Shown piece by piece: positions 1 through 64,000 of a stretch of 64,000 nucleotides of DNA (within the stretch, counting starts at the first letter, position 1; each line of letters starts with the position of its first letter). The notes beneath the pieces were generated by a model. That model had not been told where the DNA came from, ran no database searches, and saw only the letters and a list, made by a program, of their open reading frames with translations. A program made the translations under genes and the position numbers. Origin of the DNA: Hyphomicrobiales bacterium (GTDB lineage: Bacteria; Bacteroidota; Bacteroidia; Bacteroidales; JBGRPZ01); assembly GCA_041725915.1 (NCBI GenBank), contig JBGRPZ010000002.1:8593-72592 (forward strand). Direction: 5' to 3'.

Positions 1-312
1 CCTGTTCCTGAAATCCAAAGAGTATTTGATGAGTTTAGTAAAGCTGAGAATATTCTAATGAAAGGAGGTATTACCGTTATAAAGGGATCTTCATTCAGAC
101 TGAAAAAAGATGAAAGCATTCAGATTATCCTTCTTGATACTGATGGTAATAGCCATGAAATGGACAAAGTCAATTTTGATTCTGATAATTATATAAGATT
201 CTGTGTAGATAAGTCATTACCAATAGGGGATTATAAATTAATGCTTATCAAAAACACAAATAATGAAACTCCTGCGATTCGATTCGGGAATGATGTCACT
301 GTAAAGGAATAG
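1..312 (+). CDS. 3' part of a DUF4469-like protein (Ig-like C-terminal domain found on Bacteroidota HU-related proteins); the 5' end lies outside the window
   Basis: Frame 1 is open from base 1 to TAG 310-312. The tail (LPIGDYKLMLIKN...VTVKE) parallels the tail of the 32622-33350 product (LTPGTYKVHFVS...KVIVK). The family name is from memory and was not searched. Confidence 0.5.
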   Translation, partial: PVPEIQRVFDEFSKAENILMKGGITVIKGSSFRLKKDESIQIILLDTDGNSHEMDKVNFDSDNYIRFCVDKSLPIGDYKLMLIKNTNNETPAIRFGNDVTVKE

Positions 313-346
313 TAATCCTAATTTTAGCAAACTCCTAATTATTACT

Positions 347-382
347 AAGCATCTGTCATATAACTTGGCAGGTGCTTTTTTA
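347..382 (+). terminator. rho-independent terminator
   Basis: AAGCATCTG-N13-CAGGTGCTT stem (one G-U pair) followed by a T-run, about 35 nt after the stop codon. Confidence 0.6.
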
Positions 383-453
383 ATGTCTTCTCTTATTTTA
401 ATTCTATTTAAAAACTCTCCTTAAATCTTTCTTTTATATTAGAAATAAATTCT

Positions 454-530
454 GTCGGGCTTAAAAGTAAAAAGAAGCCCGACAAAAGTAATTTTAAGCT
501 CGAAGGTATTTGTTTTAAGCCCGAGGAAAT
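454..530 (+). repeat. Copy A of a dispersed AAGCnCGA short-repeat array
   Basis: Hairpin GTCGGGCTT-N12-AAGCCCGAC. AAGC(C/T)CGA units start at about 475, 496 and 517 (period 21). About 75 percent identical over about 53 nt to the array at 50876-50955. Confidence 0.6.
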
Positions 531-684
531 TTAATCTCATTATTTTGATGATGTATATATCATATAATTTTTTCTGTAAGTATTATCTCATGGTATTTAT
601 ATGCACAAGGGGTGATTTGAGGATAAAATATTTATAATATATTTCATTCATTCAATGAAATAAGGGAAAAATGAAACAGTTTTT

Positions 685-692
685 TAAATTTG
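685..692 (+). promoter_or_regulatory. candidate Bacteroidota sigma-A -7 box (TAnnTTTG)
   Basis: TAAATTTG lies 29 nt upstream of ATG 721. An 8-bp inverted repeat ATTTCATT-N5-AATGAAAT sits at 641-661. Confidence 0.4.
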
Positions 693-720
693 TTGAGAAT
701 TTATAAAATCCAAACAAGAA

Positions 721-1695
721 ATGGCAAAAATATTAGGTATTGGTAATGCCTTGGTCGATGTGATGACCAGATTAGAAGATGATGCATTATTAGAAAAGCT
801 GGATCTTCCTAAAGGCAGCATGCAATTAGTAGATGAGACCAGAGTTCTAGCGGTTGAGGAAGCATGTCAACAATTAGAAAGAAGTTTAGCATCTGGTGGA
901 TCTGCTGCCAATACAATACACGGTCTTGCGAATCTAGGGGTAGACTCAGCCTTTATAGGAAAAGTAGGGAAAGACAAATTGGGTAAATTCTTTGAGGACC
1001 ATCTTGAGAAAAGCAGTATAAATCCAAAGCTTATTTATTCAGACAATCAGTCAGGGCGAGCAGTAGCACTGGTAAGTAAGGATTCAGAGAGAACATTTGC
1101 TACATTTTTAGGAGCAGCGGTTGAGTTATCATCAGAGGATCTGTATCCAGAGATGTTTGAGGGATATGACATTCTACATGTAGAAGGGTATTTAGTTCAG
1201 AATCATGATCTATTAGAAGCTATTGTCATTCTTGCAAAGAACGAAGACCTAAAGATCTCCTTAGACTTAGCAAGTTTCAATGTTGTAGAAGACAATCTTT
1301 CATTTCTTCAGAAGATAGTAAGGGATTATGTAGACATAGTATTTGCAAACGAAGAAGAAGCAAAAGCATTTACAGGAGCTGAGCCACAAGAAGCCCTTGA
1401 GATACTTGCAAATCAAACAGACATTGCAGTTGTCAAGTTAGGGGAAAAAGGTTCTATTATCATGCACGAAGACAGGAAGTTTGGTGCAGGGATCATCAAG
1501 GCTGACTGTATTGACACAACTGCAGCGGGAGATTATTACGCAGCAGGATTCCTTTATGGATTGATAAACAATAAGACATTAGATATTTGTGGGCAAATAG
1601 GAGCTATATTATCAGGAAATGTAATAGAAGTTCTTGGTGCAAATATGGATAAAGAAAGATGGAGCAAGATTAAAGCACTTGTTGAAAAATACTAG
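721..1695 (+). CDS. PfkB-family carbohydrate/nucleoside kinase (adenosine-kinase-like)
   Basis: 324 aa. N-terminal GIGNALVDV, a GG dipeptide region (SGGSAANT) and a C-terminal DTTAAGDYYAAGFLYG anion-hole motif are typical of ribokinase/PfkB enzymes. Confidence 0.85.
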   Translation: MAKILGIGNALVDVMTRLEDDALLEKLDLPKGSMQLVDETRVLAVEEACQQLERSLASGGSAANTIHGLANLGVDSAFIGKVGKDKLGKFFEDHLEKSSINPKLIYSDNQSGRAVALVSKDSERTFATFLGAAVELSSEDLYPEMFEGYDILHVEGYLVQNHDLLEAIVILAKNEDLKISLDLASFNVVEDNLSFLQKIVRDYVDIVFANEEEAKAFTGAEPQEALEILANQTDIAVVKLGEKGSIIMHEDRKFGAGIIKADCIDTTAAGDYYAAGFLYGLINNKTLDICGQIGAILSGNVIEVLGANMDKERWSKIKALVEKY

Positions 1696-1918
1696 CATTT
1701 TATCCTTTTATAAGAAAAATTTAACAAGGCAAATCCATGGGGTTTGCCTTCTTTTTAAACCCTCTGTAACACAGTCACTATACCTATTAAGATTACTTAT
1801 AAACCTAGATGGTTGGTTTTAAGTTATTTTTAAAGAAGCTTCCATTTATATTTAGATTTTATTACATTTGCTTTCTTTTGATTTAAGCTAGATATAAAAT
1901 TTTTAAAGACATTATAAA

Positions 1919-4057
1919 ATGAAGGTATATCAAACACAAGACATCCGAAACATTGCTCTTGTTGGAGGTGGTAAGAGTGGTAAGACCACTCTTGCAGAAG
2001 CGATGGCCTATGAAGGTAAAGTCATAAGCCGTAGAGGTACTATTGATGACAAAAATACCCTATCTGATTACCGTGAAATCGAGCAAGATCGTGAGAATTC
2101 TGTAGTTTCTTCGCTTCTATACTCAGAATTTGATGGCAAGAAGATTAACATCATCGATACTCCGGGTTTTGCAGACTTTGTAGGTGAAGTAGTTTCTGCC
2201 CTTCATGTAGTAAATACTGTAGGAATGGTTGTTAACGCCCAAGGTGGTGTTGACGTGGGTACTGAGCTTGCATGGAGAAATGCAGAGAAGCTTAACAAAG
2301 GAGTTTTCTTTGTATTGAATCAGATGGATCATGAGAAGGCGAACTTCGACGAAGCTATTCGTTCTCTTAAAGAAGAATTTGGTTCAAAAGTAACAGTAAC
2401 ACAGTATCCAGTAAATACAGGAGAAGACTTTGATTCAATCGTTGATTTGATTGAGATGAAGTTATTGAAATTCCCTAAAGGTGGTGGAGTAGCAGAGATA
2501 ACAGAAATTCCTGCCGACCAGAAAGACAAAGCCGAAGAGCTTCAGCTTGCACTTATTGAGAATGCAGCAGAAGGATCAGAAGAGCTTATGGAGGCCTTCT
2601 TCGAAACAGATACACTTACACCTGATCAGGTAAGAGAAGGTATCAGACTAGGTCTTACAAATCGTGCTATCTTCCCATTGCTATGTACATCAGCCAAAGA
2701 ATGTGTAGCAGTAACACGTCTTCTTGAGTTTATCAACAAGAATGTTCCTTCACCAGATATGATGCCAGATGTAAAGACTACAGACGGCAAAGAAGTTAAA
2801 GTTGATTCTAATGGCCCTGCAGGTTTATTTGTATGGAAAGCGGCAATAGAGCAACACTTAGGCGAAGTAACCTTCTTTAAAGTGATGAGTGGTAAGATCA
2901 CTGAAGGTATGGACTTAGAGAATAGTAGAACAGGAAATAAAGAAAGAATTACACAGATTAATATCACTGCAGGTAAGAACCGTCAGAAAGTAAGTGAGGT
3001 TGTTGCAGGAGATATCGCTTCTACTATTAAGCTTAAAGATACTGTTACAAATGACAGTTTATTAGATCCGAAAGCACCATTTGGTGGATTCAACAAGATT
3101 GTTTATCCAGATCCTATTTTCACAATAGCAATTAAGCCTAAAGCTTCATCAGATGAAGAGAAGATGGGTGGTATTCTTAAGGAAATGGTTAAATACGATC
3201 CATCACTACATATAACATCATCAAGAGAATTACGTCAGAATATCCTTGAAGGTATGGGAGAATTCCATATCAATACAGTAAAATGGTATTTTGACAATGT
3301 ATATAAAATAGAGATAGAATTCCTTAAGCCAAAGATTGCTTATCGTGAGACTATCACTAAGTCTGCAAGAGCAAACTATCGTCATAAGAAGCAATCAGGA
3401 GGATCAGGACAATTTGGTGAAGTGTATATGCATATTCAGCCATATCATGAAGGAATGGCAGATCCTACAGACTTCCCAGTAAGAGGTAAAGAAGAGCACG
3501 AACTTCCTTGGGGAGGTAAATTGATCTTCCATAACTGTATTGTTGGTGGAGCTATTGATGCACGTTTCATGCCTGCAATCCTTAAGGGAATTATGGAAAG
3601 AATAGAGATTGGTCCATTGACAGGTTCATATGCACGAGACATTGCTGTTTATGTCTATGATGGAAAGATGCACCCAGTAGATTCAAATGAAATTTCATTT
3701 AAGCTTGCTGGTCGTCATTCATTTATTGATGCATTTAAGAACGCAGGGGCTAAGATTCTTGAGCCTATCTGCAACTTTGAAGTAAGAGTGCCAGAAGATA
3801 TGATGGGTTCAGTAATGACAGACCTTCAGAATAGAAGATCAATCATTATGGGAATGGAAGGCGATGGTAAGATGCAAATTATCAAAGCTAAAGTTCCACA
3901 AGCAGAGCTTTATAAGTATTCAACATCACTAAGCTCTATGACTTCTGGTCGTGGTTTGTTTAGTTATAAGTTTGACGAATACGCTCCTGTTCCTTCAGAT
4001 GTGCAAGATCAACTTCTTAAAGAATACGAAGAACAACAAGCTGAAGAAGAAAATTAA
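1919..4057 (+). CDS. Elongation factor G family GTPase (EF-G paralog)
   Basis: 712 aa. G1 is GGGKSGKT, G3 is DTPGFADF and G4 is NQMD. Domain IV/V-like C-terminus. The P-loop lacks the usual AHxDAGKT form, as in EF-G2-type paralogs. Confidence 0.9.
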   Translation: MKVYQTQDIRNIALVGGGKSGKTTLAEAMAYEGKVISRRGTIDDKNTLSDYREIEQDRENSVVSSLLYSEFDGKKINIIDTPGFADFVGEVVSALHVVNTVGMVVNAQGGVDVGTELAWRNAEKLNKGVFFVLNQMDHEKANFDEAIRSLKEEFGSKVTVTQYPVNTGEDFDSIVDLIEMKLLKFPKGGGVAEITEIPADQKDKAEELQLALIENAAEGSEELMEAFFETDTLTPDQVREGIRLGLTNRAIFPLLCTSAKECVAVTRLLEFINKNVPSPDMMPDVKTTDGKEVKVDSNGPAGLFVWKAAIEQHLGEVTFFKVMSGKITEGMDLENSRTGNKERITQINITAGKNRQKVSEVVAGDIASTIKLKDTVTNDSLLDPKAPFGGFNKIVYPDPIFTIAIKPKASSDEEKMGGILKEMVKYDPSLHITSSRELRQNILEGMGEFHINTVKWYFDNVYKIEIEFLKPKIAYRETITKSARANYRHKKQSGGSGQFGEVYMHIQPYHEGMADPTDFPVRGKEEHELPWGGKLIFHNCIVGGAIDARFMPAILKGIMERIEIGPLTGSYARDIAVYVYDGKMHPVDSNEISFKLAGRHSFIDAFKNAGAKILEPICNFEVRVPEDMMGSVMTDLQNRRSIIMGMEGDGKMQIIKAKVPQAELYKYSTSLSSMTSGRGLFSYKFDEYAPVPSDVQDQLLKEYEEQQAEEEN

Positions 4058-4078
4058 TTTTTAATATATATTGGTTAT

Positions 4079-4110
4079 AGGGGGCTGCTCAAGAGGGCGG
4101 CTCTTTTTTT
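4079..4110 (+). terminator. rho-independent terminator (twin of 6244-6275)
   Basis: GGGGCTGCT-CAAGA-GGGCGGCTCT hairpin (with G-U pairs) followed by T7, 22 nt after the EF-G stop codon. Confidence 0.7.
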
Positions 4111-4357
4111 GTGAAGTAATTTAAGGGTTATCAACATACTTATTTAACCTTTTTCCATAAAAGAAGCATTAAAAGCATTAAAAAAACATCCCTTTTCTGT
4201 AAATACTCAAATCCCTTAAATCCAATATCTTTAGACATACTCTGCCTTTAAAATAACCTACCAAGTATATACCTCTATCATTGACTGCATATTTTTTTCA
4301 GCCTATACGCCTTATTTCGCCCTACTTTAAACAAATATCATTAATTATAAAAAAGGC

Positions 4358-6193
4358 ATGAACTATACAAAAAACGCTCTATTTACTCTATCTTTAGTAC
4401 TATTCAGCATTAAGGCATTTTCACAAGAAACAGACTCTACGAACTATTATTATTGTAAGATTTGGGGACTTACAAAGTATTACAGTAAAGAATCAGCAAA
4501 GAGCAAAACATTTGCAGATGATTTGTTCTATAAATATTGGGAAGGCTATCAGAAGGTTAACACAAAAGATGAGTTTAACCAGTTTATAGGGAAGTATTTA
4601 AGTCACTTTAAAATAAAAAAGGAATATACAAATCCTGATATAAAAGATTTCAAGCTAGCAAATATAAATAGCTTTTCGAAGCTCTCAGATACTACAAAAT
4701 ACAGATCAATAATTGACTTTAATTGGATCAATAGCCCTTATATATCTAATGATAACCAAAAGAGGCTTATAGGGCTACTATATTCATATAAGGCAAGAAA
4801 AAGAAAGTTTATCAAATCAAATCTTATTGGTTATACCAGACATAAAGAACCAATAATATCTGACAGTGCAAGTCAGGAAAACTTTCATCTATCATTCTTT
4901 AGATATTGGAATTGGATTGAATATTATTTCCCTCATAAAAACATTATGACAACAAAATGGGATAATGCCTTATTCCAAATAAAAGAAATTAAAACTCACA
5001 AAACATTAAAGGATTATTATTTATTTCTGGAAACAATTTGTGCATATCTGGAGGATGGTCATGCTTTTCTTTCTAATAAGATAGACATTAATGAAACAAA
5101 TTATTCCTTCCCAATAGCCATAAAAAAATATAAGAATATCTATTATGTATCAGATACAGCTTTCACTAGATATGATCAAATTAACCTAAGTAATCATAAT
5201 CTACAAATTGGTGATACTGTACTTAAAATAAATGGTATTGACACAAGAAAGTGGGTAAATAATAAGCTGAAACACTTACCTCTTACTAGAAAAGAAGATA
5301 TTAATATAAATAGCTTTTCAAACTTATTTATTACATGTAAAGACAATAGTGATACCCTTGTGAGTATCACTATAAAACGAGGAAACTCTACAAAAACCAA
5401 AAAGGTCAAAGCTATTAATCATAAAGACTTACAAGATTCAGGATTAGAAAATAATCTTGAAAATTGGCTTTCGATGTGGTATACAAAAGAGACTCCTTAT
5501 AAAAGAAACTATTATGAAGATAAGGATCTGATTTATTATAATACAGCGTGGTCAAAAAAAGAGGATATAGAAGAAATATTGGCAAAAGCCAATAGTAAGA
5601 AATATTTAATTCTTGATACCAGACCCAGAATTCATAATAATATATTCATTATTCTAGCTAAATATCTTGGCAATAAGCCAAAGAAAGTAGCAGATACATG
5701 GGTGCCAGAAGAGAGGTTTCCGGGATTTTATAAAAAAAGCAAATATAACTTCTGCTATTACTATGAAAACTCATTTTCATTTATATTAAAATCTATTTTC
5801 ATTGGCCTTCAGGACAACAAGTTATTTCCAGTATCAAAGAAAAAGCAATTGAAATGTAAGATAGCAATCATTACAGATGTCAATCTAATGTCATTTTCTG
5901 AGACCTTTTGTATGATGGTAAAAGCTTATTGTCCGGAAGCTATATTTATTGGAGAACAGACAGTTGGTAGCACAGGAGATATTGCCACTTTAAAGTTAAA
6001 TGGTTTTGACACTGATATAACATCTTTATACTTTGAATATCCAGATGGTAAAAGATTTCAAAAGATAGGAATCGTACCTGATTACAAAATCGAAACTCCA
6101 CTTTCCGTTGAGCAAAAAGAAAGAGCCGCCAAGTTTACGTATATAAGAGATCAGGCTATCGAAATATGCAAGAAACTTATTAAGAATAAGTAG
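4358..6193 (+). CDS. Secreted S41-like (tail-specific/tricorn-core type) peptidase family protein
   Basis: 611 aa with a signal peptide (LVLFSIKAFSQE). PDZ-like IGDTVLKINGID. C-terminal ITDVNLMSFSETF...IGEQTVGSTG resembles the S41 Ser region. Assignment is by motif only. Confidence 0.55.
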   Translation: MNYTKNALFTLSLVLFSIKAFSQETDSTNYYYCKIWGLTKYYSKESAKSKTFADDLFYKYWEGYQKVNTKDEFNQFIGKYLSHFKIKKEYTNPDIKDFKLANINSFSKLSDTTKYRSIIDFNWINSPYISNDNQKRLIGLLYSYKARKRKFIKSNLIGYTRHKEPIISDSASQENFHLSFFRYWNWIEYYFPHKNIMTTKWDNALFQIKEIKTHKTLKDYYLFLETICAYLEDGHAFLSNKIDINETNYSFPIAIKKYKNIYYVSDTAFTRYDQINLSNHNLQIGDTVLKINGIDTRKWVNNKLKHLPLTRKEDININSFSNLFITCKDNSDTLVSITIKRGNSTKTKKVKAINHKDLQDSGLENNLENWLSMWYTKETPYKRNYYEDKDLIYYNTAWSKKEDIEEILAKANSKKYLILDTRPRIHNNIFIILAKYLGNKPKKVADTWVPEERFPGFYKKSKYNFCYYYENSFSFILKSIFIGLQDNKLFPVSKKKQLKCKIAIITDVNLMSFSETFCMMVKAYCPEAIFIGEQTVGSTGDIATLKLNGFDTDITSLYFEYPDGKRFQKIGIVPDYKIETPLSVEQKERAAKFTYIRDQAIEICKKLIKNK

Positions 6194-6243
6194 ACATATA
6201 TGATAAGCCTTTAGTAACAATTAGCAAACACTAAATTAATTAT

Positions 6244-6275
6244 AGAGAGCTACTCAAGAGGGCGGCTCTTTTTTT
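6244..6275 (+). terminator. rho-independent terminator (twin of 4079-4110)
   Basis: AGAGCTACT-CAAGA-GGGCGGCTCT followed by T7, 51 nt after the stop codon at 6193. Confidence 0.65.
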
Positions 6276-6304
6276 GTTTATTTACACAAATAAACATAGT
6301 CGAT

Positions 6305-6751
6305 ATGAATAATGAAACAAGAATTACAAATTGGATCAACAACAACTTATCAGAGCTATCACAACTAGAGGATAATAAAGGAATTGATATTATGCATCAT
6401 TGTGGGGCAAAATGCTGTGAAGCATCAGTGCTTTATAATGGAGCATGCAAGATAAAAGATCAATTCGAGCATGAAACAAATACAGATATTATATTTGATG
6501 CATTCAAAAAAGCATATTACGACTCTGATAACTTCAGAAAAGATAAAGATGTAATTATATTAATATTTGAGAAATGCACTTGCCCAATGGCAAAACAAGG
6601 AGTAGACAACCCATTTCTATGCAATTGCACTGTTGGATATTCTTATAAAATATTTGAAACTCTTTTCCAAAAGAAAGTAAAGGTAGATTTAGAGACATCA
6701 ATATTAAATGGTCAAACAGTCTGCAAACAAAGAATAGAAATATTATCATGA
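6305..6751 (+). CDS. Cys-rich hypothetical protein (possible metal-binding)
   Basis: 148 aa with HHCGAKCCE, CTCPMAK and CNC motifs. The ORF lies between two terminators. No family recognised. Confidence 0.5.
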   Translation: MNNETRITNWINNNLSELSQLEDNKGIDIMHHCGAKCCEASVLYNGACKIKDQFEHETNTDIIFDAFKKAYYDSDNFRKDKDVIILIFEKCTCPMAKQGVDNPFLCNCTVGYSYKIFETLFQKKVKVDLETSILNGQTVCKQRIEILS

Positions 6752-6761
6752 TAATATAACT

Positions 6762-6798
6762 AATTGAGCCACCTTCAAAGTTAGAAAGCGGCTCAATT
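6762..6798. terminator. bidirectional terminator hairpin between convergent genes
   Basis: AATTGAGCC-N19-GGCTCAATT lies between stop 6751 (+) and stop 6834 (-). Confidence 0.6.
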
Positions 6799-6833
6799 AA
6801 TTCTTTTCATTCAAGTTTACCATCAATAAACTT

Positions 6834-9527
6834 TTATTTCATCACCTTAAAGGCCTGTTGACTTCCATTAGCCTCAAGTCTTATAATATAATTACCAGAA
6901 TTAAGATCTTGAGTAGAAAGAATAATTCTTTGATCACCAGAAGGCATATCATAGAAATCAGGAGTCATTTGTAGACTTCCTTTCATATCGAACACAGATA
7001 TTTTAATGTTCGTTGGTTTCTTCAGGTTCAGATCAATATTAAGTATATCCTTCATAGGTACAGGATAATAGCTATCAATCAAGAAATTATTCTCTGATTC
7101 CCGTTCATCAATTCCAGTAAGGCCTTTGTACTTTGCCTGATAAACTCCGCTTCCATGAGTACCGGCAATCATAACGCCATCCGATCTAACTCTCATTTGA
7201 CTCACAATAGAATTACCTACAGAAGAGATGCCTTGTTTTTCCCATACAATATCAGAACTGGAAATATCACTTGTAGCATATATTCCAACACTAGTACCAA
7301 CAAAGTAAGCATATTCATCATCATCAGAAGAAACAATATTACCCCATCTTACACTAGGTCCTAAAGAATTAGGATCATCAAGATTTCCACCAATATGATC
7401 AAAGGTAGCACCACCATCCTTACTGAGGTATATACTGTTGATATTATAGTTTGAGAAAACTACCATTATATGATTAGCATCTTTTGGATCTATACAGATA
7501 GAACTTATATAAGCGTTTTCAGGAAAATTGGAAGCAGTAATATCTTCCTTTACAATATCAGGAAGATGAGCATTCTTCACCCTAAAAAGTCGGCTATCCT
7601 GAGTACCAAATAAAAGTATATTCGCAGGTGTTGTAGAAACAGTAACCGCAGTAATAAATGTGTTTGTATAAGTCAATAATAGCTGTTCCCAAGCATTAAC
7701 AACATCTGCTGACTCAAGCATAAGATTTCTATAGATAAAATATGTACCTATATAATACATAATGTTACTATTATTAGGATCCAGAACATAAGGGTTGACA
7801 AACAGTGCAGCCGCAACATTAGGTCTTATTAGACTATAGTTAGTTTCAGAACTCCCAACTTTAGCCTGCATCAAATGCCCAAACTGAGTAGAAACATAAT
7901 AATATTGAGCACCATCAGCCACTTCACAAAAAGCACCATCACCAGAGATAGGCAAAGGACTCCAATCATCGGCTTCAGACTTCAATGTTGATGCGTATAA
8001 TCCTCTATCCTGCAAACCTCCAACAATAAAAGGCTGACTATTATTCACATCTTTATCAAAAGCAACAGAGTAGAATTGTCCAGTAGCATAGTTGGTGTTT
8101 AGAGATATCCACGTAGGTTCAGCAACAGTTACATCATCAATATATCTAACACCTCCGTCACTACCTGCGTAAAGTCTCTTTGGATGAGATTTTGAGAAGA
8201 AAGTCACATGATAATCCACCCAACTATTATCATATAGAGGCAAAGGTGTATTCTCGAAATTATAACCTCCCACAACCTTCCAATCTTGAGTTGTAAAACC
8301 AGTCATTGATCTATATAAACACGTCCCTCCAATAAAAACAATATCAGGATTGTCTTCAGAAACAGCAACAGTCATATCATAAGCACCCTGACTATCATAT
8401 CCATATTGATTATCAAGTGGGATGTTAGAAGTTAAGTCCATCCAGAAATCAGAAGTAGGATTATAGGCAAATAGCATATGATCTGAAAGACCTGTACCTG
8501 GGGTGTTAGAAAGGAAATACACTTTTTTATCTTCATCAGGAGAATACGCCATAATTGTACGATCAAAAGAAGGTGGGTAAGCAATAGGAGTAATCTTTGT
8601 CCATGTCTCTCCATCATCAGACTTATAGAAACCACTCATTACAGAGTTATAACCTCCACTCAAAGAGCTGGAACTTAAAGTCGCATATAGCTTTCCTTCA
8701 GGAGTTATCAATATATCAGTAGCACGAGACATGTTATTAGAGAACTCTCCCAGTTTCAATGTCCATGTATCACCCCCATCTTCAGATTTATAGATACCTC
8801 CAACAGTAGCAACATATACAACATCTTTATCTGTGATTGTATGATCAACACAGATATTCCAGCAATATTGATAAGGTGTTTGAAGTTTTGAGGGATCACT
8901 ATTAGAGGTAGAAGGTAGAAGCTGCCATGACTCACCATTATCTGTAGACTTAAAGATTCCAGTACCACGATATGGAGCACCAGTAACAGAAGCAGAGTTC
9001 CCCAGCAGTTCACCAGTTCCATAGTACCAAACATTTGTTTTCCCTTGTCTTTTATCCTGAGCCAAGCATGAGGAACTTAAGTTTGTGGAGTTTGAAGAAG
9101 TCTTTCTCCATGTTTCACCAGCATCTATGGATTTGTACATTCCTCCGGAAACACCTCCTGCAATTAAAATATCTTCGTTAGATACATCGAAAGCAAAAGC
9201 TCTGGTTCTTCCTCCCACATTTAAAGGGCCTGCAAACTTCCAATCATAATCATAAACTATCTTATCATCATTATTTTGTGTCTTCAGTAGTTGTTTTTGT
9301 AGTTGTTCATCAGCAAATTTTAGTTCTCTGAGCCTGTAGTTATCGGGAATCTCTCCTGTATGAGGATCTTTCAACATTCTTATCTCGTATTCTACACGAG
9401 CATTAACTCCATCTACACTTCCTACTGTGTATTTATTCTCTATTACTTTTTTCTTATCAAATACAAGAAGGATTACAACAACAGCTAGAACAGCAGTAAC
9501 AAAGGTTATCAGTATCTTTCTATTCAT
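6834..9527 (-). CDS. Secreted BNR/Asp-box repeat (sortilin/xyloglucanase-like beta-propeller) protein with a T9SS C-terminal sorting domain
   Basis: 897 aa with an N-terminal TM/signal segment. Repeated SxDxGxTW boxes: SIDAGETW, STDNGESW, SEDGGDTW, SDDGETW, SKDGGATF. The C-terminal roughly 80 aa (ILNIDLNLKKPTNIKISVFDMKG...YIIRLEANGSQQAFKVMK) looks like a Por secretion tail. Confidence 0.75.
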   Translation of the reverse strand: MNRKILITFVTAVLAVVVILLVFDKKKVIENKYTVGSVDGVNARVEYEIRMLKDPHTGEIPDNYRLRELKFADEQLQKQLLKTQNNDDKIVYDYDWKFAGPLNVGGRTRAFAFDVSNEDILIAGGVSGGMYKSIDAGETWRKTSSNSTNLSSSCLAQDKRQGKTNVWYYGTGELLGNSASVTGAPYRGTGIFKSTDNGESWQLLPSTSNSDPSKLQTPYQYCWNICVDHTITDKDVVYVATVGGIYKSEDGGDTWTLKLGEFSNNMSRATDILITPEGKLYATLSSSSLSGGYNSVMSGFYKSDDGETWTKITPIAYPPSFDRTIMAYSPDEDKKVYFLSNTPGTGLSDHMLFAYNPTSDFWMDLTSNIPLDNQYGYDSQGAYDMTVAVSEDNPDIVFIGGTCLYRSMTGFTTQDWKVVGGYNFENTPLPLYDNSWVDYHVTFFSKSHPKRLYAGSDGGVRYIDDVTVAEPTWISLNTNYATGQFYSVAFDKDVNNSQPFIVGGLQDRGLYASTLKSEADDWSPLPISGDGAFCEVADGAQYYYVSTQFGHLMQAKVGSSETNYSLIRPNVAAALFVNPYVLDPNNSNIMYYIGTYFIYRNLMLESADVVNAWEQLLLTYTNTFITAVTVSTTPANILLFGTQDSRLFRVKNAHLPDIVKEDITASNFPENAYISSICIDPKDANHIMVVFSNYNINSIYLSKDGGATFDHIGGNLDDPNSLGPSVRWGNIVSSDDDEYAYFVGTSVGIYATSDISSSDIVWEKQGISSVGNSIVSQMRVRSDGVMIAGTHGSGVYQAKYKGLTGIDERESENNFLIDSYYPVPMKDILNIDLNLKKPTNIKISVFDMKGSLQMTPDFYDMPSGDQRIILSTQDLNSGNYIIRLEANGSQQAFKVMK

Positions 9528-9793
9528 AACTCATAGTTTTTTAAACAAATAGATATTTGAACAAAGTAACTGATTTTCAGGAGGTAGTACATACAAAGAT
9601 AATTGATTTAGGCAAATCAAAGCATTATAACACACTAATAATCAACCAACTTACTATAATCTCTTAAAATCTATATCTCAGGCTAGTAGTTTTGATATTA
9701 TCTAATTTTAATTTAGATTTGTTTTATACGTTAACCAGAGTACACTAGTCTAAAGGCTAAAATGCCTATTTATACATAATCCATTAGCCAAAA

Positions 9794-18552: not shown

Positions 18553-18587
18553 AAAGAGACCAGCTCATTTCATGAGTTGGTCTCTTT
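18553..18587. repeat. Right copy of the 35-nt hairpin direct repeat (also positioned as the mnmA terminator)
   Basis: Identical 35 nt, 1312 bp from the left copy. Lies 26 nt beyond the mnmA stop codon. Confidence 0.85.
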
Positions 18588-18612
18588 ATATTCCTTTTCA
18601 GCTAATCGCTGA

Positions 18613-19686
18613 TTATACATGATACTCAGGGTCTGTAATCACCCCTCCACCATAGCATATAGTTTCTTCATCATTATATATAACTCCAAACTGCCCGGGT
18701 GCTACCCCTGACACTTTATTGTCAGACTTGATATAATAGTTATCTCCATCTTTTACTAGTTCACCAGCTGTAAACTCTGGCTGGTGACGAATCTTGAACT
18801 TAACTTTGCTTAGGTTCTCGATGTCAAAGTTTGGATTGATCCAATTCATCTCGCCTAAATGAACCTTATCATTATATTGCGCTATTGGGTCATAACCATT
18901 ACTTACATATATAATATTGTTCTCAATATCTTTCTTCACCACAAACCAAGGGCCTCCGCCTAGTCCAAGACCTCTACGCTGACCAATAGTATGAAACCAG
19001 ATACCTTTATGTGTTCCCAACCTTTTACCGTTATCAATGTTGATAATCGCGCCTGGTTTTTCTCCTACAAATCGACGGATAAAGTCGTTGTAATTTACTT
19101 TCCCCAAAAAGCATATCCCTTGACTATCGGGACGATGAGCACTTGGCAAACGCATCTCTTCAGCAATTTGTCTTACTTCAGGCTTTGGAATATGACCTAT
19201 AGGGAACATAATCTTTGATACCTGCTGCTCGGTGATCTGTGAAAGGAAATAAGTCTGATCTTTCACCTTATCTTCTGCTGTAGCGAGGAAATTACCATTC
19301 TCTGTCTCCAGAATATTTGCATAGTGTCCTGTAGTAATCTTGTCAAAGTGCTTTCCATACTTTTCTTCAAAAGCACCGAATTTGATCAGACGATTACACA
19401 TAATATCAGGATTTGGAGTCAATCCCTTTTGTACAGTATCAATTGTATACTTTACAACTGTTTCCCAATATTCATCCTGAAGAGAAACTAATTCTAGTTT
19501 CAATCCATATTTCTTGGCAATCCAGGTGGTGATTTCAATATCTTCTTCTGCCGGACAGTCAAAGCCCGGTTTATCATCCATACCTATCTGAATGTAGAAA
19601 ATCGTAGGCTCATAGCCCATCTTCTTCAACAATGGTATAGTCACTGAACTATCAACACCCCCGGAAACTAATGCCGCTATATTCAT
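18613..19686 (-). CDS. mnmA: tRNA 2-thiouridine(34) synthase
   Basis: 357 aa with PP-loop SGGVDSS, a conserved Cys (ICFLG) and MnmA-like length and architecture. Confidence 0.95.
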   Translation of the reverse strand: MNIAALVSGGVDSSVTIPLLKKMGYEPTIFYIQIGMDDKPGFDCPAEEDIEITTWIAKKYGLKLELVSLQDEYWETVVKYTIDTVQKGLTPNPDIMCNRLIKFGAFEEKYGKHFDKITTGHYANILETENGNFLATAEDKVKDQTYFLSQITEQQVSKIMFPIGHIPKPEVRQIAEEMRLPSAHRPDSQGICFLGKVNYNDFIRRFVGEKPGAIINIDNGKRLGTHKGIWFHTIGQRRGLGLGGGPWFVVKKDIENNIIYVSNGYDPIAQYNDKVHLGEMNWINPNFDIENLSKVKFKIRHQPEFTAGELVKDGDNYYIKSDNKVSGVAPGQFGVIYNDEETICYGGGVITDPEYHV

Positions 19687-19874
19687 ATATATACTCCTTG
19701 GTCTGTTATTTTATAATTGCATGCAAATTACGTTAAAACTTACGTGAAATTGAATCTTTTATTGTCATTTTGAATATACACCAATCTAAAACCTGTCCTT
19801 TCTGAGCATATCCGCCTATTTCTAAATTTCATATGCTCAAACTACTTAAATGACTTGAATGCTCAGGTTTATTG

Positions 19875-19882
19875 TATATTTG
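19875..19882 (+). promoter_or_regulatory. candidate -7 box (TATATTTG)
   Basis: TATATTTGCGCT lies 55 nt upstream of ATG 19937. The same 12-mer occurs at the tRNA-Asn promoter (58406). Confidence 0.45.
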
Positions 19883-19936
19883 CGCTACTAAGTCAGGATA
19901 AGAGAGTAACGAAACAATAAAACTATATCTTTCTAA

Positions 19937-22900
19937 ATGAGTAGAGTTGGTAATATAGCAGAAATTCAAGACAAGTTAGAGGCGTTTATAAAGAAGTACT
20001 ACAAAGGTAAGATCATAAGAAGGGGCTTTATTGCCTTGGCTTTGATACTGCTGGTGTTTCTTTTGTTCTCATTGACAGAACACATGTTCTTTCTTTCCGA
20101 AATGAAAAGGACAATTGTCTTTTACTCTTTCCTATTTATATCTATATGTGTCTTGGTATTCCTTCCCGGTCTTCCTATACTCGCTTACTTCAATATCAAC
20201 AGAAAGCTGACACCAGAGAAAGCCGCTATTCTTATAGGTGAACATTTCCCCGGGATTAAAGATAAATTGCTCAATATCCTTCAACTCTACAAAAGCATTG
20301 AAATCAGCGATCAACAGAAAGAACTTATCATTGCATCCATCGACCAAAAGAGCCTCGAGTTTAAGCCTTTCCGTTTCTCTATGGCTGTTAACATAAAGAG
20401 AAGTTTCAAGACTGCTATTTACTTTGCTGTTCCTCTGGCCATCATCATACTGCTCTTGTTATTCATCCCTGAAACAATCACCAAGTCTACGGAAAGGATT
20501 GTAAATTATAAAACTCATTATCAAAAGCCTTTGCCTTTCAGCCTCAAGATAATGAACAAGAGTCTAAATACAATTCAGAATGAAGATTATACTCTGGACA
20601 TTATGGCGGTAGGTGATATTATCCCTGCTGAAGTATTTGTTGAAAGAGAAGGTCAGGAATTCCGTATGAGTAAAGGCGACAACAATACTTTTCACTATAC
20701 CTTCCACAAGCCCCAAAAGAAAGAAAGCTTTACTATCTCATCAGGAGATTATCAAAGTGAAACTTATTTCTTATCTGTATTCCCAAAACCTGTTATCACC
20801 AGCTTTGATATCAAACTCAACTATCCAAATTATACTGGTGAGAAAGATAAATCTATTGATAATAATGGGAACTTCTCTATTCCTGAGGGCACAAAAGTCT
20901 CATGGAACTTCTATACCAAAGATGTTGATACCTTGGGTATGATTATACATAACAAGGAAGAGAAGTTATATAATACTGCTTCAACTAAATACGAGATCAA
21001 TAAAGACCTACGCAAAAGCACAAGCTATAAAGTGTTTGTAAGCAACAAACATCTTATCAATCCTGATACTATGGCTTTCAGCATAAATGTTATCCCTGAT
21101 GATTACCCACAAATATCTGTTCAGAGTATTGAAGATACTATCAACAATCAGGGATTATATTTTCAGGGGATTATACAGGATGACTACGGTTTCTCTGGCC
21201 TGAACTTCTTCTATTCTGTGAAAAACGATCTTAACAACTCCAAGTCGAAGTGGATAAAGCAATCTATTGCTATTAGAAAGAACATTACCCAAGAACAGTT
21301 CTTTCACTTTGTGGATTTCTCCAAAGTCAACTTATCTCCCGGAGATGAAATGACATACTACTTTGAGGTGAAAGATAATGATGCTATCAATGGGGCTAAA
21401 GCCACAAAAACCGAATACTTATCTTATATGATGCCTACAAAGGCTGAACTTAAGCAGAATAGAGACGAACTTTCAAAACAGATTGCTGAAACTATGGAAA
21501 ATAGCCTCAAGGATGCCCAAAAGCTTCAAGAGGAAATTAACCAGCTTCGTCAGGAAATACTGAACAAGGATCATCTGGGTTGGCAAGAGAAAAAGAAGAT
21601 TCAGGACATGCTGAAGAAAAAAGATGATATTCAAAACCAAATCGAAAAAGCTCAGAAAAACGCTGAAGAACTAAGGAAAACGGAAAACAAAATCGATGAG
21701 CCGCTCCCTCCCCAACTACTGCAAAAGCAAATGCAACTCGAAAAGTTGATGGAAGAACTGATGACTGACGAGATGAAACAGCTCATGGAGGAAATTCAAC
21801 AACTCATGGATGAGCTTAATCCTGAGGATATGGCTGAAAAAATGGAGCAAATGGAATTGAATCAGGAAGCTCTTGAAAAGGAACTCGACAGAAACCTTGA
21901 TATATTCAAACAACTGGAATTTGAAAAAGACCTGAACGAAACTATTCAGGATCTCGAAGAAATTGCAAAGGAACAGGAACAACTTGCTCAGGAAGCTGAT
22001 GAAAGAAAAACTGATGCTGAGGAACTCGCTGAAAAGCAAAACGAACTCAACGAAAAGTTTGATGACCTTCAAAAGGATATGGAAGAGCTGAAAGAAAAGA
22101 ATGCCCAGCTTGAAGAACCTAATAAAATGCCTGATACTCAGAAACAGCAACAACAGATTCAGGAAGAAATGCAGAATGCTTCTAATCAGCTATCCAAGGA
22201 TAAAAAGAAAAAAGCACAGAAATCTCAACAGAATGCCGCACAGCAAATGAAACAAATGGCACAGCAGATGATGCAGATGCAAATGGAAATGCAAGCACAA
22301 CAAAATGCTGAGGATGCCAGAGCTTTAAGGCAAATCCTTGATAATCTCGTTGAAGGCTCTTTCCGTCAGGAGAATATTATTGTTGGCATGAATGGTCTCA
22401 ATGCTAATGACCCTAAGTTTATTGATCTTATGAAGAATCAATTCCACCTACAGGAGGAAATGAAAATGGTTGAAGATTCTTTATTCCAACTCAGCAAAAG
22501 ACAACCAGCCATCCAGTCTTTTGTGAATAAAGAGATATCTGCTATTAATGGTAAACTTCAACTTGCCGTCAAAAAACTTCAGGATAGAAAAACCGGTGAA
22601 GCTAGCTCCGCTCAACAATATGCAATGACTTCTATCAACAATCTTGCGCTTATGCTTGCTGAAGTCCTTGAGCAAATGGAAAACCAAAACAATCAGAATA
22701 TGGGTGCTTCTTCGGCCTGCTCTTCCAGTCAAAAACCTCAAGGAAAACCGTCTAAGCCCGGCAGCATGAAACAAATGCAAAAACAACTTGGTGACCAACT
22801 CAAAAAAATGCAAGATCAGCTCAAAAAGGGTAAACAACAAGGTAAAGGTATGGGTGGAAAGCAAAATAGAAAACTCTCTGAACAGTTCGCCCGTATGGCT

Positions 22901-23320
22901 GCTGAACAAGCCGAAATCAGAAGACAAATGCAACAATACTTGGATGAACTGAAAAAACAAGGTCAGAATGGTAGTGGCTTACAGGAAGCTCTTGAGGGTG
23001 CTGAACAACTTGAAAACGATCTTATTCACAAGATATTAACAGAAGAAACGTTCAAAAGACAGCAAGAAATCCTTACGCGTTTGCTTAAAGCTGAACAAGC
23101 TGAAATGGAAAGAGAAAAGGACGATAGAAGAGAGTCTAATGAAGCTGCTCAAATCCATAAGCCTAATAGTAAGTTGCTTGAAGAGTTCTTGAAGAAACAA
23201 AGAGAAGAATCTGAGATGTTGCGCACTGTGCCTATAGAAATGAAACCTTTCTATAAGAACAAAGCCAATCAATATTTCTTTAATCTCAATGAGGAACTCA
23301 ATAAAAGAGATGCTAAGTAA
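19937..23320 (+). CDS. Large membrane-anchored coiled-coil protein (DUF4175-like)
   Basis: 1127 aa. N-terminal TM segments followed by a long E/K/Q-rich heptad-like region. This large-protein type is common next to ybeY/mnmG in Bacteroidota (from memory). Confidence 0.6.
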   Translation: MSRVGNIAEIQDKLEAFIKKYYKGKIIRRGFIALALILLVFLLFSLTEHMFFLSEMKRTIVFYSFLFISICVLVFLPGLPILAYFNINRKLTPEKAAILIGEHFPGIKDKLLNILQLYKSIEISDQQKELIIASIDQKSLEFKPFRFSMAVNIKRSFKTAIYFAVPLAIIILLLLFIPETITKSTERIVNYKTHYQKPLPFSLKIMNKSLNTIQNEDYTLDIMAVGDIIPAEVFVEREGQEFRMSKGDNNTFHYTFHKPQKKESFTISSGDYQSETYFLSVFPKPVITSFDIKLNYPNYTGEKDKSIDNNGNFSIPEGTKVSWNFYTKDVDTLGMIIHNKEEKLYNTASTKYEINKDLRKSTSYKVFVSNKHLINPDTMAFSINVIPDDYPQISVQSIEDTINNQGLYFQGIIQDDYGFSGLNFFYSVKNDLNNSKSKWIKQSIAIRKNITQEQFFHFVDFSKVNLSPGDEMTYYFEVKDNDAINGAKATKTEYLSYMMPTKAELKQNRDELSKQIAETMENSLKDAQKLQEEINQLRQEILNKDHLGWQEKKKIQDMLKKKDDIQNQIEKAQKNAEELRKTENKIDEPLPPQLLQKQMQLEKLMEELMTDEMKQLMEEIQQLMDELNPEDMAEKMEQMELNQEALEKELDRNLDIFKQLEFEKDLNETIQDLEEIAKEQEQLAQEADERKTDAEELAEKQNELNEKFDDLQKDMEELKEKNAQLEEPNKMPDTQKQQQQIQEEMQNASNQLSKDKKKKAQKSQQNAAQQMKQMAQQMMQMQMEMQAQQNAEDARALRQILDNLVEGSFRQENIIVGMNGLNANDPKFIDLMKNQFHLQEEMKMVEDSLFQLSKRQPAIQSFVNKEISAINGKLQLAVKKLQDRKTGEASSAQQYAMTSINNLALMLAEVLEQMENQNNQNMGASSACSSSQKPQGKPSKPGSMKQMQKQLGDQLKKMQDQLKKGKQQGKGMGGKQNRKLSEQFARMAAEQAEIRRQMQQYLDELKKQGQNGSGLQEALEGAEQLENDLIHKILTEETFKRQQEILTRLLKAEQAEMEREKDDRRESNEAAQIHKPNSKLLEEFLKKQREESEMLRTVPIEMKPFYKNKANQYFFNLNEELNKRDAK

Positions 23321-23393
23321 TTGTTCAAACCTTTGGTGAAGACTTTAATTCAAAATATAATTTGTGGTATTATTCCACCTCTAATTGAAATAG

Positions 23394-23819
23394 ATGATGT
23401 CAAAAGGACGTATAACTTTTAATTATGCTGATGTTGACAATCCTTTGGAGCAACCTAAAGTTGTGAAAAAATGGATCAATAAATGTATAGCGCATTTTGG
23501 TAAGCATACAGGCGAAATCCAATATATTTTCTGTAGCGATCAATATCTGCTCAAGATAAATCAGGATTTCCTCGACCATGATACTTATACTGATATCGTC
23601 ACCTTCGATTCTTCTACAAACGAAATCGTACAAGGCGAGCTTTATATCAGTGTCGACAGAACTAATGATAATGCTGTGAAACTTGGCACAACTGCTTATC
23701 AAGAACTCCTGAGAGTCATTATTCATGGGGTGTTGCACCTTATCGGGTTTAAAGATAAATCCCCTGAAGAAGCTGCCAAAATGAGAGAAAGGGAAGACCT
23801 TTGTCTTTCTTTTTACTAG
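23394..23819 (+). CDS. ybeY: rRNA maturation endoribonuclease YbeY
   Basis: 141 aa with the Zn motif HGVLHLIGFKD. Confidence 0.9.
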   Translation: MMSKGRITFNYADVDNPLEQPKVVKKWINKCIAHFGKHTGEIQYIFCSDQYLLKINQDFLDHDTYTDIVTFDSSTNEIVQGELYISVDRTNDNAVKLGTTAYQELLRVIIHGVLHLIGFKDKSPEEAAKMREREDLCLSFY

Positions 23820-23853
23820 TAATTACAGGGAAAAACAATAGATATTATATTAC

Positions 23854-23867
23854 GTTTCACGTGAAAC
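23854..23867. promoter_or_regulatory. 14-nt perfect palindrome GTTTCACGTGAAAC (copy 1 of 4)
   Basis: Lies between ybeY and mnmG, ending 18 nt before ATG 23886. Confidence 0.6.
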
Positions 23868-23885
23868 AACAGAAGGGTTAGGAAT

Positions 23886-25757
23886 ATGTTCCAGAAGTAC
23901 GATGTTATCGTAGTGGGAGCCGGACATGCCGGCTGTGAAGCTGCAGCTGCTGCTGCAAATCTTGGTGCCAGCACTTTGCTGATCACCATGAATATGAATA
24001 ACATGGCGCAAATGTCATGCAACCCTGCAATGGGTGGAATTGCTAAAGGACAGATAGTAAGAGAAATTGATGCTCTCGGAGGATATGCCGGAATTATCAC
24101 TGATAAAACCATGATTCAGTTCCGTATGCTCAACAGATCTAAAGGACCTGCTATGTGGAGTCCCAGAGCACAATCGGATCGCTTTCTGTTTACCAGTGAG
24201 TGGAGAGAAACTCTTGAAAGAACCAAAAACCTTGACTTCTTCCAGGATACAGTAACTTCTGTTATTGTAAAAGACAATAGAATATCTGGCGTTCGCACTG
24301 GCATGGGACATGAAATCATGGCCGAATCTGTTGTCCTTACTAATGGTACTTTCCTCAATGGAACTATTCATATAGGCCATAAACAATTTGGTGGTGGTCG
24401 TATAGGTGAAGCTTCTTCTGAAGGAATCACTGAAGATCTTATAAAGTTAGGGTTCAGAGCTGATAGAATGAAAACCGGTACTCCTGTAAGAGTAGATGGC
24501 CGTTCTATAGACTTTTCTCATCTCGAAGAACAAGCCGGGGACGAAAACCCAATGAAATTCAGCTACCTTGATACGCCTAAGCTAACAAAACAAAGAAGCT
24601 GCTGGCTGGCTTATACCAGTCCTGAAGTTCATGATATCCTTAAAACCGGGTTCAATGATTCACCTCTTTTCAATGGTAGAATCCAAGGTGTAGGCCCTCG
24701 CTATTGCCCTTCTATTGAAGATAAAATCGAAAGATTCAGCGATAAAAGCAGACATCAACTGTTTGTTGAACCTGAAGGATGGAATACTGTAGAGTATTAT
24801 ATCAATGGCTTTTCTTCTTCTCTTCCTGATGATATCCAAATCAAGGCACTACGTAAGATCAAAGGCTTTGAAAACGCTAAGGTCTTCCGCCCTGGTTATG
24901 CTATTGAATATGATTATTTCCCACCTGAACAGCTAAAGCATACATTAGAAACTAAGCTTGTTGATGGCTTATACTTTGCCGGACAAATCAATGGTACTAC
25001 TGGATATGAGGAAGCCGGAAGTCAGGGAATGATGGCCGGAATTAATGCCGCCCTTAAGGTTCAGGAAAAAGAAGAGTTTATCCTTAGCCGCTCTGAGGGT
25101 TATATTGGTGTGCTTATTGATGATCTTATTACTAAGGGTGTAGATGAACCTTATCGTATGTTTACTTCTCGTGCTGAATATAGGATTCTTCTACGTCAGG
25201 ATAATGCGGATTTAAGGTTAACACCTAAAGCTCATAAGATCGGATTGGCTTCTGATGAGCGTTATGAAAGAATGCTTCGCAAGCAAGAAGAAACAAACTC
25301 TATTATTGATTTTCTGAAGAAACAGAGTGTTACTCCTGATGAGATTAATTCTGTGCTTGATCAATGTGGAACTTCTGCATTGAAGAACAAAACCCGAATA
25401 GCCAACATATTGTCAAGACCTCAAATTCAACTTAAAGACATTATTACTGCTATCCCTCATCTTGAAAACTTTGTCAATGAGCTTTCTGATAATAAAGAAG
25501 AAGCTCTGGAATGTGCAGAGATACAAGTAAAGTATGAAGGCTATATATCCAAAGAACAGGAAGTCGCTGATAAGCTCTCCCGACTCGAAGAAGTTAAACT
25601 TCATGATAGCTTTGACTACAAAGCATTACAATCATTAAGCTTTGAAGCCAGAGAGAAGTTGAGCAAGATAAAACCAAGGACTTTAGGACAAGCATCAAGA
25701 ATCAGTGGGGTATCTCCTTCTGATATTTCTGTTTTAGCAGTATATTTGGGTCGATAA
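23886..25757 (+). CDS. mnmG: tRNA uridine 5-carboxymethylaminomethyl modification enzyme
   Basis: 623 aa. FAD motif [14 protein letters not shown] and conserved GidA blocks throughout. Confidence 0.97.
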
Positions 25758-25765
25758 TCAATAAT

Positions 25766-25779
25766 GTTTCACATGAAAC
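25766..25779. promoter_or_regulatory. 14-nt perfect palindrome GTTTCACATGAAAC (copy 2 of 4)
   Basis: Lies between mnmG and the methyltransferase gene. The central ATG opens a 4-codon ORF ending in TAATG at 25785-25789. Confidence 0.6.
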
Positions 25780-25786
25780 TACAATA

Positions 25787-26668
25787 ATGGAGGAACTTAA
25801 AGCATGCCCGATATGTGGTTCTGTTGCCCTTAAAAGCTATATGACCACTAAAGATTTTTTCCTTACTCAGGAAGAGTTTAGCATCTCTGAATGCTCGGAT
25901 TGTCATTTTAAATTTACAAACCCAAGGCCTGAACCTGAGCAATTAGGAAAGTATTACAAGTCTGAAGAGTATATTTCTCATTCAAACAATAAGAAAGGCT
26001 TTGTCAATGGAATATATCAAGCTGTAAGACAATACACCTTAGCCAAGAAATTTCAAGCTATTACCAAGATCAAAAAGGAAGGCAAGATCCTTGATATCGG
26101 TTGTGCTACTGGTGAATTATTGAACTTCTTCCAACAAAATAAATGGGAAACTCTAGGTATCGAACCTGATCCGGATGCTAGAAATCTGGCTGAAACCAAC
26201 TATAATCTCGATGTCAGAGAAGAAGAGGATATCGCAAATCTGGAAGATAAAAGCTTTGATGTTATCACCATGTGGCATGTGCTTGAACATGTTGCCAACC
26301 TACAGGAAAGAGCTGAAAGATTATCGCAACTGGTGAAAGATGACGGCCTTGTCGTTATTGCTGTACCGAATATCGATTCTTGGGATGCCAAACATTATGG
26401 TGATAAATGGGCTGCTATTGATGTCCCTAGACATCTATATCACTTTTCACAAAAGAATATGGAAACATTAATGCAACAACATGGGTTTAAGTTAATAAAA
26501 ACAAAACCTATGGTGTTCGATTCATTCTATGTAAGCCTGCTGAGTGAAAAGTATAAAAACGGAAAGCCAAGCCTTATTAAGGCTTTCATTAATGGCTTGA
26601 GGTCTAATATATGGGCGAATGCCAATCAACAGAACTTTTCTAGTGTGACTTATTTCTTTACTAAATAA
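25787..26668 (+). CDS. Class I SAM-dependent methyltransferase with an N-terminal Cys4 zinc ribbon
   Basis: 293 aa. CPICGS...CSDCHF. Motif I is ILDIGCATGE. Confidence 0.8.
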   Translation: MEELKACPICGSVALKSYMTTKDFFLTQEEFSISECSDCHFKFTNPRPEPEQLGKYYKSEEYISHSNNKKGFVNGIYQAVRQYTLAKKFQAITKIKKEGKILDIGCATGELLNFFQQNKWETLGIEPDPDARNLAETNYNLDVREEEDIANLEDKSFDVITMWHVLEHVANLQERAERLSQLVKDDGLVVIAVPNIDSWDAKHYGDKWAAIDVPRHLYHFSQKNMETLMQQHGFKLIKTKPMVFDSFYVSLLSEKYKNGKPSLIKAFINGLRSNIWANANQQNFSSVTYFFTK

Positions 26669-26685
26669 GATATTTTTACCCAACT

Positions 26686-26714
26686 AAGCCGGACGTATTG
26701 TGCCGGCTTTTTTA
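26686..26714 (+). terminator. rho-independent terminator
   Basis: AAGCCGG-N10-CCGGCTT followed by a T-run, 18 nt after the stop codon. Confidence 0.7.
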
Positions 26715-26728
26715 TAGTCTTTAACCTT

Positions 26729-26742
26729 ATTTCACATGAAAC
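26729..26742. promoter_or_regulatory. palindrome ATTTCACATGAAAC (copy 3 of 4, 13 of 14 positions)
   Basis: The central ATG is the predicted start codon of the histidine kinase (26736). Confidence 0.55.
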
Positions 26743-29700
26743 GCTGTATTCCATATCCTCCCAAGCATATTTTAGCTCTTATTATCTGTGCGATTTCATT
26801 AATTGTTGCCATAGGCCTGAATTATAGATATAGAAATAATAATAATATCAGCAAAATTGAAAAGAACTTCAAGAAGGTACTCAATGAAAAAGAACTTGCT
26901 ATTAGTGAAATATGTAGTGATATCACTAGCGACTTAACAAAGACTAATAGTGAATATCTTTTCAATAAATATTCCAATGATTTCTATAAAACAGGATATG
27001 AAATAATAGTATATAACAAGGATTCTCTTGTGTTCTGGTCTGATAATAAGATCCCGATTCCCAACAGATATGAAAGAACTACTTTCAAAGGCAAAACACA
27101 ACACTTCCCTAATGGCTACTATTATATTACTACCTATGAAAGGGAAAACTATAAAATTGTTGGTTTAATCCTTCTAAAATCAGACTACCAATTTAAGAAT
27201 GAATATCTGGAAAACATCTTCCCTGAAGACTATATCATCCCTTCAAATATTGCTATAATTCAAGAGAAAGGCTTTGGAACTCCTGTAAGTGATATACATG
27301 GAAACTATCTGTTTTCTATAGATAAAAATACAATCCCAAAGTTGATGCCTGGCCAAGCTAATACTTTAGCCATCTTTTATATTATCGCTTTATTCGCATT
27401 ACTCATCTTCTTATCCTCTCTTTTCATAAAGAATATTCCTCTGTTTCAAACAAGATATTTGGCTTTCTTCACCTTTCTGATTACCATCATTATCATTAGA
27501 GTCATATTATATTGGTTGAATCCTAATGAAGTAAAAGACTTCTCCCCCCTATTCAGTCCTAACTATTATGCAAGTTCATATTGGATGTCTTCATTGGGAG
27601 ATCTGATAATAAATACAATACTCATATTTATATCTGCTCAGTTCTTTTATCATACTCAAAGACCTGCTACATCTATAAAAGAATCAGGATCTATTCAAAG
27701 AAATACTATTATAACAATATTGGGTCTCCTCGTTGCTCTATATGAAATATGGATCTTTGGAATTGCAAGGGGACTTATCATTAATTCAAATATTGTTCTT
27801 GACCTTAACAACATTCTTGTTCTTAACTTTTATAGCCTGATTGCCTTTCTGGTAATCACATTATTATTGATCTCATTCTTCTATATAATTATAAGAGTTC
27901 TCTTGCTAATCAAGGAATATAGTGAAAATAAAAGTTATACTTATATCATCCTTACACTTACTCCCATAGTGGTGTTCCTAGTGCATTCTGATGAAATTCT
28001 TTCTATCGTCTCTTTCTTCAATATCCTGATTCTGTATCTTATATTCTTTCTGGCACAAAGAAAGAACCCTAACCCTTTCAGCCCCTCCGCTTTTATCCTT
28101 TATCTTCTCTTGATTAGTGGCTCATATACAGTCATATTGCAGAATACTCTCGCCACCAAAGAACACGAACAAAGGGAACTATTATCTGTGCGCCTTAGTG
28201 AAACTTCTGATCCTATCCTTGAATATAGCTTCTCTAACATAGAAAAGAAGATACAAACAGACTCTACTCTTATAAAGATGTTAGTCAAATATGATAGCGG
28301 CCGCTTAGGAGAAGAGAAAATTATTGATTACTTAAACACTACTTATTTCAAAGGAATATGGGAACAATATTCTTTCTTCATATGGGTTTGCCCTGAAGGT
28401 GAAATGATTAATGGTGATGAAGAAGCTGTCGATTGCTATCAGTTTTTTAATGATATTATATCTAATTATGGAAATTCTACTTCTTCACCTCATCTGATCG
28501 CTATCAAGGAAGTTGTTGGACATGCCAGATATCTGGGAAAGTTTACCTTCTTCAAGGATTCTGATACCACCCCTACTACTCGTATTTATATTGATATATT
28601 CAGTAAACTGCTCAGGAAAAGATTAGGATACCCCGAGCTTCTTGTTGATGAAGGTTCTAACTCTTTCCCTAAGATAAAAGACTATTCTTATGCTAGATAT
28701 ATAAATAACTTTCTGGACAATCGAGAAGGTAGTTATTTCTATAACCTCGAACTTAATGATGTCTTTAAAGAAGTCCCTTCGGGAAGCTTTATCGATTATA
28801 GTGGATATTCGCATTATGTAGAAAAAGAAAACGATAATACTATCCTTATTGTAAGTAAGAAAAATATCTCTTTCTTTAACTGGTTTGCTCCTTTCTCTTA
28901 TATGTTCCTGTTCTTCGGCATAATAGCAATGATAATTATCTTCTTGAATAATCTATCATTGTTTAAGGACAAAAAACCTATGTCTTTTAGAAATCGACTG
29001 CAATTTGCTATGCTCGGAATTATTCTTGTCTCTTTCCTATTTGTCGGCATAAGTACAAGCATCTATATCCTTGGCCTTAACAAACAAAAAAATCTTGAAA
29101 TCCTACAGGAAAAAACAAGATCTGTACAAATTGAATTAGAACATAAACTTGCTAACTCTAATGCTTTAAGAACTTCAAACAGACAGTATATACAAGATCA
29201 GCTCTCTAAGTTCTCTGAGGTCTTCTTTATTGATATTAACTTATATGATACTGAAGGGGAATTGATTGCTACTTCACTGCCTGAAGTCTTTAACGAAGGA
29301 TTGATAAGTAAGCAAATGAATACTACTGCTTTTGAGCATATTGTCTTTCAAAATGACTTACTATATACTCATAATGAATCTATAGGTAGGCATAGTTATT
29401 ATTCTGCTTATATCAACTTTACTGACTCGCAAGGTAGAATTATTGCTTATCTAAACCTCCTTTATTTTGCCCGCCAAGGCGAGATACAAAAGGAAATATC
29501 CGGATTCCTTGTCTCTTATATCAATATTTATGTCATCCTTATTGCGATCACTATATTGATGGGAATATTTGTCGCTAAATATATCACTCACCCTATCGAA
29601 CTTATTAGAAACAAACTGAGGAAAATCAGCCTGAACAAAACTAATGAGAAAATAGAATGGAATCAAAATGATGAAATTGGTGCTCTGGTCAATGAATATA

Positions 29701-30431
29701 ACAGGATGATCGATGAACTCTCTGATAGTGCCAGCCGCCTTGCTAAATCTGAAAGGGAAAGCGCATGGAGAACTATGGCCAGACAGGTGGCTCATGAAAT
29801 AAAAAATCCACTTACCCCCATGAAGCTTAGTATTCAATATCTACAAAGAGCATACAATGACAATGCGCCTGATTGGGATCAAAAACTGAAAAGATTCTCC
29901 AACAACCTTGTTGAACAGATTGATACGCTTGCTGATATCGCTACCGCATTCTCTGACTTTGCAAAAATGCCTCTCGGTAATCCTGAAAAAACTAATGTGG
30001 GTGCTGCCGTCGCCGCTGCTGTGGAAATATTCAGTGAACAACCTTATATCCGTATCAATACTGACTTTGATCATGAAAAAGTTTATGGTGTCTATGCTGA
30101 CCCTAAACAGCTTATAAGAATATTCAACAATATCATCAAGAATGCGATACAGTCTATTCAGCCTGGCAATGAAGGTTATATCGATGTAAGCATCAAACAA
30201 AAAGGCAAATACTGGCTAATCGCTATAAAAGATAATGGTAAGGGAATACCTAAGGATGCAAGATATAAAATCTTTGTCCCCAACTTCACCACTAAAACCA
30301 GTGGTATGGGATTGGGTCTTGCTATGGTTAAAAATATTGTGACTAATGCTAAAGGTGATATATGGTTCGACTCTGAAGAAAATGAAGGTACTACCTTCTT
30401 TATTGAGTTCCCTATCTTCGATGAGGAATAA
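26736..30431 (+). CDS. Multi-TM sensor histidine kinase (HAMP-HisKA-HATPase)
   Basis: 1231 aa with many TM helices. H-box is AHEIKNPLTPM, N-box is NNIIKNAIQS and the G-boxes are DNGKGIP and GMGLGLAMV. No response regulator gene is adjacent. Confidence 0.85.
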   Translation: MKRCIPYPPKHILALIICAISLIVAIGLNYRYRNNNNISKIEKNFKKVLNEKELAISEICSDITSDLTKTNSEYLFNKYSNDFYKTGYEIIVYNKDSLVFWSDNKIPIPNRYERTTFKGKTQHFPNGYYYITTYERENYKIVGLILLKSDYQFKNEYLENIFPEDYIIPSNIAIIQEKGFGTPVSDIHGNYLFSIDKNTIPKLMPGQANTLAIFYIIALFALLIFLSSLFIKNIPLFQTRYLAFFTFLITIIIIRVILYWLNPNEVKDFSPLFSPNYYASSYWMSSLGDLIINTILIFISAQFFYHTQRPATSIKESGSIQRNTIITILGLLVALYEIWIFGIARGLIINSNIVLDLNNILVLNFYSLIAFLVITLLLISFFYIIIRVLLLIKEYSENKSYTYIILTLTPIVVFLVHSDEILSIVSFFNILILYLIFFLAQRKNPNPFSPSAFILYLLLISGSYTVILQNTLATKEHEQRELLSVRLSETSDPILEYSFSNIEKKIQTDSTLIKMLVKYDSGRLGEEKIIDYLNTTYFKGIWEQYSFFIWVCPEGEMINGDEEAVDCYQFFNDIISNYGNSTSSPHLIAIKEVVGHARYLGKFTFFKDSDTTPTTRIYIDIFSKLLRKRLGYPELLVDEGSNSFPKIKDYSYARYINNFLDNREGSYFYNLELNDVFKEVPSGSFIDYSGYSHYVEKENDNTILIVSKKNISFFNWFAPFSYMFLFFGIIAMIIIFLNNLSLFKDKKPMSFRNRLQFAMLGIILVSFLFVGISTSIYILGLNKQKNLEILQEKTRSVQIELEHKLANSNALRTSNRQYIQDQLSKFSEVFFIDINLYDTEGELIATSLPEVFNEGLISKQMNTTAFEHIVFQNDLLYTHNESIGRHSYYSAYINFTDSQGRIIAYLNLLYFARQGEIQKEISGFLVSYINIYVILIAITILMGIFVAKYITHPIELIRNKLRKISLNKTNEKIEWNQNDEIGALVNEYNRMIDELSDSASRLAKSERESAWRTMARQVAHEIKNPLTPMKLSIQYLQRAYNDNAPDWDQKLKRFSNNLVEQIDTLADIATAFSDFAKMPLGNPEKTNVGAAVAAAVEIFSEQPYIRINTDFDHEKVYGVYADPKQLIRIFNNIIKNAIQSIQPGNEGYIDVSIKQKGKYWLIAIKDNGKGIPKDARYKIFVPNFTTKTSGMGLGLAMVKNIVTNAKGDIWFDSEENEGTTFFIEFPIFDEE

Positions 30432-30450
30432 ATACAGAGATCTTTGAATA

Positions 30451-30464
30451 GTTTCACATGAAAC
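30451..30464. promoter_or_regulatory. 14-nt perfect palindrome GTTTCACATGAAAC (copy 4 of 4)
   Basis: Begins 20 nt after the kinase stop codon. The central ATG opens the doubtful 93-aa ORF 30458-30739. Confidence 0.55.
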
Positions 30465-30812
30465 ATCAAGCCCTTTGCTTATGTTTCATTTTACCATATA
30501 ACACCCCTCTATATAATATACATATAGATTCAAATAATAGTATTATACTCGCGAACTGTCAAGTGTTAATGCGTGGTGTTTTCAGCCTATATAATGAAGA
30601 AATCAAAGGTGAAAGTCTGCTCTTCTTAAGAAAGGGACAAACTTATTCCCCTTTTATTTCTTCCATAAAACTAGTGCTGGAGATTGTAATAACAGTCAAT
30701 AAATACATGCGCCCTGCATATATCACTTGTTATAACTGAACTCTCCTTTATTCTTCTCTTCCTAATCTGAAAAATCTAATGACTTATTCAGAAACCTAGA
30801 TCTTTATGTATA

Positions 30813-32141
30813 CTAGGCTTTTGTCTTTGAAAATCTAAGTAAGAGATAACCCGTTACACCTGATATAAGGGAACTAATCAGCACTGCAAGCTTTGCTATA
30901 TTCAATTCTTCTCCTGATGAAAAAGCAAGCTGAGATACAAAGAAAGACATTGTAAATCCAATACCTGCAAGGAATCCCAAGCCAACAATCTGTTTCCACC
31001 TAATATCAACAGGCTTATCTGCTATCTTTAAAGCTACACTGATTCTTGAAAATAGATATATCCCTACAGGCTTTCCTATAAATAATCCTACAAATATGCC
31101 TAATGATATTGAACTACTTAACTCTGAAATCAAAGTGTTGTCAATAAATATTCCAGCATTCGAAAATGCAAATAATGGGACAATTATATAAACTACATAA
31201 GGGTGCAATTTATGTTCTAGCCATTGCAATGGGCTCAATACATCTTCACAATTTTTCTCTACTGTGTATATGGCAGATTGTATGAATTTCTGTTCAATAC
31301 CAGCTTGTCGCGATTCTTTATGTTCACGTATCTTATGAATGATCTTGATATTACATTCAACAAATTCTTTCAATGATCGGTTGGCTCTGGAAGGGATAGT
31401 GAATGCTAATAAAATACCTGCTATAGTAGCATGAACCCCTGATTTAAGAAAAGCATACCACAGTATAACTCCTAATACTAAATAGATGCCTTTTGTTCTT
31501 ATGCTTAGGAAATTCAGCATGAGTAATATCACAAATATTATACCTCCGAATATCAAAGCCATCGTGTTAATGCTACTGGTGTAAAAAACTGCAATTACAA
31601 TGACTGCTCCAATATCATCAATTATTGCCAATGAGGTTAAGAATAACTTCAAGCTGGTGGGGATTCTCTTCCCAAGAAGAGTCAATACTCCCAAAGCAAA
31701 TGCAATATCTGTAGCCATTGGAATACCCCAAGCATGAGAACCTATATCCCCTTTATTCAAGGAGAAATATAATAAAGCAGGGACTATCATCCCTCCAACA
31801 GCAGCAAATATAGGTAAGCTGGCTTTCTTGAAACTTGATAAACCACCCGTCAATATCTCTCTCTTGATCTCCAATCCAACAACAAAGAAGAAAATAGCCA
31901 TCAGACCATCATTGATCCAATGTAAAACAGATAAATCGAACTTAAGGTTCTCGAATTTTAAGCCTGCATATTTATCCCAGAAGCTGATAAAGGAAGGACC
32001 AAAAGCTGAATTGGCCACTATCAAAGCAGCAATACTAGCTATAATTAATATAATTCCCCCAAATGATTCCAATCGGACAAAACTCTGCAACGGATCCGTG
32101 ATTTTATTCAGTAAAGGTTTTCTGTGAATTGATGATTTCAT
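30813..32141 (-). CDS. nhaA: Na+/H+ antiporter NhaA
   Basis: 442 aa. Hallmark WINDGLMAIFFFVVGLEIKRE and the DD pair (IIDDIGAV). Confidence 0.95.
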   Translation of the reverse strand: MKSSIHRKPLLNKITDPLQSFVRLESFGGIILIIASIAALIVANSAFGPSFISFWDKYAGLKFENLKFDLSVLHWINDGLMAIFFFVVGLEIKREILTGGLSSFKKASLPIFAAVGGMIVPALLYFSLNKGDIGSHAWGIPMATDIAFALGVLTLLGKRIPTSLKLFLTSLAIIDDIGAVIVIAVFYTSSINTMALIFGGIIFVILLMLNFLSIRTKGIYLVLGVILWYAFLKSGVHATIAGILLAFTIPSRANRSLKEFVECNIKIIHKIREHKESRQAGIEQKFIQSAIYTVEKNCEDVLSPLQWLEHKLHPYVVYIIVPLFAFSNAGIFIDNTLISELSSSISLGIFVGLFIGKPVGIYLFSRISVALKIADKPVDIRWKQIVGLGFLAGIGFTMSFFVSQLAFSSGEELNIAKLAVLISSLISGVTGYLLLRFSKTKA

Positions 32142-32443
32142 TTTGTGTTATTTATGATGTAAACATGAACTTCCTGTACATAATTATATGTCAACTGTTG
32201 TATAATAGATGTATAACGTATAAATACTAAAGTAGTTTAAAAACTCTTAAAACTTATAATCAGTTTATCTCTATGTAATCGTAATTAAAAAAAAACGCGA
32301 AAAGTAATACACTCCTTTCAGGATAACTTATTCTTAGTTTACTACTTACTAAACATTTTGACAACTCCCCCTAACCAATCAAGGGGATTATATCCCCTCC
32401 CCCTACAAAAAAGAAAATCCTCTCCCTGAAAAATCTCAATTTT

Positions 32444-32500
32444 AGCCCGACAAATGACCAACTTTAGGCAGGAAGATGCCCCATCATAGGCAGGAAGATG
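32444..32500 (+). repeat. Copy B: AGCCCGACAAA unit followed by two TAGGCAGGAAGATG direct repeats (22-nt phasing)
   Basis: AGCCCGACAAA is at 32444-32454. TAGGCAGGAAGATG is at 32465-32478 and 32487-32500. Flanked by complementary ATCTCAAT (about 32432) / ATTGAGAT (about 32520) and GCCCGA (32446-32451) / TCGGGC (32555-32560). Confidence 0.55.
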
Positions 32501-32564
32501 GTCGATCTTCAACGGAAAGATTGAGATCCGTCCCCCCGAAAAATCAAAATTCTATCGGGCGTAA

Positions 32565-32596
32565 ACAAAAAAGCCAGCTCTACAATAGAGCTGGCT
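32565..32596 (-). terminator. rho-independent terminator of the 32622-33350 gene
   Basis: AGCCAGCTCTA-caa-TAGAGCTGGCT, with an A-run on the plus strand that reads as a T-run on the minus strand. Confidence 0.75.
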
Positions 32597-32621
32597 TAAA
32601 TAGTGGTAATTAATATTACCC

Positions 32622-33350
32622 CTACTTGACGATCACTTTTCTTGCATAGTTAGTGATATGAGATCTTTTACCCAAAATACTTACAAAATGCACTTTGTAA
32701 GTTCCCGGGGTGAGGCTTTCAGGAACATTAAACAGAAGTGTTCGTTTGCTAAAGCTTCGAATATTCTCAACTTCATGCTCTGTTCCTTCACTATCAATAA
32801 GTCGGATACCAGATTCAGGGAATTCAGGATTATAATTCAGGTTAGCACCTTCGATCTTTGCCGTTCTACCCAAATGGATTTCATCAACAATTTCAGGGTG
32901 GAATAATGATACTTCAGTGATTACAGGCATCTTAGGATTATAGTCAACTTTTTCAAAGTTCATAAGATCCAAAGGATAGGTTTTCTTTCTTACTGTCATA
33001 GGTAAGTGAAGATTTTCGACAATCTTGTGTTCTGTGCAGTTAACAGGGTCGAACTCTTCAATATCATCTTTCAAAGATCCTTTGATTATACTTTTCGCTT
33101 GAAGCCAATTACAATTCAGTGAATCACCTTGATTCAGGATTGAAGAAACCATTTCCCAAAAAGTATTAACGGATGCAACAAATAGTTCAGCAGGGATCTG
33201 ACTAATTTCTCTTTGCATATTCAAGAATTCTTCATGTTGAATACTTCTCTTAGCATGGTGCTTTAGGTAAGTATGTGCTTCACCGTTCTTAAAGCTGATC
33301 TGACGAGTAGAATATTGAAAAGGCAGTTGTGAATTATTTACTTTTTTCAT
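32622..33350 (-). CDS. DUF4469-like protein (HU-related N-terminus plus Ig-like C-terminal domain), paralog of the 1-312 fragment
   Basis: 242 aa. The C-terminal half (PVITEVSLF...AKIEGANLNYNP...LIDSEGTEHEV...LTPGTYKVHFVS) fits the remembered DUF4469 pattern. Confidence 0.55.
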   Translation of the reverse strand: MKKVNNSQLPFQYSTRQISFKNGEAHTYLKHHAKRSIQHEEFLNMQREISQIPAELFVASVNTFWEMVSSILNQGDSLNCNWLQAKSIIKGSLKDDIEEFDPVNCTEHKIVENLHLPMTVRKKTYPLDLMNFEKVDYNPKMPVITEVSLFHPEIVDEIHLGRTAKIEGANLNYNPEFPESGIRLIDSEGTEHEVENIRSFSKRTLLFNVPESLTPGTYKVHFVSILGKRSHITNYARKVIVK

Positions 33351-33694
33351 AATTGTTAATTTTTAAGTTTAAAAGAAGACATAGCAATGGCCATAGGACA
33401 TAAAAGCATACTCCTTCTTTAAAATGGGTTAATAAATAAATGGATAATTTACAAACAGATACGTTTCTCTTTTTAGGCCTAATAACGATGTCTGAAATGT
33501 TGATAATTCAAATTTATAATGGAAATATAGATTATGCAATAGCTGAAAAGTTAAAAAACGTTAAAAGATATTTTAACATTTGTAGAGCCAAGAAAAAGCA
33601 TTATTCAAGCCAAAAAACTAAATCTTTGATTTATAGTGATATAAAAAATCAACCTGAAGATCACGAGCGAATCACTTACGCCCTTAAACTGTCC

Positions 33695-33773
33695 AAAGTC
33701 TCGAGTGTTTGACTCAAAGTCTCGAGTGTTTGATGAAAGTCTCGAGTGTTTGGGCGAAAGTCTCGAGTGTTTG
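33695..33773 (+). repeat. Four perfect direct repeats of AAAGTCTCGAGTGTTTG (iteron-like array)
   Basis: Copies at 33695-33711, 33716-33732, 33736-33752 and 33757-33773, with spacing 21/20/21 nt. Each copy contains the palindrome CTCGAG. Confidence 0.9.
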
Positions 33774-33859
33774 GATGATTTCATATCGAAAATAAAATCA
33801 AGGGGAGAAACATGAAGAAAAATGAAGGATTTTTGAGGTTTTCACTCCCCTTTAAACAT

Positions 33860-33888
33860 AAAAAAAGAGGATGATTTCTCATCCTCTC
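33860..33888 (-). terminator. rho-independent terminator of lysS
   Basis: GAGGATGA-tttc-TCATCCTC, with a T-run on the minus strand. Confidence 0.75.
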
Positions 33889-33928
33889 CTGTCTAATTAT
33901 TTTTCAATATAGTGATTAGACAACAAAA

Positions 33929-35647
33929 TTATTGCTGCCATGCCTTTATATCATCAACAGAAATTGAAGGAACATCTAACTTCATCTTCTTGCGAAGACC
34001 ACCCAAATCATTTTGAAGTTGGTTAGAATTAGCTTCCTTAAGTTCGTCTATAGTATTTATATTCTTCTTTCTTAAAGCAGGGATCCATCCTTCAGGAACA
34101 CCTTGATCAATAAACTCTTGATCAGTTGCTATATGAGGCTTAGCTTCAGGTTTCATCTGAGGGAAGAATAACACTTCCTGAATAGATTCCTGATTAGTCA
34201 TCAACATTACAAGTCTGTCAATACCAATACCCATACCAGATGTAGGAGGCATACCATACTCAAGAGCACGAAGGAAATCCTGATCAATAAACATTGCTTC
34301 ATCATCACCCTTTTCAGAAAGCTGCATTTGCTCTTCAAAACGTTCTCTCTGATCGATAGGATCATTAAGTTCAGAATAAGCATTAGCAATCTCCTTACCA
34401 TTGATCATCAATTCAAATCTCTCTGTAAGTTCAGGATTCGAGCGATGTCTTTTACAAAGTGGAGACATTTCAACAGGATAGTCAGTGATGAAAGTAGGTT
34501 GAATAAAGTTACCTTCAGCATATTCCCCAAAGATCTCATCAATCAATTTACCTTTACCCATAGACTCATCAACCTCAATCTTCAATTCTTTGGCAATCTC
34601 GCGGATTTCATCCTCAGTCTTACCATTAAGATCTTTACCTGTATATTCTTTGATAGCATCAAGAATAGGAAGACGACGATAAGGAGCTTTGAAGTTGATC
34701 TTCTTATCACCCACTTGGAGTTCAGCAGTTCCATGCAGAGCAACAGCAACTTTTTCAAGCATCTGCTCAGTGAAATCCATCATCCAGTTATAGTCTTTAT
34801 AAGCGATATAGATCTCCATAACAGTAAACTCAGGGTTGTGAGTTCTGTCCATACCCTCATTACGGAAGTCTTTAGCAAACTCATAAACTCCATCAAATCC
34901 ACCAACGATCAATCTCTTTAGGTAAAGCTCATTAGCAATACGAAGGTAAAGAGGGATATTCAATGCGTTATGGTGAGTAGTGAAAGGACGAGCAGAAGCA
35001 CCTCCAGGGATAGGCTGAAGTATTGGAGTTTCAACCTCAAGATATCCTTTACTGTTGAAGAAATCGCGCATAGTGTTGATCATCTTAGTACGCTTGATGA
35101 AAGTCTCTTTCACACCTTCGTTTACAAGCAAATCAACATAACGCATACGATATCTTAAGTCTGGATCAGTAAAAGCATCATATACTTTATCATCTTTTTC
35201 CTTAACAATAGGTAGTGGTTTGAGAGACTTCGAAAGAACTGTAAATTCCTTGACATGGATACTGGTTTCACCCATCTTAGTAGTAAACACATGGCCTTTA
35301 ACACCAATAATATCACCTATATCAAGAAGGCGTTTAAACACAGTATTATAAAGTGTCTTATCCTCACCACTACAGATTTCATCTCTTTTAAAATAGCATT
35401 GTATACGAGCAGCACCGTCTTTAAGCTCTATAAATGAAGCAGCGCCCATAATTCGGCGGCTCATTATTCTACCAGCAATAACTACATCCTGATAAAGAGA
35501 CTGATCATTTGGGAAGTTCTCTTTTATCTCTTCTGCAGTGGCATTAGTTTTATATTCTGCTGCCGGATAAGGTTCAATTCCTAAATCTCTTAACTCCTTC
35601 AAGGAGTTCCTACGTACAATTTCCTGTTCGCTCAATTCTAAAGCCAT
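33929..35647 (-). CDS. lysS: Lysine--tRNA ligase (class II) with a Bacteroidota-type C-terminal extension
   Basis: 572 aa with class II motifs (FRNEG, GGIGIDRL-like [12 protein letters not shown]) and an OB-fold N-domain. Confidence 0.95.
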
Positions 35648-35664
35648 ACCTATTTAAATTTTTG

Positions 35665-35672
35665 CAAAGATA
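35665..35672 (-). promoter_or_regulatory. candidate -7 box for lysS
   Basis: The minus strand reads TATCTTTG, 17 nt upstream of ATG 35647. Confidence 0.45.
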
Positions 35673-35980
35673 ATAAAGTCATTCAAATTGTAAGAAACGG
35701 AAAATTATTCCGTTATGATATGTACTGTAATAACTTTAAAGCAAATATTTGTATTTTAATAAAAGAATGGGGAAAGAATCCTTTAGGTGCTGTCCACAGC
35801 ATCATACTTATTATTCATCAGCAATAGGTGAGTTAATAATAGTTGGGGCGTAAAGGTAATAATCAAAGGATAAATGACAGATTCTACTACCTTAGCGACA
35901 GGTTGATTGAACAAAACTTCTCATGTCCTACACCAATATTCTTCATCCCATTCTGGTAGTAACCGCAATAAATCAAAATT

Positions 35981-36922
35981 ATGGAAAAAAACAAAATGAC
36001 AACGACTCCTGATCCTCATCCAAGGAAGAAGAAGTCTATGGCTGCGATCTTTGCAGTTGTTTTTGGTGTTATAGCAATCATTCTAGCTATTTGGCAGATC
36101 TCTAGCAGATCAGAACTAGTAGAACTAAGACAAACTCATGAAATCAGTGAAGAACAAAAAGTAGCTTTGCAATCTGAACTTGATTCTCTTTTAAATGAAC
36201 ATCAACTTATAAAAGAACAATATGTATCTGTCTCTGACTCTCTAAAAACTGCTGATCAAATCATCATCGATAAAGCCAGACAGATTAAAAAGCTGATGAA
36301 AACAAAATACAGCTACCAGAGAGTTAAGAAAGAATTAGATGAGCTAAAAGCAAGCACACGCTCTTATGGACAGAAGATTGACTCTCTTTATGCCGTAAAT
36401 GAGAAACTTGTTGTTGAAAACCAGCAAATAAGAACAGACTATAACGAAGAGAGAATGAGAAATGACAGTCTGACTCTTATAAGCGAAACTCTTAACAACA
36501 AAGTTGCTACTGCATCTATCCTGAAGACTTATGACATCAAAGCTGAAGGCGTTAAGGTCAGAGGAAACGGTAAAGAAAAAGTTACCGATAAAATCAGAAG
36601 GCTTAATAAACTTCGTATCTGCTTCAAACTTGGAGAGAATGACATTGTTGAGAAAGGAATTAAAGAGATTTATGTAAGAATTGCTCAACCTAATGACTCT
36701 ATTCTTATAGCTGGTGAAGGAGATGAGTATTCTTTCAATTATGAAGGAAATACCGTACAGTATTCTATCGCTCAAGAAGTAGAATATACAGGAGATGCTC
36801 TTGATTTATGTTTATATTATGATGTAAACAAGGAAATGAAACTTTCTCCGGGCAACTATCAAGCTGATATCTTTGCTGAAGGTCACAGCATAGGAACAGC
36901 CATCTTTAGCTTAAGAAAGTAA
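35981..36922 (+). CDS. Membrane-anchored coiled-coil protein, function unknown
   Basis: 313 aa with one TM (AAIFAVVFGVIAIILAIW) followed by a coiled-coil region. No family recognised. Confidence 0.5.
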   Translation: MEKNKMTTTPDPHPRKKKSMAAIFAVVFGVIAIILAIWQISSRSELVELRQTHEISEEQKVALQSELDSLLNEHQLIKEQYVSVSDSLKTADQIIIDKARQIKKLMKTKYSYQRVKKELDELKASTRSYGQKIDSLYAVNEKLVVENQQIRTDYNEERMRNDSLTLISETLNNKVATASILKTYDIKAEGVKVRGNGKEKVTDKIRRLNKLRICFKLGENDIVEKGIKEIYVRIAQPNDSILIAGEGDEYSFNYEGNTVQYSIAQEVEYTGDALDLCLYYDVNKEMKLSPGNYQADIFAEGHSIGTAIFSLRK

Positions 36923-36943
36923 TTACAAACTGAAGATATATAG

Positions 36944-36972
36944 AAAAAGGAAGCCGATTGGCTTCCTTTTTT
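36944..36972. terminator. bidirectional terminator between convergent genes
   Basis: AAAAAGGAAGCC-gatt-GGCTTCCTTTTT. Confidence 0.8.
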
Positions 36973-36998
36973 ATTTTATATATAGGATGTAGTTGATT

Positions 36999-38708
36999 CT
37001 ACTTCTTTTTAGCCTTTGACCAACTGTCTTTCAATGTAACAGTTCTGTTGAAGACCATTGCATCATCTTTGCTATCCTTACTATCAATACAGAAGTAACC
37101 TAGTCTTTCAAACTGATACCCTTGATCTGATGCTGCACCCTTCATTGTAGGTTCAAGCTTACAATGAGTAAGTACCTTTACAGAATTCGGATTGATATTA
37201 GATGTGAAATCTTTTCCTTCTTCAGCAGTATCAGGATTCTCTACATTGAAAAGACGATCGAACATACGAACCTCGATATCAAGAGCAGTGCTAGCCTCAA
37301 CCCAATGCAGTGCAGCCTTTACTTTTCTTGTACAACCTGTACCGCTCTTTGTTTCTGGATCATATGTACATCTTATCTCAGTAATTTTGCCAGTCTCATC
37401 CTTGATAACTTCTTCACACTTGATGATATAAGCGTACTTAAGTCTTACTTCACGACCTGGTGCCAATCTGAAGAACTTCTTTGGAGGATCTTCCATAAAG
37501 TCATCTCTCTCGATATATACTTCTCTTCCGAAAGGGACTTCACGTTTACCAAGTTCAGGTTTCTCTGGGTTTATTGTAGCCTCAAGAGTTTCTGTCTGTC
37601 CTTCAGGATAGTTTGTGATAACAAGCTTCACAGGATCAAGAACAGCCATTACTCTATTTGCATTCTTATTCAGATCTTCACGGATACTAAACTCAAGCAA
37701 TGATACATCAATAAGGTTCTCTCTCTTAGCGACTCCAATACGCTCAGCAAAGTTACGGATTGAAGCAGGAGTATAACCGCGACGGCGAAGGCCGCTGATG
37801 GTAGGCATACGAGGATCATCCCAACCAGAAACATACTTTTCTTCAACAAGCTTCAGCAGTTTACGCTTACTCATTATAGTATAATTCAGGTTCAATCTGG
37901 CAAACTCAATCTGTCTAGGTCTGTAATCACTATCAATCACCTGATCCAAAAACCAGTCATATAAAGGTCTGTGAACTTCAAACTCCAAAGTACATACAGA
38001 ATGAGTGATTCCTTCAATATAATCAGAGAGTCCATGAGCAAAATCATACATAGGATAGATACACCAATTATCACCAGTTCTATGGTGGTGAGTATGGCGG
38101 ATTCTATACACAATAGGATCTCTCATATGCATGTTTGGTGAAGCCATATCTATCTTTGCACGAAGTAGATATTTGCCATCCTCAAACTCTCCAGCTCTCA
38201 TACGTTGAAACAAGTCCAGGTTTTCCTCAACAGGGCGGTTTCTGTATGGACTCTCAGTACCAGGAACGGTAGGAGTACCTCTAAAATCGCGTATCTGCTC
38301 AGGATTAAGTTCGCAAACATAAGCTTTTCCCTTTTGGATGAGCTTAATTGCGAATTGATAAAGCTTTTCAAAATAATCAGAGGCATAGAACTCTCTATCT
38401 TGCCAGTCAAACCCTAACCATTTAACATCTTCACGAATTGAATCTACATACTCAGTATCTTCTTTCACTGGATTAGTATCATCAAATCTCAGGTTACATT
38501 TTCCATTGAAAGTATTAGACAATCCAAAATTCAGACAAATAGATTTAGCATGTCCGATGTGAAGATAGCCATTAGGCTCTGGAGGGAATCTTGTATGAAC
38601 TCTACTATCATTTTTCCCTTCTTGTAGATCGTCAGTAATTATCTGTTCTATAAAATTCAGACTTTCTTTACTGTCGCCTGCTTTTTCTTTATCATTAATA
38701 TCAGCCAT
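36999..38708 (-). CDS. glnS: Glutamine--tRNA ligase
   Basis: 569 aa. HIGH motif ([14 protein letters not shown]), KMSKS motif (IMSKRKL) and a GlnRS-type C-terminal anticodon-binding domain. Confidence 0.95.
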
Positions 38709-38934
38709 AGACTATAGATTTCAAAATATAATTACTTATAACAGCTTGAATATATTTTTATTACTCTAAACATATGAAGAGAGCAACAAAAGAATGCAAA
38801 ATTAATGAGATTCCTTTAAACTTATTCATTCAAGTTCAAAAGAGTTTAACATTAAAATGATAACAATATAATGAGGGAAAATAGTCTAGCAGCATAATTA
38901 TCTGCGAAAGAAAACCTTATTCTCTATACCCTAC

Positions 38935-40215
38935 CTATAAACTTTTCTTCTCTTCCATAACTATTAATCTGACTTCTTCTACCCTATTCAGAGAAGCCTT
39001 AGTGACAATAAATTTAAATGGATCAGCTAATATCACTTCATGAGCTATTGGAATGTTTTCCAGATGATATAATATATACCCCCCTAAAGTCTCATAGTCA
39101 TCAGATTCAGGCAGATTTATTTTATACTTTTCATTCAGGTAGTCTATCTCCAATCGAGCAGAAAACAAAAACTCAGTGCTTGATATCTGCTTTTCTGTCA
39201 ATGATTCAGTATCATATTCATCTTTAATTTCTCCGAATATCTCTTCCATAAGATCTTCCACAGAGACGATACCTGAAGTACCACCAAATTCATCAACAAC
39301 AACAGCCAGACTTTTTCTCTCCTTGAGTAAGCTTTTCATTGCATCATTTGCAGGAGTTGTCTCAGGGAATATATTTATCTCACGTAAGATATCTGATATG
39401 TTCTCTGGCTTACTGAATAGATCATAAGAATGAGAATACCCAATAATGTTATCGATAGTATTCTGATATATGATAATCTTAGAATGCCCCGAATCAATGA
39501 AGCTTTGTCTTAAATTTGATACATCATCATTGATTTCATGAGCTACAATTTCAGTTCTTGGAATCAAACATTCACGAACTTTAGTATTCTTGAATTCAAT
39601 GGCATTTTGGAACATTTGTATTTCCTGCTGGTTGAGAGTCTCTTCTTCTTCAGAGCCAGATAACTCTTTCACATAATCACTCAAGTCAATAGCACTGAAC
39701 ACATACTTTTGATTAGAGACATTTGTATTTAGAAATACCTTCAACAGCCATTCAGCAAAGCTTATAAACACATATATAATAGGGAAGCAAACATAAAATA
39801 TAAATGCAACAGGGATAGTGAAGAACTTCAATATTCCATTTGCATTGATACGAAATAAGATCTTTGGAAGGAATTCAGCAATAATCAATATAATAATTGT
39901 AGATATAAAAGTCTGAAGAACCAACATTAGAACCGGAGATGAATAATCTCCCAATATATAATTCTGGATAAAAGGAGCCAGAATCTTTGTCATTGCCGTT
40001 CCATATAAAACCAAAGCCACATTGTTGCCTAACAATAATGCTCCAATAAATTTCGAAGGGCTTTTGACAAATCTTGAAAGGATAATACCATACAGCTTGC
40101 CTTTCTTTCTATCTAACTCGATTTGTAGCTTATTGGAACTAATAAAAGCTATCTCCATTCCTGAAAAGAATGCAGATAAAAGCATTGTCAATAATATAAT
40201 TAACCAGTCACTCAA
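38935..40215 (-). CDS. CNNM(DUF21)-CBS-CorC/HlyC family membrane protein (GldE-like)
   Basis: 426 aa with an N-terminal 4-TM DUF21, a CBS pair and a C-terminal CorC_HlyC-like domain. Confidence 0.85.
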   Translation of the reverse strand: MSDWLIILLTMLLSAFFSGMEIAFISSNKLQIELDRKKGKLYGIILSRFVKSPSKFIGALLLGNNVALVLYGTAMTKILAPFIQNYILGDYSSPVLMLVLQTFISTIIILIIAEFLPKILFRINANGILKFFTIPVAFIFYVCFPIIYVFISFAEWLLKVFLNTNVSNQKYVFSAIDLSDYVKELSGSEEEETLNQQEIQMFQNAIEFKNTKVRECLIPRTEIVAHEINDDVSNLRQSFIDSGHSKIIIYQNTIDNIIGYSHSYDLFSKPENISDILREINIFPETTPANDAMKSLLKERKSLAVVVDEFGGTSGIVSVEDLMEEIFGEIKDEYDTESLTEKQISSTEFLFSARLEIDYLNEKYKINLPESDDYETLGGYILYHLENIPIAHEVILADPFKFIVTKASLNRVEEVRLIVMEEKKSL

Positions 40216-40286
40216 AATACTATACTTAAAATTAGAATTACCTTATGATGTTATAACAATATCATTCTTTCAAAGTTAATACCATT

Positions 40287-40895
40287 TTATGGATTTTTTG
40301 TAGTATCACTACTTATAGTATCTTGTTCAGGGACATCAAAGTCTCCCCTGAAATTATAGATATTCCTATTACTTAAATCCTGATTCGAAACCATAGAGTC
40401 ACCATATGCAATTCCATCAGGAGACACAAGCTTCACTGGTACAGGAGAATATACCTTCTTTGTATTCTCATCCCATATTAACAACTCAGTATATAGCTTC
40501 TGCTCACTTTCAAAATTCATCAATATGACATTCCCTCTTGCTTCCAGAACGTCTTTCTGTTCATAGTTAATTCCATAATCTCCTCGGATATCAGATTCAG
40601 GTTTTTCATTCTTATCATAGATAATAGCCTTGAAACCTTTTGGGAATACTGTTCTTGCACTATCACCGTCATACTTCTCCATTAAAGGAGTGTTCAACTT
40701 CAAAACAATTTTCCCTGAATCCAGTCTTTCTAGTTGAAAATCATATGCGGATAGTCCCGGCCATGAAGCTTCTTTTGTTCTATTATAAACTTCATTTAAA
40801 TTATTCTCACATGCAAAAAGCATTGTAATGGCAAAAACCATTACAATGCTTTTAAATAAAAGCTTTCCAGAAAGCTTATAATAAGATCTTTTCAT
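40287..40895 (-). CDS. lptC: LPS export periplasmic protein LptC-like
   Basis: The start is moved to the internal ATG (MKRSYYKL..., signal/anchor then C at FAC), 5 nt after the upstream stop codon. The OstA/LptC-like beta-jellyroll pattern and the synteny support the call. Confidence 0.6.
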   Translation of the reverse strand: MKRSYYKLSGKLLFKSIVMVFAITMLFACENNLNEVYNRTKEASWPGLSAYDFQLERLDSGKIVLKLNTPLMEKYDGDSARTVFPKGFKAIIYDKNEKPESDIRGDYGINYEQKDVLEARGNVILMNFESEQKLYTELLIWDENTKKVYSPVPVKLVSPDGIAYGDSMVSNQDLSNRNIYNFRGDFDVPEQDTISSDTTKNP

Positions 40896-40899
40896 TTGA

Positions 40900-42294
40900 T
40901 TATTTTCTTGCTCTAACTTTTGTAGTAACATTCATCCAACAATCAATCTTATATTCTTGCCCTTCAGTATAGTTGTAAAAGAATACTTTATCTGAAGAAG
41001 GGAAATATTGTGAATATGTATTTATCAGTTTATTCGCTGTTGCTGCAATCTCAGGATCTACAGACTTAGCTTTATATAATTGATCAACAGCAGCCCAAAA
41101 AACAGCCTTTTTCTCTAATTCATTAGAACCACATTGCTTACCGCTAGAAGCATACATCTGAGCAATTAAAACATAAGCATTACCTGCTTTTGGATTAAGC
41201 TTTAATAGCTTTCTAGCAGCATCTCTACCAGAAGAATACTGTCCTAAAGATCTGAAACAATCAGCTTCAACTAAATAAACTTTCTGCAAATCATCAGTGT
41301 CTTCAATTGCTTCAGCTTCTTTTAGATACTTAATCGCATCACTATACTTTTTATCTTTATAAAGCATAATGGCTAAGTTCAAAGCTGCTTCAGGAGAAGG
41401 CTCTAAACTATAAAGCTTTTCTGAAGCTTGGAAGAATAGTTCTGATTCCTCACACTTTTTCTTCTTCAATATGTTGGTGATCTTCTTTAGAAGATCAACA
41501 TCTTCAGGATTAGCAGCAAACTTATCTTTATATATTGCAATAAGGTCTTCACAGTTTGCATAAGGAGTAAAGAATTTCTCAATATTCCCTAAATAGCTCT
41601 TGTAAGAAGCAACTCTTTTTGTATCTCCTTTAGCTTCATATTTTTTTATGATCCCAGACATAATAGTACTTGTCTGATCATACACATCAATAACAACAGC
41701 TTTATCTATTTTACCAGCTTTTGCCATCTTATCAGCAGCACTCATATAGTAAACTACTCCAGGAGCATAAGCATTTGAACCATCAAGTTCAATTGATTCC
41801 TTAAAAGAGTTAAAAGCAGTTTCATATCTTTTAGGAGCATACTTCATAAGGTCTACCCCTTTTCTAGCAAGAATGCTTCCTGTCTCTTTTTTCCCTTTAT
41901 AAGTACCAAAGTATTTTATTCTGGTATCATATACTAGCTCTAATGTATCAATTAGCTTTTCTTTCACAGCAGGATCTTTTTCTGCTTTGATTCTATAGCC
42001 TATTATCTTTACACCATCAAGATAGATATTTTTTGATGCTTGAGGGCAGTTCAAAAAGACGTATCGCCAAGGCTTTATAGCATCTTTAACGGAATTTGAT
42101 TTATACTTTGAATTCTTCCATTGTTTATAAAATTCGCGATATAAAGAAAGATTAGAGAGACAAGCAACACTATCTTCTCCATATTTCTTTTCATCAGGAA
42201 CTTGATATAAATTATCTGCGGTTACGCTATTGGACTTTGTGAACCCTAAAATTAAACCCAATAGAATAATCAAAAGACTATTTTTCATTTTCAC
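40900..42294 (-). CDS. Secreted TPR-repeat protein
   Basis: 464 aa with a signal peptide and several TPR-like helices (YSDAIKYLKEAEAI, GQYSSGRDAARKLLKLNP). Confidence 0.65.
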   Translation of the reverse strand: MKMKNSLLIILLGLILGFTKSNSVTADNLYQVPDEKKYGEDSVACLSNLSLYREFYKQWKNSKYKSNSVKDAIKPWRYVFLNCPQASKNIYLDGVKIIGYRIKAEKDPAVKEKLIDTLELVYDTRIKYFGTYKGKKETGSILARKGVDLMKYAPKRYETAFNSFKESIELDGSNAYAPGVVYYMSAADKMAKAGKIDKAVVIDVYDQTSTIMSGIIKKYEAKGDTKRVASYKSYLGNIEKFFTPYANCEDLIAIYKDKFAANPEDVDLLKKITNILKKKKCEESELFFQASEKLYSLEPSPEAALNLAIMLYKDKKYSDAIKYLKEAEAIEDTDDLQKVYLVEADCFRSLGQYSSGRDAARKLLKLNPKAGNAYVLIAQMYASSGKQCGSNELEKKAVFWAAVDQLYKAKSVDPEIAATANKLINTYSQYFPSSDKVFFYNYTEGQEYKIDCWMNVTTKVRARK

Positions 42295-42316
42295 TTTGTT
42301 TAAATATTAATATCTA

Positions 42317-43642
42317 TTACCTATACTTATACTTTACAAACCATTTCTCTTGGATAGATATTCCGACGCTGAATTTAAAGAAAGTCTCTTCTACTAAATT
42401 ATCGACTACTTTACCTAAACCACCATATTCAAATCCAAGATTAATACTAGATTTACTTTTCCTGTATGGGAAACTAGCTCCTAAAGATATGCCAAACTCA
42501 TTTACTGATTTGTCTGATATATTTATATATGATCCTCCATACCTAAATCCAAATCTATATATTGATCTTTTCCAAAAAGAGGCAATACTTCTATTGTCAG
42601 GTAAATAATAACCTCCCATAGAAAAAGTCAAGGAGTTTTGTAACGAGTTATCAAAATACTCATCGCCAGAATTGCTTCCCCAATCAGTCTTATAATTCTT
42701 CCAATTTCCCCATTTTAAATCAGCTCCTATCATCCAGTTTGATTTTTTCTCCAAACTTATACCTCCTCCAATAGTAAGAGGAAGTTTAATAGTCCCTGAT
42801 TGTTGAGGTTTGCTAGTGACTGTATCTATACTTACTTCATTTCCACTGTTTAGATAATAATTATAAACAAAATAATCTCTCTTCGCATTCAAATTATTCC
42901 CTAATGAGGTTACCATACCTAAACCTAGCTCCAGATCTTTCTTTAAAGGGATAAAGCCCTGGATTCCCAGATCAAAATAAAAGTTATTTATCTTGATTTG
43001 GTTAGTTACCTTACTATTAAAGAACATGTCTTTTGAATCCTCTAAATCTCCAGAAAAGTCAATTATTCTTTCATGCGTAATATTTCCAAAAAGATAATAT
43101 GCATTAAACCCTAAGAAAAAATTATCATTAATTTTAAAAGCATTACCAATATAAAATCGATTTAATCCCCCTTCTCCATTAAATAATTGTCTGTATTTTC
43201 TATCACTATTCATGACAGTAAGGTCCTTACTAATTCTATATCCTACAGAACTATATGGTAAGATACCAAAGCTAGTACGTAACCATTTAGTAACTGGGAA
43301 ACCAAATGTCAGATATTCTACAGTACCATTATTTGTAGTACTTGAATAGCTTGCATCTTTAAGGTTTATAACAGATCCTGAAACTGCTGCATCAAAATGG
43401 AAAGATAAGGAATCAAAAGCAGCATAGGACGCAGGGTTTTTAGGATTAATAAAAGAACTTCTTATTCCATATCCTATTCCCCCCATATTTTTACTGATAA
43501 TATTAGTGTTATCGTTGTTTAGTTTGCCAATTCCATATTTGGAATATGGAGAACTAATGTCACTTTGAGCCTTTAGTTCATTTAAACCTAAAAGCATACA
43601 AAGTAAAGTCAGAATTGATAGATTAATTTTGCGTTTGATCAT
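42317..43642 (-). CDS. Outer-membrane beta-barrel protein (putative)
   Basis: 441 aa with a signal peptide (..LNELKAQ), alternating-hydrophobicity strands and an aromatic-rich C-terminus. Confidence 0.55.
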   Translation of the reverse strand: MIKRKINLSILTLLCMLLGLNELKAQSDISSPYSKYGIGKLNNDNTNIISKNMGGIGYGIRSSFINPKNPASYAAFDSLSFHFDAAVSGSVINLKDASYSSTTNNGTVEYLTFGFPVTKWLRTSFGILPYSSVGYRISKDLTVMNSDRKYRQLFNGEGGLNRFYIGNAFKINDNFFLGFNAYYLFGNITHERIIDFSGDLEDSKDMFFNSKVTNQIKINNFYFDLGIQGFIPLKKDLELGLGMVTSLGNNLNAKRDYFVYNYYLNSGNEVSIDTVTSKPQQSGTIKLPLTIGGGISLEKKSNWMIGADLKWGNWKNYKTDWGSNSGDEYFDNSLQNSLTFSMGGYYLPDNRSIASFWKRSIYRFGFRYGGSYINISDKSVNEFGISLGASFPYRKSKSSINLGFEYGGLGKVVDNLVEETFFKFSVGISIQEKWFVKYKYR

Positions 43643-44357
43643 TAAAATCTAATATTACATTTAAGCCTTTCAAAACTATATTTGGGATTGCAAAGATGTT
43701 ATTTTTTAACCTTTTATCAAAATAATAATAGTCTCCTCCACTAACAACAACCTTCAAATCTTTATATATACTCTTATATTCTTCAATTATTCCGTCCAAT
43801 TCTGCAATCACTCCATTTAAAACTCCTGAAAAAATCGAAGATTGTGTGCTGTCTCCTATTAAGCCTATTTCTTCTCTCGAATTTAATAACGGTAATTTAC
43901 TAGTAAAGGTATTCAATGCTTTAAATCTCATATCTATACCTAAAGTAATAGCTCCTCCTTTATAAACCTTATTCTTCTCTAAAATATCAAAAGTAATGCA
44001 AGTTCCTGCATCTATTACTAAAACATTTTCATCAGGGAAAAGACTTAATCCACCACAAACAGCAGCTATACGGTCTAATCCCATTGTCTCTTTATTCTTA
44101 TAGTGATTAAAAAAAGGTACAGAAGTTTTATTACTAAAATCAAGATGTGAGTAATGATATTCTAAATATCTTTTGATGCTATCTGGATAAGAAACAACAG
44201 AAGATATTATGGATCTAGTAATATTTGGATACAATTCTTTTATCCTTTCTAGTTCTGTTATATCCAGTTTTTCGTAACTATTAAAGAAAATGATTTCTTT
44301 TTCTTTAAAAATAGCAACTTTTTTTAAAGTATTACCAAAGTCTATGATTAATCTCAT
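43623..44357 (-). CDS. coaX: Type III pantothenate kinase
   Basis: 244 aa with IDFGNT and DRIAA motifs and an ASKHA fold pattern. Confidence 0.9.
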   Translation of the reverse strand: MRLIIDFGNTLKKVAIFKEKEIIFFNSYEKLDITELERIKELYPNITRSIISSVVSYPDSIKRYLEYHYSHLDFSNKTSVPFFNHYKNKETMGLDRIAAVCGGLSLFPDENVLVIDAGTCITFDILEKNKVYKGGAITLGIDMRFKALNTFTSKLPLLNSREEIGLIGDSTQSSIFSGVLNGVIAELDGIIEEYKSIYKDLKVVVSGGDYYYFDKRLKNNIFAIPNIVLKGLNVILDFNDQTQN

Positions 44358-44459
44358 TATAAATGTTTTATATCTGGAAAAGCTTTACAAATTTATCTAA
44401 ATTCCTTTTAAATAAATAAAAAACAAAAAAAACATTTGGATAGTTCCAAAGTATTCCCG

Positions 44460-44467
44460 TATATTTG
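44460..44467 (+). promoter_or_regulatory. -7 box (TATATTTG) of the tRNA-Phe promoter, with a TTTG -33 element at 44435-44438
   Basis: Ends 20 nt upstream of the tRNA 5' end. The spacing between the two elements is 21 nt. Confidence 0.55.
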
Positions 44468-44487
44468 CATCGCAATTGAAACAAAAC

Positions 44488-44560
44488 GGTACCATAGCTC
44501 AGTTGGTAGAGCAAAGGACTGAAAATCCTTGTGTCCTTGGTTCGATTCCGAGTGGTACCA
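44488..44560 (+). tRNA. tRNA-Phe (anticodon GAA)
   Basis: Folded by hand as a 73-nt cloverleaf. Acceptor stem GGTACCA/TGGTACC, anticodon stem AAGGA/TCCTT, loop CTGAAAA, T-loop TTCGATT. CCA is not encoded. Confidence 0.95.
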
Positions 44561-44562
44561 CA

Positions 44563-44592
44563 AAAGCCAGACTTAAGTCTGGCTTTTGTTGT
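44563..44592 (+). terminator. terminator after tRNA-Phe
   Basis: AAAGCCAGAC-ttaa-GTCTGGCTTT followed by a T-rich tract. Confidence 0.75.
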
Positions 44593-44915
44593 TTATAACA
44601 ACTCTCTTTCCTCCTTATTATTTGAACCCCAAATGAAATTTAGATTTATTATTTTAAGAGTATCACATTAAATTAATTGATATTCATATTGGAATATTTT
44701 CAAGATAGAGATCTAATTTTTTCATCTATAGAATCTTAATCTTACTTATCGTTATTGATCTCTTACCCCCGCCAACAGCAGAGTCCATTCTATATAGCTT
44801 CTAACAAACTCTTTATATCAAAAAAAAGCACCTTAAAATTACATTTCGATTGATTAAAATTTAAATTTGCGTGTGAATCAACTAACAATGTTAACGAACT
44901 AACATTATAATCACT

Positions 44916-45185
44916 ATGAAAGTCATAAAGAGTGCACAAGCAGGAACTTTTGAATCAAGCGATATCTTGATTCTTGTCGAACCTGCTCCTGAAAAATCAG
45001 GTATTCAGGTTGAGTTAAACTCATCTGTAAAAGCACAATATGAGGAAGATATCAAAACAGATATTCACAAAGTACTTACCCAGCTTGATATAAAAGATGT
45101 GCATATTATCGCACGTGATAAGGGAGCGCTTTCTCCTACAATACAAGCTAGAGTAGAAACAGCAATTAAACGTGCAACTGAGTAA
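44916..45185 (+). CDS. citD: Citrate lyase acyl carrier protein (gamma subunit)
   Basis: 89 aa. AGTFESSD contains the prosthetic-group serine motif. Confidence 0.85.
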   Translation: MKVIKSAQAGTFESSDILILVEPAPEKSGIQVELNSSVKAQYEEDIKTDIHKVLTQLDIKDVHIIARDKGALSPTIQARVETAIKRATE

Positions 45186-45203
45186 TTTTGGGGAGATAAG
45201 ACA

Positions 45204-46085
45204 ATGAATACTCAAAACAAGAAACGAAGAACCATGTTGTATATCCCAGGGAATAATCCTGCTATGATACAACAAGGAGGTGTTTATGGTGCAGATGGCT
45301 TACTTCTGGATCTCGAAGATGCAGTAGCTCTTAACCAGAAGGACTCTGCCAGAATACTACTCAGAAATATGATAAAGGCTATCAATTTCTATGATCGTGA
45401 GGTTACTGTTAGAATCAATCATCCTGATACTCCATTTGGTATCGAGGATTTGAAGACAATTGTGCCTATACAACCTGATGCTATAAGAATACCTAAGATC
45501 GAATCGGCTGACGAGCTATTAAATATAATAAGTATCATTGAGAAGATTGAAGAAGAACACAATCTCCCTCATGATAAGATGACGATTCATCCGATGATCG
45601 AGACTGCATTAGGAGTACAGAATGTCTATGAGATTGCTTCTGCACATAAGAGAATTGATGCTATCAGCATAGGTGGTCAGGATTTGACTTCTGATATGGG
45701 AATAATTTCTTCTAAAGATGGGATTGATTATGCACGTAAGCGCATAGTCATGGCAGCAAAAGCAAATAGAATTGATGCTTTAGATACTGTTTGGGTGGAC
45801 ATTGATGATGAAGATGGCTTGAGAGAGGAATCTGAATATGCTCGCAAGCTTGGTTTCACTGGTAAAGCAGTAATCAATCCAAGACAAATTGATATCATCC
45901 ATGAAGTATACACTCCTTCTGAAGCAGAAATCCGTAAAGCTGTCAGGATTATATTGGAGTTCCGCAAGAACAAGGAAGCCGGCATAGGTGTATTTGCTGT
46001 GGACGGCAAGATGGTAGATGCCCCGGTTGTTGCCAGAGCTGAACATGTCCTTCAACTTGCAGACATCGATATTGATAATCTTTAA
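45204..46085 (+). CDS. citE: Citrate (pro-3S)-lyase beta subunit (citryl-CoA lyase, HpcH/HpaI fold)
   Basis: 293 aa. RRTMLYIPGNNPAM and DLEDAV motifs. Confidence 0.9.
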   Translation: MNTQNKKRRTMLYIPGNNPAMIQQGGVYGADGLLLDLEDAVALNQKDSARILLRNMIKAINFYDREVTVRINHPDTPFGIEDLKTIVPIQPDAIRIPKIESADELLNIISIIEKIEEEHNLPHDKMTIHPMIETALGVQNVYEIASAHKRIDAISIGGQDLTSDMGIISSKDGIDYARKRIVMAAKANRIDALDTVWVDIDDEDGLREESEYARKLGFTGKAVINPRQIDIIHEVYTPSEAEIRKAVRIILEFRKNKEAGIGVFAVDGKMVDAPVVARAEHVLQLADIDIDNL

Positions 46086-46114
46086 GCTTTCAAACTAATC
46101 AAAATTTCGAAAAG

Positions 46115-47677
46115 ATGAAAAATGCATTAGGAATAGAAATACCGGAATATGTCGAAGGTTATGGTAAAACTGAGCCTTTTCAAGGTGCATGGGCAAAGCT
46201 TAAAGGAGATAGATTAGATGAACATGTTGCTCCTTCTGCAGCTAAAGCGCGTATTCCTCATACCAGTAAAATCAAAGAAAATATAAAAGAAGCTATCATT
46301 GCCAGTAATCCTAAGGATGGAATGACTGTTTCTTTCCATCATCATCTTAGGGGAGGTGATGACATCGTATGCAAAGCTCTTGATATTCTTGCTGAGCTAG
46401 GAATTAAAGATATTACACTTGCTTCTTCATCGCTCACCAATATACATGACCCGCTGGTGAAGTATCTTGAAGATGGCACTATAACTACAATATGGTCTTC
46501 GGGTATCAGGGGAAAGCTTGGAGAAGCCGTAACTGAAGGTAAGCTTAAGAATCCTGCTATTATTCATTCGCATGGGGGAAGAGTAAGAGCTATAAAAACT
46601 GGTCGTGTAAAGATTGATCTTACTATCATTGCCGCTGCTGCTGCTGATGAGGAAGGAAATGCTACAGGCTGCCATGGGCCTTCTGCCTTTGGATCTATAG
46701 GCTATGCCATCATAGATGCTAAATATGCAAGAAAGGTTATTGTAGTTACTGATAATATAGTCAATTATCCTTGCGTACCGATTTCTATCAGACAGACACT
46801 GGTAGATCATGTTGTCAAGGTCGATGCTATTGGAGATCCTAAAAAGATCGCTTCTGGTACTACGCGTATCACAAAATCTCCTCTTGATCTTAGAATTGCC
46901 AACTTAGCAGCAAAAGTAATTGAGCACTCTGGTTTATTCCAGAATGGCTTCAGCTTTCAGGTTGGGGCTGGTGGAGCATCTCTTGCCGTAGCAAAGTTTG
47001 TAAGGGAAAAGATGAAGAATACAGGTGTAAGAGGAAGCTTTGTTCTTGGCGGTGTTACTTCTTATGTAGTGGACATGCTAAATGAAGGTTTATTCAGAAG
47101 CATCTTTGATGTTCAGTCGTTTGATGCTGCTGTAAGTAGCTCTTTATTGAACAATAAGCACCACATTGAAATACCTGCTTCATTGTATGCAAATCCTTTC
47201 AATTGTGGAAGTATGACCAATAAGCTTGATATTGTGGTTTTAGGAGCCCTTGAGGTTGACACTAACTTTAATATCAATGTTATTACAGGCTCTGATGGAA
47301 ATATCAGAGGGGCTTCTGGTGGTCATTCTGACACTGCTTCTGGTGCTAAGCTTACCATTGTTGTTTGTCCTTCTTTCCGTGGGCGTATACCTATAGTAAA
47401 GGATAAAGTTCATAATGTGATTACTCCGGGAGAGACAGTACATTGTATTGTTACTGAAAGGGGCATTTGTGTTAACCCTCAGTTTCCAAATTTAAAAGCT
47501 AAACTTATAAAAGCTGGATTGGAGATTAAAGATATTATTGAGTTAAAAGAGGAAGTTGAACAAATCACAGGGAAACCTAAAGAAATAAAAACAGAAGATA
47601 AAATAGTCGGTCTTATTGAATATAGAGACGGCACTATTATTGATGTAATAAAGCAGATTCAACAGACTGTTGAATAA
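46115..47677 (+). CDS. citF: Citrate lyase alpha subunit (citrate CoA-transferase)
   Basis: 520 aa. CitF-like length and blocks (SFHHHLR, GGHSD...). Confidence 0.9.
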   Translation: MKNALGIEIPEYVEGYGKTEPFQGAWAKLKGDRLDEHVAPSAAKARIPHTSKIKENIKEAIIASNPKDGMTVSFHHHLRGGDDIVCKALDILAELGIKDITLASSSLTNIHDPLVKYLEDGTITTIWSSGIRGKLGEAVTEGKLKNPAIIHSHGGRVRAIKTGRVKIDLTIIAAAAADEEGNATGCHGPSAFGSIGYAIIDAKYARKVIVVTDNIVNYPCVPISIRQTLVDHVVKVDAIGDPKKIASGTTRITKSPLDLRIANLAAKVIEHSGLFQNGFSFQVGAGGASLAVAKFVREKMKNTGVRGSFVLGGVTSYVVDMLNEGLFRSIFDVQSFDAAVSSSLLNNKHHIEIPASLYANPFNCGSMTNKLDIVVLGALEVDTNFNINVITGSDGNIRGASGGHSDTASGAKLTIVVCPSFRGRIPIVKDKVHNVITPGETVHCIVTERGICVNPQFPNLKAKLIKAGLEIKDIIELKEEVEQITGKPKEIKTEDKIVGLIEYRDGTIIDVIKQIQQTVE

Positions 47678-47714
47678 TTATTTTAATTAAACATAACTTT
47701 CATTCTACTTGCAT

Positions 47715-47755
47715 AAAGGCTCATCTAAATATTTATAGATGAGCCTTTCTATTTT
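47715..47755 (+). terminator. terminator of citDEF
   Basis: AAAGGCTCATCTA-N8-TAGATGAGCCTTT followed by a T-rich tract. Confidence 0.75.
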
Positions 47756-47858
47756 ACTTATCAATTAAAACCTACCACTTCTTTCGAAGTAAAAAAACAG
47801 GAGCCTCATACCCCTATGAAACTCCTCATAAAAACCCCTAAACACTTGTAATTAAAAA

Positions 47859-48055
47859 TTACATTGTGTTTCTAAAAATACTCATCACTATGTCAGCATA
47901 GTTGCTTGCATAAAATTTGTTGCCCACAAGCATCTTTCAATGCATTACCAAATCAATGTGTTAAAGTCCTCTTCCCCAACATCAATTTCTTTCAATTATA
48001 AAGATATATCTATAAAGTTTGATAATTCTCTTATTATATCAGCTTCCAGTGTTGG
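47859..48055 (-). pseudogene. Decayed 3' fragment of a second Fe-alcohol dehydrogenase gene
   Basis: Aligns by eye to 48458 through about 48655, the 3' end of the intact adh gene. It carries a 3-nt insertion and a 1-nt deletion (TTGTTGCC-CACAAGC versus TTGTTGCCCCACAAGC). The flanking terminator and promoter remnants are also duplicated. Confidence 0.6.
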
Positions 48056-48389
48056 AGCAATTATACACTTTATAAATCATCTTTCGTTTTTATATCTTCT
48101 TCATTATCTACAATAGCCCTAAGACTGCTTATTACACTATCTATATTAAGTAGATAAGTCAAAGGTATTTAATATTTTACCCTATAGCATAGCTTTTATT
48201 TTTCAAAAATAGTCTAAATTTTTCGCTGCTAGATTTAAGGCATTTCACAAGCCTTTCGAGAGTAATAAATAAGAAAACTCAGCTATTAAAGCTAGGTTGA
48301 AAATTAAAGATCTTACTGGTAAGAAGGAAAATCAAGGCACAAGCCTCCATTTTTATCTATCAATTAAAACCGATCACCTCTTTCGAAGT

Positions 48390-48422
48390 AAAAAATAAGA
48401 GCTTCATATTCCTATGAAGCTC
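48390..48422 (-). terminator. terminator of the adh gene
   Basis: GAGCTTCATA-ttcc-TATGAAGCTC with a T-run on the minus strand. Confidence 0.75.
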
Positions 48423-48457
48423 CTAATGAAAACTCATGAAACACTCGTAACTAAATA

Positions 48458-49609
48458 TTACATTGCGTTTCCAAAAATACTCACTATATCTGCATGAGAT
48501 GCTTGTATTGGATTTGTTGCCCCACAAGCATCTTTCAATGCGTTAGTAGCTAATGTGTCAAAATCCTCTTCCCTAACACCAAGTTCCTTTAATCCCGAAG
48601 GTATATTTATAGACTTCGATAACTCTTTTATAGCATTAATGGCTGCTTTTGCCCCTTCGTCATCACTCATAGCCGCTACGTCTACACCCATTGCTGAAGC
48701 AACAGCTTTCAATCTTGCAGCAGATACCTGAGCATTATATGTCTCTACATGAGGTAAAAGAATCGCATTACATACACCATGAGGAAGATCATAGAATCCA
48801 CCTAACTGGTGAGCCATAGCATGAACGTATCCTAAGGATGCGTTGTTAAATGCCATACCTGCCAAAAACTCAGCATAAGCCATATTATCTCTGGCTTTTA
48901 TATCTTCTCCATTTTCTACGGCAGCTTTCAGGTTATTTGTGATTAAAGTAACCGCCTGAAGTGCACATGCATCAGTTATTGGAGTAGCGGCAGTAGATAC
49001 ATAAGCTTCAACAGCATGTGTCAATGCATCCATACCTGTAGCTGCTGTCAATGATTTTGGCATAGCAACCATTAGATTCGCATCGTTTACACCCATAATT
49101 GGAGTAAAATGCTTATCTACTAAGGCCATCTTAACATGAGTATCTTCGTTTGTGATAATAGAAAAAATAGTCATCTCACTTGCTGTACCTGCTGTAGTAT
49201 TTACACAAACCAAAGGTAGTTGAGGTTTTGATGATTTATTTAGCCCTTCATAATCTTTAATGTCACCACCATTAGTAGCCAACAATGCAATACCTTTAGC
49301 TGCATCGTGAGGAGAACCTCCACCAAAAGAAATAACAAAGTCACAATTGTTTTCTTTCAGCATCGCTAAACCATTGTTTACATTAGAAACAGTAGGGTTT
49401 GGTTGTGTCTCATCAAAGATAACATACTCGATACCTGATTCGTCTAGCTCGGCAGTTAGCTTATCAACTAGTTTAATCTCAACAAGAGGCTTATCAGTTA
49501 CGATAAGTGCTTTCTTGAACCCCATTGTTGCTATATCTTTTGTAGCATCTTTTAAAGACCCCGGACCCATTACTGAAACAGGTGGCATAAAAAAACGAAC
49601 TGTACTCAT
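48458..49609 (-). CDS. Iron-containing (group III) alcohol dehydrogenase
   Basis: 383 aa, collinear with remembered Zymomonas AdhB / E. coli FucO-YiaY type enzymes ([35 protein letters not shown]). Confidence 0.92.
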
Positions 49610-49777
49610 CTTAGCTTCTTTTTTGTTCTTAAATAAACTTATCCATATGACATACTTTTATAGTGATATCAAGCGTTACATAAACAACTAACGCTAAATG
49701 GATAAACCAAAGATATTTGATATTTTGCCTTTGGGGATAGCTCTTATTTTTTTTAAATAGTCTAAATTTTTACAGCT

Positions 49778-50611
49778 ATGCTTAGGACATTTAACAGGGC
49801 ACTTGAAGTGGCAGATGGACTGCAATCAGACTTTGTAAGACTTTTATATTATGAATTTAATGATAAATTTCAGGATAATTATAAAAGCTATGAAAGCGTG
49901 CGTCTATGCACCATACTTGATGGAGTAAAACACGTCTCTATCAATGACGGCGAACAATTCTCTTACGATAAAAATCAGCTACTATTACTTCCTCCGCACT
50001 CTACTGTATATATGGATATTGAACGCCATACTAAAGCATTGGTGCTAGAGCTTAACGATAAGCTTATTACAGAAATTAAACATAAAACCTTTGTGGATGA
50101 GGCTTCTGAAATTGATGAGAATAAATTCTTTGTAGGGGCTAATAGTGCCGAAATCAATAATTGTCTTACAAGGATCAATACTACTGCTATTTCTCCTAAT
50201 AGAGATAAACAGTATCTTCTTGATACTCTAGCACGGGAACTTACTATATATATAACAAGGAGTTCTGGTGCAAGACAAATCCTGAACAATGAAGCTAATA
50301 CTATCTCTGCTAAGGCTATTGCCATGATGAGAGAGCATTTGACTCCTCCTGTTTCAATTCAATATATTGCTTTTACATTAAATATATCTGTTGCCTTCTT
50401 ATCTAATAAATTTAAGAAGGAAATTGGTATTACTCCCAGTACTTTTTATAATAATCTGAAATTACAGAAGGCCAAAAACCTGCTTTTAAACAAAAATGTG
50501 AATGAAACTTCATGGGAATTAGGCTTTGAAAATGTGAGTCACTTTATCCGACTTTTCACAAAAGTTTATGGCATTACTCCTCTTCAATGGAAAGTACAAA
50601 AACAACAATAA
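49778..50611 (+). CDS. AraC-family transcriptional regulator (divergent from adh)
   Basis: 277 aa with a C-terminal double HTH (...GFENVSHFIRLFTKVYGITPLQW). Confidence 0.85.
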   Translation: MLRTFNRALEVADGLQSDFVRLLYYEFNDKFQDNYKSYESVRLCTILDGVKHVSINDGEQFSYDKNQLLLLPPHSTVYMDIERHTKALVLELNDKLITEIKHKTFVDEASEIDENKFFVGANSAEINNCLTRINTTAISPNRDKQYLLDTLARELTIYITRSSGARQILNNEANTISAKAIAMMREHLTPPVSIQYIAFTLNISVAFLSNKFKKEIGITPSTFYNNLKLQKAKNLLLNKNVNETSWELGFENVSHFIRLFTKVYGITPLQWKVQKQQ

Positions 50612-50875
50612 AATGGAGATATAAAATACGCTTTCAATCTATTTCGCCTTATCAATGTATTAGCACAAATATTCTGATACAGAAATATTGACTTTGTCAT
50701 GCTTTTTGACCTCTTTTAATCTTCTACAGAATATGTTTATATACAGCGTTTTATAGATTAGCATCCCATTTTAATGGCATTCCAAATCAATAAAAAAGCT
50801 GTATCGAAACAAATATTAAGCATATATTACTGATAATAAGCTTAATAACACTAATTCTCAAACCGTGTAAATAAA

Positions 50876-50955
50876 AAAGCTCAGGCTTAAAATGAAAAAG
50901 CACGGGCTTAAAACTAATTTCAAGCCCGACAAACTTAATTTCAAGCTCTTCAGTA
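50876..50955 (+). repeat. Copy C of the AAGCnCGA-type short-repeat array
   Basis: AAGC units start at about 50877, 50898, 50922 and 50943 (periods 21/24/21). Includes hairpin CGGGCTT-N12-AAGCCCG. Confidence 0.6.
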
Positions 50956-51345
50956 TCTATTTTGCATACTTCACAACAAACTACCAGCCTTTCACTTGAC
51001 TATCAGATAGTTTATACACAAAATAACTATAAATCAAACTTTGCTTTCAAAAGCTACTATTAAATTCAAAAGTCATATTATCGAAGTATACAGCCCATAA
51101 ATATCACCTAAATGACTTATAATATGGTTTTTCATTTAGGCTAAGTCAAAATGCTCTTCTTCCATATTTGGATAAATCACTTCGAATATAAAAATATAAT
51201 TAACCTTAATAGTGAATAACTATAATCATCCTGTTTTAGCCTCTATCAAAATATTTTTGTTTCTCTTCCTCTTTAATTTCAACAAAAAGAACACATTGTT
51301 AATAAGCTGTTCATAAGTTTTATAATTGGTATAAAAATAAAAAAG

Positions 51346-51353
51346 TATCTTTG
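51346..51353 (+). promoter_or_regulatory. candidate -7 box (TATCTTTG) driving the riboswitch transcript
   Basis: Ends 8 nt before the P1 stem of the riboswitch. Confidence 0.5.
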
Positions 51354-51361
51354 CCATGATT

Positions 51362-51517
51362 CAATGGTTGATAAATCATTTATCAATAATAAGGGAATCC
51401 TGTGAGAATCAGGAGCTGTCCCCGCAGCTGTAAACCTTTATATCAATTTCAAAAAGCCACTGTTACAAAATGGGAAGGCGAAATTGACAACAAGGCGAGC
51501 CAGAAGACCTACCATTG
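51362..51517 (+). promoter_or_regulatory. Cobalamin (B12) riboswitch aptamer
   Basis: P1 is CAATGGT/ACCATTG. The core AAUAAGGGAAUCCUGUGAGAAUCAGGAGCUGUCCCCGCAGCUGUAA, then GCCACUG...UGGGAAGGC and the B12 box GCCAGAAGACCUACC align closely with the remembered E. coli btuB leader. Confidence 0.9.
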
Positions 51518-51756
51518 AGCATTAATGTCATCGCTTCGGGTGAAAGTGAACTGTAAAGAATCCTATATATATGGATTTTGCGACGGTGATTCACATCATT
51601 TCTTGTGGCTTTTTCCTTTCAACCACAATTAATACCAAGCGTTGATATATTGTTTCAACAACACGAATTATTACTAAACAATTTCTCTTTTAGGAGAGAT
51701 ACTGTTTTTGGATTTTATTTATTAAAATAACTCTGGACTTGTTATTTAATGATGTG

Positions 51757-51787
51757 AGCCGTTTCAGACCGAAACGGCTTTTTTTAT
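51757..51787 (+). terminator. strong rho-independent terminator downstream of the riboswitch
   Basis: AGCCGTTTC-agacc-GAAACGGCT followed by T8. Confidence 0.8.
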
Positions 51788-51885
51788 TTTCAGGGCATCC
51801 CTTTTCTATCCTTTAACGACATTTAGGAAAAATGTCTTTTTCATTGTACTTTCGTCATTCATTCGATAACAAAAAACAGATTACA

Positions 51886-53553
51886 ATGCGTAAAATTATT
51901 CTTACTCCTGTTGTCGCTCTAGGTCTGATGGTTGGGGCTACAAGCTGTCAGCCAAAACCAGAGGCGCAAAAAGACGAAAATAAAGTTGTCACAGTTAAAG
52001 ATCCTGTTTTGGAGAAAAAAGTTCAAAACTTTGCAAAGGTCAAATTAACTACAGATATTTCTCATTTAAGTCAGAGTGAAAAGGAAGTTCTAAAGCTTCT
52101 TTTCAAAGCTGCTGACCTAATGAATACTGTTTATTGGAAGCAGACATTATGCGGCGAAGAGCCTTTCTTGAATTCTTTGAGCTACAATCCAGATGCACAA
52201 GCATATGCAAAGATCAATTATGGTCCATGGGATAGATTAGATAACAATCTACCATTTATTTGCTATTGTGGTACAAAACCTTTAGGAGCAAACTTCTACC
52301 CAAAGAACATGACAAAAGCAGAGTTCGAGAAGTGGGAAGATCCTAACAAAACCAGCCTTTATACTCTAATCCGTAGAGATGATAAAGGAAACTTAAAATC
52401 TGTATGGTATAGCGAAGCTTATAAAGAAGAGTTTTCAAAGGCTGCTGAGCTATTGAAAAAGGCTGCTACTCTTGCTGAAGACCAAGGTTTGAAGAACTAT
52501 CTAAATAAAAGAGCTGAAGCACTTATCTCTAACGACTATTTCGAATCTGATCTAGCTTGGTTAGATATGAAAAGTAGTAATATTGACTTTGTAGTAGGGC
52601 CAATAGAAAACTATGAAGATCAGTTATTCGGTTATAAAGCTGCTGCTGAGGCATTCATTTTAATTAAAGATGTTGAGTGGAGTAATAAACTTCAGCATTT
52701 TGCACAATTCCTTCCTCAACTACAGGCAGATCTTCCTGTTGCAGCAAAATATAAGCAAGACAAAATCGGTAGTAAAACAGATTTAAATGCTTATGATGCT
52801 GTTTATTATGCAGGTGATTGTAATGCAGGCAGTAAAACTATTGCTATCAACCTTCCTAATGATGAGCGTGTTCATGTTGAAAAAGGAACTCGTCGTCTTC
52901 AGCTAAAGAATTCAATGAAAGCTAAGTTTGACAAGATTCTTATTCCTATATCAAATGTTCTGATTGCTCCTGAGCAAAGAAAGAACATCACTTTTAATGC
53001 ATTTTTTGCAAATACAATGTTCCATGAAATTGCTCACGGATTGGGAATCAAAAATACTATCACAGGTAAAGGAACAGTTCGTAAAGCTCTAAAAGAGCAG
53101 TATTCAGCTATTGAAGAAGGTAAAGCAGATATCTTAGGACTATACTTAGTAACAAAACTTCATGAAATGGGAGAAACTCCAGACGCTGATCTAATGGACA
53201 ATTATGTTACATTTATGGCTGGTATCTTCCGTTCAGTACGTTTTGGTGCTGCTAGTGCTCATGGTAAAGCAAATATGATTCGCTTTAACTATTTCCTTGA
53301 AAAAGGAGCTTTTGTAAGAAGTGAAGATGGTACATATGCTATAGATTTTGAAAAGATGAAAGCTGCTTCAAAATCTCTTACTCAAGAGATATTAAAGATT
53401 CAAGGTGATGGAAATTATGATGCTGCAAAGAATTGGGTTGCTACTCAAGGTATTATCACTCCAAAATTACAAAAGGATCTTGATCGCTTGACTAGTGCGG
53501 GTATTCCAAAGGATATTGTCTTTGAACAAGGGCCTGCTGAATTGGGTTTATAG
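51886..53553 (+). CDS. Lipoprotein zinc peptidase, M49 (DPP III)-like with an HExxH variant motif
   Basis: The start is moved to the internal ATG, which gives MRKIILTPVVALGLMVGATSC (lipobox). FHEIAHGLG plus EEGKADILG resemble the two M49 zinc motifs (HExxGH / EExxAE) in the pentapeptide variant. Confidence 0.6.
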   Translation: MRKIILTPVVALGLMVGATSCQPKPEAQKDENKVVTVKDPVLEKKVQNFAKVKLTTDISHLSQSEKEVLKLLFKAADLMNTVYWKQTLCGEEPFLNSLSYNPDAQAYAKINYGPWDRLDNNLPFICYCGTKPLGANFYPKNMTKAEFEKWEDPNKTSLYTLIRRDDKGNLKSVWYSEAYKEEFSKAAELLKKAATLAEDQGLKNYLNKRAEALISNDYFESDLAWLDMKSSNIDFVVGPIENYEDQLFGYKAAAEAFILIKDVEWSNKLQHFAQFLPQLQADLPVAAKYKQDKIGSKTDLNAYDAVYYAGDCNAGSKTIAINLPNDERVHVEKGTRRLQLKNSMKAKFDKILIPISNVLIAPEQRKNITFNAFFANTMFHEIAHGLGIKNTITGKGTVRKALKEQYSAIEEGKADILGLYLVTKLHEMGETPDADLMDNYVTFMAGIFRSVRFGAASAHGKANMIRFNYFLEKGAFVRSEDGTYAIDFEKMKAASKSLTQEILKIQGDGNYDAAKNWVATQGIITPKLQKDLDRLTSAGIPKDIVFEQGPAELGL

Positions 53554-53944
53554 TATTTAATCAATTGTTAAGATTCTGATTTTCCTTTTATGATGAAGAA
53601 TTTATAATAAATTTGCACTTCACCACTTATCTGAACAAGCAGATAAATATTAATCATGAAGTGTATTACAAAAGGAATATAGAAAAAAGATAAACGGCCT
53701 CTCGATAAAAATTGATGGTGTTGTTTATCTTTTTTCATAAAGTGATTTAAGGGCTGTAATCTTTATATTTTAAACATTTATGTTGCATTACGATACTTAG
53801 ATAAAGCTCCAAAAACACTATTTACGTTCTAATATCTCTACTTATCATCCTTTGACAAAGTAGTTTTTAGTTCAATAATGATTCGAATTATATTATTAAG
53901 AGACAAATTATAATTGTATCCTATTTTTAATTTTTTATTGAAAA

Positions 53945-56182
53945 ATGAAAAAATCGTTATTATCATTAGTACTATTTATAGCAGCCAGCTTTGGTGCTGT
54001 TAAAGCAAACCCACTACCTGATGAAGGAATGTGGCTTCCTATGTTTGTTGAAAGACTTAACTATGTTGACATGGAGAAAATGGGTCTTCAACTTACTGCT
54101 GAAGAGATCTATTCTATCAACAATAGCAGTCTAAAAGATGCTATCGTAGGTTTAAGTAATGGACCTAAGCCTAGAGGTTTCTTCTGTTCAGGAGAGATCG
54201 TTTCAGGTAAAGGTTTGATGTTTACAAACCACCACTGTGGATATAATGCAATCGCTAATCACAGTACTGTAGAACATGATTATCTTAAAGATGGATTCTG
54301 GGCTTATAATCTAAATGAAGAGCTTAAGAATGAGAACCTAAGTGCTTCATTCCTTCAGAGAGTAGAGAATGTTACTGACAGTATCGTTCCTTTTCTTACT
54401 CCTGAGATGACAGAAGCTGAGCGTGGTGATAAAGTAAGAGAAATTCGTAAGCGTATTGAGAAAAGAGTTTCTGAAGATGGAAAACTTAATCCTGTAATCA
54501 AATCTTTCTTTGGTGGGAACGAATATTATATGTTTGTATATAAAACATATACTGATGTTCGTCTTGTAGGAGCTCCTCCTTCTGCTGTTGGTAAATTTGG
54601 TGGCGACACTGATAACTGGATGTGGCCTCGTCATACTGGTGACTTCTCTATTTTCCGTGTTTATGCTAATGAAAATAATGAGCCTGCAGAATATTCAGAA
54701 GATAATAAACCTTATCAACCAAAATGGCATCTTCCTGTTTCTCTAAATGGAGTTAAAAAAGATGATTATTCTATGATTTGGGGATTCCCTGGAGGTACAG
54801 AAAGATTCTTAACTTCATATGGTGTTGAATCTAAACTTGACAGCGAGTTCCCTGGACTAATTGAAACTCTTGGTGCTAAACTAGCTGCATGGAAAAAAGG
54901 TATGGACGCTGATCCTGCTGTAAGAATTCAATATGCTTCAAAATATGCAAGCACTGCTAATGGTTGGAAAAACTTTATTGGTCAGACTAAAGGTCTAAAG
55001 AGATTAAAGATATATGATAAGAAAGTTGCTATTGAAGTAGCTTTTGAAAAGTGGGTGAATGCTGACGAAAAGAGAAAAGAAAAATATGGAGACGCTTTAA
55101 AGCTTATCAAAGAAGGTTATGACGAACAAAGTACAGTGTTGAAAGATCTTCTATATACAAGCTATTGCAGCTTAAATGGCTCTGAAATTATAGGGTATGC
55201 TCAACAGTTTTCTGGTCTACAAAGTCTTCTTAAGGACAAAAAGAAAAACAAAAAGAAAATTGAAAAGATCATAAATAGTCTTAAAGAATACAACAGTACA
55301 CATTTCAGCAATATGAATACTAATATTGATCGTGATGTTGTTGCTGCTCTATTCGAAGTTTATGCTAAAAACATAGATCCTGCAAAATATCCTGAAGCTT
55401 TCACTAAAATGCTTGAGAAGTTCGACAATGACTACAATGCCATTGCAGACTATTTATATACTAAGTCTTATTTCTCTTCTCAAGAAAAAGTAGAAGAGCT
55501 TTTAAATAAGCCTTCAGCAAAGAAGATTGCAAAAGATCCTGCTTTTATGCTAGCAGCTGGATTCTTGAATAATATTCAAGCTCTTGCTCCTGCTTATCGT
55601 AGCGCTTTCCCAAAGATTGCAAAAGGAGATCGTCTATTTATCGCTGGTCTAAGAGAAATGAATCCTGATACTAAGTACTATCCTGATGCTAACTCTACAA
55701 TGCGTTTTACTTTTGGTTCTGTTAAGGATTACTATCCTGCTGATGCTGTACATTATGACTTTATCACTACTGCTGAAGGTATTCTTGAAAAAGAAGATCC
55801 AACAAATGATGAGTTTGTTGTTCCTACAAAACTTAGTAAGTTGATAAAAGAAAAGAACTATGGCCAATATGCTGATGAGAATGGCGAACTAGTTACTTGT
55901 TTCCTTACAACTAATGATATCACTGGAGGTAACTCTGGTAGTGGTGTTATTAATGGTAGAGGTGAACTTATAGGTATCGCTTTTGATGGTAACTGGGAAG
56001 CTATGAGTGGTGATATCACTTTTGAACCAGAACTACAAAGAACAATATGTGTTGATTCAAGATATGTTCTTTTCATCATTGACAAATATGCTGGAGCTAA
56101 AAACCTAATCGAAGAGCTTACTATTGTAAAGGGTGAACCTACAGAGAAAGCTTTAGAATTAGAAGCTACAGAGATAAAATAA
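53945..56182 (+). CDS. S46-family dipeptidyl-peptidase (DPP7/DPP11-like)
   Basis: 745 aa with a signal peptide, the DEGMWLP N-terminus, catalytic His in TNHHCG and Ser in GGNSGSGV. Confidence 0.9.
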   Translation: MKKSLLSLVLFIAASFGAVKANPLPDEGMWLPMFVERLNYVDMEKMGLQLTAEEIYSINNSSLKDAIVGLSNGPKPRGFFCSGEIVSGKGLMFTNHHCGYNAIANHSTVEHDYLKDGFWAYNLNEELKNENLSASFLQRVENVTDSIVPFLTPEMTEAERGDKVREIRKRIEKRVSEDGKLNPVIKSFFGGNEYYMFVYKTYTDVRLVGAPPSAVGKFGGDTDNWMWPRHTGDFSIFRVYANENNEPAEYSEDNKPYQPKWHLPVSLNGVKKDDYSMIWGFPGGTERFLTSYGVESKLDSEFPGLIETLGAKLAAWKKGMDADPAVRIQYASKYASTANGWKNFIGQTKGLKRLKIYDKKVAIEVAFEKWVNADEKRKEKYGDALKLIKEGYDEQSTVLKDLLYTSYCSLNGSEIIGYAQQFSGLQSLLKDKKKNKKKIEKIINSLKEYNSTHFSNMNTNIDRDVVAALFEVYAKNIDPAKYPEAFTKMLEKFDNDYNAIADYLYTKSYFSSQEKVEELLNKPSAKKIAKDPAFMLAAGFLNNIQALAPAYRSAFPKIAKGDRLFIAGLREMNPDTKYYPDANSTMRFTFGSVKDYYPADAVHYDFITTAEGILEKEDPTNDEFVVPTKLSKLIKEKNYGQYADENGELVTCFLTTNDITGGNSGSGVINGRGELIGIAFDGNWEAMSGDITFEPELQRTICVDSRYVLFIIDKYAGAKNLIEELTIVKGEPTEKALELEATEIK

Positions 56183-56284
56183 TATGATTCTTGCTTCTAA
56201 ATAATTAGAAACAAATCATAAGATAGCAAAAGGGGGCTGAAATTTAATTTCAGCCCCCTTTTCATATAAGTTTATTCCTCTTCG

Positions 56285-58252
56285 CTATTTGACAATAATC
56301 TTTCTTACTGTTTCATAATCCTGAGATCCGACTTTTATCAGATATAAACCTTTATCTATTGTTGATAGATCTACGATTGAATTTCTACTTGTTAACTGTT
56401 TTTCAAGAATGATTTGACCATCTATAGTTACAAGTTGTAATTTAGCTTGATCACTGTTCTGAAGATTTATATTTACTATACCTTTTGTTGGATTAGGAGA
56501 AAACAAAAAGTATGAAGGCTTCTTCTGATCGATAATACCTGTAGTAATATTTGATATCTTACTCAATGATCTCCTATTTGGATCAAAGGATATTTTACTC
56601 ACCTTTTGATCTACTTCTACTTCAAACTGCTCTGAGTTCTTTGTCTGCTTCAATCTGAGTTCTTTCTCGCTTCCATCTTCAAATCTTAATTCAAGATAAA
56701 GTGTTGTCTTAAATAATGGTGTCTCTGATGACGAAGTAGTCTGTTCAGAATCAATGATAAGCTTATTATTATTCTGACTATACTTAATCCTATAGATAGG
56801 ATAACCATGACCAAAATACCATTGATTAAAGAAATCATCCCAATTCTCTCCTGTTATCTCTTCACATACTTCCTTAAAATCGACTCCAAGTGCAGTTTTG
56901 TTTGCATATCGCTTTTGGAAAGTCTTAAGTATATTGAAGAACTTATCATCATCATTAATCTCATTTCTTATCATGTGGACAAGCAATGCTCCTTTCTTAT
57001 ATGTCAAATGATAGCTAAATATTCTCGTATCATTTCCTTCATACACTTCCTCATCAGGAACATATGTTGATCCTGAATCATATCGGGTAGCTGCCTCTAT
57101 AGCTTCATTCATCCACCTTTGGGCAGGGCTTTTGTATCCAAGTTTCTCAAGAGCTAAATACTCAGAATAAGAAGCAAAACCTTCATTTACCCATATATCA
57201 TTCCATGTACCACAAGTTACATTATCACCAAACCATTGATGCCCTAATTCATGAGCACTTATGGTAAATTCAAGGCTTCCCATGGTACTCATTGTCTGAT
57301 GTTCCATAGCTCCTCCCAGATATGCCATTATGTGCCCATACTTTTCTTTATGGAAAGGATATAATGAATATAAGTCACTAAACAACTCTATCATGCCAGG
57401 AACTTTATCTAATTTCGGCTTATGGGTGGATAGTTGATTTTTATATACATAATTAACAATAGGTATAGAATCGCCATTCATTGCCTGTGGCTTGGCATAA
57501 TTAATATATTCTTCATATTCTGCTACAGCAAAAGAAATCAAATAATATGCAATAGGATAATGACTCTCCCATTCATATCTTTTCTTATCTCCATCTAGAT
57601 CAACAACTCTCTTCAGGATTCCTTGAGATCCTGCCATATATTTACTATCACAAGTAAGATAGACATAGCAAGAATCTGCTTTGTCTGTCAACTCTTGTTT
57701 TACAGGAAACCATTGCTTAGCCCTTGATGGCTCTGATAAAGTCCAAGTCACTCTAGCTCCTGACTGATTATATCTCTCAGAATTTATTCCTGAAAAGAAA
57801 CCTCCGAAGATAGGTTTTCCAGAATAGTTTATAGCTACTTCTATTAGATCTCCCTTTTTATAGTTCTCTAACTTTATAGAAACATTGTCTACTTCTCTAA
57901 TAAAATTCTTGCTTTCTCCATTAACTTTAATAGAATGAATATCTAATTCTGGAATTAATTCAAAAGAAAACTTAGGCAACTGATCAGCAACAACTTCAGC
58001 CTTAATAGTAGCTGTACCAGAAATTTCAGTTGATTCTGGAGTTACATTTAAATCTAAGAAATAAAACTTCACATCATAATCATGTATACTTTCATCTGGT
58101 AGTAATCTTTTTAAGATTTTGTTCTTATCTACTTCAGAATGACAATGCTGCTTACAAACCCCTACACAACCTTTACTTAAATCACTTTCTTGTCCAATCA
58201 CATATTGGCTAAAAAAGAAAAATAAACTAGTTAAATAGAAAAAATATCTCAT
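56285..58252 (-). CDS. M1-family aminopeptidase with a T9SS C-terminal sorting domain
   Basis: 655 aa. GAMEHQ, HELGHQWFG...WVNEGFASY (HExxH-18-E). The C-terminal roughly 75 aa (FSPNPTKGIVNINL...GLYLIKVGS...KIIVK) is Por-tail-like. Confidence 0.88.
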   Translation of the reverse strand: MRYFFYLTSLFFFFSQYVIGQESDLSKGCVGVCKQHCHSEVDKNKILKRLLPDESIHDYDVKFYFLDLNVTPESTEISGTATIKAEVVADQLPKFSFELIPELDIHSIKVNGESKNFIREVDNVSIKLENYKKGDLIEVAINYSGKPIFGGFFSGINSERYNQSGARVTWTLSEPSRAKQWFPVKQELTDKADSCYVYLTCDSKYMAGSQGILKRVVDLDGDKKRYEWESHYPIAYYLISFAVAEYEEYINYAKPQAMNGDSIPIVNYVYKNQLSTHKPKLDKVPGMIELFSDLYSLYPFHKEKYGHIMAYLGGAMEHQTMSTMGSLEFTISAHELGHQWFGDNVTCGTWNDIWVNEGFASYSEYLALEKLGYKSPAQRWMNEAIEAATRYDSGSTYVPDEEVYEGNDTRIFSYHLTYKKGALLVHMIRNEINDDDKFFNILKTFQKRYANKTALGVDFKEVCEEITGENWDDFFNQWYFGHGYPIYRIKYSQNNNKLIIDSEQTTSSSETPLFKTTLYLELRFEDGSEKELRLKQTKNSEQFEVEVDQKVSKISFDPNRRSLSKISNITTGIIDQKKPSYFLFSPNPTKGIVNINLQNSDQAKLQLVTIDGQIILEKQLTSRNSIVDLSTIDKGLYLIKVGSQDYETVRKIIVK

Positions 58253-58405
58253 TAATATAGTTTTAAAATTAATTGATACGCAATATTAACTCTAATAGGT
58301 TGCTAATTTATTAATATATAAAGTTTTTATTATAATTTAGTTAGCCTTATTTTATCTACTACTTAAAATATTTTATTTTTCTTTTGGTAATTCAAAAATC
58401 TTATA

Positions 58406-58413
58406 TATATTTG
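58406..58413 (+). promoter_or_regulatory. -7 box (TATATTTG) of the tRNA-Asn promoter
   Basis: Ends 22 nt upstream of the tRNA 5' end. Confidence 0.5.
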
Positions 58414-58435
58414 CGCTGGTTTTAACAATAGACCT

Positions 58436-58509
58436 GCCTCTTTAGCTCAGTTGGTTAGAGCATCTGACTGTTAATCAGAGGGTCCTTGGTTCGAGTCCAA
58501 GAAGAGGCG
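58436..58509 (+). tRNA. tRNA-Asn (anticodon GTT)
   Basis: 74-nt cloverleaf. Acceptor stem GCCTCTT/AAGAGGC, anticodon stem TCTGA/TCAGA, loop CTGTTAA, T-arm CTTGG-TTCGAGT-CCAAG. Confidence 0.95.
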
Positions 58510-58512
58510 CAA

Positions 58513-58545
58513 ACCGGAGTAACAATGTTACTTCGGTTTTTTTTA
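58513..58545 (+). terminator. terminator after tRNA-Asn
   Basis: ACCGGAGTAAC-aat-GTTACTTCGGT followed by T8. Confidence 0.8.
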
Positions 58546-58550
58546 TGCAT

Positions 58551-58582
58551 AAAAAAACAGGTGACATGTTAATATCACCTGT
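58551..58582 (-). terminator. terminator of the 58602-60632 gene
   Basis: CAGGTGA-N10-TCACCTG with a T-run on the minus strand. Confidence 0.65.
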
Positions 58583-58601
58583 TATCATGGGTTATATGAA
58601 T

Positions 58602-60632
58602 TTAATGGACGATTAATACCTTTTGAGTCATTTCATATTTTCCGCTACTAAAATGAATGAAATAAGCTCCTTGAGGCAAATGATCGCCATCGCTGTTGGT
58701 TGCATTCCAATAAATCTTATGATCGCCTGAATTCAATGTTTTATCAACTATTATACCAATCTTTCTGCCACTTATATCATAAAGGGTCAGTTTCACTTTT
58801 TGAGGTTGGTTAATATTTAAGTAAATATAAGCATCTTTTGATACAGGATTAGGATAAACACTAAAATTAGTTTCCTTCATAAGGTCATTAGCCTGAGAAA
58901 TAACTGTCTTATTGATCTTCAAACGAGAATAGAAGCTATTGTTTGTAGATGTTCTAAATTCAATGCTATCAATTAGATAATCATCTCTTAATTCATTATA
59001 AGGATTTACTTCTATAGTAAATTGAAGCTTATCATTATGATCTAATCTTAGAGGTAATTTAGGTCTGTCTTTTATCTTCCAATAATCTTGATCCTCTTCT
59101 ATATAATTAATTATAACAGGATCAGAAGTATTATTTGTAAGAGTGACATCTTGGCTTATTTGATTTTTATCAAAAGTTGAAATACTAGGAGTGAAGTTAA
59201 TGATATCAGTCAAATAAGGAACAACGGTAAAGACGTGAGGATCACTAGCCCCAATATAAGGAGATTTTATTCTTCTGTTTGATTCATCAGCTGCATATAA
59301 ATAATACTCAACTTCATCACCGACCATTGCATTCAATTGTGTAGTATATTTATCACCACTCACATAGGTCATTGTCTTATTCATCCATGCTCCATCATTG
59401 ATACGATAATAAATTTTCACAGAATCAGAATATATGTCCTCTCCGCTATAGGCTATTATATCCGTATTTATAGAAAAGTTATCCGCAAACTTTACTTCTC
59501 CCTGAAGAGGAATATGAGAAATATATAACATTCCAAGATCTGGAATTCCTCTTGTACGACAATGAAGTGCATCTGTATTCATCCATGACGAATATGTAAT
59601 ACCTTGAATGGTATATCCTGGCATTGCTTCCTGATACTTTAATAGAGCAGCATTATCGTTAGGATTACCTGATATAGGAACAAAAACATGATCATTAACA
59701 ATCAAACTGTTTGTATATGCAGTAATTGCCTGTCCTCCAGCAGTAAATACTCTATATACTTCGTAAGGCTTTCCATAAGAACTATTATGTGTCTTAAAGT
59801 AATTTGCAGCAGCCTCATAAGCAGCATATCTTGAATCAGATTCTGCAACTTCAGCAATCATAACCTTATCAACATCAAGAAACTTTCCCCAACAATCTAT
59901 ATGCTTAATATAATCACCAAGAGGATCATCTATTATCATATGATCACTAATACCAAGATAGTCAAGATGCTTTTGTGCTATTTGTGCATGAGTCTTATTA
60001 GAATTCTCTTCCCAGACTAATTCTGTTTGGGCTGCTTTACCATAACCATCACACATATAATTACCACCCGTTTGCGTAACATTCATTCCATAAACAGGAA
60101 CATTTAGATGTGTTCCCATAGCAATAGGTACATCATTATCATAAGGTCGAGGTCTATTATAAGGGAAGTTACAAATACCAGGATTTCTATTTCCGTCGAA
60201 AAAGAACCATGGGCCGTAATCTCTTATCCAAAAAGAATCTGTTCTTATATCTGCAAACTCTATATTGTCCATATTAACACCTGCAGCCTGATATGTCGAT
60301 GTTATAGAACTTATTTCATATGCTCTACAAAGAGTCGTCACAGGTACAACTTCAGCCATTTGCTTTACTAGCTCAACTGGAATACGAAAAGGGTATCTCA
60401 CTAATACTCCTTGCATTTGTTCAAATTCAGCACATTGTCTTATAGGTCCTGTAGGAGGGTCAGTTTCTGTAAAAGCTCTTGTCTCTTTAAAAGGAGCTTT
60501 CATTTCTTCCTTTGAAAGATAATGATATCTTTCCCAATTATTTAGATCCTTTTTTGTTTGGCTATAAGAATCCGTAGAACAAAATATTGAACAAGTCAAA
60601 AGTCCAATAAATAAATAGTAATATACTTTCAT
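58602..60632 (-). CDS. Secreted agmatine deiminase / Porphyromonas-type peptidyl-arginine deiminase family protein with a T9SS C-terminal domain
   Basis: 676 aa with a signal peptide. FWIRDYGPWFF and TDALHCRT (catalytic Cys region) are typical of the guanidino-modifying PAD_porph fold. The C-terminus (FSVYPNPVSKDAYIYLN...GAYFIHFSSG...KVLIVH) is Por-tail-like. Confidence 0.8.
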   Translation of the reverse strand: MKVYYYLFIGLLTCSIFCSTDSYSQTKKDLNNWERYHYLSKEEMKAPFKETRAFTETDPPTGPIRQCAEFEQMQGVLVRYPFRIPVELVKQMAEVVPVTTLCRAYEISSITSTYQAAGVNMDNIEFADIRTDSFWIRDYGPWFFFDGNRNPGICNFPYNRPRPYDNDVPIAMGTHLNVPVYGMNVTQTGGNYMCDGYGKAAQTELVWEENSNKTHAQIAQKHLDYLGISDHMIIDDPLGDYIKHIDCWGKFLDVDKVMIAEVAESDSRYAAYEAAANYFKTHNSSYGKPYEVYRVFTAGGQAITAYTNSLIVNDHVFVPISGNPNDNAALLKYQEAMPGYTIQGITYSSWMNTDALHCRTRGIPDLGMLYISHIPLQGEVKFADNFSINTDIIAYSGEDIYSDSVKIYYRINDGAWMNKTMTYVSGDKYTTQLNAMVGDEVEYYLYAADESNRRIKSPYIGASDPHVFTVVPYLTDIINFTPSISTFDKNQISQDVTLTNNTSDPVIINYIEEDQDYWKIKDRPKLPLRLDHNDKLQFTIEVNPYNELRDDYLIDSIEFRTSTNNSFYSRLKINKTVISQANDLMKETNFSVYPNPVSKDAYIYLNINQPQKVKLTLYDISGRKIGIIVDKTLNSGDHKIYWNATNSDGDHLPQGAYFIHFSSGKYEMTQKVLIVH

Positions 60633-61042
60633 AATAGTTAATTATAAGTTAGAAATCATTAAGCAACTTATTACTTAATTTATATTTCTTCAATAAGGGA
60701 ATAGAACACAACCTATTTTTATTTAAAAATATAGTTCGTTTTTATATTTTATGTATATAAATTACAAATGGTAACAATTTGTAATTTAATTTTTTATGAA
60801 AGTTGTAGGAGATATTATCAATTGTACGATCTAAATAAAAGGCATATTTTCACTATAGCTCATAAGCCCACCCATTATACAGCATATATCACATATATCT
60901 CCTGTCAGATATTTAAATAATAAAACATTTGGACAAAGTGATTGCCTCAATAAATAAAAATACATGCATTAATTTCTTCGTTGGATATATTGACTATTTT
61001 TGTTTGACGTAATAGCAGGAGGAATCTTATAACTTATAAAGC

Positions 61043-62854
61043 ATGGCTAGAAGGGATTTTGCACAAAGGCAATATATCATTATCTTTATTTTTATTCTAT
61101 TTGGGGTTGTTTTTATTGCTAAACTATTTTTCTTGCAGATTCTGGATAATACCTATAAACTTTCTGCTAATAATGCTATCAGATCAACAGTTCAATACCC
61201 ACTTAGAGGACTTATATATGATAGGAATGGGAAGCTTCTGGTATATAATGAAGCTGCTTATGATTTGATGGTAATACCAAGACAAGTAAAAGATATAGAT
61301 ACAAATAAGTTTTGCCAGTTACTCAAAATAGATACAGATGATTATATAAGGAGAATGCAAAAAGCCATAAAGTTTGCTTCATATAAATCAAGTATCTTCA
61401 TCTCTCAAATCTCACGAGAGGATTATGCCTATATCGCTGAAAACTTATATAAATATCCGGGTTTCTTTGTACAGACAAGAACACTAAGAAAATACCCTGT
61501 CCCTATTGCTGCTCACACCTTTGGATATATTGGCGAAGTCAACAAGAATGAAATAAATAGAGATCATTACTACAGACCCGGGGATTATATCGGCAAAAGT
61601 GGCTTGGAAAAGTATTATGAACACGATCTCAGGGGGCAAAAAGGTAAAAAATATGTAAGAGTAGATGTTCTTAACAGAAAAAAAGGCTCTTATAAAGAAG
61701 GTAAATATGATACAATTGCCAAACGTGGTAGCAACTTAACAATCTCTATAGATTCGAAGATCCAACAATATGCTGAACAGCTTATGCAAAATAAAATTGG
61801 TAGTATTGTTGCTATTGAACCTTCTTCAGGGGAAATCCTCGCTTTTGTTACCAGTCCTTCTTATGATCCTAATTTGTTGGTAGGTAGAATTAGAGGTAAA
61901 AACTATGGTATGCTACAGAATGACTCATTAAAGCCACTTATGAATAGGGCTGTTATGGGTGAATATGCTCCCGGTTCTACTTTCAAGATGATTACTGGGT
62001 TAATAGGACTTCAGGAAGGAGCTGTCACAGAGAGAACTTACTTCAATTGTGAGGGAACTGCATCAAAGCCCATGAGATGCTCACATAACCATGTATCTCC
62101 TATTGCCTTTAGAGGAGCTATTCAACAAAGTTGTAATCCTTATTTCTTACAAACCTTTAAAAGCACATTGTCACTACCAAAATATAAGACAAATAGAGAA
62201 GCTTATGTAAGTTGGTACAATCATGTAAGATCTTTTGGCCTTGGTCAAAAGTTTAATACTGATATCCCTTTTGAACTACCAGGAAACGTGCCTAAACAAT
62301 CTCTTTATGATAAGATCTATAAAAAGAGATGGAATGCTCTTACTGTACGTTCTCTATCGATTGGGCAAGGTGAGCTTGAAGTTACTCCCTTGCAGCTTGC
62401 CAATTTAGCTGTAATATTCGGAAATAAAGGTTCTTATTATCCTCCTCACTTTATTAAAAAGATTGATGATAAGAAGATTGAAAACAGATGGGAAATGAAA
62501 CATACTTCGATAGACTCTTCTTATTATGATATTATAGTAGAGGCTATGGAGGAAGTGTTTGAAGGTGCGCACGGAACAGCAAGATATTATAAAGTTCCCG
62601 GTATTATAGCTGGAGGAAAAACAGGAACTGTACAGAATAATAGAGGTAAAGATCATAGTGTTTTCCTTGCTTTTGCTCCTTCTGTAAAGCCTAAAATCGC
62701 TATCTCTGTAATTATCGAAAATGGAGGATTTGGAACAAGATGGGCTGCTCCTATTGCTAGTTTAATCATGGAAAAGTATTTTCATGGGGAAGTGAAAAGA
62801 AAAAAATTAGAAGAAAGAATGTTGAACGGAGATTTAATTCATAAAAAGAAATAA
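61043..62854 (+). CDS. mrdA: Penicillin-binding protein 2 (elongasome transpeptidase)
   Basis: 603 aa with an N-terminal TM, and the SxxK (STFK), SxN (SCN) and KTGT motifs. Confidence 0.9.
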   Translation: MARRDFAQRQYIIIFIFILFGVVFIAKLFFLQILDNTYKLSANNAIRSTVQYPLRGLIYDRNGKLLVYNEAAYDLMVIPRQVKDIDTNKFCQLLKIDTDDYIRRMQKAIKFASYKSSIFISQISREDYAYIAENLYKYPGFFVQTRTLRKYPVPIAAHTFGYIGEVNKNEINRDHYYRPGDYIGKSGLEKYYEHDLRGQKGKKYVRVDVLNRKKGSYKEGKYDTIAKRGSNLTISIDSKIQQYAEQLMQNKIGSIVAIEPSSGEILAFVTSPSYDPNLLVGRIRGKNYGMLQNDSLKPLMNRAVMGEYAPGSTFKMITGLIGLQEGAVTERTYFNCEGTASKPMRCSHNHVSPIAFRGAIQQSCNPYFLQTFKSTLSLPKYKTNREAYVSWYNHVRSFGLGQKFNTDIPFELPGNVPKQSLYDKIYKKRWNALTVRSLSIGQGELEVTPLQLANLAVIFGNKGSYYPPHFIKKIDDKKIENRWEMKHTSIDSSYYDIIVEAMEEVFEGAHGTARYYKVPGIIAGGKTGTVQNNRGKDHSVFLAFAPSVKPKIAISVIIENGGFGTRWAAPIASLIMEKYFHGEVKRKKLEERMLNGDLIHKKK

Positions 62855-62866
62855 AGGAATCATAAA

Positions 62867-64000
62867 TTGAGAAACAAGAGTATACTATCCAGACCTGACG
62901 GAATAACAATTATTCTAACACTACTACTAATGTTTATTGGTTGGATAAACATTTATGCTGCTGTATATGATGAAGCCCACAGTAGCATATTCGACTTATC
63001 ACAAAGGTATGGCAAACAGCTACTTTGGATTGTAGCTTCATGCGGCTTGGGTATTATCATTTTAATGCTGGATACAAAGTTTGTTCCTGCTTTTTCTTTT
63101 ATTATCTACTTTATAACTCTACTATCTTTAGTAGGAGTACTCCTCTTTGGGTCAACTATTGCGGGTGCTAAATCCTGGTTTAAAATCGGGTCTTTTGCTA
63201 TTCAACCTGCTGAGTTTGCAAAGTTTGCTACATGCTTGGCTCTGGCGAGATATCTATCGCAAACGAATATTGATCTATCAAGATTAAAGCATATTGCTTC
63301 TGCTGCTCTGATTATCTTGCTTCCTTCAATATTGATCCTATTACAGAATGATACAGGTTCTGCACTTGTATACTTTTCATTGGTATTTGCCTTTTACAGA
63401 GAGGGTCTTTCTGGTTATATATTATTCCTTGTTGTAATTGCTGTTTCTCTGTTTATTGCAACTCTACTTATGTCTGAATTTATTATCATTGGTATTATTG
63501 CAGGTATTTGTGCTGTTATATATTACTATACCAGAAAAAGAGCTGGTTCTTTAAAGATCATTCTATCCGTTTTCATCATCTCATCGCTTTATATAACAAG
63601 TGTTGATTATGCTTTTAACAAAATACTAGAACCTCACCAGAAAAAAAGAATTAATGTTCTTATCGGCAAAGAAACTGATATCAGAGGTGCTGGATATAAT
63701 GTATATCAGTCAAAGACAGCTATAGGATCTGGTGGATTCTCTGGAAAAGGCTTTTTACAAGGAACACGTACAAAGGGTGATTTTGTCCCTGAGCAAAGTA
63801 CTGATTTTATATTCTGTACTATAGGTGAAGAATGGGGCTTTGTTGGTACTTCTGTTACAATTATATTGTTTCTATTGCTCTTTGCCAGACTGTTATTGCT
63901 TGCTGAACGGCAAAGGTCTAATTTCAGTAGGATATATGGATATGGTGTAACTTCTATTCTCTTTTTCCATTTTGCTATAAATATTGGTATGACCATAGGT
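62867..64000 (+). CDS. rodA: Rod shape-determining protein RodA (SEDS family), 3' end outside the window
   Basis: Not in the ORF track. The frame is open from the TTG at 62867 (13 nt after the mrdA stop codon) to the window end. Translation is LRNKSILSRPDGITIILTLLLMFIGWINIYAAVY...GYGVTSILFFHFAINIGMTIG, typical of RodA/FtsW. Confidence 0.85.
   Translation, partial: MRNKSILSRPDGITIILTLLLMFIGWINIYAAVYDEAHSSIFDLSQRYGKQLLWIVASCGLGIIILMLDTKFVPAFSFIIYFITLLSLVGVLLFGSTIAGAKSWFKIGSFAIQPAEFAKFATCLALARYLSQTNIDLSRLKHIASAALIILLPSILILLQNDTGSALVYFSLVFAFYREGLSGYILFLVVIAVSLFIATLLMSEFIIIGIIAGICAVIYYYTRKRAGSLKIILSVFIISSLYITSVDYAFNKILEPHQKKRINVLIGKETDIRGAGYNVYQSKTAIGSGGFSGKGFLQGTRTKGDFVPEQSTDFIFCTIGEEWGFVGTSVTIILFLLLFARLLLLAERQRSNFSRIYGYGVTSILFFHFAINIGMTIG

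Follow-up and report, generated by a model that had tools for sequence, protein, structure and literature searches.

The window analysed here, a stretch of 64,000 nucleotides, carries a cobalamin riboswitch inside an AT-rich, ORF-free gap of 1.27 kb that separates two pairs of genes. The source organism is a poorly sampled member of the Bacteroidales. On the upstream side, Pfam matches identify a gene for an AraC-family regulator and, divergent from it, one for Fe-ADH; the pair appears to resemble a yqhC/yqhD-type module rather than pocR/pdu. On the downstream side, the forward strand encodes an M49-family lipoprotein peptidase (51886..53553; Pfam PF03571 Peptidase_M49, E=6.5e-15) and then an S46 peptidase (53945-56182; Pfam PF10459). 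Translation of the M49 gene likely starts at the ATG at 51886, giving MRKIILTPVVALGLMVGATSC, which would be a lipoprotein signal peptide with a lipobox. The M49-like lipoprotein peptidase recognised in a preliminary description of this DNA is supported by both the Pfam match and this lipobox. To our knowledge, M49 peptidases have no link to B12.

The gap itself appears to be non-coding. Between 50612 and 51831, no ORF of 60 codons or more is present on either strand, the longest being 43 aa, in agreement with the 1.2-kb stretch described earlier. A six-frame Pfam scan of 50612-51886 returned nothing at E<=10, and the three forward frames of 51531-51886 searched against 5.8 billion proteins likewise returned nothing at E<=10. 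Exact look-up of ten small ORFs of the gap, including a 24-codon ORF discussed below, found none of them called among 15 billion proteins. The preliminary description had also reported no recognisable B12-related gene, and this was borne out, as a Pfam scan of 28 of the larger ORFs of the window detected no family related to B12.

The riboswitch was identified with the Rfam covariance model RF00174, which matches 51348..51530 on the forward strand with 117.3 bits (E=9e-29), far above the gathering threshold of 31.5. The alignment spans model positions 1-189 of 189, without truncation, and is the single RF00174 match, and the only riboswitch, in the 64-kb window. Its core is complete, with GGGAA, GUGAGAAUC, CCCCGCAGCUGUAA, GCCACUG/GGGAAGGC and the B12 box AGCCAGAAGACCU all aligned, and both the GGGAA in J3/4 and the L5 loop CCCCG are present. 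The P6 extension (GCCACUG...GGGAAGGC) is a feature usual in classical, AdoCbl-type cobalamin riboswitches. Beyond the aptamer, a permissive Rfam scan of 50500-51950 gave no credible match. The intact aptamer claimed previously, with every landmark listed for it, is therefore upheld by the covariance model, and a sub-threshold score, which had been named as a result that would refute it, was not obtained. A Bacteroidota-type -7 promoter box, TATCTTTG, was located by pattern search at 51346..51353 on the same strand. This is the TAnnTTTG box reported 8 nt 5' of P1, although the motif alone is not above chance, with 84 occurrences found in the window and 84 expected. The same motif also precedes several genes and both tRNAs in the window. 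As far as the alignment and the neighbouring ORFs can tell, this is a genuine, intact cobalamin riboswitch that no B12 gene follows.

The tail downstream of the aptamer is more structured than its shuffles (z=-3.6). Directly 3' of P1, a P13-like hairpin (51528..51548, forward strand; fold -4.7 kcal/mol) carries CGGG inside GCUUCGGGUGAAAG, which is complementary to the L5 loop CCCG. In the cobalamin riboswitch class, the kissing-loop partner has the position and composition of this hairpin, and the CGGG of P13 is a candidate partner with which L5 would form the kissing loop. Hairpin H2 follows (51546..51594, forward strand; fold -14.8 kcal/mol). Its outer stem, GUGAACUGU/ACGGU..UUCAC, abuts the P13-like hairpin on its 5' side (51546-51554), and its inner stem, GAAUCC/GGAUUU, contains the ATG at 51571. 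The earlier observation that this ATG is half buried in a small hairpin, AATCC (51559-63)-N9-GGATT (51573-77), is confirmed. Further downstream on the same strand, hairpin H5 (51676..51712; fold -8.9 kcal/mol) is followed by a U-rich stretch, forming a weak terminator-like site that did not pass the terminator scan. Hairpin H6 (51725..51747, forward strand), recognised by folding, carries the loop UCUGGACUU.

The tail ends in a strong intrinsic terminator, T2 (51756..51787, forward strand; terminator scan, -14.7 kcal/mol). The stem of T2 has 10 pairs (51756-51780) closed by the loop AGACC and is followed by a U-run, which confirms the strong terminator described before at 51757-51787 and places the start of its stem at 51756. 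Between the aptamer and T2, the scan found no second strong terminator, only weak hairpin-plus-U sites. The 5' arm of T2 with the six bases before it (51750-51765) was then used in a duplex search against the whole tail (51518-51745). The best partner is CGACGGUGAUUCACAUCAU at 51581..51599, on the same strand, which forms 14 pairs with 51750-51764, including the T2 5' arm, with a 3-nt bulge (RNAduplex, -18.0 kcal/mol). Of 2000 dinucleotide shuffles of the tail, 9 reached this energy, and not one of 277 other window segments of 228 nt did. This candidate anti-terminator strand contains the 3' side of the H2 outer stem (51583-51594). When the T2 3' arm is left out, as it would be during transcription, the anti-terminator helix forms in the minimum free energy structure of 51526-51768; with the 3' arm included, T2 forms instead. 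The 5' strand of P1, which paired with T2 in one unconstrained fold, was dropped as a candidate anti-terminator, its -10.1 kcal/mol being no better than the shuffle mean. Forcing an alternative P13 gave no clear switch between the H2 and terminator states, and no computed fold gave a ligand-dependent relay from P1/P13 to H2. The preliminary description had taken T2 as the end of a gene-less transcript. Given the pairing of 51581-51599 with its 5' arm, T2 is more likely the riboswitch's own attenuator, and probably serves as its expression platform.

A second element of the same kind was found in metagenomes. Three coral-metagenome runs (X1-X3) hold the window sequence without differences at a word depth of 3-6, and the same runs hold a diverged element, copy B, at a depth of 3.5-4.8. 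Copy B is known from contigs of 330 nt and 226 nt, with 30 letters visible at each boundary. Positions 19-75 of the 330-nt contig correspond to window 51493-51549, the aptamer 3' end and P13, with 7 mismatches and 2 gaps, so that the P13 segment is kept. Positions 236-273 correspond to T2 (51751-51788) with 5 mismatches (33 of 38 identical). The lengths of the loose ends are consistent with a single copy B contig. The terminator of copy B lies 161 to about 200 (201) nt after the equivalent of 51549 at the end of P13, and the distance in the window is 202 nt. On the separate 226-nt contig lies an aptamer core that has 2 mismatches over 51391-51436, with P2 and P6 unlike those of the window. After the equivalent of 51549, copy B reads CTGCAATGAACCTTTATATCGGGGGTTTAC where the window reads CTGTAAAGAATCCTATATATATGGATTTTGC, and changes on both sides of the H2 inner stem, from GAAUCC/GGAUUU to GAACC/GGUUU, preserve its pairing. 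Just before its terminator copy B reads ...TTTCTGGACTTTATTTTTC, in which the H6 loop sequence recurs, whereas the middle of the tail cannot be aligned at 80% between the two. After the terminator, copy B continues with GGTCTGAAAATTAGGAATTTAATATGTTTT, where an ATG stands 23 nt past the end of the T2 alignment, an occurrence that is insignificant in 30 AT-rich letters. T2-like hairpins of about 86% identity (blastn) also follow M49 genes in distant genomes as ordinary terminators; the likeness of T2 in copy B, taken alone, is therefore weak evidence of homology. The case for copy B is the co-occurrence of parts on one contig, by which it shares the architecture of aptamer, P13, tail and strong terminator.

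Copy B bears directly on the small ORFs of the tail. The ATG at 51571 opens a 24-codon ORF, MDFATVIHIISCGFFLSTTINTKR (51571..51645, forward strand), and had been regarded as the first ATG after P1. This was incorrect, as an ATG at 51525 comes earlier and opens a 35-codon ORF (51525-51632). Either ORF might encode a small hydrophobic peptide under riboswitch control of translation, and the ATG at 51571 does occupy the place expected of a regulated start codon, about 25 nt past P13 and half buried in a hairpin. We nevertheless regard a regulated peptide as very improbable. In copy B, TATATCGGG replaces TATATGGAT, leaving no ATG at the small-ORF position. Because the hairpin is kept there by compensatory change and the ATG is not, the 24-codon ORF is judged fortuitous and is probably an accident of H2. 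In addition, the base at -3 is T, not the A that Bacteroidota start codons favour, no homologue was found, and the ORF is not called as a gene. The peptide proposed earlier as a B12-responsive product is accordingly disfavoured by copy B and by the lack of a match among 5.8 billion proteins.

The presence of two such elements raises the possibility that the unit is an RNA gene in its own right, under riboswitch control and with at least one sibling. Its RNA of about 430 nt, or a shorter form terminated by B12, would act in trans as a base-pairing or protein-sequestering sRNA, and T2 would simply be its terminator. The unit is cleanly delimited by its promoter box and its terminator, and neither side shows a coding remnant. 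The runs that contain it also contain, at comparable depth, a sibling of the same architecture. Both copies retain H2 and the H6 loop sequence, although the middle of their tails cannot be aligned at 80%, and the tail is structured beyond its shuffles. We still consider such an RNA gene unlikely. A constitutive terminator would not need the complementarity of 51581-51599 to the T2 5' arm, and there is no second strong terminator to part a short from a long form. An antisense action would find no gene on the strand opposite the riboswitch unit. The conservation between copies is limited to one sample, fragments of copy B being absent from the window and from all fetched loci. Paralogous riboswitch leaders in Bacteroidota, moreover, mostly just precede paralogous B12 uptake operons.

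Precedents for such RNAs come from other bacteria. EutX and Rli55 are AdoCbl riboswitch-controlled sRNAs of Enterococcus and Listeria (PMC5821096, PMC8079631). Like them, the present unit would place a cobalamin aptamer at the 5' end of a transcript without a credible ORF and an intrinsic terminator at its end, a likeness that here is one of sequence. In EutX and Rli55, however, the attenuator directly follows the aptamer and ANTAR-binding hairpins precede a second terminator, whereas here the sole strong terminator stands at the end and is apparently regulated. They also belong to another phylum, and no eut or ANTAR context was seen in the window. AspocR of Listeria, an antisense RNA under the control of a B12 riboswitch, is directed against pocR, the gene of an AraC-type regulator (PMC8079631). 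In both cases a B12 riboswitch without an ORF of its own adjoins an AraC-family regulator gene. The riboswitch described here differs in that it lies on the AraC strand, 735 nt downstream, and is transcribed away from the gene, and for this reason it cannot be antisense to it. SreA and SreB, also of Listeria, are terminated SAM riboswitch transcripts that act in trans (PMC8079631). They offer the parallel that a terminated leader could itself be the active molecule, although the leaders there still precede their cognate genes. In the open-access literature, no description of an orphan cobalamin riboswitch or of a riboswitch-sRNA in Bacteroidota was found. We know of no riboswitch-controlled sRNA in this phylum.

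The neighbourhood of the riboswitch was compared with related genomes. The best matches of the peptidase reach 69% identity among genomes sampled at one per GTDB species, 68% in JGI metagenomes and 73-74% in the 5.8-billion-protein collection. With the peptidase as query, scans of genomes and metagenomes returned 160 loci. None exceeds 69% identity, which makes them unsuitable for fine synteny. These 160 orthologous loci (about 1.6 Mb) were scanned upstream of the peptidase with a covariance model built from the aptamers of the window and of locus L003, and 30 loci were scanned with Rfam. Rfam scans and the custom model were used instead of a strict regular expression for the cobalamin core, which misses the L003 riboswitch. 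A cobalamin riboswitch within about 5 kb upstream of an M49 gene was found in 1 of about 165 loci, namely L003, from a MAG of Draconibacterium orientale, where a btuB-type operon lies between the two. No riboswitch is present at L161 and L162, the peptidase loci closest to that of the window; L161 retains the M49-S46 pair. When the gap was compared with all 165 loci by blastn, the only matches were generic terminators.

The M49 gene appears to have a promoter of its own. A promoter-like block (T.TAGGA...TTGTACTTTCG; 51826..51857, forward strand) lies 42 nt before its ATG. L161 and L162 share the 11-mer TTGTACTTTCG with the window without a difference, 42-45 nt before the ATG and inside a conserved block of about 35 nt. 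Because this conserved block sits downstream of T2, it gives the peptidase gene a promoter-like element of its own. Homology on the M49 side starts between 51793 and 51826. On the other side, three contigs were found to carry AraC orthologues, at 76-80% identity. Each of them retains the Fe-ADH/AraC pair, yet AraC is followed by a different gene in every case, and neither the M49 gene nor a riboswitch occurs on any of the three. In the one MAG that holds both AraC and M49, they are on different contigs. The riboswitch is thus at neither flank in the closest relatives (73-80% aa identity). Because the AraC and M49 flanks have separate contigs and neighbours in relatives, the ORF-free gap of 1.27 kb is, on this comparison, a synteny breakpoint. 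A btuB-type gene between riboswitch and peptidase, which the preliminary description had suggested looking for in relatives, occurs only in the distant L003; the closest relatives lack the riboswitch altogether.

L003 is informative as a comparison of leaders. Its order is riboswitch, terminator-like hairpin, a gene for an 804-aa T9SS-tail protein, a gene for a 662-aa TonB-dependent receptor, 64 nt and M49. The box TACATTTG stands directly 5' of the aptamer, at the same distance from P1 as in the window, and the motif GCUUUCGGUGAAAAG, GCUU(U)CGG(G)UGAAAG, is common to both 3' of the aptamer. L003 also has a terminator at about 1432-1458, 40 nt upstream of the first gene of the B12-type operon, and the 5' arm of this terminator pairs with a strand directly 3' of P1 (1353-1371); the energy of this duplex was reached in 13 of 1000 shuffles. 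Bacteroidota btuB-type leaders such as that of L003 thus share with the present unit a promoter box before P1, a full RF00174 match, a P13-like hairpin and, 3' of it, a strand complementary to the 5' arm of a downstream terminator. A further leader of this kind is that of the TonB-dependent transporter in Flavobacterium psychrophilum (PMC9723704). The present unit differs in what comes next, which is not a gene of B12 transport or metabolism but an M49 peptidase gene that carries a promoter-like block of its own. It also differs in the distance from aptamer to terminator, about 75 nt in L003 and about 225 nt in the window. The aptamer itself is an ordinary member of RF00174, and by these comparisons the unit is unusual in two ways, the missing B12 gene and the long platform.

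These results bear on whether the leader is an inert relic. A rearrangement or deletion may have removed a cognate B12 operon, probably of the btuB type, leaving a leader that has not yet decayed and whose read-through is unselected. The synteny breakpoint fits such a history, since the Fe-ADH/AraC and M49/S46 pairs are each conserved on different contigs with different neighbours, and so does the AT-rich, ORF-free gap. An aptamer may also stay intact long after its function is lost. The arrangement in the distant L003, with riboswitch, T9SS-tail protein, TonB-dependent receptor and M49 in a row, could be read in the same direction. It was rejected as evidence of an ancestral link, however, because genomes with about 10 such riboswitches would, by our own estimate, give about one occurrence within 5 kb by chance among 165 loci. 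Traces of a lost operon were also sought. In tblastn, the 804-aa and 662-aa proteins of L003 matched nothing in 50600-51900 below E=0.26 and had no homologues elsewhere in the window, and neither a Pfam domain in the six frames of 50612-51886 nor a homologue in the tail search appeared. A deletion would further have to fall within about 35 nt after T2, sparing promoter, aptamer, P13, H2, anti-terminator and T2. We consider an inert leader about as unlikely as an RNA gene in its own right. For the relic of a lost btuB-type gene proposed earlier, the synteny breakpoint counts in favour, and the deletion scars that were predicted did not appear in the tblastn, six-frame Pfam and 5.8-billion-protein searches.

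We tentatively favour a complete attenuating leader that no B12 gene follows and that would at present act through read-through into the peptidase genes, whether or not this is selected. The leader would be self-promoted and about 430 nt long (from about 51360 to 51787), acting by transcription attenuation, with T2 as its expression platform and not as the end of a separate gene. Ligand binding would fix P1, P13 and H2, sequestering 51581-51599, so that T2 forms and transcription stops. Without B12, 51581-51599 would pair with 51750-51764 and the polymerase would read through. The direction of this response is an assumption based on the OFF behaviour usual in this class. The leader would end about 35 nt before the M49 promoter-like block, at the synteny breakpoint. 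Because no B12 gene follows and the leader ends before this block, its only output in cis would be B12-repressed read-through into the M49 and S46 genes, on top of their own promoter. Such read-through may be under selection, or it may be an incidental result of a rearrangement or of leader duplication.

An attenuating leader explains the anti-terminator, the architecture of copy B and the parallel with L003. Against it, the distance of about 225 nt from aptamer to T2 is long for kinetic coupling, and the anti-terminator would enclose about 150 nt. The gene's own promoter between attenuator and start codon would be an abnormal layout for a riboswitch. The M49 family is also without a known B12 connection, and its association with the riboswitch is not conserved. 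The preliminary description had suggested the peptidase gene as a new regulon member. Conserved membership is not supported, given the gene's promoter-like block and the orthologous loci without riboswitch, but B12-dependent read-through into it is mechanistically plausible because T2 resembles an attenuator. Overall, the earlier interpretation is partly supported, and its three options, a B12-responsive peptide or sRNA, read-through control of the peptidase gene and a relic, all stay live in some form with changed weights.

If the leader is a relic, it would be a caution for the reconstruction of regulons from riboswitch matches. Either way, a strong terminator after an orphan aptamer should be tested first as the expression platform of that aptamer. 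It is possible, though rather unlikely, that this Bacteroidales lineage has a small family of long-platform cobalamin riboswitches, represented at least twice in the sample, and that the present unit is a functional member of it. The unit would then either make expression of the M49-S46 genes, for surface dipeptidyl peptidases, B12-responsive or act as a B12-sensing RNA in trans. Should the leader be active, it would show that riboswitches with a complete attenuator can survive, or be put to new use, away from any gene for their ligand. B12 control would then be imposed on genes of peptide catabolism, or would be exerted in trans. An active leader would also extend the B12 regulon of Bacteroidota and add a long-range anti-terminator design in which about 150 nt are enclosed.

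Three coral-metagenome runs (X1-X3) that hold the window sequence also contained a second, diverged version of the entire cobalamin riboswitch leader, comprising the aptamer, the P13-like hairpin, hairpin H2, the tail and a terminator resembling the leader's own terminator, T2 (51756-51787). The second-copy contigs aligned to window positions 51391-51436, 51493-51549 and 51751-51788, and their depth was approximately that of the window sequence. Beyond these aligned stretches, 30 letters per boundary were legible. Hairpins 84-89% identical to T2 were also found downstream of M49 peptidase genes in distant Bacteroidales (L007 and L089, both at 5857-5898, and L014, at 2992-3039). Because T2-like hairpins trail these M49 genes, the AGCCGTTTC...GAAACGGCT terminator type recurs in unrelated places.

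Within the leader, an ATG lies eight bases 3' of P1, the closing stem of the aptamer, and opens a plus-strand 35-codon ORF (51525-51632) that reads MSSLRVKVNCKESYIYGFCDGDSHHFLWLFPFNHN. This start was overlooked in the preliminary description, which had named a 24-codon ORF further downstream. The 35-codon ORF is without a homologue and is absent as a called gene.

A Draconibacterium orientale MAG (L003, 1174-7626) carries a cobalamin riboswitch that scores 97.1 bits and has a platform of the terminator type. Downstream of it lie genes for an 804-aa protein bearing a T9SS sorting tail and for a TonB-dependent receptor of 662 aa. Only 64 nt separate these from the M49 peptidase orthologue, with a TAAATTCG box inside that spacer. 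Acido-Lenti-1 RNA (RF01687) matches, scoring barely over threshold, were located at contig ends near M49 loci in two Bacteroidales/Lentimicrobiaceae MAGs (L001, 3406-3451; L002, 2-48).

Upstream of the leader, two 21-nt tandem duplications at 50869-50946 enclose a minus-strand terminator-like hairpin (50928-50903), which is followed by TGCTTTTTCA and immediately adjoined by a minus-strand TAAGTTTG box (50937-50930). Upstream of this hairpin the minus strand has no gene, so the gap could encode an unannotated RNA on that strand.

Another region poor in ORFs, roughly 780 nt long (47678-48457), is AT-rich (GC 0.28-0.31) and flanked by genes for a citrate lyase alpha subunit and an Fe-ADH. The divergent Fe-ADH/AraC (AraC_N domain) pair at 48458-50611 resembles a yqhD/yqhC-type aldehyde-reductase module. 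This pair is kept as a unit in three relatives (L163, L164 and L165, around 6680-8840), and all of its surroundings differ among them.

Downstream, two minus-strand genes at 56285-60632, one for an M1 peptidase and the other for a Porphyromonas-type peptidyl-arginine deiminase, both encode products with a T9SS C-terminal sorting domain. Adjoining the M49 (51886-53553) and S46 (53945-56182) peptidase genes, they form with them a cluster for secreted or surface proteolysis.
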